A stretch of 39,722 nt of DNA. Source: Patescibacteria group bacterium. GTDB lineage: Bacteria; Patescibacteriota; Doudnabacteria; UBA920. The DNA lies in assembly GCA_028870105.1 (NCBI GenBank), contig JAGWQI010000001.1:1-39722 (forward strand). The letters run 5' to 3'. The notes below the pieces were generated by a model, which saw only the letters and a program-made list of their open reading frames with translations, did not search any database and was not told where the DNA came from. Of the stretch, positions 1 to 39,722 are shown in pieces. A program made the position numbers and the translations under genes. Each line of letters opens with the position of its first letter. Positions within the stretch are counted from its first letter, which is position 1.

Positions 1-624
1 GGTCGAGGCGTAAGACGCCCCCACAAAGCAAATTTTCATGCCGCCGGCTGCCACGGCCGCCGGCTGCCAGGCTTGCTCCAAACTATCTCCCGTACCTTCG
101 TGCAGGATATGGTTTTGATCCAGCAGCGAACGCGTAAAATCCAAGCCGGCAAGTCCCTGGTCCATGGCGTGGTTATTGGCTAAATTCAAAATTTGAAAGT
201 TGTTATACGTCAGCCCGGCTATGAGCTGCGCCGGCGCGCCGAATACCAAGGAGTGGCCGCCAATGATCCCCTTAGAAGCCGGATCAAATGGCGATTCCAG
301 ATTGGCAAAGTTAAAATTGGTGGCGCTTAAAATGCCCGACATTTTTTCGAAGGGAACATTGTAGTCGCCGTGGATGCCAGCGGCCACGTTGCGCGACAGC
401 ATAATGTCGCCAACGGCCAAAAATTCGGCTGTGTCCTGGGCGGGCATATTGCCGCGTAAGCTTTGCGCCTGCTGGTAAAAATCGCTGAGTGTTTTGTTGT
501 TTTCGGCCGGCGCGCGATAAATCGAGCGGCGCGCGCCGACGTGGCGGAACACAAAGTAACCGCCGATCAGAACAGTAATCAGCAGTAAGGAAATCGTGAT
601 GGCAATTTTTGTCCGTGGGTTCAT
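1..624 (-). CDS. CapA/PGA_cap-family (metallophosphatase-like) membrane-anchored protein, N-terminal 208 codons; gene runs off the window start
   Basis: Absent from the ORF track because there is no stop in the window. Reverse complement from ATG at 624..622 reads MNPRTKIAITISLLLITVLIGGYFVFRH (TM anchor) ...LAVGDIMLSRNV...NFANLESPF...LNLANNHAMDQG. These are the GDxMxxR and ANNH motifs I associate with CapA-type proteins. The frame is open to base 1. Confidence 0.7.
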   Translation of the reverse strand, partial: MNPRTKIAITISLLLITVLIGGYFVFRHVGARRSIYRAPAENNKTLSDFYQQAQSLRGNMPAQDTAEFLAVGDIMLSRNVAAGIHGDYNVPFEKMSGILSATNFNFANLESPFDPASKGIIGGHSLVFGAPAQLIAGLTYNNFQILNLANNHAMDQGLAGLDFTRSLLDQNHILHEGTGDSLEQAWQPAAVAAGGMKICFVGASYAST

Positions 625-678
625 GATGTTTACTAATGATCAATATCCGTTTAGGTCAATCAATGCAATCGGAATAAT

Positions 679-1812
679 TTATCTGCTAAGCACATACTGT
701 TGCCCGCCTAGATTTTTAATTTTGCCCTTCATTTCCAAAAACGTCAAGGCTGAAGTCGCGTCCGCTAACGAGAGCTGGCTTTGCCGCACAATTTCGTTTA
801 TGTGCAGCGGTTCGTGGGCAACAACCTGGAGCAAGGCTGCTTCCGCCGGCGAATCATCAAAACCGCTTTGCGCTTGCTGCTGCTCGGGCCAGTGCTGTAA
901 ATTTAGGTCCTCGAGGATATCAATGGCGTCAGTGACCAACTTAGCACCCATTTTAATTAAATTATTCGGGCCTTGGCTCTGCTCGGCGTAAATCGGTCCG
1001 GGGACGGCATAAACGCCGCGGTTTTGTTCGAGCGCGTATTTGGCGGTAATCAGGCTGCCGCTTTTTAGATTGCATTCGATCACGACCGTGGCCACGGACA
1101 TGCCGGAAATAATGCGGTTGCGCGCCACGAAATTTTGTTTAAAGTTCGGCGTGAGTGGCGGGTACTCGCTCAGCAGCATCCCGCCGGTATCTAAAATCTG
1201 CTGGGCCAATAGGCCGTGAGCTTTAGGGTAAAGACTTTTTTCGTCCAGGCCGCCGCCCAGTACGGCAATGGTACGCCGGCCGCGCTCCACGGCGGCCTGG
1301 TGCGCTAGGGCGTCAACCCCAAAGGCCATGCCGGAAACAATTATCGCGCCGGCTTCGGCTAACGGGCCGGCCAAACGCGGCGTGGCTAGCCGTCCATAGG
1401 TTGTGACCATGCGCGTGCCGACCATGGCCAGGCATAATTCATCCCCCGGCCCGAGCGCGCCGCGATAGTAAAGCAGCGGCGGAAATTTTTCTGTTTCTAA
1501 AAGTAGTTTCGGGTAAGAGCTGTCTGTAAATGTCAGCAGGCCAATGCCATGCGCGCGCAACTTTTCCGCCTCGGCGTTTAAATCCAGTTTTTCGCGATGG
1601 CGCAAGAATATTTCGGCAATCTCGGGCTCAATGCCTGCCGCGGAAAGTTGCCTCGCGGTTGCCAAAAAAGCCGCGCGCCAGTCTTCAAAATATCGATACA
1701 GCTTCATTAGCCTCGCTGGCCCAAATTGCGGCAAGAGATTAAAAGCATGTATATATAGTGAGGCTGGCGCGTCCATTGGTAAGTTGGCTGGCCAATTAGT
1801 TATTTTTGTCAA
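679..1812 (-). CDS. dprA: DNA processing protein DprA (Smf)
   Basis: 377-aa ORF with the DprA core GMAFGVDALAHQAAVERGRRTIAVLGGGLD...NFVARNRIISGMS and a C-terminal winged-helix-like tail. The track start is TTG at 1812; the ATG at 1776 (MDAPASLY) is an equally plausible start. Confidence 0.9.
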   Translation of the reverse strand: MTKITNWPANLPMDAPASLYIHAFNLLPQFGPARLMKLYRYFEDWRAAFLATARQLSAAGIEPEIAEIFLRHREKLDLNAEAEKLRAHGIGLLTFTDSSYPKLLLETEKFPPLLYYRGALGPGDELCLAMVGTRMVTTYGRLATPRLAGPLAEAGAIIVSGMAFGVDALAHQAAVERGRRTIAVLGGGLDEKSLYPKAHGLLAQQILDTGGMLLSEYPPLTPNFKQNFVARNRIISGMSVATVVIECNLKSGSLITAKYALEQNRGVYAVPGPIYAEQSQGPNNLIKMGAKLVTDAIDILEDLNLQHWPEQQQAQSGFDDSPAEAALLQVVAHEPLHINEIVRQSQLSLADATSALTFLEMKGKIKNLGGQQYVLSR

Positions 1813-1833
1813 AAATATGGGTTAAATTCAGTC

Positions 1834-1862
1834 TTGACAAAGTCATAAAAAAGGAGTATAAT
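1834..1862 (+). promoter_or_regulatory. Consensus sigma70-type promoter TTGACA-17 nt-TATAAT, divergent from dprA
   Basis: TTGACA at 1834..1839 and TATAAT at 1857..1862, with an exact 17-nt spacer. No protein ORF lies downstream before pth, which is on the opposite strand. Confidence 0.6.
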
Positions 1863-1868
1863 AATATA

Positions 1869-2114
1869 TAAAGCTATTGATTTATTTTGAAGGTTTTTTT
1901 CGTTTGCGCCTGCCGCCCTATTTGCAAGTTGCGAAAGCACGTGTCATCCCTCCTATCACGCGCTCTTAGCACCAAGTAAAGTTTCTAGGCGATTGTCTGG
2001 GATCTTTCACTTGCAGGTAGGGTAGCGGGCGCAATTTTGGTCTAACAAGCCAAGGTTCCAAAAATACCGCCTTGAAAAAATGTCTGTCAAAAAACGCCGG
2101 TAAGGCGTTTTTTT
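1869..2114 (+). ncRNA. Candidate structured small RNA, family unassigned (rod-like fold, 6S-like at best)
   Basis: Bracketed by the consensus promoter and a hairpin plus T-run. Positions 1906..1928 pair with 2010..2032 (23 positions, 1 mismatch, 4 G-U pairs that work only on the + strand). A GAAA tetraloop hairpin sits at 1931..1938. No ORF of 60 aa or more. Confidence 0.45.
2089..2114. terminator. Bidirectional rho-independent terminator (A5-ACGCC-GGTAA-GGCGT-T7)
   Basis: Stem 2094..2098/2104..2108, flanked by an A-run and a T-run. It lies at the 3' end of the candidate RNA (+) and overlaps the pth stop (-). Confidence 0.7.
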
Positions 2115-2661
2115 AGTTTGCTAAAAAGTTAATGATTTCCAGTTTGGCTTGCGGCAGGATTTTGTCATGCAATTGTTTGAGTTCGTCGTCAGTAAAATTT
2201 TGCAGGACAAAGGCGTCGGTAGGAAGCTCGCTGCGCGAAGCGCGGGTTTCAATGCCGATGCGCAACCGTTGGAAATTTTTGCCGCCCAGCTCGTTAATAA
2301 TACTTTGTACGCCATTGTGGCCTGCGGCCGAGGAGTCTAAGGATATTCGGATGTCGCCGAAAGGCAAATCGACTTCGTCATGGATCACCAGCAAGTCTCG
2401 GGCCAGGTCAAGTTTGTAAAAGTTGCAGATAACTTTCAGCGCCTGGCCGCTGTCATTCATGTAGGTTTGCGGTTTTAAAAACAGGGTCTTTGCGCCGTCC
2501 TGCTGCCAGGTCCAGAGTTCGGATTTGAACTCTTTGCTGGGTTTGGCTGTCATAAAACCATCGCCGTCGTTTAAAATATAATCGATGGCCAAAAAGCCCG
2601 CGTTGTGGCGGGTGTTCTTGTATTTTTCTCCCGGATTGCCAAGACCGACGACCAATTTCAT
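2113..2661 (-). CDS. pth: Peptidyl-tRNA hydrolase
   Basis: MKLVVGLGNPGEKYKNTRHNAGF...HDEVDLPFG...GHNG motifs. The start is taken at the internal ATG (2661) of the 205-aa track ORF, because the longer N-terminus would overlap der. Confidence 0.93.
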   Translation of the reverse strand: MKLVVGLGNPGEKYKNTRHNAGFLAIDYILNDGDGFMTAKPSKEFKSELWTWQQDGAKTLFLKPQTYMNDSGQALKVICNFYKLDLARDLLVIHDEVDLPFGDIRISLDSSAAGHNGVQSIINELGGKNFQRLRIGIETRASRSELPTDAFVLQNFTDDELKQLHDKILPQAKLEIINFLAN

Positions 2662-2681
2662 GGAAGTATTATAGCAAAAAA

Positions 2682-4013
2682 TTAGGTTTTGTCTTTGCCG
2701 CGTAAGCGCAAAACTATCGGCGTGCCCCAAAAATCTAAGTGTTTGATAATGGAATTTTCCAGGAATTTGCGGAACTGCATGGAAATCGCCGCCGGATGGT
2801 TGACTAAAAGTTCGAACGAGGGGGGGTTGACATCGTACTGGTGCAGGGAAAAAACCTTAGGTTTTTTTTGGTCGCGCAAGAGTTTGGGCGAGTTTTTTTT
2901 CAGGGCCTGATTTAGGAATTCCGACAGGGTCTGGTTGTCGATTTCTTTGCCGCGACGCTCAAAGATCGGTTTTGTGGCCGCAATGGCTTCGCTTAGGCCT
3001 TGGCCGGTTTTGCCGGAGACAAAGAACACCGGGCACATCCACAAAAAGGGGAAATGCAGCGAGAGATAATCGCGCAATTTTTCTTGGCTGCCTTTGTAGA
3101 CATCCATTTTATTGGCCAAAATAACGCAGCCTTTTTGTTGTGAAAAAATTTCTTGGGCAATGCGTTGGTCTTGCTTGGTAATTTCTTCGGTGGCATCAAT
3201 GACAAAAAAGCAGACGTCCGAGCGGCGGATCGACTTAAATGTTTGGAAGCCGGAAAAAATGTCGGCCTGGGCCTGACGGTACTCTTTTTTCTTTAGTCCG
3301 GCTGTATCGATAAACGTGTAATTAATGTCGGCTATTGTGATGCGGCTGTCGATGGCCGTGCGGGTGGTGCCGGGCACGGGGGAAACGACCACGCGTTCTT
3401 CCTGCAAAATTTGATTAAAGACGCTTGACTTTCCAACGTTGGGTTTGCCAACAATGGCCACGGAAATGCCGGCGTTTTTAAGTTCCGCCCCGTTTGTTTT
3501 TACTTTGCCGGCCAGTTCGGCTATGGCGTCGAGCAGATCGCCTAAGCCCACGCCGCTTAGCGCCGACACCCCGAACATGGATTTAATGCCCAGGCTCTGG
3601 AATGCAGCCAGTTTTTCCTGGCGTTCCTTTAAGGCTTCCAGTTTATTGACCGCTAAAAGCAGCGGTTTTTTTTGTTTGCGGATTTTTTTTAGGGCGCTTT
3701 GGTTGATGCTGGAACGCGGCTGTCGGCCGTCGACGACCAGCAGCAGGATGTCGGCTTCGGCCACGGCCAGGTCGATTTGTTTATTAATGTTTTGTTCTAG
3801 TTCGTCCTGCCGGTTGTCTGTAAAACCGGCGGTGTCGACTAAGGCGAACGATTTGCCATTCCAGGAAGTGTCGATGTATTGGCGGTCTCGCGTGGTGCCA
3901 GCCAAATCTGAAGTCACGGCCAGCCGGCCGCCGGAGACTTTGTTGAGCAAGCTGGATTTGCCGGCGTTAGCCGGCCCGATAATGGCAATTATAGGGAGTC
4001 GTTTAGTGGTCAT
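2682..4013 (-). CDS. der: Ribosome-associated GTPase Der/EngA (tandem G domains plus KH-like C-terminus)
   Basis: Two P-loops, GPANAGKSSLLN and GKPNVGKSSVFN. Two DTAG motifs (VDTAGF, IDTAGL) and NKLE/NKMD G4 motifs. Confidence 0.95.
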   Translation of the reverse strand: MTTKRLPIIAIIGPANAGKSSLLNKVSGGRLAVTSDLAGTTRDRQYIDTSWNGKSFALVDTAGFTDNRQDELEQNINKQIDLAVAEADILLLVVDGRQPRSSINQSALKKIRKQKKPLLLAVNKLEALKERQEKLAAFQSLGIKSMFGVSALSGVGLGDLLDAIAELAGKVKTNGAELKNAGISVAIVGKPNVGKSSVFNQILQEERVVVSPVPGTTRTAIDSRITIADINYTFIDTAGLKKKEYRQAQADIFSGFQTFKSIRRSDVCFFVIDATEEITKQDQRIAQEIFSQQKGCVILANKMDVYKGSQEKLRDYLSLHFPFLWMCPVFFVSGKTGQGLSEAIAATKPIFERRGKEIDNQTLSEFLNQALKKNSPKLLRDQKKPKVFSLHQYDVNPPSFELLVNHPAAISMQFRKFLENSIIKHLDFWGTPIVLRLRGKDKT

Positions 4014-4043
4014 GTTGAGTTAAAAATAATACCTTTGGTTTGA

Positions 4044-5480
4044 TTAGGGTTGTTCGGGGATTTCCGGAGTCGGCGCGCCGCCCAAAACTACCACCACGTC
4101 GACCTTGCTGGGGTCGGCGTTAACGCCCGGCGGCGGCAGCGTAACCTCAGTGGCGTTTAAAGTATTTTTTAAAAATTCCGCCGTGGCCGGTTTAGGATTA
4201 ACCTGGTAAAAGATATTTTTGCTGAGGCTGCTGCCTTGATATGGTAACTCCCAGACCGTCAGCCCGGCTTGCTTGAGGGCGCGGTCTGAGTCCTGGTACT
4301 GGGCTGAATCGTGGTTGCTGGAGCTCATCCAGATGACGGCTTTTTCTTGGTTAAGCTTGCCAATGGAAAACGCGTTTTTAAAGAAGTTCTGTACGTCGGT
4401 CTCGTTTTTGCCCGGGCAGGGTACTAAGGTGTAGGCGCCGGTGTCGGGACGGATGTATGGGCAAATGAGTTCGGTGGCCGGGTCTAGGCTTAGCGACAAA
4501 AAATTGTTTATGTGGTTCTGTTTGACCAAAGAAAGAATGCGAAACATTTCACCAGGGGTGATGTTGGTATGGAAATGATCGGCAAAGATGTTCAGCAGGC
4601 TGTTAATTTTTCCCGAATCCGTAATCAGGTTCAGATTCAGCACTTTTTCTTTGAACGCCTGGATGACTTTTTGCTGGCGCGCGCTGCGCGCGAAATCCGA
4701 ACCTTCCGGCCCGTCGGCGTGGCGGCTGCGTGCGAAGATCAAGGCGCGCTGGCCGTCCATGTGCTGCCAGCCCGCGGTAAACGTTTGCGGCGGCAAGTAA
4801 CCGTTAGTGGCGTCGTTAGGGAAAGTATAGTCGGTGAAGGTGCGGTCAACTTTAACGTCTAGGCCGCCAATTTGATCAATGGCCTTTTCGAAACCCGAAA
4901 AATCTACGACCGCGAAGTAGGGGATATTCAAACCGGTCAGGTTTCCTACGGTTTGCATGGCCACTTCGCCGCCTTGGCCGTAATCGTGGTTTTTGAGGTA
5001 GCCGTCGGAAAAAGCCTCGTTGATTTTGGCTTCGTGAAAGGCGGGAATGCTGACCCAGTAGTCGCGGGGAATGGACGTTAAAACAATGGCGCCGGTGTCG
5101 GGGCGGATTTGCGCTAAGATCATGGTATCGGTCAAATACGGCCCGTCGTGGCCCTCGCCGCCGATTCCCAGCAGCAAGATGTTGACTTGGCCTAAGTCTT
5201 CGCCGACCAGCCGGACCTGCGAACCGCCGGTCAGCACTTCCTGGATTTTTTGGAAAAAGGACAGCTTGCGGCCGACAAAAATTTTATCCGACAGATTGAG
5301 GGCGCGCTGGACCACTATGCTGCCCAAAATCAAAATTAAAAGCCCTAAGATCGCCAAAATAATTTTTAGCGGGCGCTTTGGGCGCTTTGGGGAAGGCGAT
5401 TTGGTCAGCAAGCTGACATGACGCGGGCCAAGTGTCTGGATTTGGGGTGGCGGGACGTTAATGGAGTCTAGATTTTTCAT
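4044..5480 (-). CDS. LytR-CpsA-Psr (LCP) family cell-envelope phosphotransferase with C-terminal extension
   Basis: N-terminal TM (ILAILGLLILILGSIVV), then the LCP core LLLGIGGEGHDGPYLTDTMILAQIRPDTGAIVLTSIPRDYWV...ALIFARSRH. Confidence 0.85.
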   Translation of the reverse strand: MKNLDSINVPPPQIQTLGPRHVSLLTKSPSPKRPKRPLKIILAILGLLILILGSIVVQRALNLSDKIFVGRKLSFFQKIQEVLTGGSQVRLVGEDLGQVNILLLGIGGEGHDGPYLTDTMILAQIRPDTGAIVLTSIPRDYWVSIPAFHEAKINEAFSDGYLKNHDYGQGGEVAMQTVGNLTGLNIPYFAVVDFSGFEKAIDQIGGLDVKVDRTFTDYTFPNDATNGYLPPQTFTAGWQHMDGQRALIFARSRHADGPEGSDFARSARQQKVIQAFKEKVLNLNLITDSGKINSLLNIFADHFHTNITPGEMFRILSLVKQNHINNFLSLSLDPATELICPYIRPDTGAYTLVPCPGKNETDVQNFFKNAFSIGKLNQEKAVIWMSSSNHDSAQYQDSDRALKQAGLTVWELPYQGSSLSKNIFYQVNPKPATAEFLKNTLNATEVTLPPPGVNADPSKVDVVVVLGGAPTPEIPEQP

Positions 5481-5583
5481 GTTGCAATAAGCCAGAAGTT
5501 CCTTTATTATACCGTAAAGCTTGGCGAAAGTTAATAGCCGTTGCCAGTTCCGCTTGCTTTGGCCAAAAAAATAAGCTAAAGAC

Positions 5584-5612
5584 TTGCCATGCCGGCCGGC
5601 TGGTGGTATATT
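5584..5612 (+). promoter_or_regulatory. Putative promoter of the tRNA-Val transcript (TTGCCA-17-TGgTATATT)
   Basis: TTGCCA at 5584..5589 and TATATT at 5607..5612, preceded by TGg (extended -10). Confidence 0.5.
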
Positions 5613-5685
5613 TTTAGAGCCAAATTGCTTAGTTGTATACGTCGGGACAATTAGTTTAGTTGGCCATGCCGCAAATGGTTAATTT

Positions 5686-5762
5686 GGACAATTAGCTCAG
5701 TTGGTTAGAGCGCGCCGTTCACATCGGCGAGGTCAGAGGTTCGAGTCCTCTATTGTCCACCA
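5686..5762 (+). tRNA. tRNA-Val (anticodon CAC), CCA encoded
   Basis: Hand-folded cloverleaf: acceptor GGACAAT/ATTGTCC; D arm GCTC-AGTTGGTTA-GAGC; anticodon arm CGCCG-TTCACAT-CGGCG; variable AGGTC; T arm AGAGG-TTCGAGT-CCTCT; discriminator A plus CCA. Total 77 nt. Confidence 0.95.
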
Positions 5763-5906
5763 TTTGTGGCCGGGTAAATTAGAGCGCTCGGTTTAAATTG
5801 CAGGGGTCGCCGGCTTAAGCCCAGTTCTGCCCACCAGACATCGGGCCCAGCGGGCCGCTGCGGCGTGGACGCACAACTTGAATTCAAAACTTATCGAAGT
5901 ATTTTT

Positions 5907-6512
5907 ATGGACGAACTAAAACAAAATCCTCAGCCTGCCGCCAATGGCGGGGGCATTAAGGCCGTCGCGGGGTTTTTTTGGGATCTGTTGAAGATCTTGA
6001 TTATTGCTCTGGTAATTATTGTTCCGTTCCGCATCTTTGTGGCCGAGCCGTTTGTGGTCAGCGGGTCGTCTATGCTGCCGAATTTTCACAATGGCGACTA
6101 CTTGATTATTGATCGCCTGAGCTACCGTTTTTCCCAGCCTGACCGCGGGGATGTGATTGTTCTGCTTTTCCCAAAAGACACCAGCCAATTTTTTATTAAA
6201 CGGATCATTGGCTTGCCTGGCGAGACCGTACAGATCAAGCAGGGCCACGTTTACATTTTTAACCAGCAGCACCCTGAAGGTTTTGAGCTCAATGAGTCTT
6301 ATATTCCCAGCGGCGTAATGACTTATGACCAGCCGGACAAAAAGGTGACTTTGGGCGACAACGAGTATTTTGTGCTCGGCGACAACCGGTTAGCCAGCAG
6401 CGATAGCCGGGTTTGGGGCATCTTGCCGCGTAATGATATTGTTGGCCGGGTGTTTTTGCGGGTGTTCCCAGTCGCGTCCGCCTCGGTTTTTCACCCCGTG
6501 AATTATCAATAA
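5907..6512 (+). CDS. lepB: Signal peptidase I
   Basis: SGSSMLPNF (catalytic Ser box), KRIIGLPGE (catalytic Lys box) and GDNRLASSDSR box. ATG at 5907 is preferred over the GTG at 5865 used by the track. Confidence 0.9.
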   Translation: MDELKQNPQPAANGGGIKAVAGFFWDLLKILIIALVIIVPFRIFVAEPFVVSGSSMLPNFHNGDYLIIDRLSYRFSQPDRGDVIVLLFPKDTSQFFIKRIIGLPGETVQIKQGHVYIFNQQHPEGFELNESYIPSGVMTYDQPDKKVTLGDNEYFVLGDNRLASSDSRVWGILPRNDIVGRVFLRVFPVASASVFHPVNYQ

Positions 6513-6615
6513 AAGCTTATCATGGCAAGATTAAAAAAATAAAATTTTGATATTTCGCTCAAAGGCAGGGACCGAATATTTTTGCGACTTGATTTTTTAA
6601 TCTGACCTCATTTTT

Positions 6616-7908
6616 ATGGGCCGACACAAGAAAACCCAGACTGATGGCGCTTACACGCCAAAAAAGATCCCGGCTCTGGAAGGCGCGGCGGACGTGATTA
6701 CCGATTCTGATCCGCTTTGGGAAGCCGTGCTCAAACGCTTGGCTAATATCGGCAAGACTTATGGTTTTGCGAAAGTTGAGCCGCCACTTTTAGAAGATCA
6801 ATATTTATACCAAAGTTTTTACCGGCAGAACCAGCTGCCGCCGGAAGTTTTGGCGGTAAGCGGCCCGGCCCGGCCGGCGGCCTTGCGGCCGGCAATGCTG
6901 CCCGGCGTGTTGCGCGGATATTATCAGAACAAAATTTTTGACAAACTACCTTTAGCCAAGTGGCATTATGGCGGTTGGACTTATCGGGTCGACAAAAAAG
7001 GCTTGCTGACTTCTAATTTTGAATACGGCCTGGAGATTTTTGGCGGTTTTACCCATTTGGCCGAAGCGCAGCTGATTGGCGCGGTTTGGGAGCTTTTAGG
7101 TTCGCTGGGATTGAAGGATGTGGCTTTGGAAGTGAACAATATTGGCGAGCAGGCTTGCCAGCAGGCTTACCAGGATAGTCTGCGTGATTTTTTGCGCGGC
7201 AAAAAGTATGATTTGTGCGACAATTGTAACGAGTCGTTGCAGACGCGCCCGTTGAACGTGTTTCGCTGCGCCAATTTGGATTGCCAGTCGTTGTTGGCTG
7301 AAGCGCCGGCAATTTTGGATTTTTTGAGCGAAGCCTCGCACAAGCAGTTCACCAGCATGTTGGAAGCCTTGGACGAAATGGGGATCCCGTACCAACTTAA
7401 CCCCGTGTACGCGGGGGTGGAAGGCTGCGCCAAGACCAACTTTGTGTTCAAGTACAAGACCAAGGACGAAACTTACATTCTGGGAGAAGGGGGTAGCCAC
7501 GAAGGTTATATACAAACATTGTGCGGCAAGCCGCATAGTTGCTTTGGATTTGTTGGCAGCGCCAGCCTGCTGAGGCAGCTTCTGGAGCAGAACAAGGTTA
7601 GCGTGTCAAAAGAGCTCCATAGCGACGTGTTTTTGGTGCCGCTTGGCGAATTGGCTTCCAAGAAATCCTTGCGCCTGTTTCGTGATTTAACCACCCAGCG
7701 CATTGCGGTGCATGACCATTTTGGCCAGAGCGGCGTTAAAAACCAGCTCAAGGCCGCGCAAACCCAAAGCGCGCCGATTGCTTTGATTATGGGCCAAAAA
7801 GAGGCGATGGAGGAAATGGTCATTTTGCGCGACGTAAAAAGCGGGATGCAAGAAGTAATTTCTTATGATAAAATAGTAGACGAGGTTAAGAAACGGTTGG
7901 GCAAGTAG
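6616..7908 (+). CDS. Histidyl-tRNA synthetase-like protein (class IIa fold plus anticodon-binding domain) with divergent catalytic motifs
   Basis: LRPAMLPGVLRGY aligns with LRPEGT. The CDNCNESLQTRPLNVF insertion is HisRS-like. The C-terminus VFLVPLG...APIALIMGQKE...VILRDVKSGMQ is a typical class IIa anticodon-binding domain. Motif 2, motif 3 and the histidine-binding boxes look degenerate (see findings). Confidence 0.75.
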   Translation: MGRHKKTQTDGAYTPKKIPALEGAADVITDSDPLWEAVLKRLANIGKTYGFAKVEPPLLEDQYLYQSFYRQNQLPPEVLAVSGPARPAALRPAMLPGVLRGYYQNKIFDKLPLAKWHYGGWTYRVDKKGLLTSNFEYGLEIFGGFTHLAEAQLIGAVWELLGSLGLKDVALEVNNIGEQACQQAYQDSLRDFLRGKKYDLCDNCNESLQTRPLNVFRCANLDCQSLLAEAPAILDFLSEASHKQFTSMLEALDEMGIPYQLNPVYAGVEGCAKTNFVFKYKTKDETYILGEGGSHEGYIQTLCGKPHSCFGFVGSASLLRQLLEQNKVSVSKELHSDVFLVPLGELASKKSLRLFRDLTTQRIAVHDHFGQSGVKNQLKAAQTQSAPIALIMGQKEAMEEMVILRDVKSGMQEVISYDKIVDEVKKRLGK

Positions 7909-7951
7909 TTTGGCTTTACCCGAGAAAGCGTTATAAATTAGCATTAGCCAT

Positions 7952-8287
7952 ATGTCAGACTGCGTATTTTGCAACATTGTAAATAAAGTTCTGGCTTCCA
8001 ACATTTTGCTGGAAACCGAGGATTTAATTGTGATCAACGATATTTTGCCGAAAGCTCCCGTGCATATGCTGATTATTCCCAAGAAGCATATTTTGTCCAT
8101 TAATCATTTGGAGCCCGAGGATGCCGAACTTGGCGGCAAGCTCTTGGAGGCGGCTAAAGAGATGGCCAAGCGGCAGGGGATTTCTGAAAGCGGCTACCGT
8201 TTGGTGTTTAATGTCGGCAAGGACGGCGGCCAGGTTATTCCGCACCTGCACTTGCATTTGCTTGGCGGCAAAAAGTTTACCGATTAG
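7952..8287 (+). CDS. HIT-family (histidine triad) nucleotide hydrolase
   Basis: 111 aa with CVFCNI near the N-terminus and the HLHLHLLGG triad. Confidence 0.9.
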   Translation: MSDCVFCNIVNKVLASNILLETEDLIVINDILPKAPVHMLIIPKKHILSINHLEPEDAELGGKLLEAAKEMAKRQGISESGYRLVFNVGKDGGQVIPHLHLHLLGGKKFTD

Positions 8288-8302
8288 GCGGCTTGGGCAC
8301 CT

Positions 8303-8326
8303 CGGGGATCAAACCCCGTTTTTTTA
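8303..8326 (+). terminator. Rho-independent terminator after the HIT gene
   Basis: CGGGG-ATCAAA-CCCCG followed by T7. Confidence 0.6.
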
Positions 8327-8389
8327 TTACTTCGGATTATGCCCGTATATTTGTCCCATTTTGGTTAGCCCGCACTGTTTAATGTTTTA

Positions 8390-8418
8390 TTGACCGTTTT
8401 GCGGAAATATAGTATAGT
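8390..8418 (+). promoter_or_regulatory. Putative rpsU promoter TTGACC-17-TATAGT
   Basis: TTGACC at 8390..8395 and TATAGT at 8413..8418. Confidence 0.5.
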
Positions 8419-8495
8419 TAGTTTGATCATCGACCGCAGTTGTCAAGCAATTTAACTTTGTCGAAGGTCGCATCTTACAGAAAGAGGTGATATTC

Positions 8496-8735
8496 ATGGT
8501 AGAAGTCAAAAAGAAAGAAAACGAGTCGTTTGATTCCTTGCTGCGCCGCTTTAATCGCAAGATCCAGCAGAGCGGCGTTTTGGTGCGTGCCCGCAAAACC
8601 CGTTTTTTTGAACCGCCCAAGAGCCGCAATCTTCAAAAAGTTGCGGCCCGCCGTCGCGCCCAGATTCGTTCGCAAAAAGAAGAGCTTAAACGGTTGGGTA
8701 AACCCATGCCGCCTAAGCGATACGGCAGAAGGTAA
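8496..8735 (+). CDS. rpsU: 30S ribosomal protein S21
   Basis: MVEVKKKENESFDSLLRRFNRKIQQSGVLVRARKTRFFEPP. SD AGAGG lies 8 nt upstream of ATG 8496; the track start, GTG 8487, lies inside the SD. Confidence 0.9.
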   Translation: MVEVKKKENESFDSLLRRFNRKIQQSGVLVRARKTRFFEPPKSRNLQKVAARRRAQIRSQKEELKRLGKPMPPKRYGRR

Positions 8736-8843
8736 TCGGGATAATGAAAATGCAAAAGCCAAAATGAAAGATGTAAAGAGTCTCATTTGCCGCGACGCGT
8801 AGGCATTTAAATTTTGAGTTTTGACTTTAAACTTTAATTTTCC

Positions 8844-9296
8844 ATGCTTTCACTTCAGCAGATAGAATCCGACCTTAAGGACGCTTTAAAAGCGCGCGAC
8901 AGCTTGCGCGCCGATACTTTGCGTGGCTTGAAAACCCGCGTTCAGAATGAGCTAACTAAGGCCGGCAGCAAGCCGGGTCAGGATTTGTCTGAATCCGAAA
9001 TTTTCGCGCTGATCCGTTCGGAAATCAAGAAACGCCGGGATTCAGCTGAGGCTTTTAAGCAAGGTAACCGCCCTGAGCAGGCTAAGAAGGAAGAAGACGA
9101 GGCCGCGCTGCTGCAGCACTATTTGCCCGCGCAGATGCCCGAAGCGCAGTTGGCGCAGATTGTTGACCAGGCCATTGCCGACATGTCGGCTCTGCCCGCG
9201 GATTTTGGCAAGGTTATGGGCAAGCTGAAGGCGCAACTGGGCGATCAGGCCGACGGCGCCACGCTGTCGCGGCTATTAAGAGAACGCTTAAAGTAA
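8844..9296 (+). CDS. yqeY: GatB/YqeY domain protein
   Basis: 150 aa. The LKDALKARDSLRADTLRGLKTRVQNE opening and LLQHYLP...GKVMGKLK are typical of YqeY. Confidence 0.85.
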   Translation: MLSLQQIESDLKDALKARDSLRADTLRGLKTRVQNELTKAGSKPGQDLSESEIFALIRSEIKKRRDSAEAFKQGNRPEQAKKEEDEAALLQHYLPAQMPEAQLAQIVDQAIADMSALPADFGKVMGKLKAQLGDQADGATLSRLLRERLK

Positions 9297-9315
9297 GTCA
9301 AAACGGAAAAATCAA

Positions 9316-9376
9316 AATGCAAAATCACATGTTAAATTTTAAAAATGGCAACGCGTAATTATTTTGATTTTGCATT
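9316..9376. repeat. 12-bp perfect inverted repeat AATGCAAAATCA / TGATTTTGCATT (37-nt spacer) followed by a T-rich tract; possible long-loop terminator of yqeY
   Basis: Arms at 9316..9327 and 9365..9376, followed by GTCATTTTTATTTT. Confidence 0.6.
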
Positions 9377-9410
9377 GTCATTTTTATTTTGATAGTGAAT
9401 TTTAATTTTC

Positions 9411-10658
9411 ATGAGCAAGGAAACTTACATTGTCGGGTTAGACGTGGGTACAGCCAACATCCGCGCGGTGCAGGCCAAGCTGGAAGGCGAGACCGGGCGG
9501 TTTAACGTCATTGGCGCCAGCGAAGCGCCCAGCCAAGGCTTGCGGCGCGGCGTTATTGTGGATATTGAAGAGGCCGTTTCCAGCGTGGCCGTGGCTTTGG
9601 AAAATCTCGAGCGCATGACCGGCGTGCCGGTGGAGGCGGCTAACGTTAGCATTGGCGGCAACCACATTACTTCCGTGGCTTCCCACGGAGTTATTGCCGT
9701 CTCGAGGGCCGACGGCGAAATTATGGAAAGCGATATTGTCCGCGCCGTGGACGCTTCGCAGGTTATTTCCATTCCCAACAATCGCGAGGTGCTGCACGTG
9801 TTCCCAAAAAGTTTTATCCTCGACGGCCAAACTGGCATTAAGGATCCTTTGGGCATGAGCGGTATCCGCTTGGAGGTGGATACCTTAATTGTCCAGGCCG
9901 GCTTGCCGTTTGTTAAAAATCTGACTAAGGCCATTACTCAGGCGGGATTGGAAATTGAGGACTTGGTTTTGGCTCCGTGCGCCGCGGCTGAAGCGGTTTT
10001 GAGCAAACGCCAGCGCGAGCTGGGCGTGGCTCTGGTGGATTTGGGCGCGGGCACAACCAGCTTGGCGATTTACGAGGAAGGTGACTTGCTGCATACGGCC
10101 GTGATTCCCATTGGCCAGATGCACGTGACCAACGATATTGCCATTGGCCTGCGCTGCAGCATTGACACGGCGGAAAAAGTTAAATTGCTGTACGGCCATT
10201 GCGACGTTAAGGCCATTGACCGTGAAGAGGAGATTGACCTGTCCAAGCTCGATTCCAGCGAGGAGCAATCGGCCCTGCGCGGCTACGTGGTGGAAATAAT
10301 TGAGGCGCGGCTGGAAGAAATTTTTGATCGCGTGAACGCCGAGCTAAAAAAATCCGGCCGCGACGGCAAACTGCCGGCCGGGCTGGTTTTAACCGGCGGC
10401 GGCAGCAAACTGCCGGGCGCGGTGGAGTTTGCCAAAAAGCGCCTGCGCTTGCCGGCCGGGTTGGGTATGCCGCAAAACGTGACTACGGTCATTGACCGTG
10501 TGGATGACCCGGCCTTTGCCACGGCCGTGGGTTTGGTGTTGTGGGGTGGTAAGTTTTCAGCTGGCGGCGGCGACAAGCTGGCCAGCTTTATGTCCGGCTG
10601 GCTGCAAAAGGACAGCGTGGCGAAACTGCGCAAGTGGCTGAAATCCTTTTTGCCGTAG
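9411..10658 (+). CDS. ftsA: Cell division protein FtsA
   Basis: Actin-fold motifs VGLDVGTANIRAV, DLGAGTTSLAIY and LVLTGGGSKLPG. The C-terminal amphipathic tail is LRKWLKSFLP. Confidence 0.95.
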   Translation: MSKETYIVGLDVGTANIRAVQAKLEGETGRFNVIGASEAPSQGLRRGVIVDIEEAVSSVAVALENLERMTGVPVEAANVSIGGNHITSVASHGVIAVSRADGEIMESDIVRAVDASQVISIPNNREVLHVFPKSFILDGQTGIKDPLGMSGIRLEVDTLIVQAGLPFVKNLTKAITQAGLEIEDLVLAPCAAAEAVLSKRQRELGVALVDLGAGTTSLAIYEEGDLLHTAVIPIGQMHVTNDIAIGLRCSIDTAEKVKLLYGHCDVKAIDREEEIDLSKLDSSEEQSALRGYVVEIIEARLEEIFDRVNAELKKSGRDGKLPAGLVLTGGGSKLPGAVEFAKKRLRLPAGLGMPQNVTTVIDRVDDPAFATAVGLVLWGGKFSAGGGDKLASFMSGWLQKDSVAKLRKWLKSFLP

Positions 10659-10687
10659 GTTTACGGTCGGGAACGTAAAATAAATAT

Positions 10688-10712
10688 AGACGCCAGTAAG
10701 GCGTCTTTTTTC
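10688..10712 (+). terminator. Rho-independent terminator directly after ftsA
   Basis: AGACGCC-AGTAA-GGCGTCT followed by T6. Confidence 0.8.
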
Positions 10713-10783
10713 TTGGTATTAAGCCAAGTTTTTAGTTTGAGTGTTATTTTATGGCTTAAAAATAGTGCGTTTTAAGCCGAGTC

Positions 10784-10812
10784 TTGACATTTTCCAAAAA
10801 AGAGTGTATAGT
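10784..10812 (+). promoter_or_regulatory. Near-consensus promoter TTGACA-17-TATAGT for the ORFan block, abutted upstream by palindrome GGCTTAAAA-N8-TTTTAAGCC (10753..10778)
   Basis: TTGACA at 10784..10789 and TATAGT at 10807..10812. It carries the same GTCTTGACA word as the promoter at 1831..1839. Confidence 0.6.
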
Positions 10813-10899
10813 TATAGGTTATATTTAAAGCTCTAAACAGCCTTAAATATAGCAAGTACTTTGCAAAAATTAGGAGGATTTAAGCGTTATTTAGGAAGT

Positions 10900-10946
10900 G
10901 GTCATAGCAATAAGCCTGTAAAGTTTATAGGTTTGTTGCTATGACC
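10900..10946 (+). promoter_or_regulatory. 11-bp perfect leader hairpin whose 3' arm contains the start codon of the 393-aa gene
   Basis: GGTCATAGCAA (10900..10910) pairs with TTGCTATGACC (10936..10946); the ATG is at 10941. AGGAGG lies at 10872..10877 and AGGAAG at 10893..10898 upstream. Confidence 0.5.
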
Positions 10947-12122
10947 AACTTCAAAAGCACAATTTTTGCGGCGTGCCTCGCGGCCGCCATGTTCGTGTTT
11001 TTCGCCACCGCCGCTGTGGCCCAAACCCCGGTTCCGCAGGGATGTTTTCTGCTGCAGACCGGGCAGACTTTTTGCCCGGTCCAGCCGTCCGCTCCTACGC
11101 CCGCTCCGACCGCTACCTCATCCGCAGCGCAGCTGCGGACGGCGATTTCGGAGGCCCAGGATATTAACCGCCAACTTCAGGCTGTACAGCAGCCAGGAGT
11201 CCCGTGGCCGATGTTCTGGTCAATCGCCTTCATTATTGTGTTATTGGCGGTAATCGCGGGGATTTACGTGTGGTGGCTGTCACAGCACCACCCGACGATC
11301 CGGACGAGTATTCGTCCGGCTGACGGCCAGGCGCAGGTTAACTTTGTACCTGTGCTGCCGCCCCCGCCCGCACCCGCGCCTGCCCCGGCTCCCGCGCCGT
11401 TGCCTGCTGGCACTCCCGCGCCTGGCAACTGTGGCACGTGCGGTACCGCGTATCCGGCGGCCGCTCGTTTCTGCGCCGCTTGCGGCCGGGTGCTCCCGTT
11501 GGTTTTGTTCGCGCTGTTGCTGTTTGGTTTTAGCCATACGGCCATGGCGCAGCAGAACAATGAGGTACGCTATGCATGCGTGGTTAACGGCGTGCCGGGT
11601 TTCTGCTCGCAGCCTCCGGCTGCGACGCCTGCCCCGGCCTCCGCTCCCGCAGCGCCCGCGCCTCCGGCCCCCGCGCCGCGCCGCCACATTGCTGCCCCGG
11701 CCTCCGCTCCCGCAGCTTCCACGCCGCAGCAGCAGGTTGAGGCGATCACGAGAGGCGTGATCCAGGCCCTGCGCGAGCAGGGTGTGGTGGCGCCCGCGAC
11801 GTCTCCGAAGCCTACTGCCAGTTCTCTTTCTGAGGTGACTCAGGAAGTGGCGGACAGGATTTCTGCCGTGGAAACGCGGCAGAACATGATTACCAATCAG
11901 CAGAACATGATTGGTAATCGCCTCGGCGGTGTGGAAGCCGACCTTAAAAGGGTCGGCGACTACGCCAATAAGGTGGGGGAGCTTTCGGCGGCCACGGCCG
12001 CCGGGGCCATCCCCAAAATGTCCGAAAAGGGCGGGGGGAACAGCCCGGCTTGCCGGGCCTACCAGGCCCTGCAGGCTGTGGCGGGGGAGGTTAGTGGCCG
12101 CGCTCCGCGCGGCTGCAAATAA
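10941..12122 (+). CDS. Hypothetical Pro/Ala-rich envelope protein: signal peptide, TM, zinc ribbon, second TM, coiled-coil C-terminus
   Basis: - Signal-like N-terminus: MTNFKSTIFAACLAAAMFVFFATAAVAQ.
- First TM: MFWSIAFIIVLLAVIAGIYVWWL.
- Zinc ribbon: CGTC-x11-CAAC.
- Second hydrophobic segment: VLPLVLFALLLFGFSHTAMAQ.
- PAPAPAP linkers.
- No family recognised. Confidence 0.7.
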   Translation: MTNFKSTIFAACLAAAMFVFFATAAVAQTPVPQGCFLLQTGQTFCPVQPSAPTPAPTATSSAAQLRTAISEAQDINRQLQAVQQPGVPWPMFWSIAFIIVLLAVIAGIYVWWLSQHHPTIRTSIRPADGQAQVNFVPVLPPPPAPAPAPAPAPLPAGTPAPGNCGTCGTAYPAAARFCAACGRVLPLVLFALLLFGFSHTAMAQQNNEVRYACVVNGVPGFCSQPPAATPAPASAPAAPAPPAPAPRRHIAAPASAPAASTPQQQVEAITRGVIQALREQGVVAPATSPKPTASSLSEVTQEVADRISAVETRQNMITNQQNMIGNRLGGVEADLKRVGDYANKVGELSAATAAGAIPKMSEKGGGNSPACRAYQALQAVAGEVSGRAPRGCK

Positions 12123-12145
12123 CCCAAATAACGCTTCAGCAGTTT

Positions 12146-12204
12146 GGGGGAGAGGAACCTTAAAGGGATTGTTTACACACAATCCGCCTCTCCCCAAGTT
12201 TTTC
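12146..12204 (+). terminator. Two-tier hairpin plus T-run between the two envelope genes (terminator/attenuator-like)
   Basis: Outer stem GGGGAGAGG (12147..12155) / CCTCTCCCC (12187..12195). Inner stem GGATTGT (12166..12172) / ACAATCC (12179..12185). Followed by AAGTTTTTCC. Confidence 0.5.
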
Positions 12205-12209
12205 CAGGT

Positions 12210-12238
12210 TTGCCTTGGTTAAAGACAGCGGCTAAACT
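12210..12238 (+). promoter_or_regulatory. Weak candidate promoter TTGCCT-17-TAAACT
   Basis: Hexamers at 12210..12215 and 12233..12238. Sequence match only. Confidence 0.3.
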
Positions 12239-12279
12239 AGTTTGGCCTTTGTGTTTAAAAGGTAAAAGGAGGATACCAG

Positions 12280-12331
12280 ATCATCATAGCGGTAAGCGCG
12301 GCATTGTTGCTGTGTTTGCGGCTATGATGAT
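12280..12331 (+). promoter_or_regulatory. 11-bp perfect leader hairpin whose 3' arm contains the ATGATGATG start of the next gene
   Basis: ATCATCATAGC (12280..12290) pairs with GCTATGATGAT (12321..12331). AAGGAGG at 12266..12272 lies 7 nt 5' of the stem. Confidence 0.5.
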
Positions 12332-12998
12332 GCTAATTTTTGCATTGCTGTTTGGCGCCGTTTTGCCCGCTCAGACGCGGGCCGATGGCAAAGTGCGGTT
12401 TTTTATGCCGCGCGCGGACTCGCCCACTGCCATGCGGCGGTGCGGCAGCGACTTGGAGGCTCTCAAGAAATTGGGGAGCCTCCAACGTTACGTTTTTAGC
12501 GGGTCAGAACGCCTGACCGAGATGGCGTTCTGTGGAGCCACCGGCGGAATAGATCGCGTACACGTGTACGCGGTGCCGGCCGGCACCGTTGGCTGGCTCA
12601 AGCCAGACGGCTCGGGCCGCATCGTCCTGGAAGAGTGCGTCAATGACGCAATCTGTAAGGGCTGCGAATTACCTAAGCCGTTTGCGCCGGCCGCACCGCC
12701 GCCTGTGGAAGCGCCGCCGCCTACCCCGGCAGTCATGCTGTTGCCACCGCCTGAACCGGTGGCGCTTAATGACCTGCCGCCGGCGCCCGCGGCGTGGCAG
12801 CAGCCGGAAATTTCGGTCGAGCTCCTTTGGGAGATTGGCCGGAAGTTCCCGATTCCGTGCTATCCCCGCGAGCGGGGGTGGTACGGCACGGGGCTGCCGA
12901 TCGCCGAATGCGCTGCTGTTGGCGCCATCGCCTGGTGGCTGTGGCCGGCAGCAGCAGTGGTTGGCACCAAAGTACCGGTGCCGGTCATCACGCCGTAA
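12324..12998 (+). CDS. Hypothetical secreted/anchored Cys- and Pro-rich protein
   Basis: Start taken at MMMLIFALLFGAVLPAQTRA (signal-peptide-like) rather than the track start 12144, which would read through the terminator-like hairpin. It has a Pro-rich linker and a C-terminal hydrophobic segment AAVGAIAWWLWPAAAVVG. Confidence 0.65.
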   Translation: MMMLIFALLFGAVLPAQTRADGKVRFFMPRADSPTAMRRCGSDLEALKKLGSLQRYVFSGSERLTEMAFCGATGGIDRVHVYAVPAGTVGWLKPDGSGRIVLEECVNDAICKGCELPKPFAPAAPPPVEAPPPTPAVMLLPPPEPVALNDLPPAPAAWQQPEISVELLWEIGRKFPIPCYPRERGWYGTGLPIAECAAVGAIAWWLWPAAAVVGTKVPVPVITP

Positions 12999-13017
12999 AA
13001 GTCGGCAGCAAACGCTC

Positions 13018-13058
13018 AGCCGGGACGACTCACGTTGTCCCGGCTTTTCTTTTTTTTA
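13018..13058 (+). terminator. Rho-independent terminator
   Basis: AGCCGGGAC-N10-GTCCCGGCT followed by TTTTCTTTTTTTT. Confidence 0.8.
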
Positions 13059-13098
13059 TTTTTATGGTTAAATAAAAGCAAATAGATTTAAACATTTT

Positions 13099-15636
13099 AT
13101 GTCCGAAGAAACCAAAGAAAAAATCATTGACGTGAGTTTTAGCGCGGTAAAAGCGGGTGAGCCGGCTGAGGCCATAAATGCCCCGGAGACGGCCGAAGTA
13201 GAAACCGTGGCCCCAGAGCCTAAAGCGGAATCAAAAGTAAATGTTAAAGGCTTTCGGCGCCGGCGCCGGGCCAGAGTGAGCTCGACTTTAATTGATTACG
13301 GCGACTTTCGGGCCTTTGAGGCCACTAAGGAATTGGACATTCGGGGCAAAAAGGTCCAGGTGCCGGATTTCCGCATTATCGTCAATGACGAATTAATCAA
13401 CGAGCTGGTTAAGCGCCGGCTCTTGAAAAAGGAAGACCAGGCCGTTCCGGCAAAAATTGAGCAGGCCTTACGGCCGTTGCTGGACAAGGTGCTGCGCAAT
13501 AATTGGGATTTTGACCCCAAAGACTTGCGCGTGGAAGGCCGGGGCGACAACATGGAGCTGGTAATGCAAATGGATAAGCGCGATATGCGCGTGCCGTTTG
13601 CCGACGCCCGCATGGTCATGAAAAATGTTTTGGGGCAGGATAACGGCTACTTAAACGCGGCCTACGAGGCCCGCAAAAACCCCCGTTATTATCAAAAATT
13701 AAAAAAATATTGGAACGACGCCCAATTTCAGCAATTTAAAGACGACTTCCAGAATATTTCCAACCGTTCGCTTAAAACTTTGCAGGAAACCGTTTCAGCT
13801 GGAAAGAATTGGGAGGCGGAATATTTGGCGGCCAAGGAGCTGCTGGTCAAGGAGGGCGCGGCTGAAGGAACGGATTCGGCGAAATTAGACGGGGCGCGCG
13901 AACTGGTGCGGGCCGTGGAAGACGTGGTGCTGCAGGCTGGCGTGCCGAATTATCGCGACACGATTTTGCACCAAGCCTTGCTCGAACGGCTGAAAAATTA
14001 CGAACAAATCGCTAAGCGGGAGAACGAAGACTTGTTGACCAAGGTTTTGGCCGAGCCGGAAAGCTACCCCTGGAGCCGCCTGCAGAAGTTATTGGCCAAA
14101 GAGAGGCCTGAGGCCAAGGCGCAACTTTATTCCCAGCTGCTTAATTCCGCCGGAGTTTATCGGTCGTATAGGTGGGTGGAAGACAAAGCTTTTGTAAAGA
14201 ACGGGCAGGACCCGGAAAAGTGGCCGTTTCCGCTTAAGCGGCCGCGCAATTTTTTGTCCCTGTCCGCCAGGGCCGCGCTGGAAGTGCTGCAACGCCAGTC
14301 CCGGCAGCCGGAGTACGAATTGCCGCCGACGCGGTTTTTTGAGCAGGCGGTGGTAACAGAGTTCGCCGGCAGCGTCCCGGAGCTTAGGCCCGAGCAACAG
14401 CCGGCGGTTGTGATTCAGGAAGAAAGCGGTAAAGGGTTTTTGCGTTTGTACTTAAAGCACCCAAAAAAGGCCGACGAAACCAGGAGATTTTATTTGCCGA
14501 TTGGCGGCGGCGGGCTATTGCGGGCGCCGGAGCAGAATGACGCGCATAAATTTTACGAGGCGGGGCAGCATTTGTTTGAAGGGCGTAATAGTTTTAATTT
14601 GGCCATTACTTGGGAAGGCGGGGACGATAGCGACCCGGTGTTTTCGTTCGCGGCGCAAGGCTTAGGCGGCCAAGTTAAAAAGCGGCTTAGTGAGTTGCAG
14701 TCTAATTTGGATTTTGGCAGCTTGCTGGAAAGCAAAATTTGCGTTGCGGAGTTTTTGGCCTGGAAGAAACGCGAAAAAACCGAAGGGCGCGCGAAATTAG
14801 ACGAATCCGGCGCCTATAATCGGGAATTGACCACTGACCAGCGCAACCAAATAGGCCGCATGACCGGTATTTTATCCTACCGCGGCATTCCGTCTTTGGG
14901 CGAGCAGCTAATCGCCGAGCATATTAGTAAGGTTTTAAGTTTGGAATCGGATTTAACGAGGCAGGCATCCTTAAAACGCCGGGTTAAGATTGGCGGCGCT
15001 TTAAAGACCGAAGCTGCGGTTGCCGAACGGCAGCCGGTTTTGCCGGAAATCAAGTATTCCTCGGCGGAAACGGATTTTATTAAGGAATTGGTTTACAGCG
15101 AGGTTCCGTCCGGGTCGGATTTTATGTCGGCCAGCGAGCTGCAAACCGCGATTTTGGCTAAAGCCCAAGAATTTAAGTTGCAACCGGCGGCGCTGACCTT
15201 GAGGCTTTTGAAGTCTTTGGAAAATTTGCTGGCCGGGCAAAAGCAAATTTTGTCTCGCGGCATTGGTGATTTGGAATTAGCCAAACAATTTAAGCGCCAG
15301 GTTAAGTTAAGTCCGGAAGAGAGTTTGGAAATTTTGGTTAAGGGTTTGCGCGCGGCGCTGCGCGACATCGCGGTGTCCGGCGAGGTTTTACCTTCCGAGC
15401 GGGCTGTGGTGTTTGCCGAAAGCTTGGAACAGCAGGGATTGTCGTCACCGGAACTGCGGCGGTTTTGCGCCAGCCAGTACGACGTATTTATGGATCGAAC
15501 TGATCCGAGCAAGCCATTGGATTCCCGCGAAGCGAAGTTCCGGAATTTTTGGCAAAGCTTGGGGCAAAACATGGCTCAAAGGGCGGCGGTTAGCCGGCAA
15601 TTGGGCGGCGGTGAACAAACAAAACTAATCTCATGA
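13099..15636 (+). CDS. Hypothetical 845-aa soluble protein, no recognisable family
   Basis: Long uninterrupted ORF with ordinary amino-acid composition. It has an acidic N-terminus followed by an RRRRRAR run. No P-loop and no TM segment. Its stop overlaps the next start (ATGA). Confidence 0.85.
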   Translation: MSEETKEKIIDVSFSAVKAGEPAEAINAPETAEVETVAPEPKAESKVNVKGFRRRRRARVSSTLIDYGDFRAFEATKELDIRGKKVQVPDFRIIVNDELINELVKRRLLKKEDQAVPAKIEQALRPLLDKVLRNNWDFDPKDLRVEGRGDNMELVMQMDKRDMRVPFADARMVMKNVLGQDNGYLNAAYEARKNPRYYQKLKKYWNDAQFQQFKDDFQNISNRSLKTLQETVSAGKNWEAEYLAAKELLVKEGAAEGTDSAKLDGARELVRAVEDVVLQAGVPNYRDTILHQALLERLKNYEQIAKRENEDLLTKVLAEPESYPWSRLQKLLAKERPEAKAQLYSQLLNSAGVYRSYRWVEDKAFVKNGQDPEKWPFPLKRPRNFLSLSARAALEVLQRQSRQPEYELPPTRFFEQAVVTEFAGSVPELRPEQQPAVVIQEESGKGFLRLYLKHPKKADETRRFYLPIGGGGLLRAPEQNDAHKFYEAGQHLFEGRNSFNLAITWEGGDDSDPVFSFAAQGLGGQVKKRLSELQSNLDFGSLLESKICVAEFLAWKKREKTEGRAKLDESGAYNRELTTDQRNQIGRMTGILSYRGIPSLGEQLIAEHISKVLSLESDLTRQASLKRRVKIGGALKTEAAVAERQPVLPEIKYSSAETDFIKELVYSEVPSGSDFMSASELQTAILAKAQEFKLQPAALTLRLLKSLENLLAGQKQILSRGIGDLELAKQFKRQVKLSPEESLEILVKGLRAALRDIAVSGEVLPSERAVVFAESLEQQGLSSPELRRFCASQYDVFMDRTDPSKPLDSREAKFRNFWQSLGQNMAQRAAVSRQLGGGEQTKLIS

Positions 15637-16418
15637 ACGAAATCGAACTCAGACGGACCTTAGAAGAGCGGCAGCGGGAAGCTGCCGCGGCCATGGTGGG
15701 TGAAATGCAGACGCAAATGTCGGAATTGGCCGAAGCGCAAATGTTGGACGCTTGTATTGACTTAGCCAGGCAGGAGCTGTTACAATGCTCGGCTACCCCC
15801 CTAGGCGTTTATGAAGCTTTGCAAAAAGTCCATAAGAGCGCCGGTCCGGCGCAGCAGCTTGATAAGGATCGGCTGGAGGCGTTTAACCGGCGGTTAGCGG
15901 GAAATATTATTGAGTGGTTGGAGCGGGTGACTAATATCCAGGTGCGCTCGGCCCTGCAAGCGCGGACCGAGGCGGACCCAAAGACCAATGAGTGGAAAGA
16001 ATTTTATAAGATTACGGCCGAGGTCTTAACTAAAATGCGGGAGGTAAAACAAGAGCGGCCGGTTCCCGCCGCCTCGGATTTAGCAGATTTGGGGATTGCG
16101 CTAGAAGATGTTAAAGCCGAAGTAAAAATACCGGAGCCGGAAGCCGGCGTTGACGTTATTCCACCCGGGGGGTTTATAGACACAGTCGCGGAAGAGCCTA
16201 CTGCGGAAGAGCCGGAAAAGTTGCCGCTGTTTGTAAAAATTCTGGAAACGGCTAAAGAGAACGCGTTTGCCGATTTTATGTCCCGCAAGCAAGACCCGAA
16301 AAATCCGTTTCCGTTAGAGAAGCTAAGGCAAGTGTTTGAGTCCTTATGGGAGCTTGAAGAATATAAAGCCAAGGAGCAAATTTTGGAGGCTTTAAAAAAG
16401 GCCGGCGTAATTAAGTAA
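15633..16418 (+). CDS. Hypothetical 261-aa acidic protein
   Basis: ATGA overlap with the upstream gene (15633..15636) implies translational coupling. Glu-rich; no motifs recognised. Confidence 0.8.
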   Translation: MNEIELRRTLEERQREAAAAMVGEMQTQMSELAEAQMLDACIDLARQELLQCSATPLGVYEALQKVHKSAGPAQQLDKDRLEAFNRRLAGNIIEWLERVTNIQVRSALQARTEADPKTNEWKEFYKITAEVLTKMREVKQERPVPAASDLADLGIALEDVKAEVKIPEPEAGVDVIPPGGFIDTVAEEPTAEEPEKLPLFVKILETAKENAFADFMSRKQDPKNPFPLEKLRQVFESLWELEEYKAKEQILEALKKAGVIK

Positions 16419-16428
16419 ACATAATGTT

Positions 16429-18597
16429 ATGTCAGAAGAATTTGACAGAAAAGCGGCGGTCGCCGCTTCGTTAGAGCAGCATTTGTCAAAACTAAAGCAG
16501 CCTGATGCCCAGGCGGATTTATCTGTTCCAAGAATATCGCCAACACCCGAGGTGGAAAGACCCAAATCGTTCATTCCTGATGATCCTGAAGAAAGGCGAA
16601 TTTTGGCTGAAAAAAGGGAATCGGAATTGAAAGCTGCCCGCGAAGCTTATGTAAAAACTAAAAGGGATTTGGGCAAGTTTGGGGTCATTAAATCCGTTTG
16701 GGAAGCCTTAAAAGGAAAAGATACCAAGGAAAAAGTTAGGCTGGAACACGAGAAGGCCCAAAAAGAATACGATAAAAAGAAAGCGGAATATTACAAAGTC
16801 GCCACGGCTCAGTTTTTGCAGGAGCGCGATAAGCTGTTGGAAGAAGAAATTAAAAATCAGGCCCCAGGCAAAAGATGGCCCAAGAAAGCTTACGATTGGT
16901 ACAAGGGCCTGTCTAACAAGAACTTGGCTTTATTTGTGGAAAGGGTCCGGGGTAAGAAAATCGAGAACCGCTATGTTAAGGCCGGCTTGGGCATGGTTAA
17001 TCCGCGTACCGCGATTAGCCTTGGCTTGCTGGGTGGCGGCGTATATTTTGGCGCCACTGCGGCCGGCGTGGGTATTTTTACTGCCAGGAGGTTAGTTAGC
17101 GGAACCTCTGCCAGCGTGGGTACCTATGACTTGTTAAACCTGGCCAGAGGCGGCCGGGACCGGGTTAAGCTGGCTAAGGAAATTGATAAAATCGAGACGC
17201 TGGACGAGGTAGAGCAGCGGATGGCCCGCATTGAAGCCCGGGTAATGTTCGACGGCAAGACCTACGAAACCTTACAGGGGGACAGGCTTTACCAGCAGCT
17301 TAAATCTAAGCGCGCGGAAATATACGAGAAAAAAACCGCAGAGCAAGACACGGCCTGGAAGTTATCCCAATTTATAGGCGAGCGTTCCAAAAAGGACGAA
17401 GAGCAAATCGAAAAAAGCCTGGGCAAGGAAAAGAATTTCCGCAGGTTGGCTACGGCCACCGGCGCGGCTGTTGGCGCGGTTATTGGTACCGGCAAACTTA
17501 ATTGGCTTTATCGAAAATTAATGCCGGAGCACGCTTCGGCGGCCGCGCCAAAGGGTTTAGCCGGCCATCCTGAAGCCCCGGCGGAGTTTAAGCCGGCGAT
17601 GCCTCCGGTGCAGGACATTCAGCTGCACGCCGGCAGCCGCGGCATTGAGGGCGCGTTGCTGGATCTTAAAAAAACTAACGCTGAGTCTTACAATAAAATG
17701 CTGGCCTGGATGCAAAACCAGCCGGGGATTGGGCAGGACACGGCCGGACACCAAATTACCGACCCCGGCAAGCTGGTGCACCGTTTCGTGGACAAGTTCG
17801 CCCAAGAGCACAATTTTAACATTGACCAGGGCGGCGGGCATGATTTGAGCCGGATGTTTAAAGCCGACATGGCGGTTCACGCCGACGGCTCAGTGACGTT
17901 TAATACCTCGCCTGAGCATTTTCAGTTTATGCCCGAAAGCCATCACGCGGCTACCGCCGGCCAGCCGGATTTGCACCACGGGGACCTGTCTTCGCTAACG
18001 CCGGAGGAAATCCAAAAAATGGCGCACGACCAGATGCACGACTACTTAGTCCAGCATCCGCAGGAGACCGCTGAGTTAAAGCGCTTATTAAATCCGATTC
18101 AGCCGGATATTGCGCCGCCAACGCACGCCGTGCCAGCCCCTCCCAAGCTGCCGGATTCCGGGATTGCTTTTCCGCGCATGCACGAGCCGCCGGTGGATTT
18201 GCCGCCGCATCAAGATTACGGCTTCGGCGGTTATGACGCCCCAGTTCACGCCGCGGCCAGGCCGGAAATTGCCAGTGCCGCCGGCGAAGTCCTGTTGGCC
18301 AAGGCCACCGCGGCCAAGGATACGGCTAAGGCGCTCAAGCAAATTTTGCCAAAAGATCAGCTGCACAATTTTATGCATAAGGTGCTCGGCGTAAGCGACC
18401 GCAAGCTCAATGGTTTAAAGAATATGAGCGTGTTGGAATTTGCGGAAAAGGCCGAGGTTAATAAAAAATTCCAAAACGAATTTTCCAAATTGGGCAAATT
18501 GATTTTTGAAAAATCTACCCAAGCCGATTGGGACAGCGCGGAAAATTTGAGCGTGCGCCAGTGGCTGGTAAATTACGCTTTAAGAATTAAAAAATAA
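16429..18597 (+). CDS. Hypothetical 722-aa protein with a Lys/Glu coiled-coil N-terminus, two Gly-zipper hydrophobic segments and a His/Pro-rich C-terminal half
   Basis: Hydrophobic segments are AISLGLLGGGVYFGATAAGVGIF and LATATGAAVGAVIGTG. The gap to the upstream gene is 10 nt. Confidence 0.85.
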   Translation: MSEEFDRKAAVAASLEQHLSKLKQPDAQADLSVPRISPTPEVERPKSFIPDDPEERRILAEKRESELKAAREAYVKTKRDLGKFGVIKSVWEALKGKDTKEKVRLEHEKAQKEYDKKKAEYYKVATAQFLQERDKLLEEEIKNQAPGKRWPKKAYDWYKGLSNKNLALFVERVRGKKIENRYVKAGLGMVNPRTAISLGLLGGGVYFGATAAGVGIFTARRLVSGTSASVGTYDLLNLARGGRDRVKLAKEIDKIETLDEVEQRMARIEARVMFDGKTYETLQGDRLYQQLKSKRAEIYEKKTAEQDTAWKLSQFIGERSKKDEEQIEKSLGKEKNFRRLATATGAAVGAVIGTGKLNWLYRKLMPEHASAAAPKGLAGHPEAPAEFKPAMPPVQDIQLHAGSRGIEGALLDLKKTNAESYNKMLAWMQNQPGIGQDTAGHQITDPGKLVHRFVDKFAQEHNFNIDQGGGHDLSRMFKADMAVHADGSVTFNTSPEHFQFMPESHHAATAGQPDLHHGDLSSLTPEEIQKMAHDQMHDYLVQHPQETAELKRLLNPIQPDIAPPTHAVPAPPKLPDSGIAFPRMHEPPVDLPPHQDYGFGGYDAPVHAAARPEIASAAGEVLLAKATAAKDTAKALKQILPKDQLHNFMHKVLGVSDRKLNGLKNMSVLEFAEKAEVNKKFQNEFSKLGKLIFEKSTQADWDSAENLSVRQWLVNYALRIKK

Positions 18598-18600
18598 AAT

Positions 18601-18906
18601 ATGAATAGAAATATCCTCGAGGGTAATATTATCGCGCAGCTTGGCTTGGAAAAGCTGCCGGATGAAGAAAAGGCCGCTTTGCTGGAACAAATGGTCGGTT
18701 GGGTGGAGAAGCGGGTGTTCGGCAAAATTCTGGCGTCTTTGGCCGAGGCCGACAAAGCGCGGTTTTTGGAAATTATGGAAAGCGGCGACCAGGCGGCCTC
18801 GGAAGAGTTCTTGTCTCAGAAGGTTCCAAACTTCGCGGAGCTGCTAGAACAGGAAACCGCCGCCGCCAAGCAGGAGCTGGCTGAGTTTCATAAGACACTC
18901 GATTAG
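18601..18906 (+). CDS. Hypothetical 101-aa helical acidic protein
   Basis: Starts 3 nt after the upstream stop. The LPDEEKAALLEQMVGWVEKRVFGKILASL...DKARFLEIM pattern resembles small helical proteins I associate with Patescibacteria (possibly DUF5663-like; unverified). Confidence 0.75.
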   Translation: MNRNILEGNIIAQLGLEKLPDEEKAALLEQMVGWVEKRVFGKILASLAEADKARFLEIMESGDQAASEEFLSQKVPNFAELLEQETAAAKQELAEFHKTLD

Positions 18907-18925
18907 CCCCCTAAAGGCTGAAAAT

Positions 18926-18953
18926 TTGTCTAAAGCCGGCGGTATGCTATAAT
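18926..18953 (+). promoter_or_regulatory. ftsZ promoter TTGTCT-16-TGcTATAAT (extended -10)
   Basis: TTGTCT at 18926..18931, TGC at 18945..18947 and TATAAT at 18948..18953. Confidence 0.6.
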
Positions 18954-18984
18954 GCCCCTAGCTTAAAACCAAACACAAACACCA

Positions 18985-19030
18985 AATACAACCAAAATTC
19001 GGCTGCCTTTCCCCGGTTGTATTTTATTTT
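18985..19030 (+). promoter_or_regulatory. Terminator-like hairpin in the ftsZ leader
   Basis: AATACAACC (18985..18993) pairs with GGTTGTATT (19015..19023), followed by TTTATTTTG and preceded by a C/A-rich tract (18965..18998). Confidence 0.4.
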
Positions 19031-19082
19031 GCCTAAGCCTTGCACTCTTTTGATTAATTTTGTATTCTTTATTTAGCATTTC

Positions 19083-20270
19083 ATGAGCAAAAAAATGGAA
19101 GTTAAACCAAAAGTTGAGACCTTTGCCAGAATCAAAGTTTTGGGCATCGGCGGATCGGGCACTAACGCGGTTAACCGCATGTCGCAGCTGGGCATCCGCG
19201 GCGTGGAGTTTGTTTCGGTCAATACCGACGCGCAAGCCTTGCATAATAACCAGGCCGATCGCAAGGTTCATATTGGGCGCGGTGTAACCAAGGGCCTGGG
19301 CAGCGGCATGAACCCCGAGCTTGGCCGGCAGGCGGCCGAGGAAAGCGTGGAAGAGTTGGAAGAAGTCGTGGATAACGCCGACATGGTGTTTATTACTTGC
19401 GGCCTTGGCGGCGGCACCGGCACGGGAGCCGCACCGATTATCGCCGAGCTGGCGAAGAACAAAGGCATCCTAACCGTGGCGGTGGTCACTAAGCCATTCA
19501 CGTTCGAAGGCAGCAAGCGCAAGGAAGTGGCTGAGGTTGGTTATGACAATTTGAAAGATAAAGTTGACGCCATTATTTCCATCCACAACGACCGCATTTT
19601 GCAGATCATCGACAAGAAAACTTCTTTGGTCGACGCGTTTAAGACTGTGGACGAGGTTTTGCGGCAGGGGATTTCCGGCATCAGCGATTTGATTACCACC
19701 CACGGTATTGTTAACGCCGACTTTGCGGACGTGAGAAGCATTATGCAGGACGCCGGCACGGCGCTCATGGGCATTGGCCATGCCAGCGGCGATACCCGCG
19801 CCCAAGACGCGGCCCGTCTGGCTATTAATTCGCCGCTGCTGGAAATGACTATCGACGGCGCCAAGGGCGTGTTGTTCAACATTACTGGCGGTCCCTCTTT
19901 GGGCATGTTCGAGATTGACGAGGCGGCCAAGGTGATTACCAAGAGTATTGATCCGGATGCCAAGGTTAAGTTTGGCGCGGTCATCGACGAAAGCATGGGC
20001 GACGACATCCGCATTACCGTCATTGCCACGGGTTTCGACGAAGCCAACAAGCGGCCAATGCCGGCGGTACTGCCGACTCAGCAAGAACATAAAAAATCCG
20101 AACCGCGGCCGGTCCAGCCCGCGCCGGAAATGCGCAAACCGTTGTTTGCGCCGCAGCCGGTGGCGCCGGTTTCCCAGGCACCGCGGCCGGTCCAGCCCGC
20201 GCCGCAGCCGGACGCCGCGCCCGATGACGAACTGGATATTCCCGCGTTCATTCGCAAAAAGATGAAATAA
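19083..20270 (+). CDS. ftsZ: Cell division protein FtsZ
   Basis: [13 protein letters not shown], the [10 protein letters not shown] tubulin signature, NTDAQAL, and the C-terminal FtsA-binding peptide [13 protein letters not shown]. Confidence 0.97.
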
Positions 20271-20274
20271 ATTC

Positions 20275-20312
20275 ATAAGCTGACAAGCCCACACGCTTGC
20301 CAGCTTATTTTA
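20275..20312 (+). terminator. Rho-independent terminator after ftsZ
   Basis: 14-position stem ATAAGCTGACAAGC/GCTTGCCAGCTTAT (1 mismatch), followed by TTTT. Confidence 0.75.
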
Positions 20313-20323
20313 TAGGTTAGCTA

Positions 20324-20352
20324 TTGCATTTTTTTTGCAGATGTGCTATAAT
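20324..20352 (+). promoter_or_regulatory. Strong promoter TTGCAT-17-TGcTATAAT
   Basis: TTGCAT at 20324..20329 and TATAAT at 20347..20352 with TGc directly upstream. Confidence 0.65.
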
Positions 20353-20548
20353 ATATACAGATATTGAAAAGGTCGATATCGGCACAAAAACAAGCCGGTA
20401 AATATCGTCTAAGAAACAAAAAAGCAAACAAAAATAAAATTAAATACCTCCAAAATTATCGGCTCTTTCAATTGGAGAGCGGATATAAATTGGTTTAAAG
20501 TGGTTTTGCCATTTAAACCAACTTTCTAGAGTTTTGGAACAAAGCATT

Positions 20549-20974
20549 ATGGAAACTTTGTTAACTACAGAGAGCCCGGGCAAGGTTATTGGGCTACTTG
20601 GCGCGGCCATGTGCTCGTTGGTGTTTTTGCTGGCCGTAACGCTCAGCGACGCCAGCTTTAGCGGCCAGCAGCAAGTGCTGCCTGACCCGTTCGGCCCGCA
20701 GCAGGTTATGGCCGTGCTCGACCAGGCCAGCAACAGCTACAGCAAGCTGGCCGACGCTTATTTTATTAACCCGCTCATGAACAGTTATTCGTCCATGTAC
20801 CAAAGCGCGCAGAGCGCGGTGGCGTTTATGCGGGAGTCCGACGTTGACGTGCGCATTGTGGCCATGGCCGGACTGTCGGATTTAGTCTGGCAGGAGCCTA
20901 CGCCAATGGCGCATCCTTCGCATTTGGCGCCCGGCCAAGTGGCCGGCGCGTTCACTATGCACCAAGCGCCATAA
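20549..20974 (+). CDS. Hypothetical membrane-anchored protein
   Basis: METLLTTESPGKVIGLLGAAMCSLVFLLAVTL (one TM), then a soluble domain. ATG at 20549 is preferred to TTG at 20534. No family recognised. Confidence 0.55.
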   Translation: METLLTTESPGKVIGLLGAAMCSLVFLLAVTLSDASFSGQQQVLPDPFGPQQVMAVLDQASNSYSKLADAYFINPLMNSYSSMYQSAQSAVAFMRESDVDVRIVAMAGLSDLVWQEPTPMAHPSHLAPGQVAGAFTMHQAP

Positions 20975-21038
20975 AATAGGACGCATAGATGTAAAATATC
21001 AAATTGGGATTTTACATCAGGAAGCGTAAACCAAAAAT

Positions 21039-21114
21039 AAAAAACTCCCCGGTTATCCCGTAGAATGTCGGCTGTGCCCCCGACCGCTACAGGGTAAATA
21101 CCCGGGGAGTTTTT
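21039..21114. terminator. Three-tier 76-nt rod hairpin flanked by an A-run and a T-run; bidirectional terminator between convergent genes
   Basis: - Outer stem: 13 bp, AAAAACTCCCCGG/CCGGGGAGTTTTT.
- Middle stem: CCCGTAG/CTAC(A)GGG.
- Inner stem: GTCGG/CCGAC. Confidence 0.6.
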
Positions 21115-21120
21115 AATTCA

Positions 21121-21163
21121 AAGCCCGTCCCCCAAGTCGCTTCAGCGACAGTGGGACGGGCTT
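21121..21163. repeat. Two-tier hairpin (11-bp outer stem, 5-bp inner stem) just 3' of the PurM-like gene
   Basis: Outer stem AAGCCCGTCCC/GGGACGGGCTT enclosing GTCGC-TTCA-GCGAC. Confidence 0.5.
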
Positions 21164-21185
21164 AATGGTAGAGTGTGACCCAGGC

Positions 21186-22304
21186 TTACTCGCCGGGAGG
21201 AGGGAGTACCATATTGTTGTAAGGGCCGAAGACGGTTTGCCGCGGCCCTTCTTCCACCGTTCCGACGGGCAGCAGCGGATAGCCGGCCTTCTCGGCAACG
21301 TCCATGGTTTTTTGGACATTGCCGGGATCGACGAAGATGTACCAGCCGGCGCCCCAGTTGAAGGTTGTCAGGCAGGTGTCGAGCGGGACTTCGCAGACTT
21401 CGTGCATGACCCGAAACAGCAGAGGGATTTGGTCTTCAGTCCACCAGGTATGGATGCGGTAGGTCAGCGGGCGCTTGTCGAACGCCAGCTTGGCCACGCC
21501 GTCTCCCGTGCCCGGCAGGAATGCCGAAACTTGGACTTCGTTCTGTTGCAGCGCCTCGACCAGTTGCACGTACGAACGGGTGGGGATGAGCGCTTCTTCG
21601 CCCAGGGTCTTGCCGTTCGGCAATTTGGTCAAAAATTGTTCGGGCAGCCCCAGCGCTTTGCCGATGACCAGCGAGGCGCCGTTGCTGTGCAGGCCAGTCG
21701 AAGGCGCCGCCAGAATGACGTTGCGGGGTCTAAGTCGACTGCCGTTGACTTTGAAGCTTGCCGGGGAGATGATGCCGGTGGCGCAGCCGCTAAGCACGGG
21801 AGCGCTTTTAACCGGTTCAGTGGCGCGGATCAAGTAACGCAGCGAAGGCGATTCGCCACCGACCAGGGCCATGCCAGTTTCCTGGCAGACCCGGAAGTAG
21901 CTCTCGCCCAAGTCGTGTCGCCGGTTCGCGTCGTTGAACCACTCGCTGTCGCCAGCCGCCGCTTCGTCGGTGTAAATGATCGGCAGGGCGCCTTTGGCGG
22001 CCAAGTCATTGGCGGCCATCAGTGCGTTATCGATCCCGATGCCGGAGTAGTAGCTGTTCCCCGTGCCGGAGAACAGGTACATCCATTCCGCGATCCAGTT
22101 CTTGTTGCCCAGGCCTTCTGTGACCTGGCATAGCCGGTGGTCCTTAGACCACGTGCAGTAACTGCCGTCTGACTCGACGATCACTTGCCGGCGATTCGGG
22201 AAGGTCAGGGTTCGCAGTCCAATTTCGCGCATAAAGTCTTTGAAGGGCTGGATTTGTTTGTAATCCACCCCGCCGACCTCAGCATAAATGTTCACAACAG
22301 TCAC
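21186..22304 (-). CDS. PurM-like / AIR-synthase-superfamily protein
   Basis: Colinear with PurM as I remember it: VDYKQI; TEGLGNK (cf. DGVGTK); GIDNALMAANDL (cf. GIDLVAMCVNDL); LVGGES (cf. GGETAEM); STGLHSNGASL (cf. SSGPHSNGYSL); PTRSYV; TFNWGAGW (cf. TFNCGVGM). Start is GTG at 22304, or GTG at 22295 behind GAGGTG. Confidence 0.8.
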   Translation of the reverse strand: MTVVNIYAEVGGVDYKQIQPFKDFMREIGLRTLTFPNRRQVIVESDGSYCTWSKDHRLCQVTEGLGNKNWIAEWMYLFSGTGNSYYSGIGIDNALMAANDLAAKGALPIIYTDEAAAGDSEWFNDANRRHDLGESYFRVCQETGMALVGGESPSLRYLIRATEPVKSAPVLSGCATGIISPASFKVNGSRLRPRNVILAAPSTGLHSNGASLVIGKALGLPEQFLTKLPNGKTLGEEALIPTRSYVQLVEALQQNEVQVSAFLPGTGDGVAKLAFDKRPLTYRIHTWWTEDQIPLLFRVMHEVCEVPLDTCLTTFNWGAGWYIFVDPGNVQKTMDVAEKAGYPLLPVGTVEEGPRQTVFGPYNNMVLPPPGE

Positions 22305-22348
22305 CTCTTTAGTAGATTGTAGATTTCCCCCATGGGATTGTATGGGGG

Positions 22349-22357
22349 ATTATACCA
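22349..22357 (-). promoter_or_regulatory. Extended -10 (TGGTATAAT) for the PurM-like gene
   Basis: The reverse complement of 22349..22357 is TGGTATAAT. The palindrome CCCCCAT-N8-ATGGGGG (22327..22348) sits at the predicted transcription start. Confidence 0.45.
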
Positions 22358-22417
22358 CGCACAAATTTTTGTGGATATCCCGTTGGAGCAGAGCAAAAAT
22401 CCCCAATTTTGGGATTA

Positions 22418-22473
22418 TTGACAGAAACTATATGTAGTATTATCATAATAGAGTAAAGCACTAGATATAGTAT
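22418..22473 (+). promoter_or_regulatory. nrdR-nrdJ promoter (TTGACA-17-TATCAT) overlapped by two tandem NrdR boxes
   Basis: Box 1 is AAACTATATGTAGTAT (22425..22440) and box 2 is GCACTAGATATAGTAT (22458..22473). Each matches 13/16 positions of the acaCwAtATaTwGtgt consensus as I recall it. Their centres are 33 nt apart. Confidence 0.65.
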
Positions 22474-22681
22474 TTAGGCGGGAGACCAGAAATCCAACAA
22501 AAACCGAATATTTTCGTATAATAGCGCCCAAAACAGGCCATTTATACCCTTCGTTTGGGGAAGAGGGGTGAAAAGACCAAAACACAGACGCTCCAGAGAC
22601 TTTCCAAGCAAGGGTATTTTAATATCGCCCAAAAAGCCTTACTTAATGTTTTAATTTTAACGTCCGTGAAAGTTTAAAAGT

Positions 22682-23128
22682 ATGCGTTGTCCTAATTGCG
22701 GTAATGAGGACACAAAGGTCCTCGACAGCCGGCCTATAGATGACGGCGACGCTATCCGCCGCCGCCGGGAGTGCGAAAAATGCGAGTTCCGTTTTAGCAC
22801 TTACGAAGAAATTGAGATCTTGGACTTGACGGTGGTCAAGAAAGACGGGCGCAAGGAGCCTTACTCCAAGGAAAAGCTGGAACGGGCCATTACCCGGCCA
22901 TTCGAAAAAATTCCCCATACCGACGAGACTTTAAGAAAACTCATGTCGGCCATTGAGATTGAGATTCAAAAAAAGGCCAAAGGCGGGGAAATTGGCAGCC
23001 TGGATATTGGCGAGATTGTCATGAAGAAGATTAAACGAGTCAGCAAGGTTGCTTACATTCGCTTTGCCGCGGTTTACAGGCAGTTCGAGGACTTAGAAGA
23101 GTTTAAGGAAGAGCTTAGGAAATTGTAA
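22682..23128 (+). CDS. nrdR: Transcriptional repressor NrdR (zinc ribbon plus ATP-cone)
   Basis: MRCPNCGNEDTKVLDSRP...RRRRECEKCEFRFSTYE, followed by an ATP-cone. Confidence 0.95.
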   Translation: MRCPNCGNEDTKVLDSRPIDDGDAIRRRRECEKCEFRFSTYEEIEILDLTVVKKDGRKEPYSKEKLERAITRPFEKIPHTDETLRKLMSAIEIEIQKKAKGGEIGSLDIGEIVMKKIKRVSKVAYIRFAAVYRQFEDLEEFKEELRKL

Positions 23129-23134
23129 GGTTAT

Positions 23135-23203
23135 GGATTACAGATTATGTACGGATATAAGGATTACTGCAGTATCTGTACATCTGCAACGAATCTGTAA
23201 TCC
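23135..23203. repeat. Two-tier 69-nt hairpin in the nrdR-nrdJ spacer
   Basis: Outer stem GGATTACAGATT (23135..23146) / AATCTGTAATCC (23192..23203). Inner stem ATGTACGGATA (23147..23157) / TATCTGTACAT (23173..23183, one G-U). There is an 8-nt 3' bulge. Confidence 0.6.
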
Positions 23204-23242
23204 CTAGCCTCATTTACAAAGAAACTAATAATTATCACCACT

Positions 23243-25888
23243 ATGCAAATCAAAGAAAATCTGCAAGCCAGAAAAGTTAACGCACTCTCCGAGCTCGGGG
23301 AAAAAATTTTTTTGGACCGTTACGCGGTGAAAGACGTCAAGCGCGAAACTTTGGCGGTGGGCGATACCGTGGTGGTGTTAGTGAACCCCAAGACCGGCCA
23401 GCGCGAAATCGGCATTATTGAAACGTTAGACTTGGATAAAAAAGAGGTGCATGTGAAAATGCGCGACGGGCAAATCGAGACGCGCGCCGTTGAGCACGTA
23501 GACAAACCGCTGGAGACCGTGCCGGAGCAGATGTTCGAGCGCATCGCGCGGCATATTGCCAGCATCGAAAAAACCGCGCCCAAGCAAAAGGAGTGGGAAG
23601 AAAAATTTCGTACTTTAATGAACGACTGGAAGTACGTGCCGGCGGGCCGGATTTTTACCGGCGCGGGCACGGGCCAAAATCTGACGTTTTATAATTGCTA
23701 CGTGATTCCTTCGCCCAAGGACAGCCGGCAGGGGATTTTTGACACCTTAAGCCAGATGGCTGAAATCATGAGTCGCGGCGGCGGGGTGGGAATTAACGTT
23801 TCTTCTTTGCGCCCGCGTTATTCGTACGTGAAAGGCGTCAACGGCCGCAGCAGCGGCAGTGTATCGTGGGCCTCGCTGTATAGTTTTGTCACGGGGCTAA
23901 TTGAACAGGGCGGCAGTCGTCGCGGCGCGTTGATGCTGATTTTAAACGTTTGGCATCCGGACGTGATTGATTTTATTAATTCCAAAAAGGAAGCGGGTAA
24001 AATTACCAACGCCAATATTTCGGTTGGCATTACCGATGATTTTATGCAGGCCGTCAAGAACGACGAGCCATGGGATTTGGTGTTCCCGGACCCGAGCGAT
24101 CCCAAATACGACAAGGACTGGGACGGTAACATGCAGAAGTGGAAAGCGTTGGGCGGCAAGTTGGTTAAGCACAAAACCGTGCGCGCCCAGGATGTCTGGA
24201 CCAACATTATTGAATCGGCTTGGTCTTCCGCTGAGCCAGGCATGTATTTTATTGACCACGCTAATTATTTAAGTAACTCCTGGTATTATGCCGACTTGCC
24301 GTGCACTAACCCCTGCGGCGAGCAGCCGCTGCCGGCTTGGGGCGTGTGCAACCTCGGCCATATTAATTTAGCCAAACACGTTAACAAACAGACCGGGGAA
24401 GTGCTGTGGAATGAGCTGAAGACTACGGTGCAACACGCGGTGCGTTTTCAGGATAACGTTATTGACGCCACACCGTATTTTTTTGAGGAAAACCGCGGAC
24501 AGCAAATGAGCGAGCGCCGCGTGGGCATGGGTACCATTGGCCTGGCGGAGATGCTAATTCACTTGGGCTTGCGCTACGGCAGCCAGGAAGCGGTGGAGTT
24601 TATAGACAAGCTGTACCAGTTTATTGCCGTGACGGCTTACGAAACGTCGGTGGAATTGGCGCGCGAAAAGGGTGCGTTTGACAAGTTTAACGCCGAGAAG
24701 TTTTTGCAGAGCGGTTATATGAAGCAGATGCCGAATTATATTCGAGATTTGGTGGCCAAGTACGGCGTTCGCAACGTGACTATCTTAACGCAAGCCCCGA
24801 CCGGCACCGTGGGGACCATGGTCGGCACTTCCACGGGCATTGAGCCTTTCTTTTCCTGGACGTATTTTCGCAAGAGCCGCTTGGGTGTGCACGAGGAAAA
24901 AATTAGGCTGGCGCAGGATTGGGTCGACGCTCATCCCGGCCGGGATTTGCCGGAGCACTTTGTCACGGCCATGGAGCTGGCGCCGGAGGATCATGTGCGC
25001 GTGCAAGCCGCGGTGCAGCGCTGGACGGACTCGGCAATTAGCAAGACCGTGAACGCACCGCAAGATTATACGGTGGAACAAACCAAACAGCTTTACACCC
25101 TAATGTATGACTTAGGTTGCAAAGGCGGCACGATTTATCGCGACGGCAGCCGAGACGAGCAGATTTTGGCCACGGATCATAAAAAGTTGGGTAAAGACGT
25201 GACCGAACAAATCGAGGGTAAATTAGCCGCTGTTAAGGCTGAGCAGCCTAAAGAGGTCATGTCGGTGTCTGGCGACAGCGTGCGCATTAAGTTGGCTCCG
25301 CGCACCCGTCCGGATTTGATGAAAGGTATTACTTATAAGATGAACACGGCCTACGGTAATTTGTATGTGACCGTCAACGAGGACGAACAAGGGCCGTTTG
25401 AAGTATTCGCGGCCATGGGCAAGGCCGGCGGATTCTTTAGCGCCCAAACCGAGGCCATTACTCGCATGATTTCTTTGGCGTTGCGTTCGAACGTGGCGGT
25501 GGAAGAAATTATTGAACAACTTAAGGGGATTCGCGGACCGGATGTTTCGTTTTCTGACGGCGGCGTGGTATTCAGTTTGCCGGACGCCATTGCCAAAATT
25601 TTGGAAAAACACATCAAGCGCGCGGAAAAGCAATTAACGCTAGATCTGCCGCCGGCGAAATCAGACGTGACGGCCGAGGCGGTGCTTAAAGTCGAAGACG
25701 AGATTACTGAAAAGGTTATTGTGGAAGAAAAGATCAAGGCCAATGGGCACTTAACTTATAAAAAGGCGCAAAAAATTTCCATTGCTAATTTGGGCAACGC
25801 TCCGGTCTGTCCTTCTTGCGCTAACATGATGGTATTGGCCGAAGGCTGCATGAAGTGCGAGCACTGCGGGTATAGCAAGTGCGGATAA
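23243..25888 (+). CDS. nrdJ: Class II (adenosylcobalamin-dependent) ribonucleotide reductase
   Basis: 881 aa with TNPCGEQPLPAWGVCNLGHINL (active-site Cys/Glu loop), SKTVNAP and a C-terminal Cys cluster CPSC...CMKCEHCGYSKCG. Confidence 0.95.
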   Translation: MQIKENLQARKVNALSELGEKIFLDRYAVKDVKRETLAVGDTVVVLVNPKTGQREIGIIETLDLDKKEVHVKMRDGQIETRAVEHVDKPLETVPEQMFERIARHIASIEKTAPKQKEWEEKFRTLMNDWKYVPAGRIFTGAGTGQNLTFYNCYVIPSPKDSRQGIFDTLSQMAEIMSRGGGVGINVSSLRPRYSYVKGVNGRSSGSVSWASLYSFVTGLIEQGGSRRGALMLILNVWHPDVIDFINSKKEAGKITNANISVGITDDFMQAVKNDEPWDLVFPDPSDPKYDKDWDGNMQKWKALGGKLVKHKTVRAQDVWTNIIESAWSSAEPGMYFIDHANYLSNSWYYADLPCTNPCGEQPLPAWGVCNLGHINLAKHVNKQTGEVLWNELKTTVQHAVRFQDNVIDATPYFFEENRGQQMSERRVGMGTIGLAEMLIHLGLRYGSQEAVEFIDKLYQFIAVTAYETSVELAREKGAFDKFNAEKFLQSGYMKQMPNYIRDLVAKYGVRNVTILTQAPTGTVGTMVGTSTGIEPFFSWTYFRKSRLGVHEEKIRLAQDWVDAHPGRDLPEHFVTAMELAPEDHVRVQAAVQRWTDSAISKTVNAPQDYTVEQTKQLYTLMYDLGCKGGTIYRDGSRDEQILATDHKKLGKDVTEQIEGKLAAVKAEQPKEVMSVSGDSVRIKLAPRTRPDLMKGITYKMNTAYGNLYVTVNEDEQGPFEVFAAMGKAGGFFSAQTEAITRMISLALRSNVAVEEIIEQLKGIRGPDVSFSDGGVVFSLPDAIAKILEKHIKRAEKQLTLDLPPAKSDVTAEAVLKVEDEITEKVIVEEKIKANGHLTYKKAQKISIANLGNAPVCPSCANMMVLAEGCMKCEHCGYSKCG

Positions 25889-25920
25889 AATTTGAGGGCA
25901 AACTTGCTATTTTAGAAAAT

Positions 25921-25946
25921 GCGGGCGGCGGAATTCCGCCGCCTGC
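25921..25946. terminator. GC-rich 11-bp hairpin after nrdJ (weak T tract on either strand)
   Basis: GCGGGCGGCGG-AATT-CCGCCGCCTGC. Confidence 0.45.
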
Positions 25947-25950
25947 TTGA

Positions 25951-25992
25951 TAAAAAATAAAAAGCCGTCGGGTGGGTGCGATTCCCGGCGGC
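25951..25992 (-). terminator. Rho-independent terminator of the small minus-strand membrane gene
   Basis: The minus strand reads GCCGCCGGG-loop-CCCGACGGC followed by TTTTTATTTTTT. Confidence 0.6.
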
Positions 25993-26021
25993 CTCGCGGC
26001 AAGTCTGGGAGAAGGCAGGCT

Positions 26022-26210
26022 TTAGTTGGTCATTCGCCGGCGGAAAGTGATAATCGGTAGGGCAATAAAGAAAACAATGCCCACCACCACCGGACCGATT
26101 ACTGGGTGAAGGAAAAACCCGACCATGCCCACGCCGAATGCTAGCAGCGGGTAGCCGAATTTGAACTCGGCGTGCGATGTTCCGAAGAACCATTTCCAAA
26201 CTTTGATCAC
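26022..26210 (-). CDS. Small (62 aa) two-TM membrane protein
   Basis: AGGAGG lies 6 nt upstream of the GTG start. Two hydrophobic helices (YPLLAFGVGMVGFFL, VVVGIVFFIALPII). It has its own terminator. Confidence 0.65.
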   Translation of the reverse strand: MIKVWKWFFGTSHAEFKFGYPLLAFGVGMVGFFLHPVIGPVVVGIVFFIALPIITFRRRMTN

Positions 26211-26247
26211 TGAACGCCTCCTGTTTACTCAAAGTGATTATAACAAA

Positions 26248-26874
26248 ATGAAAAGCAAACCGAAACTTAAAATGCCTAAAGAGTTTTCCGACCAGCCCAA
26301 AGGTTTGGTGATTTGCTATATTGGCGACGGCAAAGGTAAAACCACGGCGGCCATGGGCATGGCCGCGCGCGCCGCCGGCGACGGCAAGAACGTGTTTGTT
26401 TTGCAGTTTGTTAAAGCTAAAGCGCAATCGGACGAACAGAAAAAAGAGGGTGAGTGGCCGGTCTCCAGCGAAATTAATTTTTTTAATAATATTAGTTATC
26501 CGTCGACGATCGGCACTATTGAAAACGAGCAAGTCGGCTTGGGCTTCGTGGGTATTTTGGGCGACAAAAAAGAAAAGGAACAGCACATTCGTCAAGCCAT
26601 TTATGGCCTGCAGCGCGCCCGCGAAATTATTGCCTCAGGCAAGTATCAATTGGTCGTGCTGGACGAAATTATTTCCGCCCTGGAAGTCGGGCTTATAGAA
26701 GAGCGCGATATTATTGACGTGATTCAGGCCAAGCCGGAGCTGCTGCATTTAGTGATTACCGGACATAATAAGTACCCGAATATTTTAAAGCTGTGCGATT
26801 TAGTGACGGAGATGAAAATGTTGCAGCATCCGTATTACAAAGGGATACTCGCACAGCGGGGGATCGATTATTAA
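26248..26874 (+). CDS. cobO: Cob(I)alamin/cob(I)yrinic acid a,c-diamide adenosyltransferase (CobA/CobO/BtuR type)
   Basis: GDGKGKTTAAMGMAARAAGDGKNVFVLQFVK P-loop region, VVLDEI, and VITGHN...DLVTEMKMLQHPYYKGILAQRGIDY. The start is taken at ATG 26248 (MKSKPK). Confidence 0.88.
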   Translation: MKSKPKLKMPKEFSDQPKGLVICYIGDGKGKTTAAMGMAARAAGDGKNVFVLQFVKAKAQSDEQKKEGEWPVSSEINFFNNISYPSTIGTIENEQVGLGFVGILGDKKEKEQHIRQAIYGLQRAREIIASGKYQLVVLDEIISALEVGLIEERDIIDVIQAKPELLHLVITGHNKYPNILKLCDLVTEMKMLQHPYYKGILAQRGIDY

Positions 26875-26930
26875 TAATAAGTAGGAAGCAGGGCTTGATA
26901 CTTGTTGTTTGATACGATATAATTTTAACT

Positions 26931-27416
26931 ATGAAAAAATATTTCAAAATTTTATTTCCGGCATTCGCGGTGCTTTTATTGGCTGCGGGGTGTAATAAAA
27001 CCCAACCGCAAGACCGGCCGGCGCCATTGACCACTGCGGCGCAAGCTCCGGCGGAGCGTCCGGTTGGCCAAATGCAAACCAGGCAAAACGCGGGTAAGCC
27101 CGATTACACGCCCGGCTTCGTGATTGTCAGTGACACGGTTGAGGGTTCAAATTTAAACCACCAATACGACAAAGTTAAAGAGGGGACCACGGCGTTTGAC
27201 CTTCTGGACAGTACCCACAAGGTGACGGCGAAAGATTACGGAGCCGGGATGGGTAAGATGGTTTTGTCTATAGACGGAACTACGCCGGACAGCCAACATT
27301 ATTGGGGATTTTATGTTAACGGCAAGTCCAGCAACGTCGGCGCGTCAGCATATGCTTTAAAAGACGGTGACAAGGTTGAGTGGAAACTGGAAGCGATTAG
27401 TAACTACAAGGAATAA
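26931..27416 (+). CDS. DUF4430-family lipoprotein (transcobalamin-like beta domain; putative surface B12 binder)
   Basis: Lipobox LLAAGC. The C-terminus HYWGFYVNGKSSNVGASAYALKDGDKVEWKL matches the DUF4430 pattern W.y.VNG...ga..y.lkdGD.i.W. Confidence 0.85.
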   Translation: MKKYFKILFPAFAVLLLAAGCNKTQPQDRPAPLTTAAQAPAERPVGQMQTRQNAGKPDYTPGFVIVSDTVEGSNLNHQYDKVKEGTTAFDLLDSTHKVTAKDYGAGMGKMVLSIDGTTPDSQHYWGFYVNGKSSNVGASAYALKDGDKVEWKLEAISNYKE

Positions 27417-27483
27417 TTCTTAACAACTTATTTCAACATATTTTTAGGTAGTTCATTTTTTATATTTGAAATACAATAAAAAT

Positions 27484-28029
27484 ATGCGAAAATATAGTGG
27501 AAATAGATTGTCTTGGGTTATGATATTATATTTTATTATATTGCTAGCGGTTGTCGCCCGTTTTATCCCCCATATGCCAAATTTTGCGCCAGTCACGGCT
27601 TTGGCGATTTTTTCCGCGGCCACGCTCGGCTGGAAAAAATCAGTTGGCATTACGCTGGCCGCGCGGTTTGTTTCCGATTTATATTTGGGATTTTTTGCCT
27701 GGCCGCTCATGGTCGCGGTATACGCCTCACATCTGGTGGGGGTATTGTTTGGGCTATGGATTAAGAAGGCCGATAATCATCGCTGGCTGAAAATCATTGG
27801 CTCTTCGCTCGGCGCGTCGATGATCTTTTTTGCGGTGACGAACTTCGCGTTTTTCTACGGGACTTACACCCATGATTTAGTCGGCATTGTCCAGGCTTAC
27901 AGCAACGGGCTGCCGTTCTTGCGCGGCACGATGTTGGGAGATCTTGGCTATACCGTCGCTTTGTTCGGTGCCTATCAAGCTGCTCAAATTTTGGCGCGGT
28001 CTAGGTCCGCAGCGGTGTTGACTGTTTAG
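27484..28029 (+). CDS. Polytopic membrane protein, putative ECF-S-component-like vitamin transporter (DUF6580-like)
   Basis: About 6 TM segments. The ARFIPHMPNFAPVTALAIF motif is one I associate with DUF6580 putative transport proteins. Its position after cobO and DUF4430 suggests a corrinoid substrate. ATG at 27484 is preferred to TTG at 27466. Confidence 0.7.
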   Translation: MRKYSGNRLSWVMILYFIILLAVVARFIPHMPNFAPVTALAIFSAATLGWKKSVGITLAARFVSDLYLGFFAWPLMVAVYASHLVGVLFGLWIKKADNHRWLKIIGSSLGASMIFFAVTNFAFFYGTYTHDLVGIVQAYSNGLPFLRGTMLGDLGYTVALFGAYQAAQILARSRSAAVLTV

Positions 28030-28031
28030 TC

Positions 28032-28062
28032 AAAAAAATCCCCCGTCGAACGGGGGATTTTA
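28032..28062 (+). terminator. Rho-independent terminator
   Basis: A7-ATCCCCCG-TCGAA-CGGGGGAT-TTTT. Confidence 0.8.
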
Positions 28063-28190
28063 AATGTCAAATTAGTTAAGGCGCGCGGCTTTTAGTGGCG
28101 CTGCCATAGGCGGCGCTGGCAACAGCCGTGAAAATTAAGACTTTTTAAGCGTAAGTTGTAGAATTTGGTTTTTTGCTGTAGATTTTGACT

Positions 28191-28412
28191 ATGCGCATCA
28201 CCGTATTAGTCCACCCCAACGCCAAACAGCCCCGCGTGGAGAAAGACCTGCTGGGCGGTTTGCATGTTTACGTCGGCGCGCCGCCGCTGGACGGCCGCGC
28301 CAACGAGGCGGTCATTAATTCCTTGGCCAATTATTTTAGGGTTAAAAAATATCAAATAAAATTAATTAGAGGCCACAAGTCCAAACTCAAGATTTTTGAG
28401 ATTGCCGACTAA
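28191..28412 (+). CDS. DUF167 (YggU) family protein
   Basis: MRITVLVHPNAKQPRV...APPLDGRANEAVINSLANYF...IRGHKSKLKIFEI. Confidence 0.8.
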   Translation: MRITVLVHPNAKQPRVEKDLLGGLHVYVGAPPLDGRANEAVINSLANYFRVKKYQIKLIRGHKSKLKIFEIAD

Positions 28413-29850
28413 AAGCCAAATTTTTATGGGACTGGCCGCGAGTTTTGCGGCCGGCATTGGGCTGTCGTCGGCTTTTGGGTTGGATCAACGGATTGCGCTG
28501 CTAGTTTTGGCGGCGGGCGCGGCGCTATTTGCGGTGAGTTTTAGTCAGCCGCTCGGGGGCGCGGCGCTGTTGGGCTTATATCTCTGCGCTTTGGCAGTCG
28601 GGGCGTTGCGGCTGCAGGCGTCGGTGCAAGCTAACCAATACGAGCGGCTCTTTGGCAATAAGCAGCAGCTAGAGGGTTTTATTGTGGAAGATGTCGACGT
28701 GCGGCAGAATTATCAATTTTTGACCATCCAGCCTCGGGGTTTTGGCCAAAGAATACTGGTTAGCGCTTCACTAAACCAAAAGTTTTTTTATGGCGATTGG
28801 GTTTTGCTTAACGGCAAAGTCCAGCAGCCGGAAAATTTTGACGACTTTGATTATCAAAAATATTTGGAGCGCTACAATGTTTACGCGGTCATGAAGTACC
28901 CGCAGATTTTGACCTTAAAGAGCCATCGGCAAAATGTGGTGAAGGAGTGGCTGCTTAATGTTAAGTGGGCGTTCACGCGGCGCGTTGATCGGCTATTGCC
29001 GGAACCGCAGAGCAGCCTTTTGATGGGTATTTTAATTGGCGCGCGCAAAACCCTACCGGCCAATATCGTGGATAATTTTAACGCCACCGGCACCTCTCAT
29101 ATTATTGCGGTTTCGGGTTATAATATTACGATTATTGTTTCTAATTTGGCGTTTTTGGCTTACTACCTTGGGCGCCGGTGGCGGTTTTGGGTGGTGTTAC
29201 TGGTTATAGTCGGTTTTGTAATTATTTCCGGCGCCAGCGCTTCCGTGGCGCGCGCCGCCATTATGGGCGGTTTAGCCGCGCTGGCAACGCTGTGGTGGCG
29301 GCAGTATGCCGCCGGCCCGGCGGTGTTCGCGGCCGCTGCTTTGATGTTAGCTGTTAATCCACGCTTGCTTTATTGGGACGCTAGTTTTCAGTTGTCGTTT
29401 TTGGCCACGGTCGGTATTATTTATTTTATGCCGGTGCTTGACCGGTTAACCGCGCATTGGCCGGACATATTTGGGATTAAAACTGTTTTGCTCACCACTT
29501 TTGCCGCCATGGCCTCGACTTTGCCGATTATTTTGTTTACTTTCGGCCGGTTGAGCGCCGTGGCGCCACTGGCGAATGTTTTAATTATTCCGTTCGTGCC
29601 ACTGGTCATGTTATTAGGATTTTTGACGGTTGTGCCATGGCTGGGCGCTGGTTTTGCCTTTGCCGCCAAAATTTTGTTGGACTACATTTTGCGGGTCACG
29701 GCCGCGCTAGCGGTTGTGCCTTATGGCAATTTTAACGTGAAAATTTCCGCGGCCATGTGCGTTTGCCTCTCGCTGCTGATTTTGGCCGGCTATGGCTATT
29801 TGCGCCGCCGGGCCGTTAGGGTTGCGGTTGATGAAAGTCTAAAAATCTGA
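28396..29850 (+). CDS. comEC: ComEC/Rec2 competence channel (DUF4131 plus Competence domain only; no metallo-beta-lactamase domain)
   Basis: GTSHIIAVSGYNITII signature and many TM helices. An alternative start at ATG 28426 would remove the 17-nt overlap with DUF167. Confidence 0.88.
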   Translation: MRLPTKSQIFMGLAASFAAGIGLSSAFGLDQRIALLVLAAGAALFAVSFSQPLGGAALLGLYLCALAVGALRLQASVQANQYERLFGNKQQLEGFIVEDVDVRQNYQFLTIQPRGFGQRILVSASLNQKFFYGDWVLLNGKVQQPENFDDFDYQKYLERYNVYAVMKYPQILTLKSHRQNVVKEWLLNVKWAFTRRVDRLLPEPQSSLLMGILIGARKTLPANIVDNFNATGTSHIIAVSGYNITIIVSNLAFLAYYLGRRWRFWVVLLVIVGFVIISGASASVARAAIMGGLAALATLWWRQYAAGPAVFAAAALMLAVNPRLLYWDASFQLSFLATVGIIYFMPVLDRLTAHWPDIFGIKTVLLTTFAAMASTLPIILFTFGRLSAVAPLANVLIIPFVPLVMLLGFLTVVPWLGAGFAFAAKILLDYILRVTAALAVVPYGNFNVKISAAMCVCLSLLILAGYGYLRRRAVRVAVDESLKI

Positions 29851-29883
29851 TACGATAATCTGGAATTAAATAAGGAAGGAACT

Positions 29884-30642
29884 ATGTCCAATCGAACTTT
29901 AGCCATTAGTATTTTGTCAGTCCTATTATTATTTATTGTGATTGTGGGCGCGGTGCGCATTTATCGCGGCAGCCAGGAAACCTCTCCGGCTGACGACCAA
30001 ACGGCGCAGCAAACCCCCCCGGTCGCCGATAATCAGCAGTCCCAGCCGACCCCCGAGCAGGCTTCAAGCACGCCAACTACCGCATCTTGCCAGCGCGATT
30101 TCAATGGCGCCGAGCTGGGTAAGAACGCCAACATGAGTATTGCCAACCGCCAGGCGACCATTAACGTTGCCGGCCTTGGCGACATTAAGCTGGAGTTTTA
30201 TGATAAGGATGCGCCAAAGGCCGTGGAGAATTTTTTGCGGTTGGCTGATGCCGGTTATTATGATTGTTTAACCTTCCACCGGGTGGCCAAAGGTTTTGTC
30301 GTACAGGGCGGGGATCCTAACGGCAACGGGAGCGGCGGGCAGAGCGCGTTTGGCCAGCCTTTTGCCGACGAATTAAATCCGGACACGCCGAGCTATAAAG
30401 CCGGCTACGTTAAAGGCGTGCTGGCGATGGCCAACAGCGGCCCTAACACTAACGGCAGCCAGTTCTTTATTATGCTGGCCGATAACGATTTGCCTCACAA
30501 CTATACAATCTTCGGCAAAGTCATTGCCGGTCAAGACGTGGTTGATAAGATTGGCCAAGTGGACATTACGCCGGTTATGGGCCCGCAAGATGGCAGTCCG
30601 GTGACGCCGGTTGTGATGCAAAGCGTGAAAATTACAAAATAA
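29884..30642 (+). CDS. Cyclophilin-type peptidyl-prolyl cis-trans isomerase with N-terminal membrane anchor
   Basis: FHRVAKGFVVQGGDPNGNGSGGQS, GVLAMANSGPNTNGSQFFI and IFGKV. Confidence 0.93.
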   Translation: MSNRTLAISILSVLLLFIVIVGAVRIYRGSQETSPADDQTAQQTPPVADNQQSQPTPEQASSTPTTASCQRDFNGAELGKNANMSIANRQATINVAGLGDIKLEFYDKDAPKAVENFLRLADAGYYDCLTFHRVAKGFVVQGGDPNGNGSGGQSAFGQPFADELNPDTPSYKAGYVKGVLAMANSGPNTNGSQFFIMLADNDLPHNYTIFGKVIAGQDVVDKIGQVDITPVMGPQDGSPVTPVVMQSVKITK

Positions 30643-30715
30643 TAGTTGAGGGTCGGATTGGCACAGATGCATAGGCATCCTGCACACAGCGGAAATAATC
30701 AGTAATTACGAACTC

Positions 30716-31315
30716 ATGGAAAACCATATTAAGATTAAGCAAGAAAAAACTTTAGTGCTCGTTAAGCCCGATGGCGTGAAACGCGGGTTGGTCGGCGAGG
30801 TTATTTCGCGCATCGAACGCCGCGGCTTAAAGGTGGTCGCGCTCAAGATGGTACAGGTCGGAGAGGAGCATATTCAGAACCATTTGCCCAAGAGCGATGA
30901 GTGGATCGAGCGGCTGGGCAAAAAGACCTTAAAGACATTCGAGGAATATGGCATTGATCCGATCAAGGCCCAGGGCACGGCTGAACCAAAAGAGATCGGC
31001 CGTATGGTCAAGCAGTCGTTGGTGAAATACCTCACGGAAGGCCCGGTTGTGGCTATGGTGGTGCAGGGTATCCACGCCATTGATATGGTCAGAAAGTTGG
31101 CGGGCAACACTTTGCCGGTGTTCGCGGAAATGGGTACGATTCGCGGGGATTATTCGGTGGATTCGCCGTCTGTTGCAAATATTGAGCGTCGCGCCATCCG
31201 CAACATTATGCACGCCTCTGAAACGACGGAAGAGGCCAATAACGAGATTAACTTGTGGTTCGCGCCCGGCGAGATTCACACTTACAAACGCGCGGAAGAA
31301 GACACGATGTTTTAA
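30716..31315 (+). CDS. ndk: Nucleoside diphosphate kinase, long form with an insertion of roughly 45 aa
   Basis: LVLVKPDGVKRGLVGEVISRIERRGLKVVALK, RGDYSV, and NIMHASE (catalytic His). Confidence 0.92.
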   Translation: MENHIKIKQEKTLVLVKPDGVKRGLVGEVISRIERRGLKVVALKMVQVGEEHIQNHLPKSDEWIERLGKKTLKTFEEYGIDPIKAQGTAEPKEIGRMVKQSLVKYLTEGPVVAMVVQGIHAIDMVRKLAGNTLPVFAEMGTIRGDYSVDSPSVANIERRAIRNIMHASETTEEANNEINLWFAPGEIHTYKRAEEDTMF

Positions 31316-31380
31316 AACATTTAAGAAGGATAACCTTGTCGGTTTGCCTCCTTAAGACCCAACTTTTTTCCAAGAATTTT

Positions 31381-31420
31381 GGCGGCACGGAATAAATCCG
31401 TTGCCGCCATTATTTTATAT
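31381..31420 (+). terminator. Rho-independent terminator after ndk
   Basis: GGCGGCACGGA-ATAAA-TCCGTTGCCGCC followed by ATTATTTTATATTTT. Confidence 0.7.
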
Positions 31421-31684
31421 TTTAAAATCTGGATAGGACATACCCACGCGGATAGCAGCGCGGTTTTTAAGCCGGCGTAGGGGAGAGTATGGCATTTTGA
31501 CCTTGTTTAAGGCACCCGCCTTTTTCCGTTGCAGCGTGCCGATTGCGTTAAGGTCAGTTGCGAACGAACACCTTAACCTAAAGCTGAGGTGTTCGTGTTA
31601 AAGGACCTGAGTTGCCATTTGGCGTTTGATGGCGTGGAGGTATTTTTCGGACGAGTAGGGCGCTGATTTATCGACCACTGGGGT

Positions 31685-31713
31685 TTGACATTTTTAGAAA
31701 TTGGGCCTACTAT
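31685..31713 (+). promoter_or_regulatory. Promoter TTGACA-17-TACTAT
   Basis: TTGACA at 31685..31690 and TACTAT at 31708..31713. Confidence 0.6.
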
Positions 31714-31745
31714 TTAAGTTAGAAAAAAATTTAATTAGGCAAACT

Positions 31746-32300
31746 ATGAATAAAATTTTATTGGCATCTGCCGTGACTTTGCTTTTAGCGGCTGGCTGCA
31801 ATCAGTCCGTCGCTCCGCAAGCAACTTCCCGGCAAGGCCAGCCAACCGAGCAAACGCAAACCGAGCCGACCAATCCGCCAATGGCTCAAAATCAAAACCT
31901 CTCCAACATCCCAGCCAATATCAACCCTTCCAATAATGATGCAGCGGCGGGCAAGTACGTGAATAATATGTATCATTTCCAAATGGACTTGGACAGCTCT
32001 TGGAAAGGCTATAAGGTGGTTACCAGCACCAATAACGTAGGAGTGGCCACAGTTGAGTTTAAAATGCCTTATAAAGATGCTCATTACGGCAACGGTTCGG
32101 GCCTTGTGACCGCGCTGTATATTATGGTCTACCCCCAGCGTGAATGGACGTACGAGCTTAGTCAAGACGTGCCGCATCCGCAAATACTGAAAGACACCGG
32201 CACCACAGTCTATGCTTATAGCACCTGGCAGGCCGGGCCAAATGACTTGTTAAGCTTAAATATTCAAGGTGCGATAAAATCATTCGAAGTTATCAAGTAA
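31746..32300 (+). CDS. Hypothetical lipoprotein
   Basis: MNKILLASAVTLLLAAGCNQS (lipobox), then a Gln/Pro/Asn-rich linker and a globular C-terminus. The track start at 31701 lies inside the promoter. Confidence 0.7.
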   Translation: MNKILLASAVTLLLAAGCNQSVAPQATSRQGQPTEQTQTEPTNPPMAQNQNLSNIPANINPSNNDAAAGKYVNNMYHFQMDLDSSWKGYKVVTSTNNVGVATVEFKMPYKDAHYGNGSGLVTALYIMVYPQREWTYELSQDVPHPQILKDTGTTVYAYSTWQAGPNDLLSLNIQGAIKSFEVIK

Positions 32301-32314
32301 GCGGAAGTTTAAAT

Positions 32315-32344
32315 AAAGGCTCAACTAGGGTTGAGCCTTTTAAA
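32315..32344. terminator. Bidirectional terminator between the convergent lipoprotein and relA/spoT genes
   Basis: AAAGGCTCAAC-TAGG-GTTGAGCCTTT, with T-rich tracts on both strands. Confidence 0.75.
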
Positions 32345-32374
32345 ATTGCGATGGTATTGTTTTTTGGCTGGCCG

Positions 32375-33883
32375 TTATTTTTTGCGGAAAAAGCGCGGCA
32401 GGGACAAATCTTTAAGCTTTAGTTCCCGCACGCGTTGGATGATGCCTTTGTCATTCTCGTTTAAGTAATGGCGAATACGGTTGCGGGCGCCGTGGGTTTT
32501 GGCGGCTTTAAGCCAGTCGCGGGAAATTTTGACCGGCTTTTTGCTTTTAATAATTTCTATTACGTTTTCTTGTTCCAGCTCGTCAAAAATACTGGCCATT
32601 TTGCCGTTGATTTTGGCGCCCATCATGTGGTAGCCCAAGTCACTGTGCACGGCAAATGCGAAATCAATAACCGTGGCGCCGGCGGGCAGGTCTTTAATAT
32701 CACCTTTGGGGGTAAAGACAAAAATTCGGTCGCTGAAAAAATCGATCTTCAGGCTTTCCAAATATTCTTCGGGATTGTCGGCCAGGTCTTGCCAGGCGGA
32801 AAGTTCTTTTATCCATTCCGCCTGCACGCGTTCGGACGAGTCGGGTTTCCCTTCTTCCTCATAGAACCAGTGGGCGGCTACCCCGCGTTCGGCCTCTTCG
32901 TGCATAAGCTCGGTGCGGATTTGAATTTCCAAGGTTTTACCGTCTTTGTCAAAAACCGTGGTGTGAATGCTCTGGTAGCCGTTGGGTTTGGGTGTGGCAA
33001 TATAGTCTTTAATACGCCCGGGCAGCGGTTGAAAGTGTTTGTGAATGGCGCCGAGCGCGGAATAGCAGTCGCCGGTGGTTTTGGCGGTGATGCGGAAAGC
33101 CACAATGTCGTAAATTTTACTTAAGTCGTTATGGTAGCGCTTGAACTTGTTGTAGAGCGAGTAAATGCGTTTAATTCGGCCGGAGACCTGTAGGAATTTT
33201 ATGCCTTCGGTGCGCAGGATGTGCTCTAGTAGTTTTTGTGATTCTTTAATGTTGGTACCGCGTTTTTGCAGCTCGCTTTCCAGCAGTAGCTTGGTTTGAT
33301 CGTATTCCTTTGGGTATACGATTTTAAAGGACAGGTCTTCCAGTTCGTCTTTCCAACTGCCGATGCCCAGGCGCGCGGCTATCGGCGCGTACATCTCCAG
33401 CGTTTCGGTGGCCACTTTAACTTGTTTTTCCGGCGGAATGTAGGCAATAGTCTGCATGTTGTGCAGGCGGTCGGCCAGTTTGACTAAAATTACGCGAATA
33501 TCCTTGCTGGTGGCAATGAATAATTTGCGCAGATTTTCCACGTAAAATTTGTCTTTGCTGCCGCGTAGGCGCACTTGGCCGAGTTTGGTCACGCCGTCGA
33601 TCATTTGGGCAATCTCTTCGCCGAATTCTTTTTTAATCTCGTCCAGCGTGATTTGGGTGTCTTCGGGCACGTCGTGCAAAAGCGCGGCAACCAGCGCTTT
33701 GGTATCGGGAAAAATTTTGCCCAAAATTATGGCCGCGGCCGTGGGATGAATAATGTAATCCTCGCCGCTTTTGCGCTTTTGCCCTTGGTGTGCGCGAGTG
33801 GCGAATTCCAAAGCCTTGGTTAAAAGCCGCTCTTCATCGGGCGTGAATTTATGCGGAATGGCGTTAAGAAATTTTTTCGGCAT
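32375..33883 (-). CDS. relA: Bifunctional (p)ppGpp synthetase/hydrolase (RelA/SpoT homologue), short form ending soon after the TGS domain
   Basis: - HD hydrolase domain: HPTAAAII...LLHDVPEDT.
- Synthetase domain: PKPNGYQSIHTTV, EIQIRT, AAHWFY.
- TGS domain: IFVFTPKGDIKDLPAGATVIDFAFAVHSDLG.
- Start taken at ATG 33883 (MPKKFLN); the upstream part of the track ORF is AT-rich spacer read-through. Confidence 0.92.
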   Translation of the reverse strand: MPKKFLNAIPHKFTPDEERLLTKALEFATRAHQGQKRKSGEDYIIHPTAAAIILGKIFPDTKALVAALLHDVPEDTQITLDEIKKEFGEEIAQMIDGVTKLGQVRLRGSKDKFYVENLRKLFIATSKDIRVILVKLADRLHNMQTIAYIPPEKQVKVATETLEMYAPIAARLGIGSWKDELEDLSFKIVYPKEYDQTKLLLESELQKRGTNIKESQKLLEHILRTEGIKFLQVSGRIKRIYSLYNKFKRYHNDLSKIYDIVAFRITAKTTGDCYSALGAIHKHFQPLPGRIKDYIATPKPNGYQSIHTTVFDKDGKTLEIQIRTELMHEEAERGVAAHWFYEEEGKPDSSERVQAEWIKELSAWQDLADNPEEYLESLKIDFFSDRIFVFTPKGDIKDLPAGATVIDFAFAVHSDLGYHMMGAKINGKMASIFDELEQENVIEIIKSKKPVKISRDWLKAAKTHGARNRIRHYLNENDKGIIQRVRELKLKDLSLPRFFRKK

Positions 33884-33889
33884 ACTGGC

Positions 33890-33898
33890 ATTATACCA
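33890..33898 (-). promoter_or_regulatory. Extended -10 TGGTATAAT ending 6 nt before the relA/spoT ATG (leaderless mRNA predicted)
   Basis: The reverse complement of 33881..33898 is TGGTATAATGCCAGTATG. Confidence 0.55.
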
Positions 33899-33919
33899 GT
33901 AGTGGCTGAAATAGGGGAG

Positions 33920-33928
33920 TGGTATAAT
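33920..33928 (+). promoter_or_regulatory. Divergent extended -10 TGGTATAAT facing fpg
   Basis: TGG at 33920..33922 and TATAAT at 33923..33928. Confidence 0.45.
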
Positions 33929-33931
33929 ATG

Positions 33932-34006
33932 ATTAAGTAAAATTAACAAATTAAATAAAATTAAGTAAAATTTATTGCGGTCAATTTTGGCCAATTTTAC
34001 TTAAGT
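33932..34006. repeat. Word repeat TTAAGTAAAATT: two direct copies and one inverted copy in the fpg leader
   Basis: ATTAAGTAAAATT at 33932..33944 and 33960..33972. The inverted copy AATTTTACTTAA is at 33993..34004. TCAATTTT also occurs at 33981 and 34011. Confidence 0.6.
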
Positions 34007-34031
34007 ATGATCAATTTTATTTAATCCCGCT

Positions 34032-34988
34032 ATGCCTGAACTTCCCGAAGTCCAAACTATTGCCAGCGAATTAAACCGAAAATTAAGGCATCGGGTAATT
34101 AAATCTGTCCGGGTTAACGCGCCTAAAATGGTGAGTTTGGGCCCTGAGACTGTCAGTAACAAGCGGCAGGTGACAAGCGGCAAAGTAAAAATTTTTCAGC
34201 GGGCACTGGCCGGACACAAATTTGTCGGCGTCAGGCGGCGGGCAAAGCTGTTGATTTTTGATTTGTCTCCGACTTCGCCAAGGCTTCGTCGGACAGGTGA
34301 CCCGCTGTCTATGCTGGTGCATTTAAAAATGACCGGGCAGTTTATTTTTGAAGACCAAAAACTTCGGACTAAAACTGGCGGCAAGTACCGGATGTTCAAT
34401 AATCTGGCCGCGCCGCTGATTCCGCTTCCCGGCAAGCATACCCACGTGATTTTTAACTTTGCCGACGGCAGCCGTTTGTACTTTAACGACATCCGCAAGT
34501 TCGGCTACCTAAAGCTGGTGCGCAACGACGAGCTCGGCCGGATCAAAGAGTTGAAAGAGTACGGCCCGGAGCCGCTGGATGAAAAATTTACCATATCAGC
34601 GTTTTTGACGGCCGTCAAAAACGCTGAACGCAGAAAAATCAAGCAGGTGTTAATGGACCCCAAAGTCGTAGCCGGCATTGGCAATATTTAGAGTGACGAA
34701 ATTCTTTTTCACGCCCACGTGCGGCCAGCGCGCCGGGTCTCGACACTGAGCAGTGACGAATTATCAGCCGTGTATAAATGGATCAAACCAGTGCTCAAAC
34801 AGGCCGTAAAAGCCAAAGGTTCGAGCGTCGGGGACTTTGTGACCACGGACGGCAGCTGGGGGCAAATGGGCAAGTTTCATTTTGTTTATGGCCGGGCAGG
34901 GGAGAAGTGCAAAAAGTGCCGGACCATCATCCGATCGATAAAATTAAACGGCCGCACGGGCAGTTTTTGCCCGCAGTGCCAAAGATGA
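34032..34988 (+). pseudogene. mutM: Formamidopyrimidine-DNA glycosylase (Fpg/MutM) interrupted by one in-frame TAG at 34689..34691
   Basis: The N-terminus is MPELPEVQT. The two track ORFs (34032..34691 and 34719..34988) are in the same frame. Read-through gives GIGNI*SDEILFHA, where the family has GNIY(A/S)DE. The C-terminus carries the zinc finger CKKC...CPQC. Confidence 0.85.
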
Positions 34989-35023
34989 TAGAATTAAGAA
35001 GTAAGAATTAAGAATTTAAGACT

Positions 35024-35275
35024 ATGGAAACAAATCTAGCACGGCCAGCCGATTCCGGCCAGCCAGAGCAAATCAGCAAGCCCAGCACCGACGAAATGCT
35101 GTTGGCGATTTACAATAATACCCATAAGACCACGACCTACATGAAGTGGCAGCTTTACATTACCGTTGTTTTGGTAGTGCTGCCGATTTTGGCCATGGTC
35201 GTATTGCTGCCGTTGGTCTTAAAATCGCTTGGTACTTTAAGCGGCGTGTATGGCAGCGGAGGACTGCTCCAATAG
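35024..35275 (+). CDS. Hypothetical small membrane protein (83 aa, one TM)
   Basis: TM segment LYITVVLVVLPILAMVVLLPLVL. No family recognised. Confidence 0.55.
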   Translation: METNLARPADSGQPEQISKPSTDEMLLAIYNNTHKTTTYMKWQLYITVVLVVLPILAMVVLLPLVLKSLGTLSGVYGSGGLLQ

Positions 35276-35342
35276 GTTAGGGATCACGGGTCTGTACAGA
35301 TATACAGATGTGATATCTGTAATTATCATTAATCTTGAACCT

Positions 35343-35690
35343 ATGCAAGACGAAAAATGGGAACAATTGGTGGAGACGGCCAAAGCGCATTTTAAGAATG
35401 CCAAATTAACTAGGGAAGATTTGATTTTGGAGACACCCGATGGGCCGCAAAAGCAAGGCACGCAGGACGTGCTGGTGTTTGATCATCCCTCGGGCACGCG
35501 CTACAAATTGGCGAGAGAGAACCGGCCGGTGGTTTTGGAGAAAAAAGAGATGTATTCGCACCGCGCCGGGCAATCCGCGCAGGCGCAGTACAAGTTTTCC
35601 GAAACGGAATTTTCGCACCGTTTGCGCGTGTTTAAGGAAATTGATTTTGATGAGTGGGAGGAGGTGACGCTGGATAGTTTGGGGTTGTAG
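35343..35690 (+). CDS. Hypothetical 115-aa soluble protein
   Basis: The internal ATG (MQDEKWEQLV) is preferred. The upstream part of the track ORF overlaps the previous gene and the repeat-rich spacer. Confidence 0.6.
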   Translation: MQDEKWEQLVETAKAHFKNAKLTREDLILETPDGPQKQGTQDVLVFDHPSGTRYKLARENRPVVLEKKEMYSHRAGQSAQAQYKFSETEFSHRLRVFKEIDFDEWEEVTLDSLGL

Positions 35691-35731
35691 CTTACGAACT
35701 GTTTCTAAGTTTGCAGATATTTTAATAAAAT

Positions 35732-36715
35732 ATGTTAAAAGATCGAATCCTGCTAACCTTAAAATTTTTTGACCTCCAGGATTACCCTCTGACGCTTTTG
35801 GAGTTGCGAAAGTTTTTGCTGGCCGATGTCCAGCAGATTAAATTTGTCATAAATACCGAATGGGATCTAATCAGCGTTAATGGTATCCAGTCTGCCCCGG
35901 CCACAGCAGAAGAAATCTTGGCTTGTTTAAATAATGAGTGCAAAGCCGAGGTTGAACAGCAATACGGTTTTTACTGTTTGGCCGGACGCAGGCGGGTCAT
36001 TTTGCAGCGTTGGCAGAATTTTTTATTTGGCATTCGGCGTGAACGGCTGATCCGCCGTTTTGTCGGCGGGTTAAGGCACGTGCCGTTTGTGCGCGGCGTG
36101 GGGTTAGCCGGCAGTCAGTCCATGGGGCTGCAAAAACCTGATTCCGATATTGACTTGTTTATTATTGTCGATTCGCGGTTTTTATGGCTGGCGCGGACCT
36201 TGGTGACCGCTTATTTTCAGGTTCTTGGCCGCCGCCGCCACGGCCGCCACATTGCCAATCGTTTTTGCTTGAATCATTACGTGGCGGCTGGTAAGACTAT
36301 AGGCGAGTTGCGGAATTTATATACGGCCTGGGAGTACGCCAAGCTGCGGCCGTTAGTTTGCGAGCCGGCTGTGGCCGACTTTCAACAAAATAACCGTGAA
36401 TGGATCTCGCGGTTTTTTCCTTCCTTTGCCGAGTCTTTTGTCTTCGTCCGGGCATTGGCGGACGAGCCGACGGGCCGGCAGAATTTTAAGTCGCCACATT
36501 TTGAACCTGCGAATGGCGGCCGGCGCTCATTGCCTCAGAGAATCGTTGAACGGCTGTTTTTAGGAAGTTTTGGCCGCTGGCTGGAGGCCAGGCTCCAAAA
36601 TTGGCAGCTGCCGCGCATTCGCCAAGAGGAGTTTATTTTGGTGCGCGACGACGAGCTGTCGTTCCATCCTCAGAGCAAGCAGAGGGAATTACTGCAGAAG
36701 TTTTTTGTGGGATAA
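35732..36715 (+). CDS. Pol-beta-superfamily nucleotidyltransferase-domain protein with a winged-helix-like N-terminus
   Basis: GLAGSQSMGLQKPDSDIDLFIIV fits the hG[GS]-x9-13-DhDh NTase signature. Confidence 0.75.
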   Translation: MLKDRILLTLKFFDLQDYPLTLLELRKFLLADVQQIKFVINTEWDLISVNGIQSAPATAEEILACLNNECKAEVEQQYGFYCLAGRRRVILQRWQNFLFGIRRERLIRRFVGGLRHVPFVRGVGLAGSQSMGLQKPDSDIDLFIIVDSRFLWLARTLVTAYFQVLGRRRHGRHIANRFCLNHYVAAGKTIGELRNLYTAWEYAKLRPLVCEPAVADFQQNNREWISRFFPSFAESFVFVRALADEPTGRQNFKSPHFEPANGGRRSLPQRIVERLFLGSFGRWLEARLQNWQLPRIRQEEFILVRDDELSFHPQSKQRELLQKFFVG

Positions 36716-36717
36716 TT

Positions 36718-36792
36718 TCTACTAAATACTAAAATGTACTAATAATACTAAACCTGAAGCTTCATTTTAGTATCTTTCGCGTGTTTAGTAGA
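36718..36792. repeat. Two-tier hairpin built from the word TACTAAA between convergent genes
   Basis: Outer stem TCTACTAAA (36718..36726) / TTTAGTAGA (36784..36792). Inner stem TACTAAAATG (36727..36736) / CATTTTAGTA (36763..36772). There is an 11-nt 3' bulge. Confidence 0.6.
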
Positions 36793-36795
36793 AGA

Positions 36796-37527
36796 TCATT
36801 TGTAAAATTCCAGGAGCAAGATTAGCGGGTAGCGGAACATCTGGTAATTTAAGTCAAACCGGCTGCTGTCCGTTTGGCTTTTTAATTCCGCGAGCCTATT
36901 AAAATTTAGATTGGCGCGCTTGGCCGCCATGAAATAGGCGCTGAGCGAATAAAAATGTGAGGGGATTGTTTGCCCGCCGAATTCGCGAATGATTTGCTCA
37001 GGGCCAAAATAATTTTTATTGATGAGCAATTTGGGCTTGCGTCTAAGTAGAAAATCTAGCGGAGATCTTTTCCAGACTGCCGCAGGGTAAGTGTAATACG
37101 GGTTGGGAAGAGTCAAAATTAGCCGGCCGCCATTTTTTGTTTTTGCCGCTAAATTTTTTAACGCCGCGTCAAGGTCGCTTAAATCCGGGCCGGCCATATT
37201 CAAAATTATCGCGTCAAAAAACCCGTCCGGGTAAGGCAGGGAAATTTGAATATCGCAATGCGAAAATTCTACCGCTGGGTAGCGCTGTCGGCCTAAGGCA
37301 ATTAGCTGGCTGGAACTGTCGCAGGCGTAAGTTTTGGGGAAGCGCGGTTTTAACTCCGCGGCCAGCCAGCCGGTGCCGCAAGCCGCGTCCAGTAGAGTCA
37401 AATCACCCTCCGGCAGCGCGCCGCTAATTGCTTGCCCCAAAATTTGTCGCTGGATTTGGCCGTTAAACGAGTCCAAAAAGTCAGTATAAACTCGGGCTAT
37501 TTTTTGGTCTTGATAGGCGCCGTTCAT
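36796..37527 (-). CDS. Class I SAM-dependent methyltransferase
   Basis: Motif I LLDAACGTGWLAAEL, post-I acidic residue (YACDSS), and motif IV-like DAIILNMAG. Confidence 0.88.
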   Translation of the reverse strand: MNGAYQDQKIARVYTDFLDSFNGQIQRQILGQAISGALPEGDLTLLDAACGTGWLAAELKPRFPKTYACDSSSQLIALGRQRYPAVEFSHCDIQISLPYPDGFFDAIILNMAGPDLSDLDAALKNLAAKTKNGGRLILTLPNPYYTYPAAVWKRSPLDFLLRRKPKLLINKNYFGPEQIIREFGGQTIPSHFYSLSAYFMAAKRANLNFNRLAELKSQTDSSRFDLNYQMFRYPLILLLEFYK

Positions 37528-37565
37528 GGTGTTATTATATCATAGCTTTAAGCGGTTTTTGGTCA

Positions 37566-37592
37566 TTATCACTCCCCTTGACAGAGTGCTAA
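37566..37592 (+). promoter_or_regulatory. CIRCE element (HrcA operator) overlapping the groESL -35
   Basis: TTATCACTC-N9-GAGTGCTAA against the consensus TTAGCACTC-N9-GAGTGCTAA, with one mismatch. Confidence 0.8.
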
Positions 37593-37605
37593 AAGACGTT
37601 ATAAT
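37578..37605 (+). promoter_or_regulatory. groESL promoter TTGACA-16-TATAAT
   Basis: TTGACA at 37578..37583 and TATAAT at 37600..37605. Confidence 0.7.
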
Positions 37606-37642
37606 ATCTTTACAAGACAAGTAATTAAAGGAGATTTGGGTT

Positions 37643-37948
37643 ATGAAAGTCAAACCTTTAGGCAACCGAATTCTGGTAAAGCAGTTATCGACCGAGGAGG
37701 TCACGAAGAGTGGGATAGTTTTGCCGGATACGGCGGATAAAGAGAAAAAGGCGCAAGGGAAAATCGTCGCCCTGGGCAGTGGCGGCGAGATTGCGGCTTT
37801 GGGTCTGAAAGTCGGCGATACGGTTGTGTTCGGCAAGTATGCCGGAGACGAGGTCGAGTTGGAAGATAACGGCGAAAAAGTCGAGTATAAAATTCTATAC
37901 GTCGGCAAGGAAGAGGATAAGAGTGACGTATTGGCAATAGTAGAATAA
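37643..37948 (+). CDS. groES: Co-chaperonin GroES
   Basis: MKVKPLGNRILVKQ...KSGIVLPDTA...GKIVALG. SD AAGGAG is upstream. Confidence 0.97.
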   Translation: MKVKPLGNRILVKQLSTEEVTKSGIVLPDTADKEKKAQGKIVALGSGGEIAALGLKVGDTVVFGKYAGDEVELEDNGEKVEYKILYVGKEEDKSDVLAIVE

Positions 37949-37956
37949 ATTTAAAA

Positions 37957-38053
37957 TTCGAATTTCGAAATCCGAAGAATAACCGAAATTCAAATTTTCA
38001 TTTTCAGAAATTAAGACTTGTTTCGAATTTCGTGCTTCGTGCTTCGAATTTCG
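37957..38053. repeat. Word repeat TTCGAATTTCG (three copies) plus tandem TGCTTCG (two copies) in the 118-nt groES-groEL spacer
   Basis: Copies at 37957..37967, 38022..38032 and 38043..38053. The inverted half CGAAATT is at 37984..37990. Confidence 0.6.
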
Positions 38054-38066
38054 ACAAAGGAGTGTT

Positions 38067-39722
38067 ATGGCGAAAATTATCAAATCGGGTTTTCAGGCCA
38101 AGCAGGCCATTAAGAATGGCGTGGACATTGCGGCTAACGCCGTGAGGGTCACTTTAGGCCCAACAGGCAAAGCCGTGATTTTAGACAAGGGTTTTGGCAG
38201 CCCGACGGTAACCGACGACGGCGTGACGGTGGCCAAGGACATTGAACTGGAAGACAAGTTCGAAAACGTGGGCGCTTCCCTGATTCAGGAAGTGGCCAAT
38301 AAAACCAATGAAGCGGCTGGTGATGGTACGACCACGGCCACGGTATTGGCCCAGAAAATGGTGGAGAAAGGTTTTGAAGCCGCGGCTTTGGCCAGTAGCC
38401 AGGCCATGAATATTAAAAAGGGTATGGATAAAGCCGTGGCCTTTGTGGTGGAAGAGCTGAGGAAAGTTAAGCGGGACGTGAAAACCAAGGGAGAAATTAA
38501 ACAGGTGGCCACGATTGCTTCGCTCGATAACGAGGTTGGCGAACTGATTTCGGAAATGATGGAGCAGGTCGGCCACGAAGGGATTATTACCGTGGAAGAA
38601 GGCCAAACCACGGGCTTGGACAAGGAAGTGGTTAAAGGCATGCGGTTTGACAAAGGGTTCGTGAATCCGTACATGGTGACAAACACCGAGCGCATGGAAG
38701 CCGTGTGGGAAGATTCCTACATTCTGATTACCGATAAAAAAGTTTCCAGCGTGCAAGACGTGTTGCCGGTGCTGGAAAAGGTCGCGCAGAGCGGCAAAAA
38801 GGAGATTGTAATTATTGCCGACGAAGTTGAAGGCGAAGCCTTGGCGACTTTCGTGCTCAATAAGCTCAAAGGTACTTTTAACGTGCTGGCGGTTAAAGCC
38901 CCGGGTTTTGGCGACCGGCGCAAGGAAATGTTGCAGGACATTGCGGTATTAACCGGCGGCCAGGTAATTACCGAAGATTTGGGGCTCAAGCTCGACAAGA
39001 CAGAGTTAGAGCAATTGGGCCGGGCGCGCAAAGTTATTGCGACCAAGGAGTATACCACGATTGTTGACGGCCAGGGCGATAAAAAGAAAATCGAGGAACG
39101 TGTTAACCAGATTAAAGCCGAATATAAAGAATCGAGTTCGGATTACGACAAGGAAAAACTGCAGGAACGCGTGGCCCGTTTGGCCGGCGGCGTGGGCGTT
39201 ATCAAAGTGGGTGCTTTTACGGAAACCGAAATGAAGGCCAAAAAGTTTAAGATTGAGGACGCGCTTAATGCTACGCGCGCGGCCGTGCAGGAGGGGATTG
39301 TGGCTGGCGGCGGCGCGGCGTTGGCCCGGATTGCCCCCAAGCTTGACGGTTTCGCCGATGGCATGAATTTTGCAGAACGCGCCGGCGTCAAGGTGGTGCG
39401 TGATTCCCTGGAGGCTCCGTTGCGCCAGATCGCGGCCAACAGCGGTATTGAGCCGACCGGCATTGTTTCGTTTATCCAATCTAGCAAGAGCGAACATGTG
39501 GGCTTTGACTTTTCCAAATACGACGGCGGCAATTGGGAAAACGGCAAAGTCGAGGACATGATGGAAGCCGGCATTGTTGATCCGCTGAAGGTCACGCGTT
39601 TGGCTCTGGAGAACGCCGTGTCGATTGCCTCGATTTTGGTAACCAGCGAAGCCATTGTCGTGGACAAGCCCGAGCCCAAGGCTCCGGCCATGCCCTCTGG
39701 CGGCGGAATGGGCGGGATGGGC
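38067..39722 (+). CDS. groEL: Chaperonin GroEL (552 codons; 3' end just beyond the window)
   Basis: Not in the ORF track because there is no stop in the window. [15 protein letters not shown]...[12 protein letters not shown]...; it ends in the GGM-type tail [19 protein letters not shown] is upstream. Confidence 0.97.

Follow-up and report, generated by a model that had tools for sequence, protein, structure and literature searches.

A clade-specific, hypervariable gene island between ftsA and ftsZ in Candidatus Doudnabacteria

The ftsA and ftsZ genes were adjacent in 64 of the 80 related species loci compared here, with a median gap of 142 bp. However, in the window under study, a MAG contig of 39,722 nucleotides from the ultra-small Candidatus Doudnabacteria, the two genes are separated by 8424 bp containing six ORFs (O1 to O6), all on the + strand. 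We interpret this block, with a probability of about 0.6, as the local version of a clade-specific hypervariable island that would serve a variable envelope or cell-contact role rather than the core divisome. The site is conserved within one clade and restricted to it, its content is variable and composed of modules, DUF5663 genes within it are paired with genes for giant proteins, and its promoters are independent. An envelope or cell-contact role is the most likely one, an assignment drawn from sequence features only, because no block protein has an experimentally understood homologue.

The genes on both sides of the block are orthologues of the expected families. The left conserved flank is ftsA (9411-10658, + strand), which matched TIGR01174 (4e-113; 378 bits against a cut-off of 175.85) together with the Pfam FtsA and SHS2_FTSA domains, and the right one is ftsZ (19083-20270, + strand), which matched TIGR00065 (6e-123; 410.6 bits against a cut-off of 295.2). 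A preliminary description of this DNA had reported a separation of 8.4 kb by a six-gene block, which was confirmed, with all six ORFs on the same strand. That description mentioned the pair as belonging to the distal end of the dcw cluster; here no such cluster precedes ftsA, whose upstream neighbours are hisS-like, HIT, rpsU and yqeY genes, an order that is kept in relatives. DNA homology to relatives stops near position 10567 on the ftsA side and resumes at 19081-19095, at the start of ftsZ.

The distribution of the island was surveyed across 80 related species-level genomes, the nearest of which were ~80% identical to the window in ftsZ DNA. An insert was found at the same site in 12 of the 14 closest relatives, either 5.4, 7.5 or 9.9 kb long or longer than the 3-10 kb of downstream sequence available; where ftsZ did not fall inside that sequence, it could instead sit elsewhere. 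Moreover, in 18 Doudnabacteria-like metagenome contigs, 1.5 kb or more of sequence precedes ftsZ without an adjacent ftsA, in keeping with an equivalent insert. The island-bearing genomes were monophyletic in a neighbour-joining tree of FtsA drawn without support values, and ftsA and ftsZ were adjacent in the sister clades as well as in two nested lineages (L010 and L011). Occupation of the same site across relatives, as in flexible islands, was therefore observed. The preliminary view that the block is resident and lineage-specific rather than a recent mobile insertion is upheld by the 12 occupied relatives, the 18 contigs, the confinement to one clade, a host-like GC3 and the lack of phage, plasmid or defence matches, and the synteny survey proposed alongside it showed the block to be variable and clade-restricted, with the site occupied except in the two nested lineages.

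The six ORFs carry the sequence hallmarks of real genes rather than chance ORFs: all of them exhibited the GC1>GC2 periodicity of coding DNA, and O1, O2 and O6, besides O3 and O5, had homologues in relatives. Their GC3 ranged from 0.56 to 0.71, compared with 0.56-0.75 in the host, giving no sign of foreign composition, and it was uniform across the island junctions. The host-like codon usage described earlier for the last four genes was found for those four, but its limitation to them was not, since all six are host-like in GC3. The raised GC of O1 and O2 stems from the second codon position (GC2) and reflects their Pro/Ala content. In low-GC relatives, only module A, the secreted-protein genes on the ftsA side, had a foreign GC3 (0.55-0.69).

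That a mobile element such as a prophage remnant, ICE or transposon recently inserted between ftsA and ftsZ might be suspected from an orphan-gene block that breaks a conserved gene pair, from the raised GC of O1 and O2, and from the foreign GC3 of module A in low-GC relatives. Nevertheless, no integrase, transposase or phage genes were detected in the six ORFs by Pfam, NCBIfam and PHROG, no plasmid genes were present, and a repeat search found no direct repeats pairing the two island borders, which bears out the earlier reading on integrases, transposases and repeats. No tRNA gene lies next to the island, the only one in the window being located at 5686-5762. The island proteins had no matches in phage, plasmid and IMG/VR collections, and the PADLOC defence models yielded one insignificant match only (E 0.067). 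Given further that all six GC3 values fall in the host range and that the same site is filled across the whole clade, the mobile-insertion reading is already largely refuted and very improbable. Because the window is a MAG contig, an assembly or binning artefact was also considered, in which a chimeric contig would join the ftsA and ftsZ regions via foreign DNA. Its probability is close to negligible, since independent assemblies covering ftsA, the island and ftsZ (L002, L004, L005 and L092) show the same arrangement, the gene families of the island recurred in no other context, and GC3 does not shift at the junctions.

Both flanking genes and the first two ORFs are accompanied by transcription signals. 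A terminator-like, bidirectional hairpin with a T run follows ftsA (inverted repeat I2; 10688-10712, + strand, with the hairpin at 10688-10706), comprising a 7 bp stem with 5 GC pairs and then TTTTTTCTT. Downstream lies a near-consensus sigma-70-type promoter for O1-O2 (TTGACA-17-TATAGT, 11/12 matches; 10784-10812, + strand) between two candidate operators. One is a perfect 9 bp palindrome, GGCTTAAAA-N8-TTTTAAGCC (10753-10778), that abuts the -35 element; the motif GGCTTAA, present in 12 copies in the window, has three of them grouped at 10719-10778. The other is a related inverted repeat of 13 nt (10820-10851) just 3' of the -10 element, with arms TATATTTAAAGCT and AGCCTTAAATATA that are 92% complementary. 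O1-O2 are closed by a strong terminator (13018-13058, + strand; hairpin at 13018-13045) with a 12 bp stem, 8 GC pairs and a T run. The ftsZ gene has its own extended -10 promoter (TTGTCT-16-TGcTATAAT; 18926-18953, + strand) followed by a leader of ~130 nt, and a TGnTA(t/a)AAT element was found 5' of ftsZ in many relatives, both island-bearing and island-free. The preliminary description had pointed to a terminator behind ftsA, a near-consensus promoter with an abutting palindrome (10753-10812), a terminator at 13018 dividing the ORFs into two groups, and a restart of ftsZ from its own promoter, all of which were borne out. These signals suggest that ftsA and ftsZ are transcribed as separate units in this lineage, and that module A (O1-O2) would be transcribed from its own promoter between two related palindromes up to its own terminator. 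The island would be tolerated because ftsA ends in a terminator and ftsZ has its own conserved promoter, seen also without the island.

Module A encodes two proteins with membrane segments. O1 (10941-12122, + strand) is a membrane protein of 393 aa by hydrophobicity, with homologues in the relatives L033, L109, L092, L006 and L163. A signal-peptide-like N-terminus, a C-x8-C motif and a Pro/Ala linker are accompanied in its N-terminal part by a TM segment (85-116); a putative zinc ribbon (CxxC-x10-CxxC) in a predicted cytoplasmic loop precedes the second TM segment (183-203), and the C-terminal part contains a second Cys motif with a Pro/Ala linker, a helical domain and a Cys pair at the end. 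The protein consists of 12% Pro and 19% Ala and has 11 Cys. The putative ribbon (residues 164-183; PF13240 / DZR) reached 21.4 bits with Zn_Ribbon_1 (2.2e-4), below the Pfam cut-off of 25; its motif is retained in L033 and missing from L109. O2 (12144-12998, + strand; up to 284 aa, with an uncertain start) has, by hydropathy, an N-terminal signal/anchor segment, a Cys-containing domain, a Pro-rich linker and a C-terminal TM anchor, the last of which is conserved (ECAAVGAIAWWLWP...VPVPV) among family members in L012 (50% over 118 aa), L003, L001, L163, L006 and L013. Based on hydropathy heuristics for signal peptides and topology, O1 and O2 are probably exported by Sec or anchored in the membrane, with paired Cys, TM anchors and stalks rich in Pro/Ala, and may be assigned to the envelope or cell surface. 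Among the roles suggested earlier, envelope or attachment functions thus found support for O1 and O2, whereas a divisome function found no positive evidence beyond gene position.

Module B (O3 to O6) is tightly packed: the O3 stop overlaps the O4 start, and the following genes lie 10 and 3 nt apart. O3 (13099-15636, + strand) is a soluble near-orphan of 845 aa with 30% charged residues; among 1.84 billion representative proteins its only homologues were P0017 (34%, full length, E 2.6e-118) and the fragment P0018, a weak homologue was present in L013, and no match was found in Pfam, NCBIfam, PHROG, PADLOC or PDB. O4 (15633-16418, + strand), whose start overlaps the O3 stop (ATGA), is an acidic orphan of 261 aa with coding-like GC1/GC2/GC3 and no homologue in Pfam, NCBIfam, PDB, the loci of relatives or the 1.84 billion representative proteins. 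O5 (16429-18597, + strand), the giant partner, is a mostly helical protein of 722 aa with 29% charged residues and no Cys, carrying internal Gly/Ala-rich hydrophobic stretches at about 195-218 and near 343-356. It had no match in PDB, phage, viral or metagenome scans, and its AF2 single-sequence model, of low confidence (pLDDT 47), was helical with long disordered linkers. An O5 homologue in L108 is collinear over nearly the whole length and directly precedes DUF5663 and ftsZ. O6 (18601-18906, + strand), a small, acidic, all-helical protein of 101 aa that starts 3 nt past the O5 stop, belongs to DUF5663 (PF18908; 3.7e-11, 43.9 bits against a gathering threshold of 23.7, model positions 1-79 of 84), as do its homologues in relatives. 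AF2 predicted a four-helix core at residues 21-100 (pLDDT 77), for which a structure search found no neighbour, including among known chaperones. The preliminary statement that the six proteins lack recognisable families is slightly wrong because of O6; likewise, the zinc ribbon it regarded as the sole nameable motif is present as CxxC knuckles in O1 but falls short of the Pfam cut-off and is joined by DUF5663. Hydropathy revealed no TM segment or export signal in O3, O4 and O6, and all of module B might act in the cytoplasm.

The association of DUF5663 with giant proteins was constant, and its gene adjoined a giant ORF in all 16 informative loci, one of them on a distant CPR contig, in both gene orders and with gaps of -50 to +90 bp. 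In the window, L002, L108, L135, L086 and L118, DUF5663 was the last gene before ftsZ. Though otherwise unrelated, the giants have in common a charged-residue content of ~30%, a low number of Cys and hydrophobic stretches of Gly/Ala, and domains are shuffled among them. No function is known for DUF5663, and a literature search gave no paper mentioning it. A joint action of O5 and O6 is suggested because the O6 gene abuts a giant gene in every informative relative; an internal hydrophobic hairpin rich in glycine and alanine would anchor O5 to the membrane, and O5 would work together with the small helical O6.

Island content differed among relatives. The ORF set was different in every locus, while O1-like, O2-like and DUF5663 families recurred among islands, consistent with the variable content and exchange that characterise flexible islands. 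At 81% FtsZ identity, O6 was 41% and O5 23% identical, and even at 91-94% FtsZ identity relatives had other genes adjoining ftsZ. The L163 island is a mosaic of L006-type O1/O2 (69% aa, 71-80% nt identity) and window-type O3, indicating that the two halves reassort. The notion of a coherent, conserved module was consequently not supported, as content varies per relative, DNA homology ends at the flanks, the halves reassort, module A alone is foreign in GC3 in low-GC relatives, and L010 and L011 have no island. Judged by ORF N-termini only, the cargo of relatives includes nucleotidyltransferase/HEPN-like pairs, a PIN-like ORF and a GIY-YIG-like ORF, and a Pfam-confirmed PEP-CTERM protein is encoded in L002; such cargo appears typical of flexible islands. 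The L001 island carries an FtsZ/tubulin paralogue, and those of L004 and L013 carry PP2C-like phosphatases.

Alternatively, O3-O6, and perhaps O1-O2, could be lineage-specific accessories of the divisome or cytoskeleton, acting as fast-evolving Z-ring regulators or tethers in the manner of EzrA, ZipA and SepF and held beside ftsZ by selection for co-regulation. This would agree with the clade-wide position between ftsA and ftsZ, the frequent occurrence of DUF5663 as the final gene before ftsZ, the FtsZ/tubulin paralogue and phosphatases of relatives, and a distant DUF5663 cassette located ~9 kb from an ftsA. Like those proteins, the island genes are linked to ftsZ and O5 is long and helical with a putative membrane-associating segment; ZipA has a TM segment followed by a Pro-rich linker, and so has O1. 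However, there is no sequence or profile similarity: O1-O6 had no match to ZapA-D, SepF, EzrA, ZipA, FtsEX, MinC and other FtsZ- or FtsA-binding families (Pfam/NCBIfam E<=0.1; PDB sequences), and O5 has its hydrophobic segment inside the chain instead of at the N-terminus. Island families are replaced rather than conserved even inside the clade, as the differing ftsZ neighbours show, and L010, L011 and all sister clades have very similar FtsA/FtsZ with no island. Beyond the 14 closest relatives, none of the other 66 loci had a DUF5663 gene within 10 kb of ftsA, other cargo (TA-like pairs, the GIY-YIG-like and PIN-like ORFs, PEP-CTERM) looks unrelated to division, and the units carry their own terminator or promoter, arguing against co-transcription with ftsAZ. 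A divisome role is therefore unlikely.

Another rival reading takes module B as exported or contact-delivered effectors, in which the giants would be polymorphic, membrane-inserting (glycine-zipper) proteins each served by DUF5663 as its own chaperone or adaptor, much as LXG or Rhs-type toxins have small helical partners; the island would then be an arsenal for interbacterial or host interaction. LXG toxins have Lap partners and use type VII secretion, and their pairs resemble the present ones in having a ~100 aa all-helical protein beside a large, mosaic, fast-evolving one. The strict DUF5663-giant pairing in either gene order, the domain shuffling and extreme divergence of the giants, and the hydrophobic stretches common to otherwise unrelated giants would fit. 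In contrast to the LXG systems, no LXG, WXG or toxin domain, T7SS gene or fold match was found; O3-O5 and 17 giants or other large island ORFs of relatives contained no toxin, immunity, LXG, Rhs, trafficking or secretion-signal domains, and the window has no secretion-system gene. DUF5663 is conserved and the giants variable, the opposite of typical immunity proteins, and the O6 fold resembles no known chaperone. A distant cassette in L081 adjoins a VirD4/TrwB-like ATPase, which is weak evidence because VirD4-like genes are scattered throughout patescibacterial genomes (PMC12102498). In the literature, Patescibacteria are regarded as probable epibionts (PMC12102498), which would also fit. The effector reading is quite unlikely.

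A pure hotspot model leaves the persistent ftsZ-side position, the FtsZ/tubulin paralogue of L001 and the PP2C-like phosphatases of L004 and L013 unexplained. A tentative and rather doubtful reading is that the giant Gly/Ala-zipper protein and DUF5663 (O5-O6, possibly O3-O4) form an unrecognised Patescibacteria-specific two-component system functionally tied to the division site. DUF5663 would chaperone or dock the membrane-inserting giant, either in a fast-evolving septal or membrane scaffold or for deployment of a contact protein at the epibiont's new pole, and placement beside ftsZ would not be a neutral hotspot effect. To our knowledge, the constant pairing of DUF5663 with a giant Gly/Ala-zipper protein has not been described previously.

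The clade-specific flexible island remains our preferred explanation. In one Candidatus Doudnabacteria subclade, the island would permanently fill the ftsA-ftsZ spacer, with its content turned over by very fast divergence and by module exchange between lineages. Exchange may proceed by uptake of DNA that then recombines homologously through the conserved flanks; the window itself encodes ComEC and DprA. The products may form a variable envelope or cell-contact interface under diversifying selection from host, phage or neighbour interaction. Known fixed-site islands include SAR11 HVR2, which lies between rRNA genes, and the cps locus of pneumococci, flanked by dexB and aliA. They share with the present one conserved core flanks, a clade-wide site, the absence of an integrase, a gene content that varies among close relatives and includes many genes for envelope or surface proteins, and modules exchanged between lineages. 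A cell-wall-associated island has likewise been described in Haloquadratum walsbyi (PMC4535781). Unlike such islands, the site here splits a gene pair that is adjacent in 64/80 related loci, its cargo consists of orphan Pro/Ala-rich membrane proteins and giant-DUF5663 pairs instead of genes for glycosylation or capsules, and the variation is known from comparison between species only.

These results indicate that even ftsA and ftsZ can be parted stably if both genes have their own transcription signals. A fixed-site hypervariable region is now identified in a streamlined, uncultured CPR lineage, and such regions usually mark host-, phage- or neighbour-contact genes, the least understood part of patescibacterial biology. 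DUF5663 gains a first contextual lead as the obligate neighbour of giant charged proteins with Gly/Ala-rich hydrophobic stretches. Furthermore, several new orphan families have been defined, namely that of O3 and those of the O1-like and O2-like putative surface proteins, marked by a conserved C-terminal anchor; they may serve as targets for metatranscriptomic, structural or imaging work.

Pfam and NCBIfam scans identified FtsA (9411-10658) and FtsZ (19083-20270) as unambiguous orthologues in the window, a 39.7 kb piece of a Patescibacteria MAG (NCBI locus tags KGJ93_*) whose nearest relatives carry the annotation Candidatus Doudnabacteria. The split of this pair by a six-gene block, reported in a preliminary description made from the sequence alone, was confirmed: the two genes are 8424 bp apart, and the island between them holds six ORFs, all on the + strand. 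O1 (10941-12122, 393 aa) and O2 (12144-12998, up to 284 aa) make up module A on the ftsA side. Module B on the ftsZ side comprises O3 (13099-15636, 845 aa), O4 (15633-16418, 261 aa), O5 (16429-18597, 722 aa) and O6 (18601-18906, 101 aa), which are close-packed, the O4 start overlapping the O3 stop and the next spacers measuring 10 and 3 nt. The chromosome around the island is ordinary, with genes for DprA, Der, LCP, signal peptidase, a hisS-like protein, HIT, S21 and YqeY, and further for an AIR-synthase-like protein, NrdR, RNR, ComEC, PPIase, NDK, RelA/SpoT and Fpg. No dcw genes were found upstream of ftsA in the window, and ftsA-ftsZ is a stand-alone pair in this lineage. The 'HisS' gene upstream of ftsA (6616-7908, +) matched the HisRS core weakly (tRNA-synt_His, 7e-13) but is nonetheless syntenic across the clade, and could encode a divergent HisRS or a HisZ-like paralogue.

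The island is resident, clade-restricted and fixed in its site, with hypervariable, mosaic content. A synteny survey of relatives, which the preliminary description had proposed, found the site split across one clade, with variable content, and the island absent from loci L010 and L011 and from the sister clades. In a genome scan with FtsA, which covered 80 species-representative loci with ±10 kb of sequence, 64 loci had ftsZ <700 bp after ftsA, at a median gap of 142 bp, and the nearer relatives among the 80 (about 40 loci) kept the order hisS-HIT-rpsU-yqeY-ftsA. Of the 14 closest, whose FtsA is 67-81% identical, only L010 and L011 had adjacent ftsA and ftsZ. The gaps were 7.5 kb in L002, 5.4 kb in L004 and 9.9 kb in L005, and the remaining nine showed no ftsZ in the 3-10 kb of sequence downstream of ftsA. 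Metagenomes scanned with FtsZ gave 79 loci, of which 35 had the pair adjacent; 18 Doudnabacteria-like loci (FtsZ at least 77%) carried 1.5 kb or more of sequence 5' of ftsZ with no adjacent ftsA, and the one of these that covers both genes, L092, had a gap of 3.3 kb. On a neighbour-joining tree of FtsA, built with no support values, the island-bearing genomes formed one clade with L010 and L011 nested within it, and the pair was adjacent in all sister clades. The simplest history has a single split in an ancestor and two losses later on. Nucleotide similarity to the nearest relatives stopped at the ftsA 3' end (~10567) and restarted exactly at the ftsZ start (19081-19095). Enlarged ftsA-ftsZ gaps also occurred in two Chloroflexota loci, L076 (5.8 kb) and L077 (1.1 kb), so that splitting of the pair is not unique to Doudnabacteria. 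Downstream of ftsZ, the window encodes a 146 aa protein (20534-20974, +) that belongs to no family and has a single TM segment, at its N-terminus. Its homologues 3' of ftsZ were nearly confined to the island-bearing clade (L010 and L011 among them), apart from weak matches in a few outgroups, and the protein may serve as a marker of the clade or act in division specifically in this lineage.

The terminators and promoters were located where the preliminary description had placed them. A hairpin with a T run follows ftsA (10688-10712), a TTGACA-17-TATAGT promoter (10784-10812, +) lies upstream of O1, and a strong terminator with a 12 bp stem (13018-13045) ends O1-O2. No promoter-like site was scored between 13046 and 13098, ahead of O3. 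An extended -10 promoter (TTGTCT-16-TGcTATAAT, 18926-18953, +) precedes ftsZ, whose leader measures ~130 nt. The O1 promoter is bracketed by two related palindromes, a perfect 9 bp palindrome abutting the -35 element (GGCTTAAAA-N8-TTTTAAGCC, 10753-10778) and a 13 nt inverted repeat directly after the -10 element (TATATTTAAAGCT-N6-AGCCTTAAATATA, 10820-10851), with an extra TTAAGCC copy at 10719 (the whole spanning 10719-10851). By their arrangement, these elements look like operator sites for some regulator. GGCTTAA was rejected as a window-wide motif, with 12 occurrences found versus 10.4 expected and no overall enrichment. A TGnTA(t/a)AAT element with an upstream TTG… was located 75-185 bp 5' of ftsZ in many island-bearing loci and also in the island-free L090, L096, L099, L112, L121 and L123, which suggests that transcription of ftsZ is independent across the broader lineage. 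The split is probably tolerated because ftsA has its own terminator and ftsZ its own promoter, so that an insertion would break no operon.

Module A encodes envelope-type proteins. O1 is predicted to open with a signal-peptide-like N-terminus (…ATAAVA/QTP), followed by a C-x8-C motif and a Pro/Ala-rich linker, and to have TM segments at 85-116 and 183-203. Between these, in a predicted cytoplasmic loop, lies a candidate CxxC-x10-CxxC zinc ribbon (21.4 bits in Pfam, under the cut-off of 25), and the second TM segment is followed by a second Cys motif, a Pro/Ala linker and a helical C-terminal domain with a conserved terminal Cys pair. An anti-sigma-like role for the zinc ribbon was dropped, as neither a partner sigma factor nor a supporting profile match was found. 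O2 consists of an N-terminal signal or anchor segment, a Cys-containing domain, a Pro-rich linker and a conserved C-terminal hydrophobic anchor (…ECAAVGAIAWWLWP…VPVPV) common to its relatives. The GC peak over O1 and O2 is a second-codon-position effect of their composition (Pro 12-13%, Ala 12-19%), and the GC3 of all six island genes (0.56-0.71) falls within that of their neighbours on either side (0.56-0.75). On the ftsA side of the island, O1-like proteins were found in L033, L109, L092, L006 and L163, O2-like proteins in L012, L003, L001, L163, L006 and L013, and another family comprised proteins of 460-680 aa; this ftsA-side set is of exported or membrane type with signal-like N-termini. 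The module A proteins would be exported and displayed on Pro/Ala stalks. The island of L002, a Doudnabacteria genome of GC3 ~0.45, also carries on its ftsA side a gene of GC3 0.69 for a PEP-CTERM protein (12603-14000, -; Pfam 4.1e-15), which suggests a foreign origin; PEP-CTERM/exosortase sorting is surprising in a presumed monoderm CPR lineage.

Scans of O1-O6 against Pfam, NCBIfam, PHROG and PADLOC returned solely DUF5663 for O6 and the sub-threshold zinc ribbon of O1, and PDB sequence and profile searches with the island proteins gave no meaningful match; a match to the 8vd6 'CAP repeat' had no passing stretch and was dismissed. O3 and O4 are soluble, 30-33% charged, and matched no family, PDB, PHROG or PADLOC entry. 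In a word-indexed search of 5.8 billion proteins, O3 and O6 each recovered just themselves, and a DUF5663 alignment used as the query recovered 15 matches, mostly from the same clade. Exhaustive phmmer with O3 against 1.84 billion representatives found two relatives only, P0017 (844 aa, full-length identity 34%, E 2.6e-118) and a fragment, P0018. No homologue of O4 was detected in any of the searches.

O5 is 29% charged and Cys-free, with internal hydrophobic Gly/Ala-rich stretches (…LGLLGGGVYFGATAAGVG…); its AF2 single-sequence model was mostly helical with long disordered linkers, at low confidence (pLDDT 47). No relative of O5 was found in metagenome and IMG/VR contigs. Likewise, tblastn of O3 and O5 against phages and megablast of the whole block against plasmids gave no match, and the idea of O5 as a prophage tape-measure protein was dropped, as it had no PHROG or phage match. 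Using tblastn on loci fetched through FtsZ, a collinear O5 homologue (23% identical) was located in L108, directly preceding a DUF5663 gene (41% to O6) and then ftsZ (81%). O6 belongs to Pfam DUF5663 (43.9 bits against a cut-off of 23.7), a family for which no mention was found in the literature searched. In its AF2 model (pLDDT 77), residues 21-100 form a four-helix core, and Foldseek against PDB and BFVD found no structural neighbour (best match E 0.77).

DUF5663 and a giant, a large charged protein of which O5 is the window's example, constitute an obligate gene pair in module B. All 21 DUF5663 matches came from island loci or from the distant contigs L081-L083; the 66 loci beyond the 14 closest relatives had none. 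The DUF5663 gene adjoined a same-strand giant at -50 to +90 bp in 16 of 16 loci with enough flank, before it in L001, L006, L007, L012, L033, L083, L098 and L155, and after it in the window, L002, L005, L088, L104, L108 and L081. The ftsZ-side giants of relatives are 700-2000 aa long, ~30% charged, Cys-poor and mostly with an internal Gly/Ala-rich hydrophobic stretch. They belong to several families with mosaic, domain-shuffled relationships, and an iterative HMM search (7,628 ORFs from all fetched loci) with hhalign did not unite O5-type giants with the others. The sole links between them, at 17-60% probability, were weak and lay within the hydrophobic Gly/Ala stretch; the giants therefore have a common architecture rather than a demonstrable common ancestry. 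O5 would be membrane-associated through its Gly/Ala stretch and probably works with O6. The distant CPR contig L081/L082 has the pairing too (L081:4874-15936): two giants with no Pfam match (784 and 876 aa) precede DUF5663, and after it come genes for a PDDEXK_3 protein, a VirD4/TrwB-like ATPase and a He_PIG surface protein; ftsA lies ~9 kb downstream. The smaller giant, of 784 aa, shares 34% identity with the C-terminal third of a 1985 aa giant in L155. A second small-protein family (92-119 aa, acidic, helical) replaces DUF5663 just 5' of ftsZ (L004:15882-16160, L097:1014-1373, L098:9354-9692, L117:2913-3266, L134:114-404), the copy at L007:20319-20630 lying inside the island. Its members have a common C-terminal motif, (D/E)-x-A-R-x-x-(I/L/V); mimicry of the FtsZ C-terminal peptide was considered and dropped, the resemblance being vague.

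Island content differed in each locus, yet was assembled from recurring parts. In low-GC relatives, the ftsA-side secreted-protein genes had a GC3 of 0.55-0.69 versus 0.32-0.47 for the host, and the giant, DUF5663 and O3-like genes were host-like (0.23-0.45); O1 and O2 of the window are inconspicuous because its own genome is high in GC3. L163 combines O1/O2-type genes like those of L006 (O2-type 69% amino acid identity; DNA 71-80% including the spacer) with a window-type O3 homologue, which L006 does not have. This combination, together with the foreign GC3 of module A in low-GC relatives, indicates that the modules reassort, and module A appears, on this comparison of sequences, to move between lineages. 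No integrase was associated with the island in any locus, no direct repeat links its borders, the sole tRNA in the window is 5 kb upstream, and the island bears no mobile-element, phage, plasmid or defence signatures. Membership of a mobile-element class was rejected, as none of the three defining features tested was found. The window carries DprA (679-1812, -) and ComEC (28396-29850, +), and DNA uptake through these with homologous recombination in the conserved flanks would be a plausible route of exchange.

Several further domains were observed in the islands of relatives. L001, the closest relative (FtsA 81%), encodes a 616 aa divergent FtsZ/tubulin paralogue inside its island (14793-16643, +; PF00091 7.9e-9, above the cut-off), with a GC3 of 0.64 versus ~0.47 for the host, and no canonical ftsZ within 10 kb. 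Large island proteins in L004 (11429-14725) and L013 (14500-16101) have PP2C/SpoIIE-like phosphatase domains by Pfam (SpoIIE 7.3e-8 in L004, weaker in L013), and the L013 gene lies directly 3' of an O3 homologue, in the place of O4-O5 in the window. Judged from N-termini only, nucleotidyltransferase/HEPN-like TA pairs occur directly 5' of ftsZ (L100:3075-3714, L117:3473-4181, L138:1174-1813), and PIN-like (L008:11546-11917) and GIY-YIG-like (L012:17217-17480) ORFs elsewhere in the island; L033 has an ArsR-like ORF.

The preliminary description had viewed the block as a resident, lineage-specific module with candidate divisome, envelope or attachment roles; residence and lineage specificity stood, and a coherent divisome module did not. 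A division-linked function of the island genes is opposed by the lack of similarity of their products to any FtsZ or FtsA partner, by transcription units separate from those of ftsA and ftsZ, by the absence of the island from L010, L011 and the sister clades, and by families that are swapped rather than conserved, the ftsZ-adjoining gene differing in L134, L136 and L152 even at 91-94% FtsZ identity. The island proteins were also rejected as a known FtsZ-associated family, being members of none. However, a neutral hotspot does not account for the persistence of the site beside ftsZ, and leaves unexplained the FtsZ paralogue (L001) and PP2C genes (L004, L013) of relatives and the distant DUF5663 cassette ~9 kb from ftsA; a division-linked function is therefore considered unlikely, though its probability is not negligible. 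The resident, hypervariable island probably diversifies instead under selection at the cell surface or a contact interface.

In its conserved site, variable content and exchange, the island is like fixed-site flexible islands or hypervariable regions, a likeness drawn from comparison between lineages rather than from strain-level replacement. SAR11 HVR2 and capsule loci are examples of such regions. The Haloquadratum cell-wall island is another (PMC4535781). The kind of system is already known; new here are its location, the families of its proteins and the pairing of DUF5663 with giants. The division locus is an unusual location for a hypervariable region, and the island offers, in an uncultured phylum, a first contextual lead for DUF5663 and several orphan families.

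Follow-up and report, generated by a model that had tools for sequence, protein, structure and literature searches.

A rapidly diverging DUF5663-encoding operon in a variable island separating ftsA from ftsZ in a clade of Candidatus Doudnabacteria

The window analyzed here is a contig of 39,722 nucleotides from a Patescibacteria group bacterium of the Doudnabacteria (JAGWQI010000001.1). At positions 13099-18906, the ORF listing gives four plus-strand open reading frames, P1 (845 aa), P2 (261 aa), P3 (722 aa), and P4 (101 aa), followed on the 3′ side by ftsZ, whose start lies 176 nt beyond the end of P4. A preliminary description had stressed the tight packing of these genes, and direct reading of the sequence confirms it: P1 and P2 share an ATGA overlap (15633-15636), P2 and P3 are separated by 10 nt, and P3 and P4 by 3 nt. 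Same-strand gaps of 10 nt or less account for 22% of such gaps (by crude gene calls in 81 loci), so three in a row would be expected about 1% of the time. On a short contig carrying a P1 homologue (L082), the order P1-P2-P3 is repeated, with P1 and P2 joined by the same ATGA overlap and P2 and P3 3 nt apart; a second short contig (L081) has a P1 homologue followed by a P2-like start, and its order and junctions recur with those of L082. The pairing of a P3-type gene with a DUF5663 gene is recurrent as well, both on the unrelated P0003 contig and across the islands of relatives. The four genes do belong together, as had been proposed: P1-P4 is a genuine translationally coupled operon and one co-inherited module. 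The reported lack of SD motifs is real, but it is genome-wide rather than peculiar to the operon, with an SD-like motif in 1 of the 38 window genes. The GC and GC3 contents of P1-P3 equal the genome average and fall within the core range, so the operon is native rather than a recent import.

The operon lies in an interval of 8.4 kb (10659-19082) bounded by ftsA on the left (9411-10658, plus strand; Pfam FtsA, E = 1.5e-33; SHS2_FTSA, E = 1.5e-27) and ftsZ on the right (19083-20270, plus strand; TIGR00065, E = 6e-123). A terminator-like hairpin found by sequence scan follows ftsA (10688-10706). It is followed by two plus-strand genes for Pro/Ala-rich proteins with TM-like segments, PR1 (10941-12122) and PR2 (12144-12998), which form their own transcription unit with a promoter-like site at 10784-10812 (11/12 matches). 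A strong intrinsic-terminator-like hairpin on the plus strand (13018-13045; 12 pairs and a T-run) ends that unit and marks the upstream edge of P1-P4. Downstream of the operon, ftsZ has its own conserved promoter (18926-18953, plus strand), consisting of TTGTCT, a 16-nt spacer, and TATAAT with a TG extension (TGnTATAAT). The core of this promoter, TGCTATAATG, is also found in the short ftsA-ftsZ spacers of the island-free L005 and L016.

P1 (13099-15636, plus strand; pI 8.9) fits the earlier account of a soluble protein with an acidic N-terminus followed by RRRRRAR (at residue 53) and no nucleotide-binding loop, as it has no hydrophobic segment and a motif check found no Walker A motif in P1, P2, P3, or P4. 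Only two homologues of P1 (P0005 and P0006) were recovered among 1.84 billion representative proteins, the former being 34% identical over the full length. P2 (15633-16418, plus strand) is strongly acidic, as described (pI 4.9); its homologue on L082 (775-1527) is 33% identical, and P2 is specific to the P1-P3 subtype. A signal peptide-like (Sec) N-terminus was found in none of the four proteins.

P3 (16429-18597, plus strand) is a helical, Lys/Glu-rich protein with homologues in P0003 and on L082 (1531-3021). Its N-terminal part includes a conserved module (residues ~88-393; 16690-17607) that hhalign found in common with the giant proteins of the island in relatives, and both Gly/Ala-rich hydrophobic segments (17023-17073 and 17455-17493) lie inside this module. 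A small alpha/beta mid-domain follows (residues 395-503; 17611-17937), which forms a BLASTP block with P0003 and alone reaches pLDDT values of 60-80 in the AF2 model, both AF2 models being poor overall (mean pLDDT of 42 and 50). The sequence motifs quoted in the preliminary description were all found in P1 and P3, those of P3 being GLLGGGVYFGATAAGVG at residue 199, ATGAAVGAVIGTG at residue 343, and a His/Pro-rich stretch at residues 505-575. What had been taken for a His/Pro-rich tail is instead an internal low-complexity linker (residues 504-613; 17938-18267), delimited by composition in 50-aa blocks and not conserved in P0003, after which comes a C-terminal helical domain conserved with P0003 (residues 614-722; 18268-18594). 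The Gly-zipper segments on which membrane insertion had been predicated are present, but their hydrophobicity is marginal (maximum Kyte-Doolittle value of 1.46 over 19 aa). Insertion of P3 into the membrane is plausible.

P4 (18601-18906, plus strand) had been described as a helical, acidic protein, which agrees with its pI of 4.6 and with its match to the small helical Pfam family DUF5663 (PF18908). The match scores 43.9 bits against a gathering cut-off of 23.7 (E = 3.7e-11) and covers profile positions 1-79 of 84, and by this profile criterion P4 is a member of the family. Its closest relative, at 9473-9778 in L019, is 46% identical and is likewise the last gene before ftsZ; this gene (9473-9775) and the gene after P0003 also match the Pfam family. 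DUF5663 is uncharacterized, and the literature searched neither mentions it nor describes its pairing with large Gly-rich-segment proteins; that consistent pairing is added here. All 18 DUF5663-like genes found in the 81 loci lie between ftsA and ftsZ, and 17 of them are within 70 nt of the gene for a large Gly-rich-segment protein (a truncated P3-like gene in L019). The exception is L021, where the DUF5663 gene sits between the genes for a 463-aa protein and a T4SS_pilin-domain protein. In relatives, an acidic gene product of ~105 aa is encoded 1-69 nt upstream of a helical protein of 1358-1781 aa with central Gly-rich hydrophobic segments; in the window and next to the giant GIANT42, the DUF5663 gene is downstream of the large gene rather than upstream.

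The P3 counterparts in the island of relatives are giants of 970-1781 aa, and these large Gly-rich proteins carry two or three Gly/Ala-rich hydrophobic segments each. In profile-profile comparison, the P3 family alignment (A2) matched the giant family GIANT21 with an hhalign probability of 90.5% (E = 1.4e-6, 267 columns; reversed control, 4.5%), and P1 matched the island family s70 of L010 and L028 with a probability of 84% (E = 7e-6, 446 columns; reversed control, 0.3%), both remote matches being drawn from shallow profiles of 2-3 sequences each. GIANT21 matched GIANT42 at 75%, while A2 matched GIANT42 at only 17.6%. The s70 family is a neighbor of GIANT21 and DUF5663 in the island, and P1 may be regarded, at the 84% probability of the profile match, as remotely homologous to it. 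P3, GIANT21, and GIANT42 can likewise be grouped by similarity above the reversed control into what we define here as a putative Gly-rich-segment helical superfamily. The label ORFan used previously is thus correct in part: P1-P3 have few and remote homologues but are not strict ORFans, and P4 belongs to DUF5663. At the level of profile similarity, the comparisons show that P1 and P3 are extremely divergent members of families found repeatedly in this island. The recurring core is a small, acidic, helical DUF5663 protein whose gene lies only a few nucleotides from that of a large helical protein with Gly/Ala-rich segments, and the pair is often accompanied by a large soluble protein of the P1 type.

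The ftsA-ftsZ interval is a hypervariable chromosomal region with conserved flanks and variable cargo. In a set of 80 Doudnabacteria species genomes, counted over those with upstream sequence, a spacer of 23-211 nt separates ftsA from ftsZ in ~43 outgroup species and in 3 members of the island clade. Elsewhere in the clade of the window, the spacing is 5.4 kb, 7.2 kb, or more than 10 kb, and the gene content in between differs. The island is restricted to this one FtsZ clade, where it has been kept at the same site in ~30 species. The flanks, HisRS-HIT-YqeY-FtsA on one side and FtsZ-ORF146-NrdR-RNR on the other, are syntenic in relatives, with several unrelated cargo sets between them. Other cargo in relatives is of typical accessory kinds, namely T4SS_pilin-domain proteins (10 relatives), MNT/HepT toxin-antitoxin pairs, and a PP2C phosphatase. 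The FtsZ of the window is 64-85% identical to those of 80 Doudnabacteria/Patescibacteria genomes. Identity among island proteins is ~31-36%, against ~80% for FtsZ and RNR. A classical mobile island or prophage was considered and rejected, as there is no integrase or transposase, no flanking att-like repeat, and no departure of P1-P3 from the core range of GC and GC3. The sole tRNA of the window, at 5686, is away from the island borders.

Patescibacteria are known to have hypervariable regions with arrays of VirB2-like pilins (PMC12102498). The island resembles these regions in its conserved flanks, its fast-diverging and mostly unannotated cargo, and the T4SS_pilin-domain genes and toxin-antitoxin pairs in the copies of relatives. 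It differs in its site, between two genes that are normally adjacent, and the cargo of the window has no pilin match, integrase, tRNA, att repeat, or compositional anomaly.

Taken together, these observations are best explained if P1-P4 are the local form of a membrane-associated, rapidly evolving accessory module occupying the ftsA-ftsZ island in one Candidatus Doudnabacteria clade, with the DUF5663 protein as its coupled partner, an explanation we consider probable. Under this explanation, P3 would associate with the membrane through its Gly-rich segments, P4 would serve as a co-translated partner or chaperone-like adaptor of P3, and P1 and P2 would be cytoplasmic partners; the assembly may fulfill a lineage-specific, rapidly diversifying function in the envelope or in cell contact. 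As part of the same explanation, the adjacency to ftsZ is probably historical and reflects the site of the island, and P1-P4 would not be part of the core divisome. A bolder version, which we regard as rather doubtful, is that DUF5663, the large Gly-zipper helical proteins, and the P1-type partners constitute a previously unrecognized system specific to Patescibacteria, either an apparatus that is membrane-active or serves host contact, or an effector that has a chaperone of its own. Such a system would diversify at arms-race speed, and its precise placement in the ftsA-ftsZ gap might let its products be synthesized close to, or at, the site where an episymbiont divides.

Chaperone-type partners of secreted proteins include the class II type III chaperones and the Lap partners of LXG toxins. 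By analogy, P3 and the giants could be exported membrane-active effectors, delivered to a host or competitor membrane by a non-Sec route such as the type IV secretion system of Patescibacteria, with DUF5663 keeping the hydrophobic Gly-zipper segments soluble before export. Such an arrangement is consistent with the translational coupling between a large protein bearing Gly-rich hydrophobic segments and a small, acidic, helical one, and with the lack of Sec-type N-termini in P1-P4. The extreme divergence and the cassette replacement observed would be expected of an arms-race gene, and both the pilin-domain proteins in the islands of relatives and the pilin arrays known from Patescibacteria would fit. 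However, the searches turned up no domain typical of toxins, immunity proteins, or secretion signals, and the window has no gene for a T4SS ATPase or channel, nor does its island have a T4SS_pilin match by Pfam. We therefore consider export as effectors unlikely.

A membrane-tethered division or cytoskeletal accessory complex, the proposal of the preliminary description, would have P3 act on the Z-ring as a tether or regulator, much as EzrA or ZipA does, together with its partners P1, P2, and P4. In its favor, the operon lies within the ftsA-ftsZ interval, the island with the DUF5663-giant pair has kept this position in ~30 species of the clade, and the packing is tight and conserved; P3, like EzrA, ZipA, and SepF, is long and helical with possible membrane segments and is encoded near ftsZ. 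The linkage that this proposal requires does not hold, however. None of P1, P2, and P3 was found within 10 kb of ftsZ in any of 80 related species genomes, and ftsA directly abuts ftsZ in ~46 species, including the 3 inside the clade. The distant pair of P0003 and a DUF5663 gene, in which the large gene comes first as P3 precedes P4, lies between an SBP_bac_5 gene and RNase J rather than near ftsZ, in the sole such contig with readable context and the one sighting of DUF5663 outside the clade. Furthermore, the operon and ftsZ have independent transcription signals, and P1-P4 gave no Pfam or NCBIfam match to division families (EzrA, ZipA, SepF, ZapA-D, FtsA-like) at E values up to 1, with only noise beyond DUF5663. 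Divergence of the island proteins far faster than that of FtsZ is also hard to square with their being stoichiometric partners in a conserved divisome. A role in division is thus quite improbable, but the persistence of the island at ftsA|ftsZ in ~30 species could hide a functional tie to it.

A phage tail or tailocin remnant, with the giant as tape measure protein, DUF5663 as its assembly chaperone, and P3-P4 as a decayed copy, is highly improbable. A small acidic gene placed, in relatives, just before the gene for a very long helical protein whose Gly-rich hydrophobic segments are internal recalls a chaperone-then-tape-measure layout, and the giant of L001 matches an uncharacterized PHROG of 1183 positions (E = 1.4e-6), but the likeness is one of resemblance only. 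P1-P4, five giants, and two neighbors had no significant PHROG match to tape-measure or tail proteins, nor to portal, capsid, or integrase; tblastn of P1 and P3 against 50,697 phage records and pattern scans of IMG/VR with the P1 and P3 family alignments found nothing; tail genes are absent from the neighborhood, att-like repeats are lacking, the composition is native, and the gene order in the window and for GIANT42 is reversed. Anti-phage defense or a toxin-antitoxin function was rejected, with no PADLOC match for P1-P4 and MNT/HepT pairs confined to the islands of relatives.

Searches by homology, profile, and fold yielded no functional anchor for P1-P4, and the practical weight of these findings is moderate. 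Being next to ftsZ says little about function in this case. In this Doudnabacteria clade, a hypervariable island has come between ftsA and ftsZ, which are normally tightly paired. DUF5663 gains its first reproducible genomic context, a tight coupling to very large and very fast-evolving Gly-rich hydrophobic-segment proteins. Among the proteins of obligate episymbionts, fast-evolving giants are prime candidates for factors of host interaction, which would make the DUF5663-giant pair worth targeting when a related organism has been brought into culture. Elsewhere in the island, PR1 has a zinc-ribbon match, and homologues of PR1-PR2 occupy the same relative place in L009, L015, L022, L029, and L067.

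In the window, ftsA (9411-10658), which was not noted in the preliminary description, is separated by 8.4 kb from its usual neighbor ftsZ (19083-20270, + strand; TIGR00065, E 6e-123) within a housekeeping stretch of a Patescibacteria chromosome (DprA, EngA, LytR, signal peptidase, HisRS, HIT, YqeY, FtsA, FtsZ, NrdR, ribonucleotide reductase, ComEC and RelA/SpoT). The interval contains PR1 and PR2, two genes for Pro/Ala-rich membrane proteins, followed by the four packed genes P1-P4. A genome scan with FtsZ yielded 80 species genomes at 64-85% FtsZ identity, and those with informative labels are Candidatus Doudnabacteria. On the FtsZ neighbor-joining tree, all loci with a displaced ftsA fall into one clade of 37 leaves, to which the window belongs. 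Within this clade, the island measures 5.4 kb in one species and 7.2 kb in another, three species (L063, L005 and L016) have short ftsA-ftsZ spacers of 187-424 nt, and at most other loci ftsA is absent from the upstream sequence examined, which was usually the full 10 kb, shorter at a few loci and uninformative at two. The island flanks are syntenic among relatives, and the content between them differs. This hypervariable island between ftsA and ftsZ, seen in a single Doudnabacteria clade, is a new finding, modest but concrete. The position of P1-P4 beside ftsZ, together with their protein features, had been read as a possible sign of a division or cytoskeletal accessory complex. Such a link is not supported: tblastn and phmmer found relatives of P1, P2 and P3 at 0 of the 80 loci within 10 kb on each side of ftsZ, and ftsA and ftsZ are only 23-211 nt apart in more distant Doudnabacteria.

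The anatomy of the four genes was confirmed, with four corrections. P1 (13099-15636, 845 aa), P2 (15633-16418, 261 aa), P3 (16429-18597, 722 aa) and P4 (18601-18906, 101 aa) are ORFs on the + strand with ftsZ downstream, and the ATGA overlap of P1 and P2, the 10-nt gap between P2 and P3, and the 3-nt gap between P3 and P4 were read directly in the sequence. Gaps of 10 nt or less make up 22% of same-strand gaps in crude ORF calls over 81 loci, so three such gaps in a row would be expected about 1% of the time. The sequence features quoted for the four proteins are all present, and P1 has no nucleotide-binding loop, as had been said; a Walker A motif is found in none of P1-P4. The lack of Shine-Dalgarno (SD) sequences holds for the four genes but is not a trait of the operon, since it is genome-wide: an SD-like motif precedes 1 of the 38 window genes of at least 100 aa. 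This organism evidently does not need SD pairing to start translation. Both Gly-rich segments of P3 exist, but their hydrophobicity is marginal (maximum 1.46 over 19 residues), and the His/Pro-rich stretch described as a tail is an internal linker, after which comes a conserved helical domain. The term ORFan has to be dropped for P4, which is a DUF5663 protein (PF18908); P1 and P3 have a few remote homologues, and P2 has a counterpart on L082, a short contig with a P1 homologue.

P1-P4 are real, co-inherited genes, yet extremely rare. When 5.8 billion proteins were queried by word-indexed search, P1 and P4 matched only themselves and P3 had one homologue, P0003; this search missed the P3 homologue of L082, so its negatives are soft. 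A full HMMER search of 1.84 billion representative proteins gave two P1 homologues: P0005 (844 aa), which aligns with P1 over its whole length at 34% identity, and P0006, a fragment of the C-terminus with 55% identity. The contigs with P1 homologues are short. L082 carries a P1 C-terminus and then a P2 homologue (33% identity), with P1 stop and P2 start sharing an ATGA; 3 nt further comes a P3 homologue (31% identity) that runs off the contig end and is incomplete. On the other contig, L081, a PR2-like gene is followed by a P1 homologue and, after 9 nt, by a P2-like start (MGETNLELR, compared with MNEIELRRT in P2). P0003 is a protein of 811 aa with 25% identity to P3 in two blocks. The gene order on its 142-kb contig is SecG, SBP_bac_5, genes of 304 and 674 aa, P0003, a 99-aa DUF5663 protein, RNase J and TrpRS, and thus the P3-then-DUF5663 pair is conserved far from any ftsZ. 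That the P1-P2-P3 order recurs in L082, and the P3-DUF5663 pair beside RNase J, supports the proposed co-inherited module of several proteins. At the ftsZ locus L019 (8865-9778), a 203-aa gene is similar in its C-terminal half to P3 residues 55-143 (E 6e-6), and this gene overlaps by 4 nt a DUF5663 gene that is the closest relative of P4 (46% identity). Judged by this similarity, the 203-aa gene may be a truncated P3-type gene. The scan of genome contigs with the P3 alignment was empty, both metagenome scans gave no matches, and the phage database and IMG/VR held no match to P1 or P3.

Different cargo occupies the island in related species. In the commonest layout, PR1, PR2, a 370-570-aa unknown and a ~105-aa gene are followed by a giant protein with Gly-rich segments (GIANT21, 1358-1781 aa, 19 loci) and then ftsZ; in an alternative layout another giant (GIANT42, 970-1049 aa) precedes the ~105-aa gene. 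L003, the sister of the window on the FtsZ tree, carries the GIANT21 layout, which leaves the P1-P3 cargo confined to the window among the species sampled. In L006, the place of the giant/DUF5663 pair is taken by a SpoIIE/PP2C phosphatase-domain protein of 1098 aa (4785-8081), followed by 379-aa and 92-aa genes. In ten relatives (e.g., L002 8522-9655, - strand), the opposite strand just 5' of ftsZ encodes proteins of 302-561 aa that have a T4SS_pilin domain (PF18895; family f25) at the C-terminus, and a toxin-antitoxin pair of MNT (Polbeta nucleotidyltransferase) and HepT lies directly 5' of ftsZ in L018, L021, L023, L024 and L028. PR1 and PR2 (10941-12998) show no relationship to family f25. 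They have homologues in the same position in L009, L015, L022, L029 and L067, a GC content of 61-65% arising from codon position 2, periodic PAPAP-type repeats of 12-15 nt and, in PR1, a zinc-ribbon motif; the long antisense ORFs over them (e.g., 11280-12197, - strand) appear to be a side effect of the GC-rich repeats.

Across these layouts DUF5663 has a reproducible genomic partner, which is also new, modest but concrete. An HMM built from the ~100-aa genes detected 18 DUF5663-like genes including P4, all 18 inside the island. Of these, 17 have, no further than 70 nt away, a gene for a large protein with Gly/Ala-rich hydrophobic segments or, in one case (L019), a remnant of such a gene; the exception, in L021, is flanked by a 463-aa protein and a T4SS_pilin-domain protein. 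The DUF5663 gene lies 1-69 nt upstream of GIANT21, 5-17 nt downstream of GIANT42 and, as P4, 3 nt downstream of P3. Profile-profile comparison, with each remote link checked against a reversed-sequence control, connects these large partners. The P3 family profile (A2) aligned with GIANT21 over 267 columns spanning both Gly-rich segments and the intervening helix (probability 90.5%, E 1.4e-6; reversed control 4.5%), and GIANT21 matched GIANT42 with a probability of 75%. The P1 family profile (A3) likewise matched another island family, s70, over 446 columns at 23% identity (probability 84%, E 7e-6; reversed control 0.3%), with the common motifs NNWDFDPKD/NNFDLNPKE and GIPSLGEQLI/GLPSLTEQLV. The s70 gene is directly upstream of DUF5663-GIANT21 in L028 and directly downstream of a GIANT21 gene in L010. 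When P1 and P2 were compared by hhalign with about 20 island families, P1-s70 was the only match and P2 had none. Among 11 genomes, the identity of about 80% for FtsZ and ribonucleotide reductase drops to 31% for GIANT21 and 36% for its DUF5663 partner, and this rapid divergence of island proteins explains their ORFan look.

A 12-pair hairpin with a T-run (13018-13045) ends the PR1-PR2 unit just 5' of P1, and ftsZ has a promoter at 18926-18953 (TTGTCT-16-TATAAT). The core of this promoter, the extended -10 sequence TGCTATAATG, is conserved before ftsZ whether or not the genome has the island; the short ftsA-ftsZ spacers of the island-free L005 and L016 contain it, that of L005 in duplicate. 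With a terminator upstream and a separate promoter for ftsZ, P1-P4 look not to be co-transcribed with ftsZ by design. The GC content of P1-P3 is 0.51-0.53 (core genes, 0.517 ± 0.037) and their GC3 is 0.57-0.62 (core, 0.616 ± 0.055). Neither an integrase nor a nearby tRNA was found at the island, nor were att-like flanking repeats around the island or the operon. The operon thus looks native and long-resident rather than a recent mobile insertion.

Pfam, NCBIfam, PHROGs and PADLOC returned nothing for P1-P4 except DUF5663 for P4, and nothing for P0005, the P2 and P3 homologues of L082, P0003 or the L019 neighbors. For the giants and island neighbors, Pfam and PHROGs gave nothing useful beyond SpoIIE/PP2C (one L006 protein), T4SS_pilin (f25) and the MNT/HepT pairs. 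No significant match came from PDB sequence and profile searches (P1, A1, P4, A3, A4 and A5); FliG (E 0.04) is the best PDB match of DUF5663, and the Pfam match of DUF5663 to MgtE_N is sub-threshold (E 0.008). This likeness would suggest, as a hint and nothing more, a helical protein-binding fold. AF2 models of P3 (two-sequence alignment, pLDDT 41.8) and P1 (three sequences, pLDDT 50.1) are of low confidence, and Foldseek against PDB with them gave E values no better than 0.2. The literature searched does not mention DUF5663.

The function of P1-P4 that we infer from this anatomy is that of a two-protein core with soluble partners. A large helical protein and a small acidic helical partner would be produced together, the large protein would associate with the membrane via its Gly-rich segments, and P1-type proteins, plus P2 here, would be the soluble partners. 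As a variant of this reading, DUF5663 may be the chaperone of a large protein that is exported and acts on membranes as an effector. A remnant of a tape measure and its chaperone is a formal look-alike, and every membership test run came out against it. For the two-protein core, a lineage-specific role in the envelope, in contact or in conflict would agree with how fast the proteins diverge, with their replacement in the manner of cassettes and with the pilin-domain and toxin-antitoxin genes that share the island. Members of the group to which the organism belongs are generally regarded as host-dependent (PMC12102498).

Just 3' of ftsZ, a 146-aa gene (20534-20974) with one TM-like segment and no Pfam match is another fast-evolving, clade-specific neighbor; it was recovered by tblastn from 36 loci, almost all of them in the island-bearing clade, at about 41% identity versus 80% for FtsZ. 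Further downstream, a 322-aa ORF (21165-22133, + strand) is almost wholly antisense to an AIR-synthase-related gene with Pfam matches (21186-22304, - strand) and is probably spurious. The region 22682-28029 brings together NrdR, an 881-aa ribonucleotide reductase with a TSCPD domain, a corrinoid adenosyltransferase (CobA/BtuR), DUF4430 and DUF6580, which looks like a B12-dependent ribonucleotide reductase with a cobalamin salvage or uptake set.
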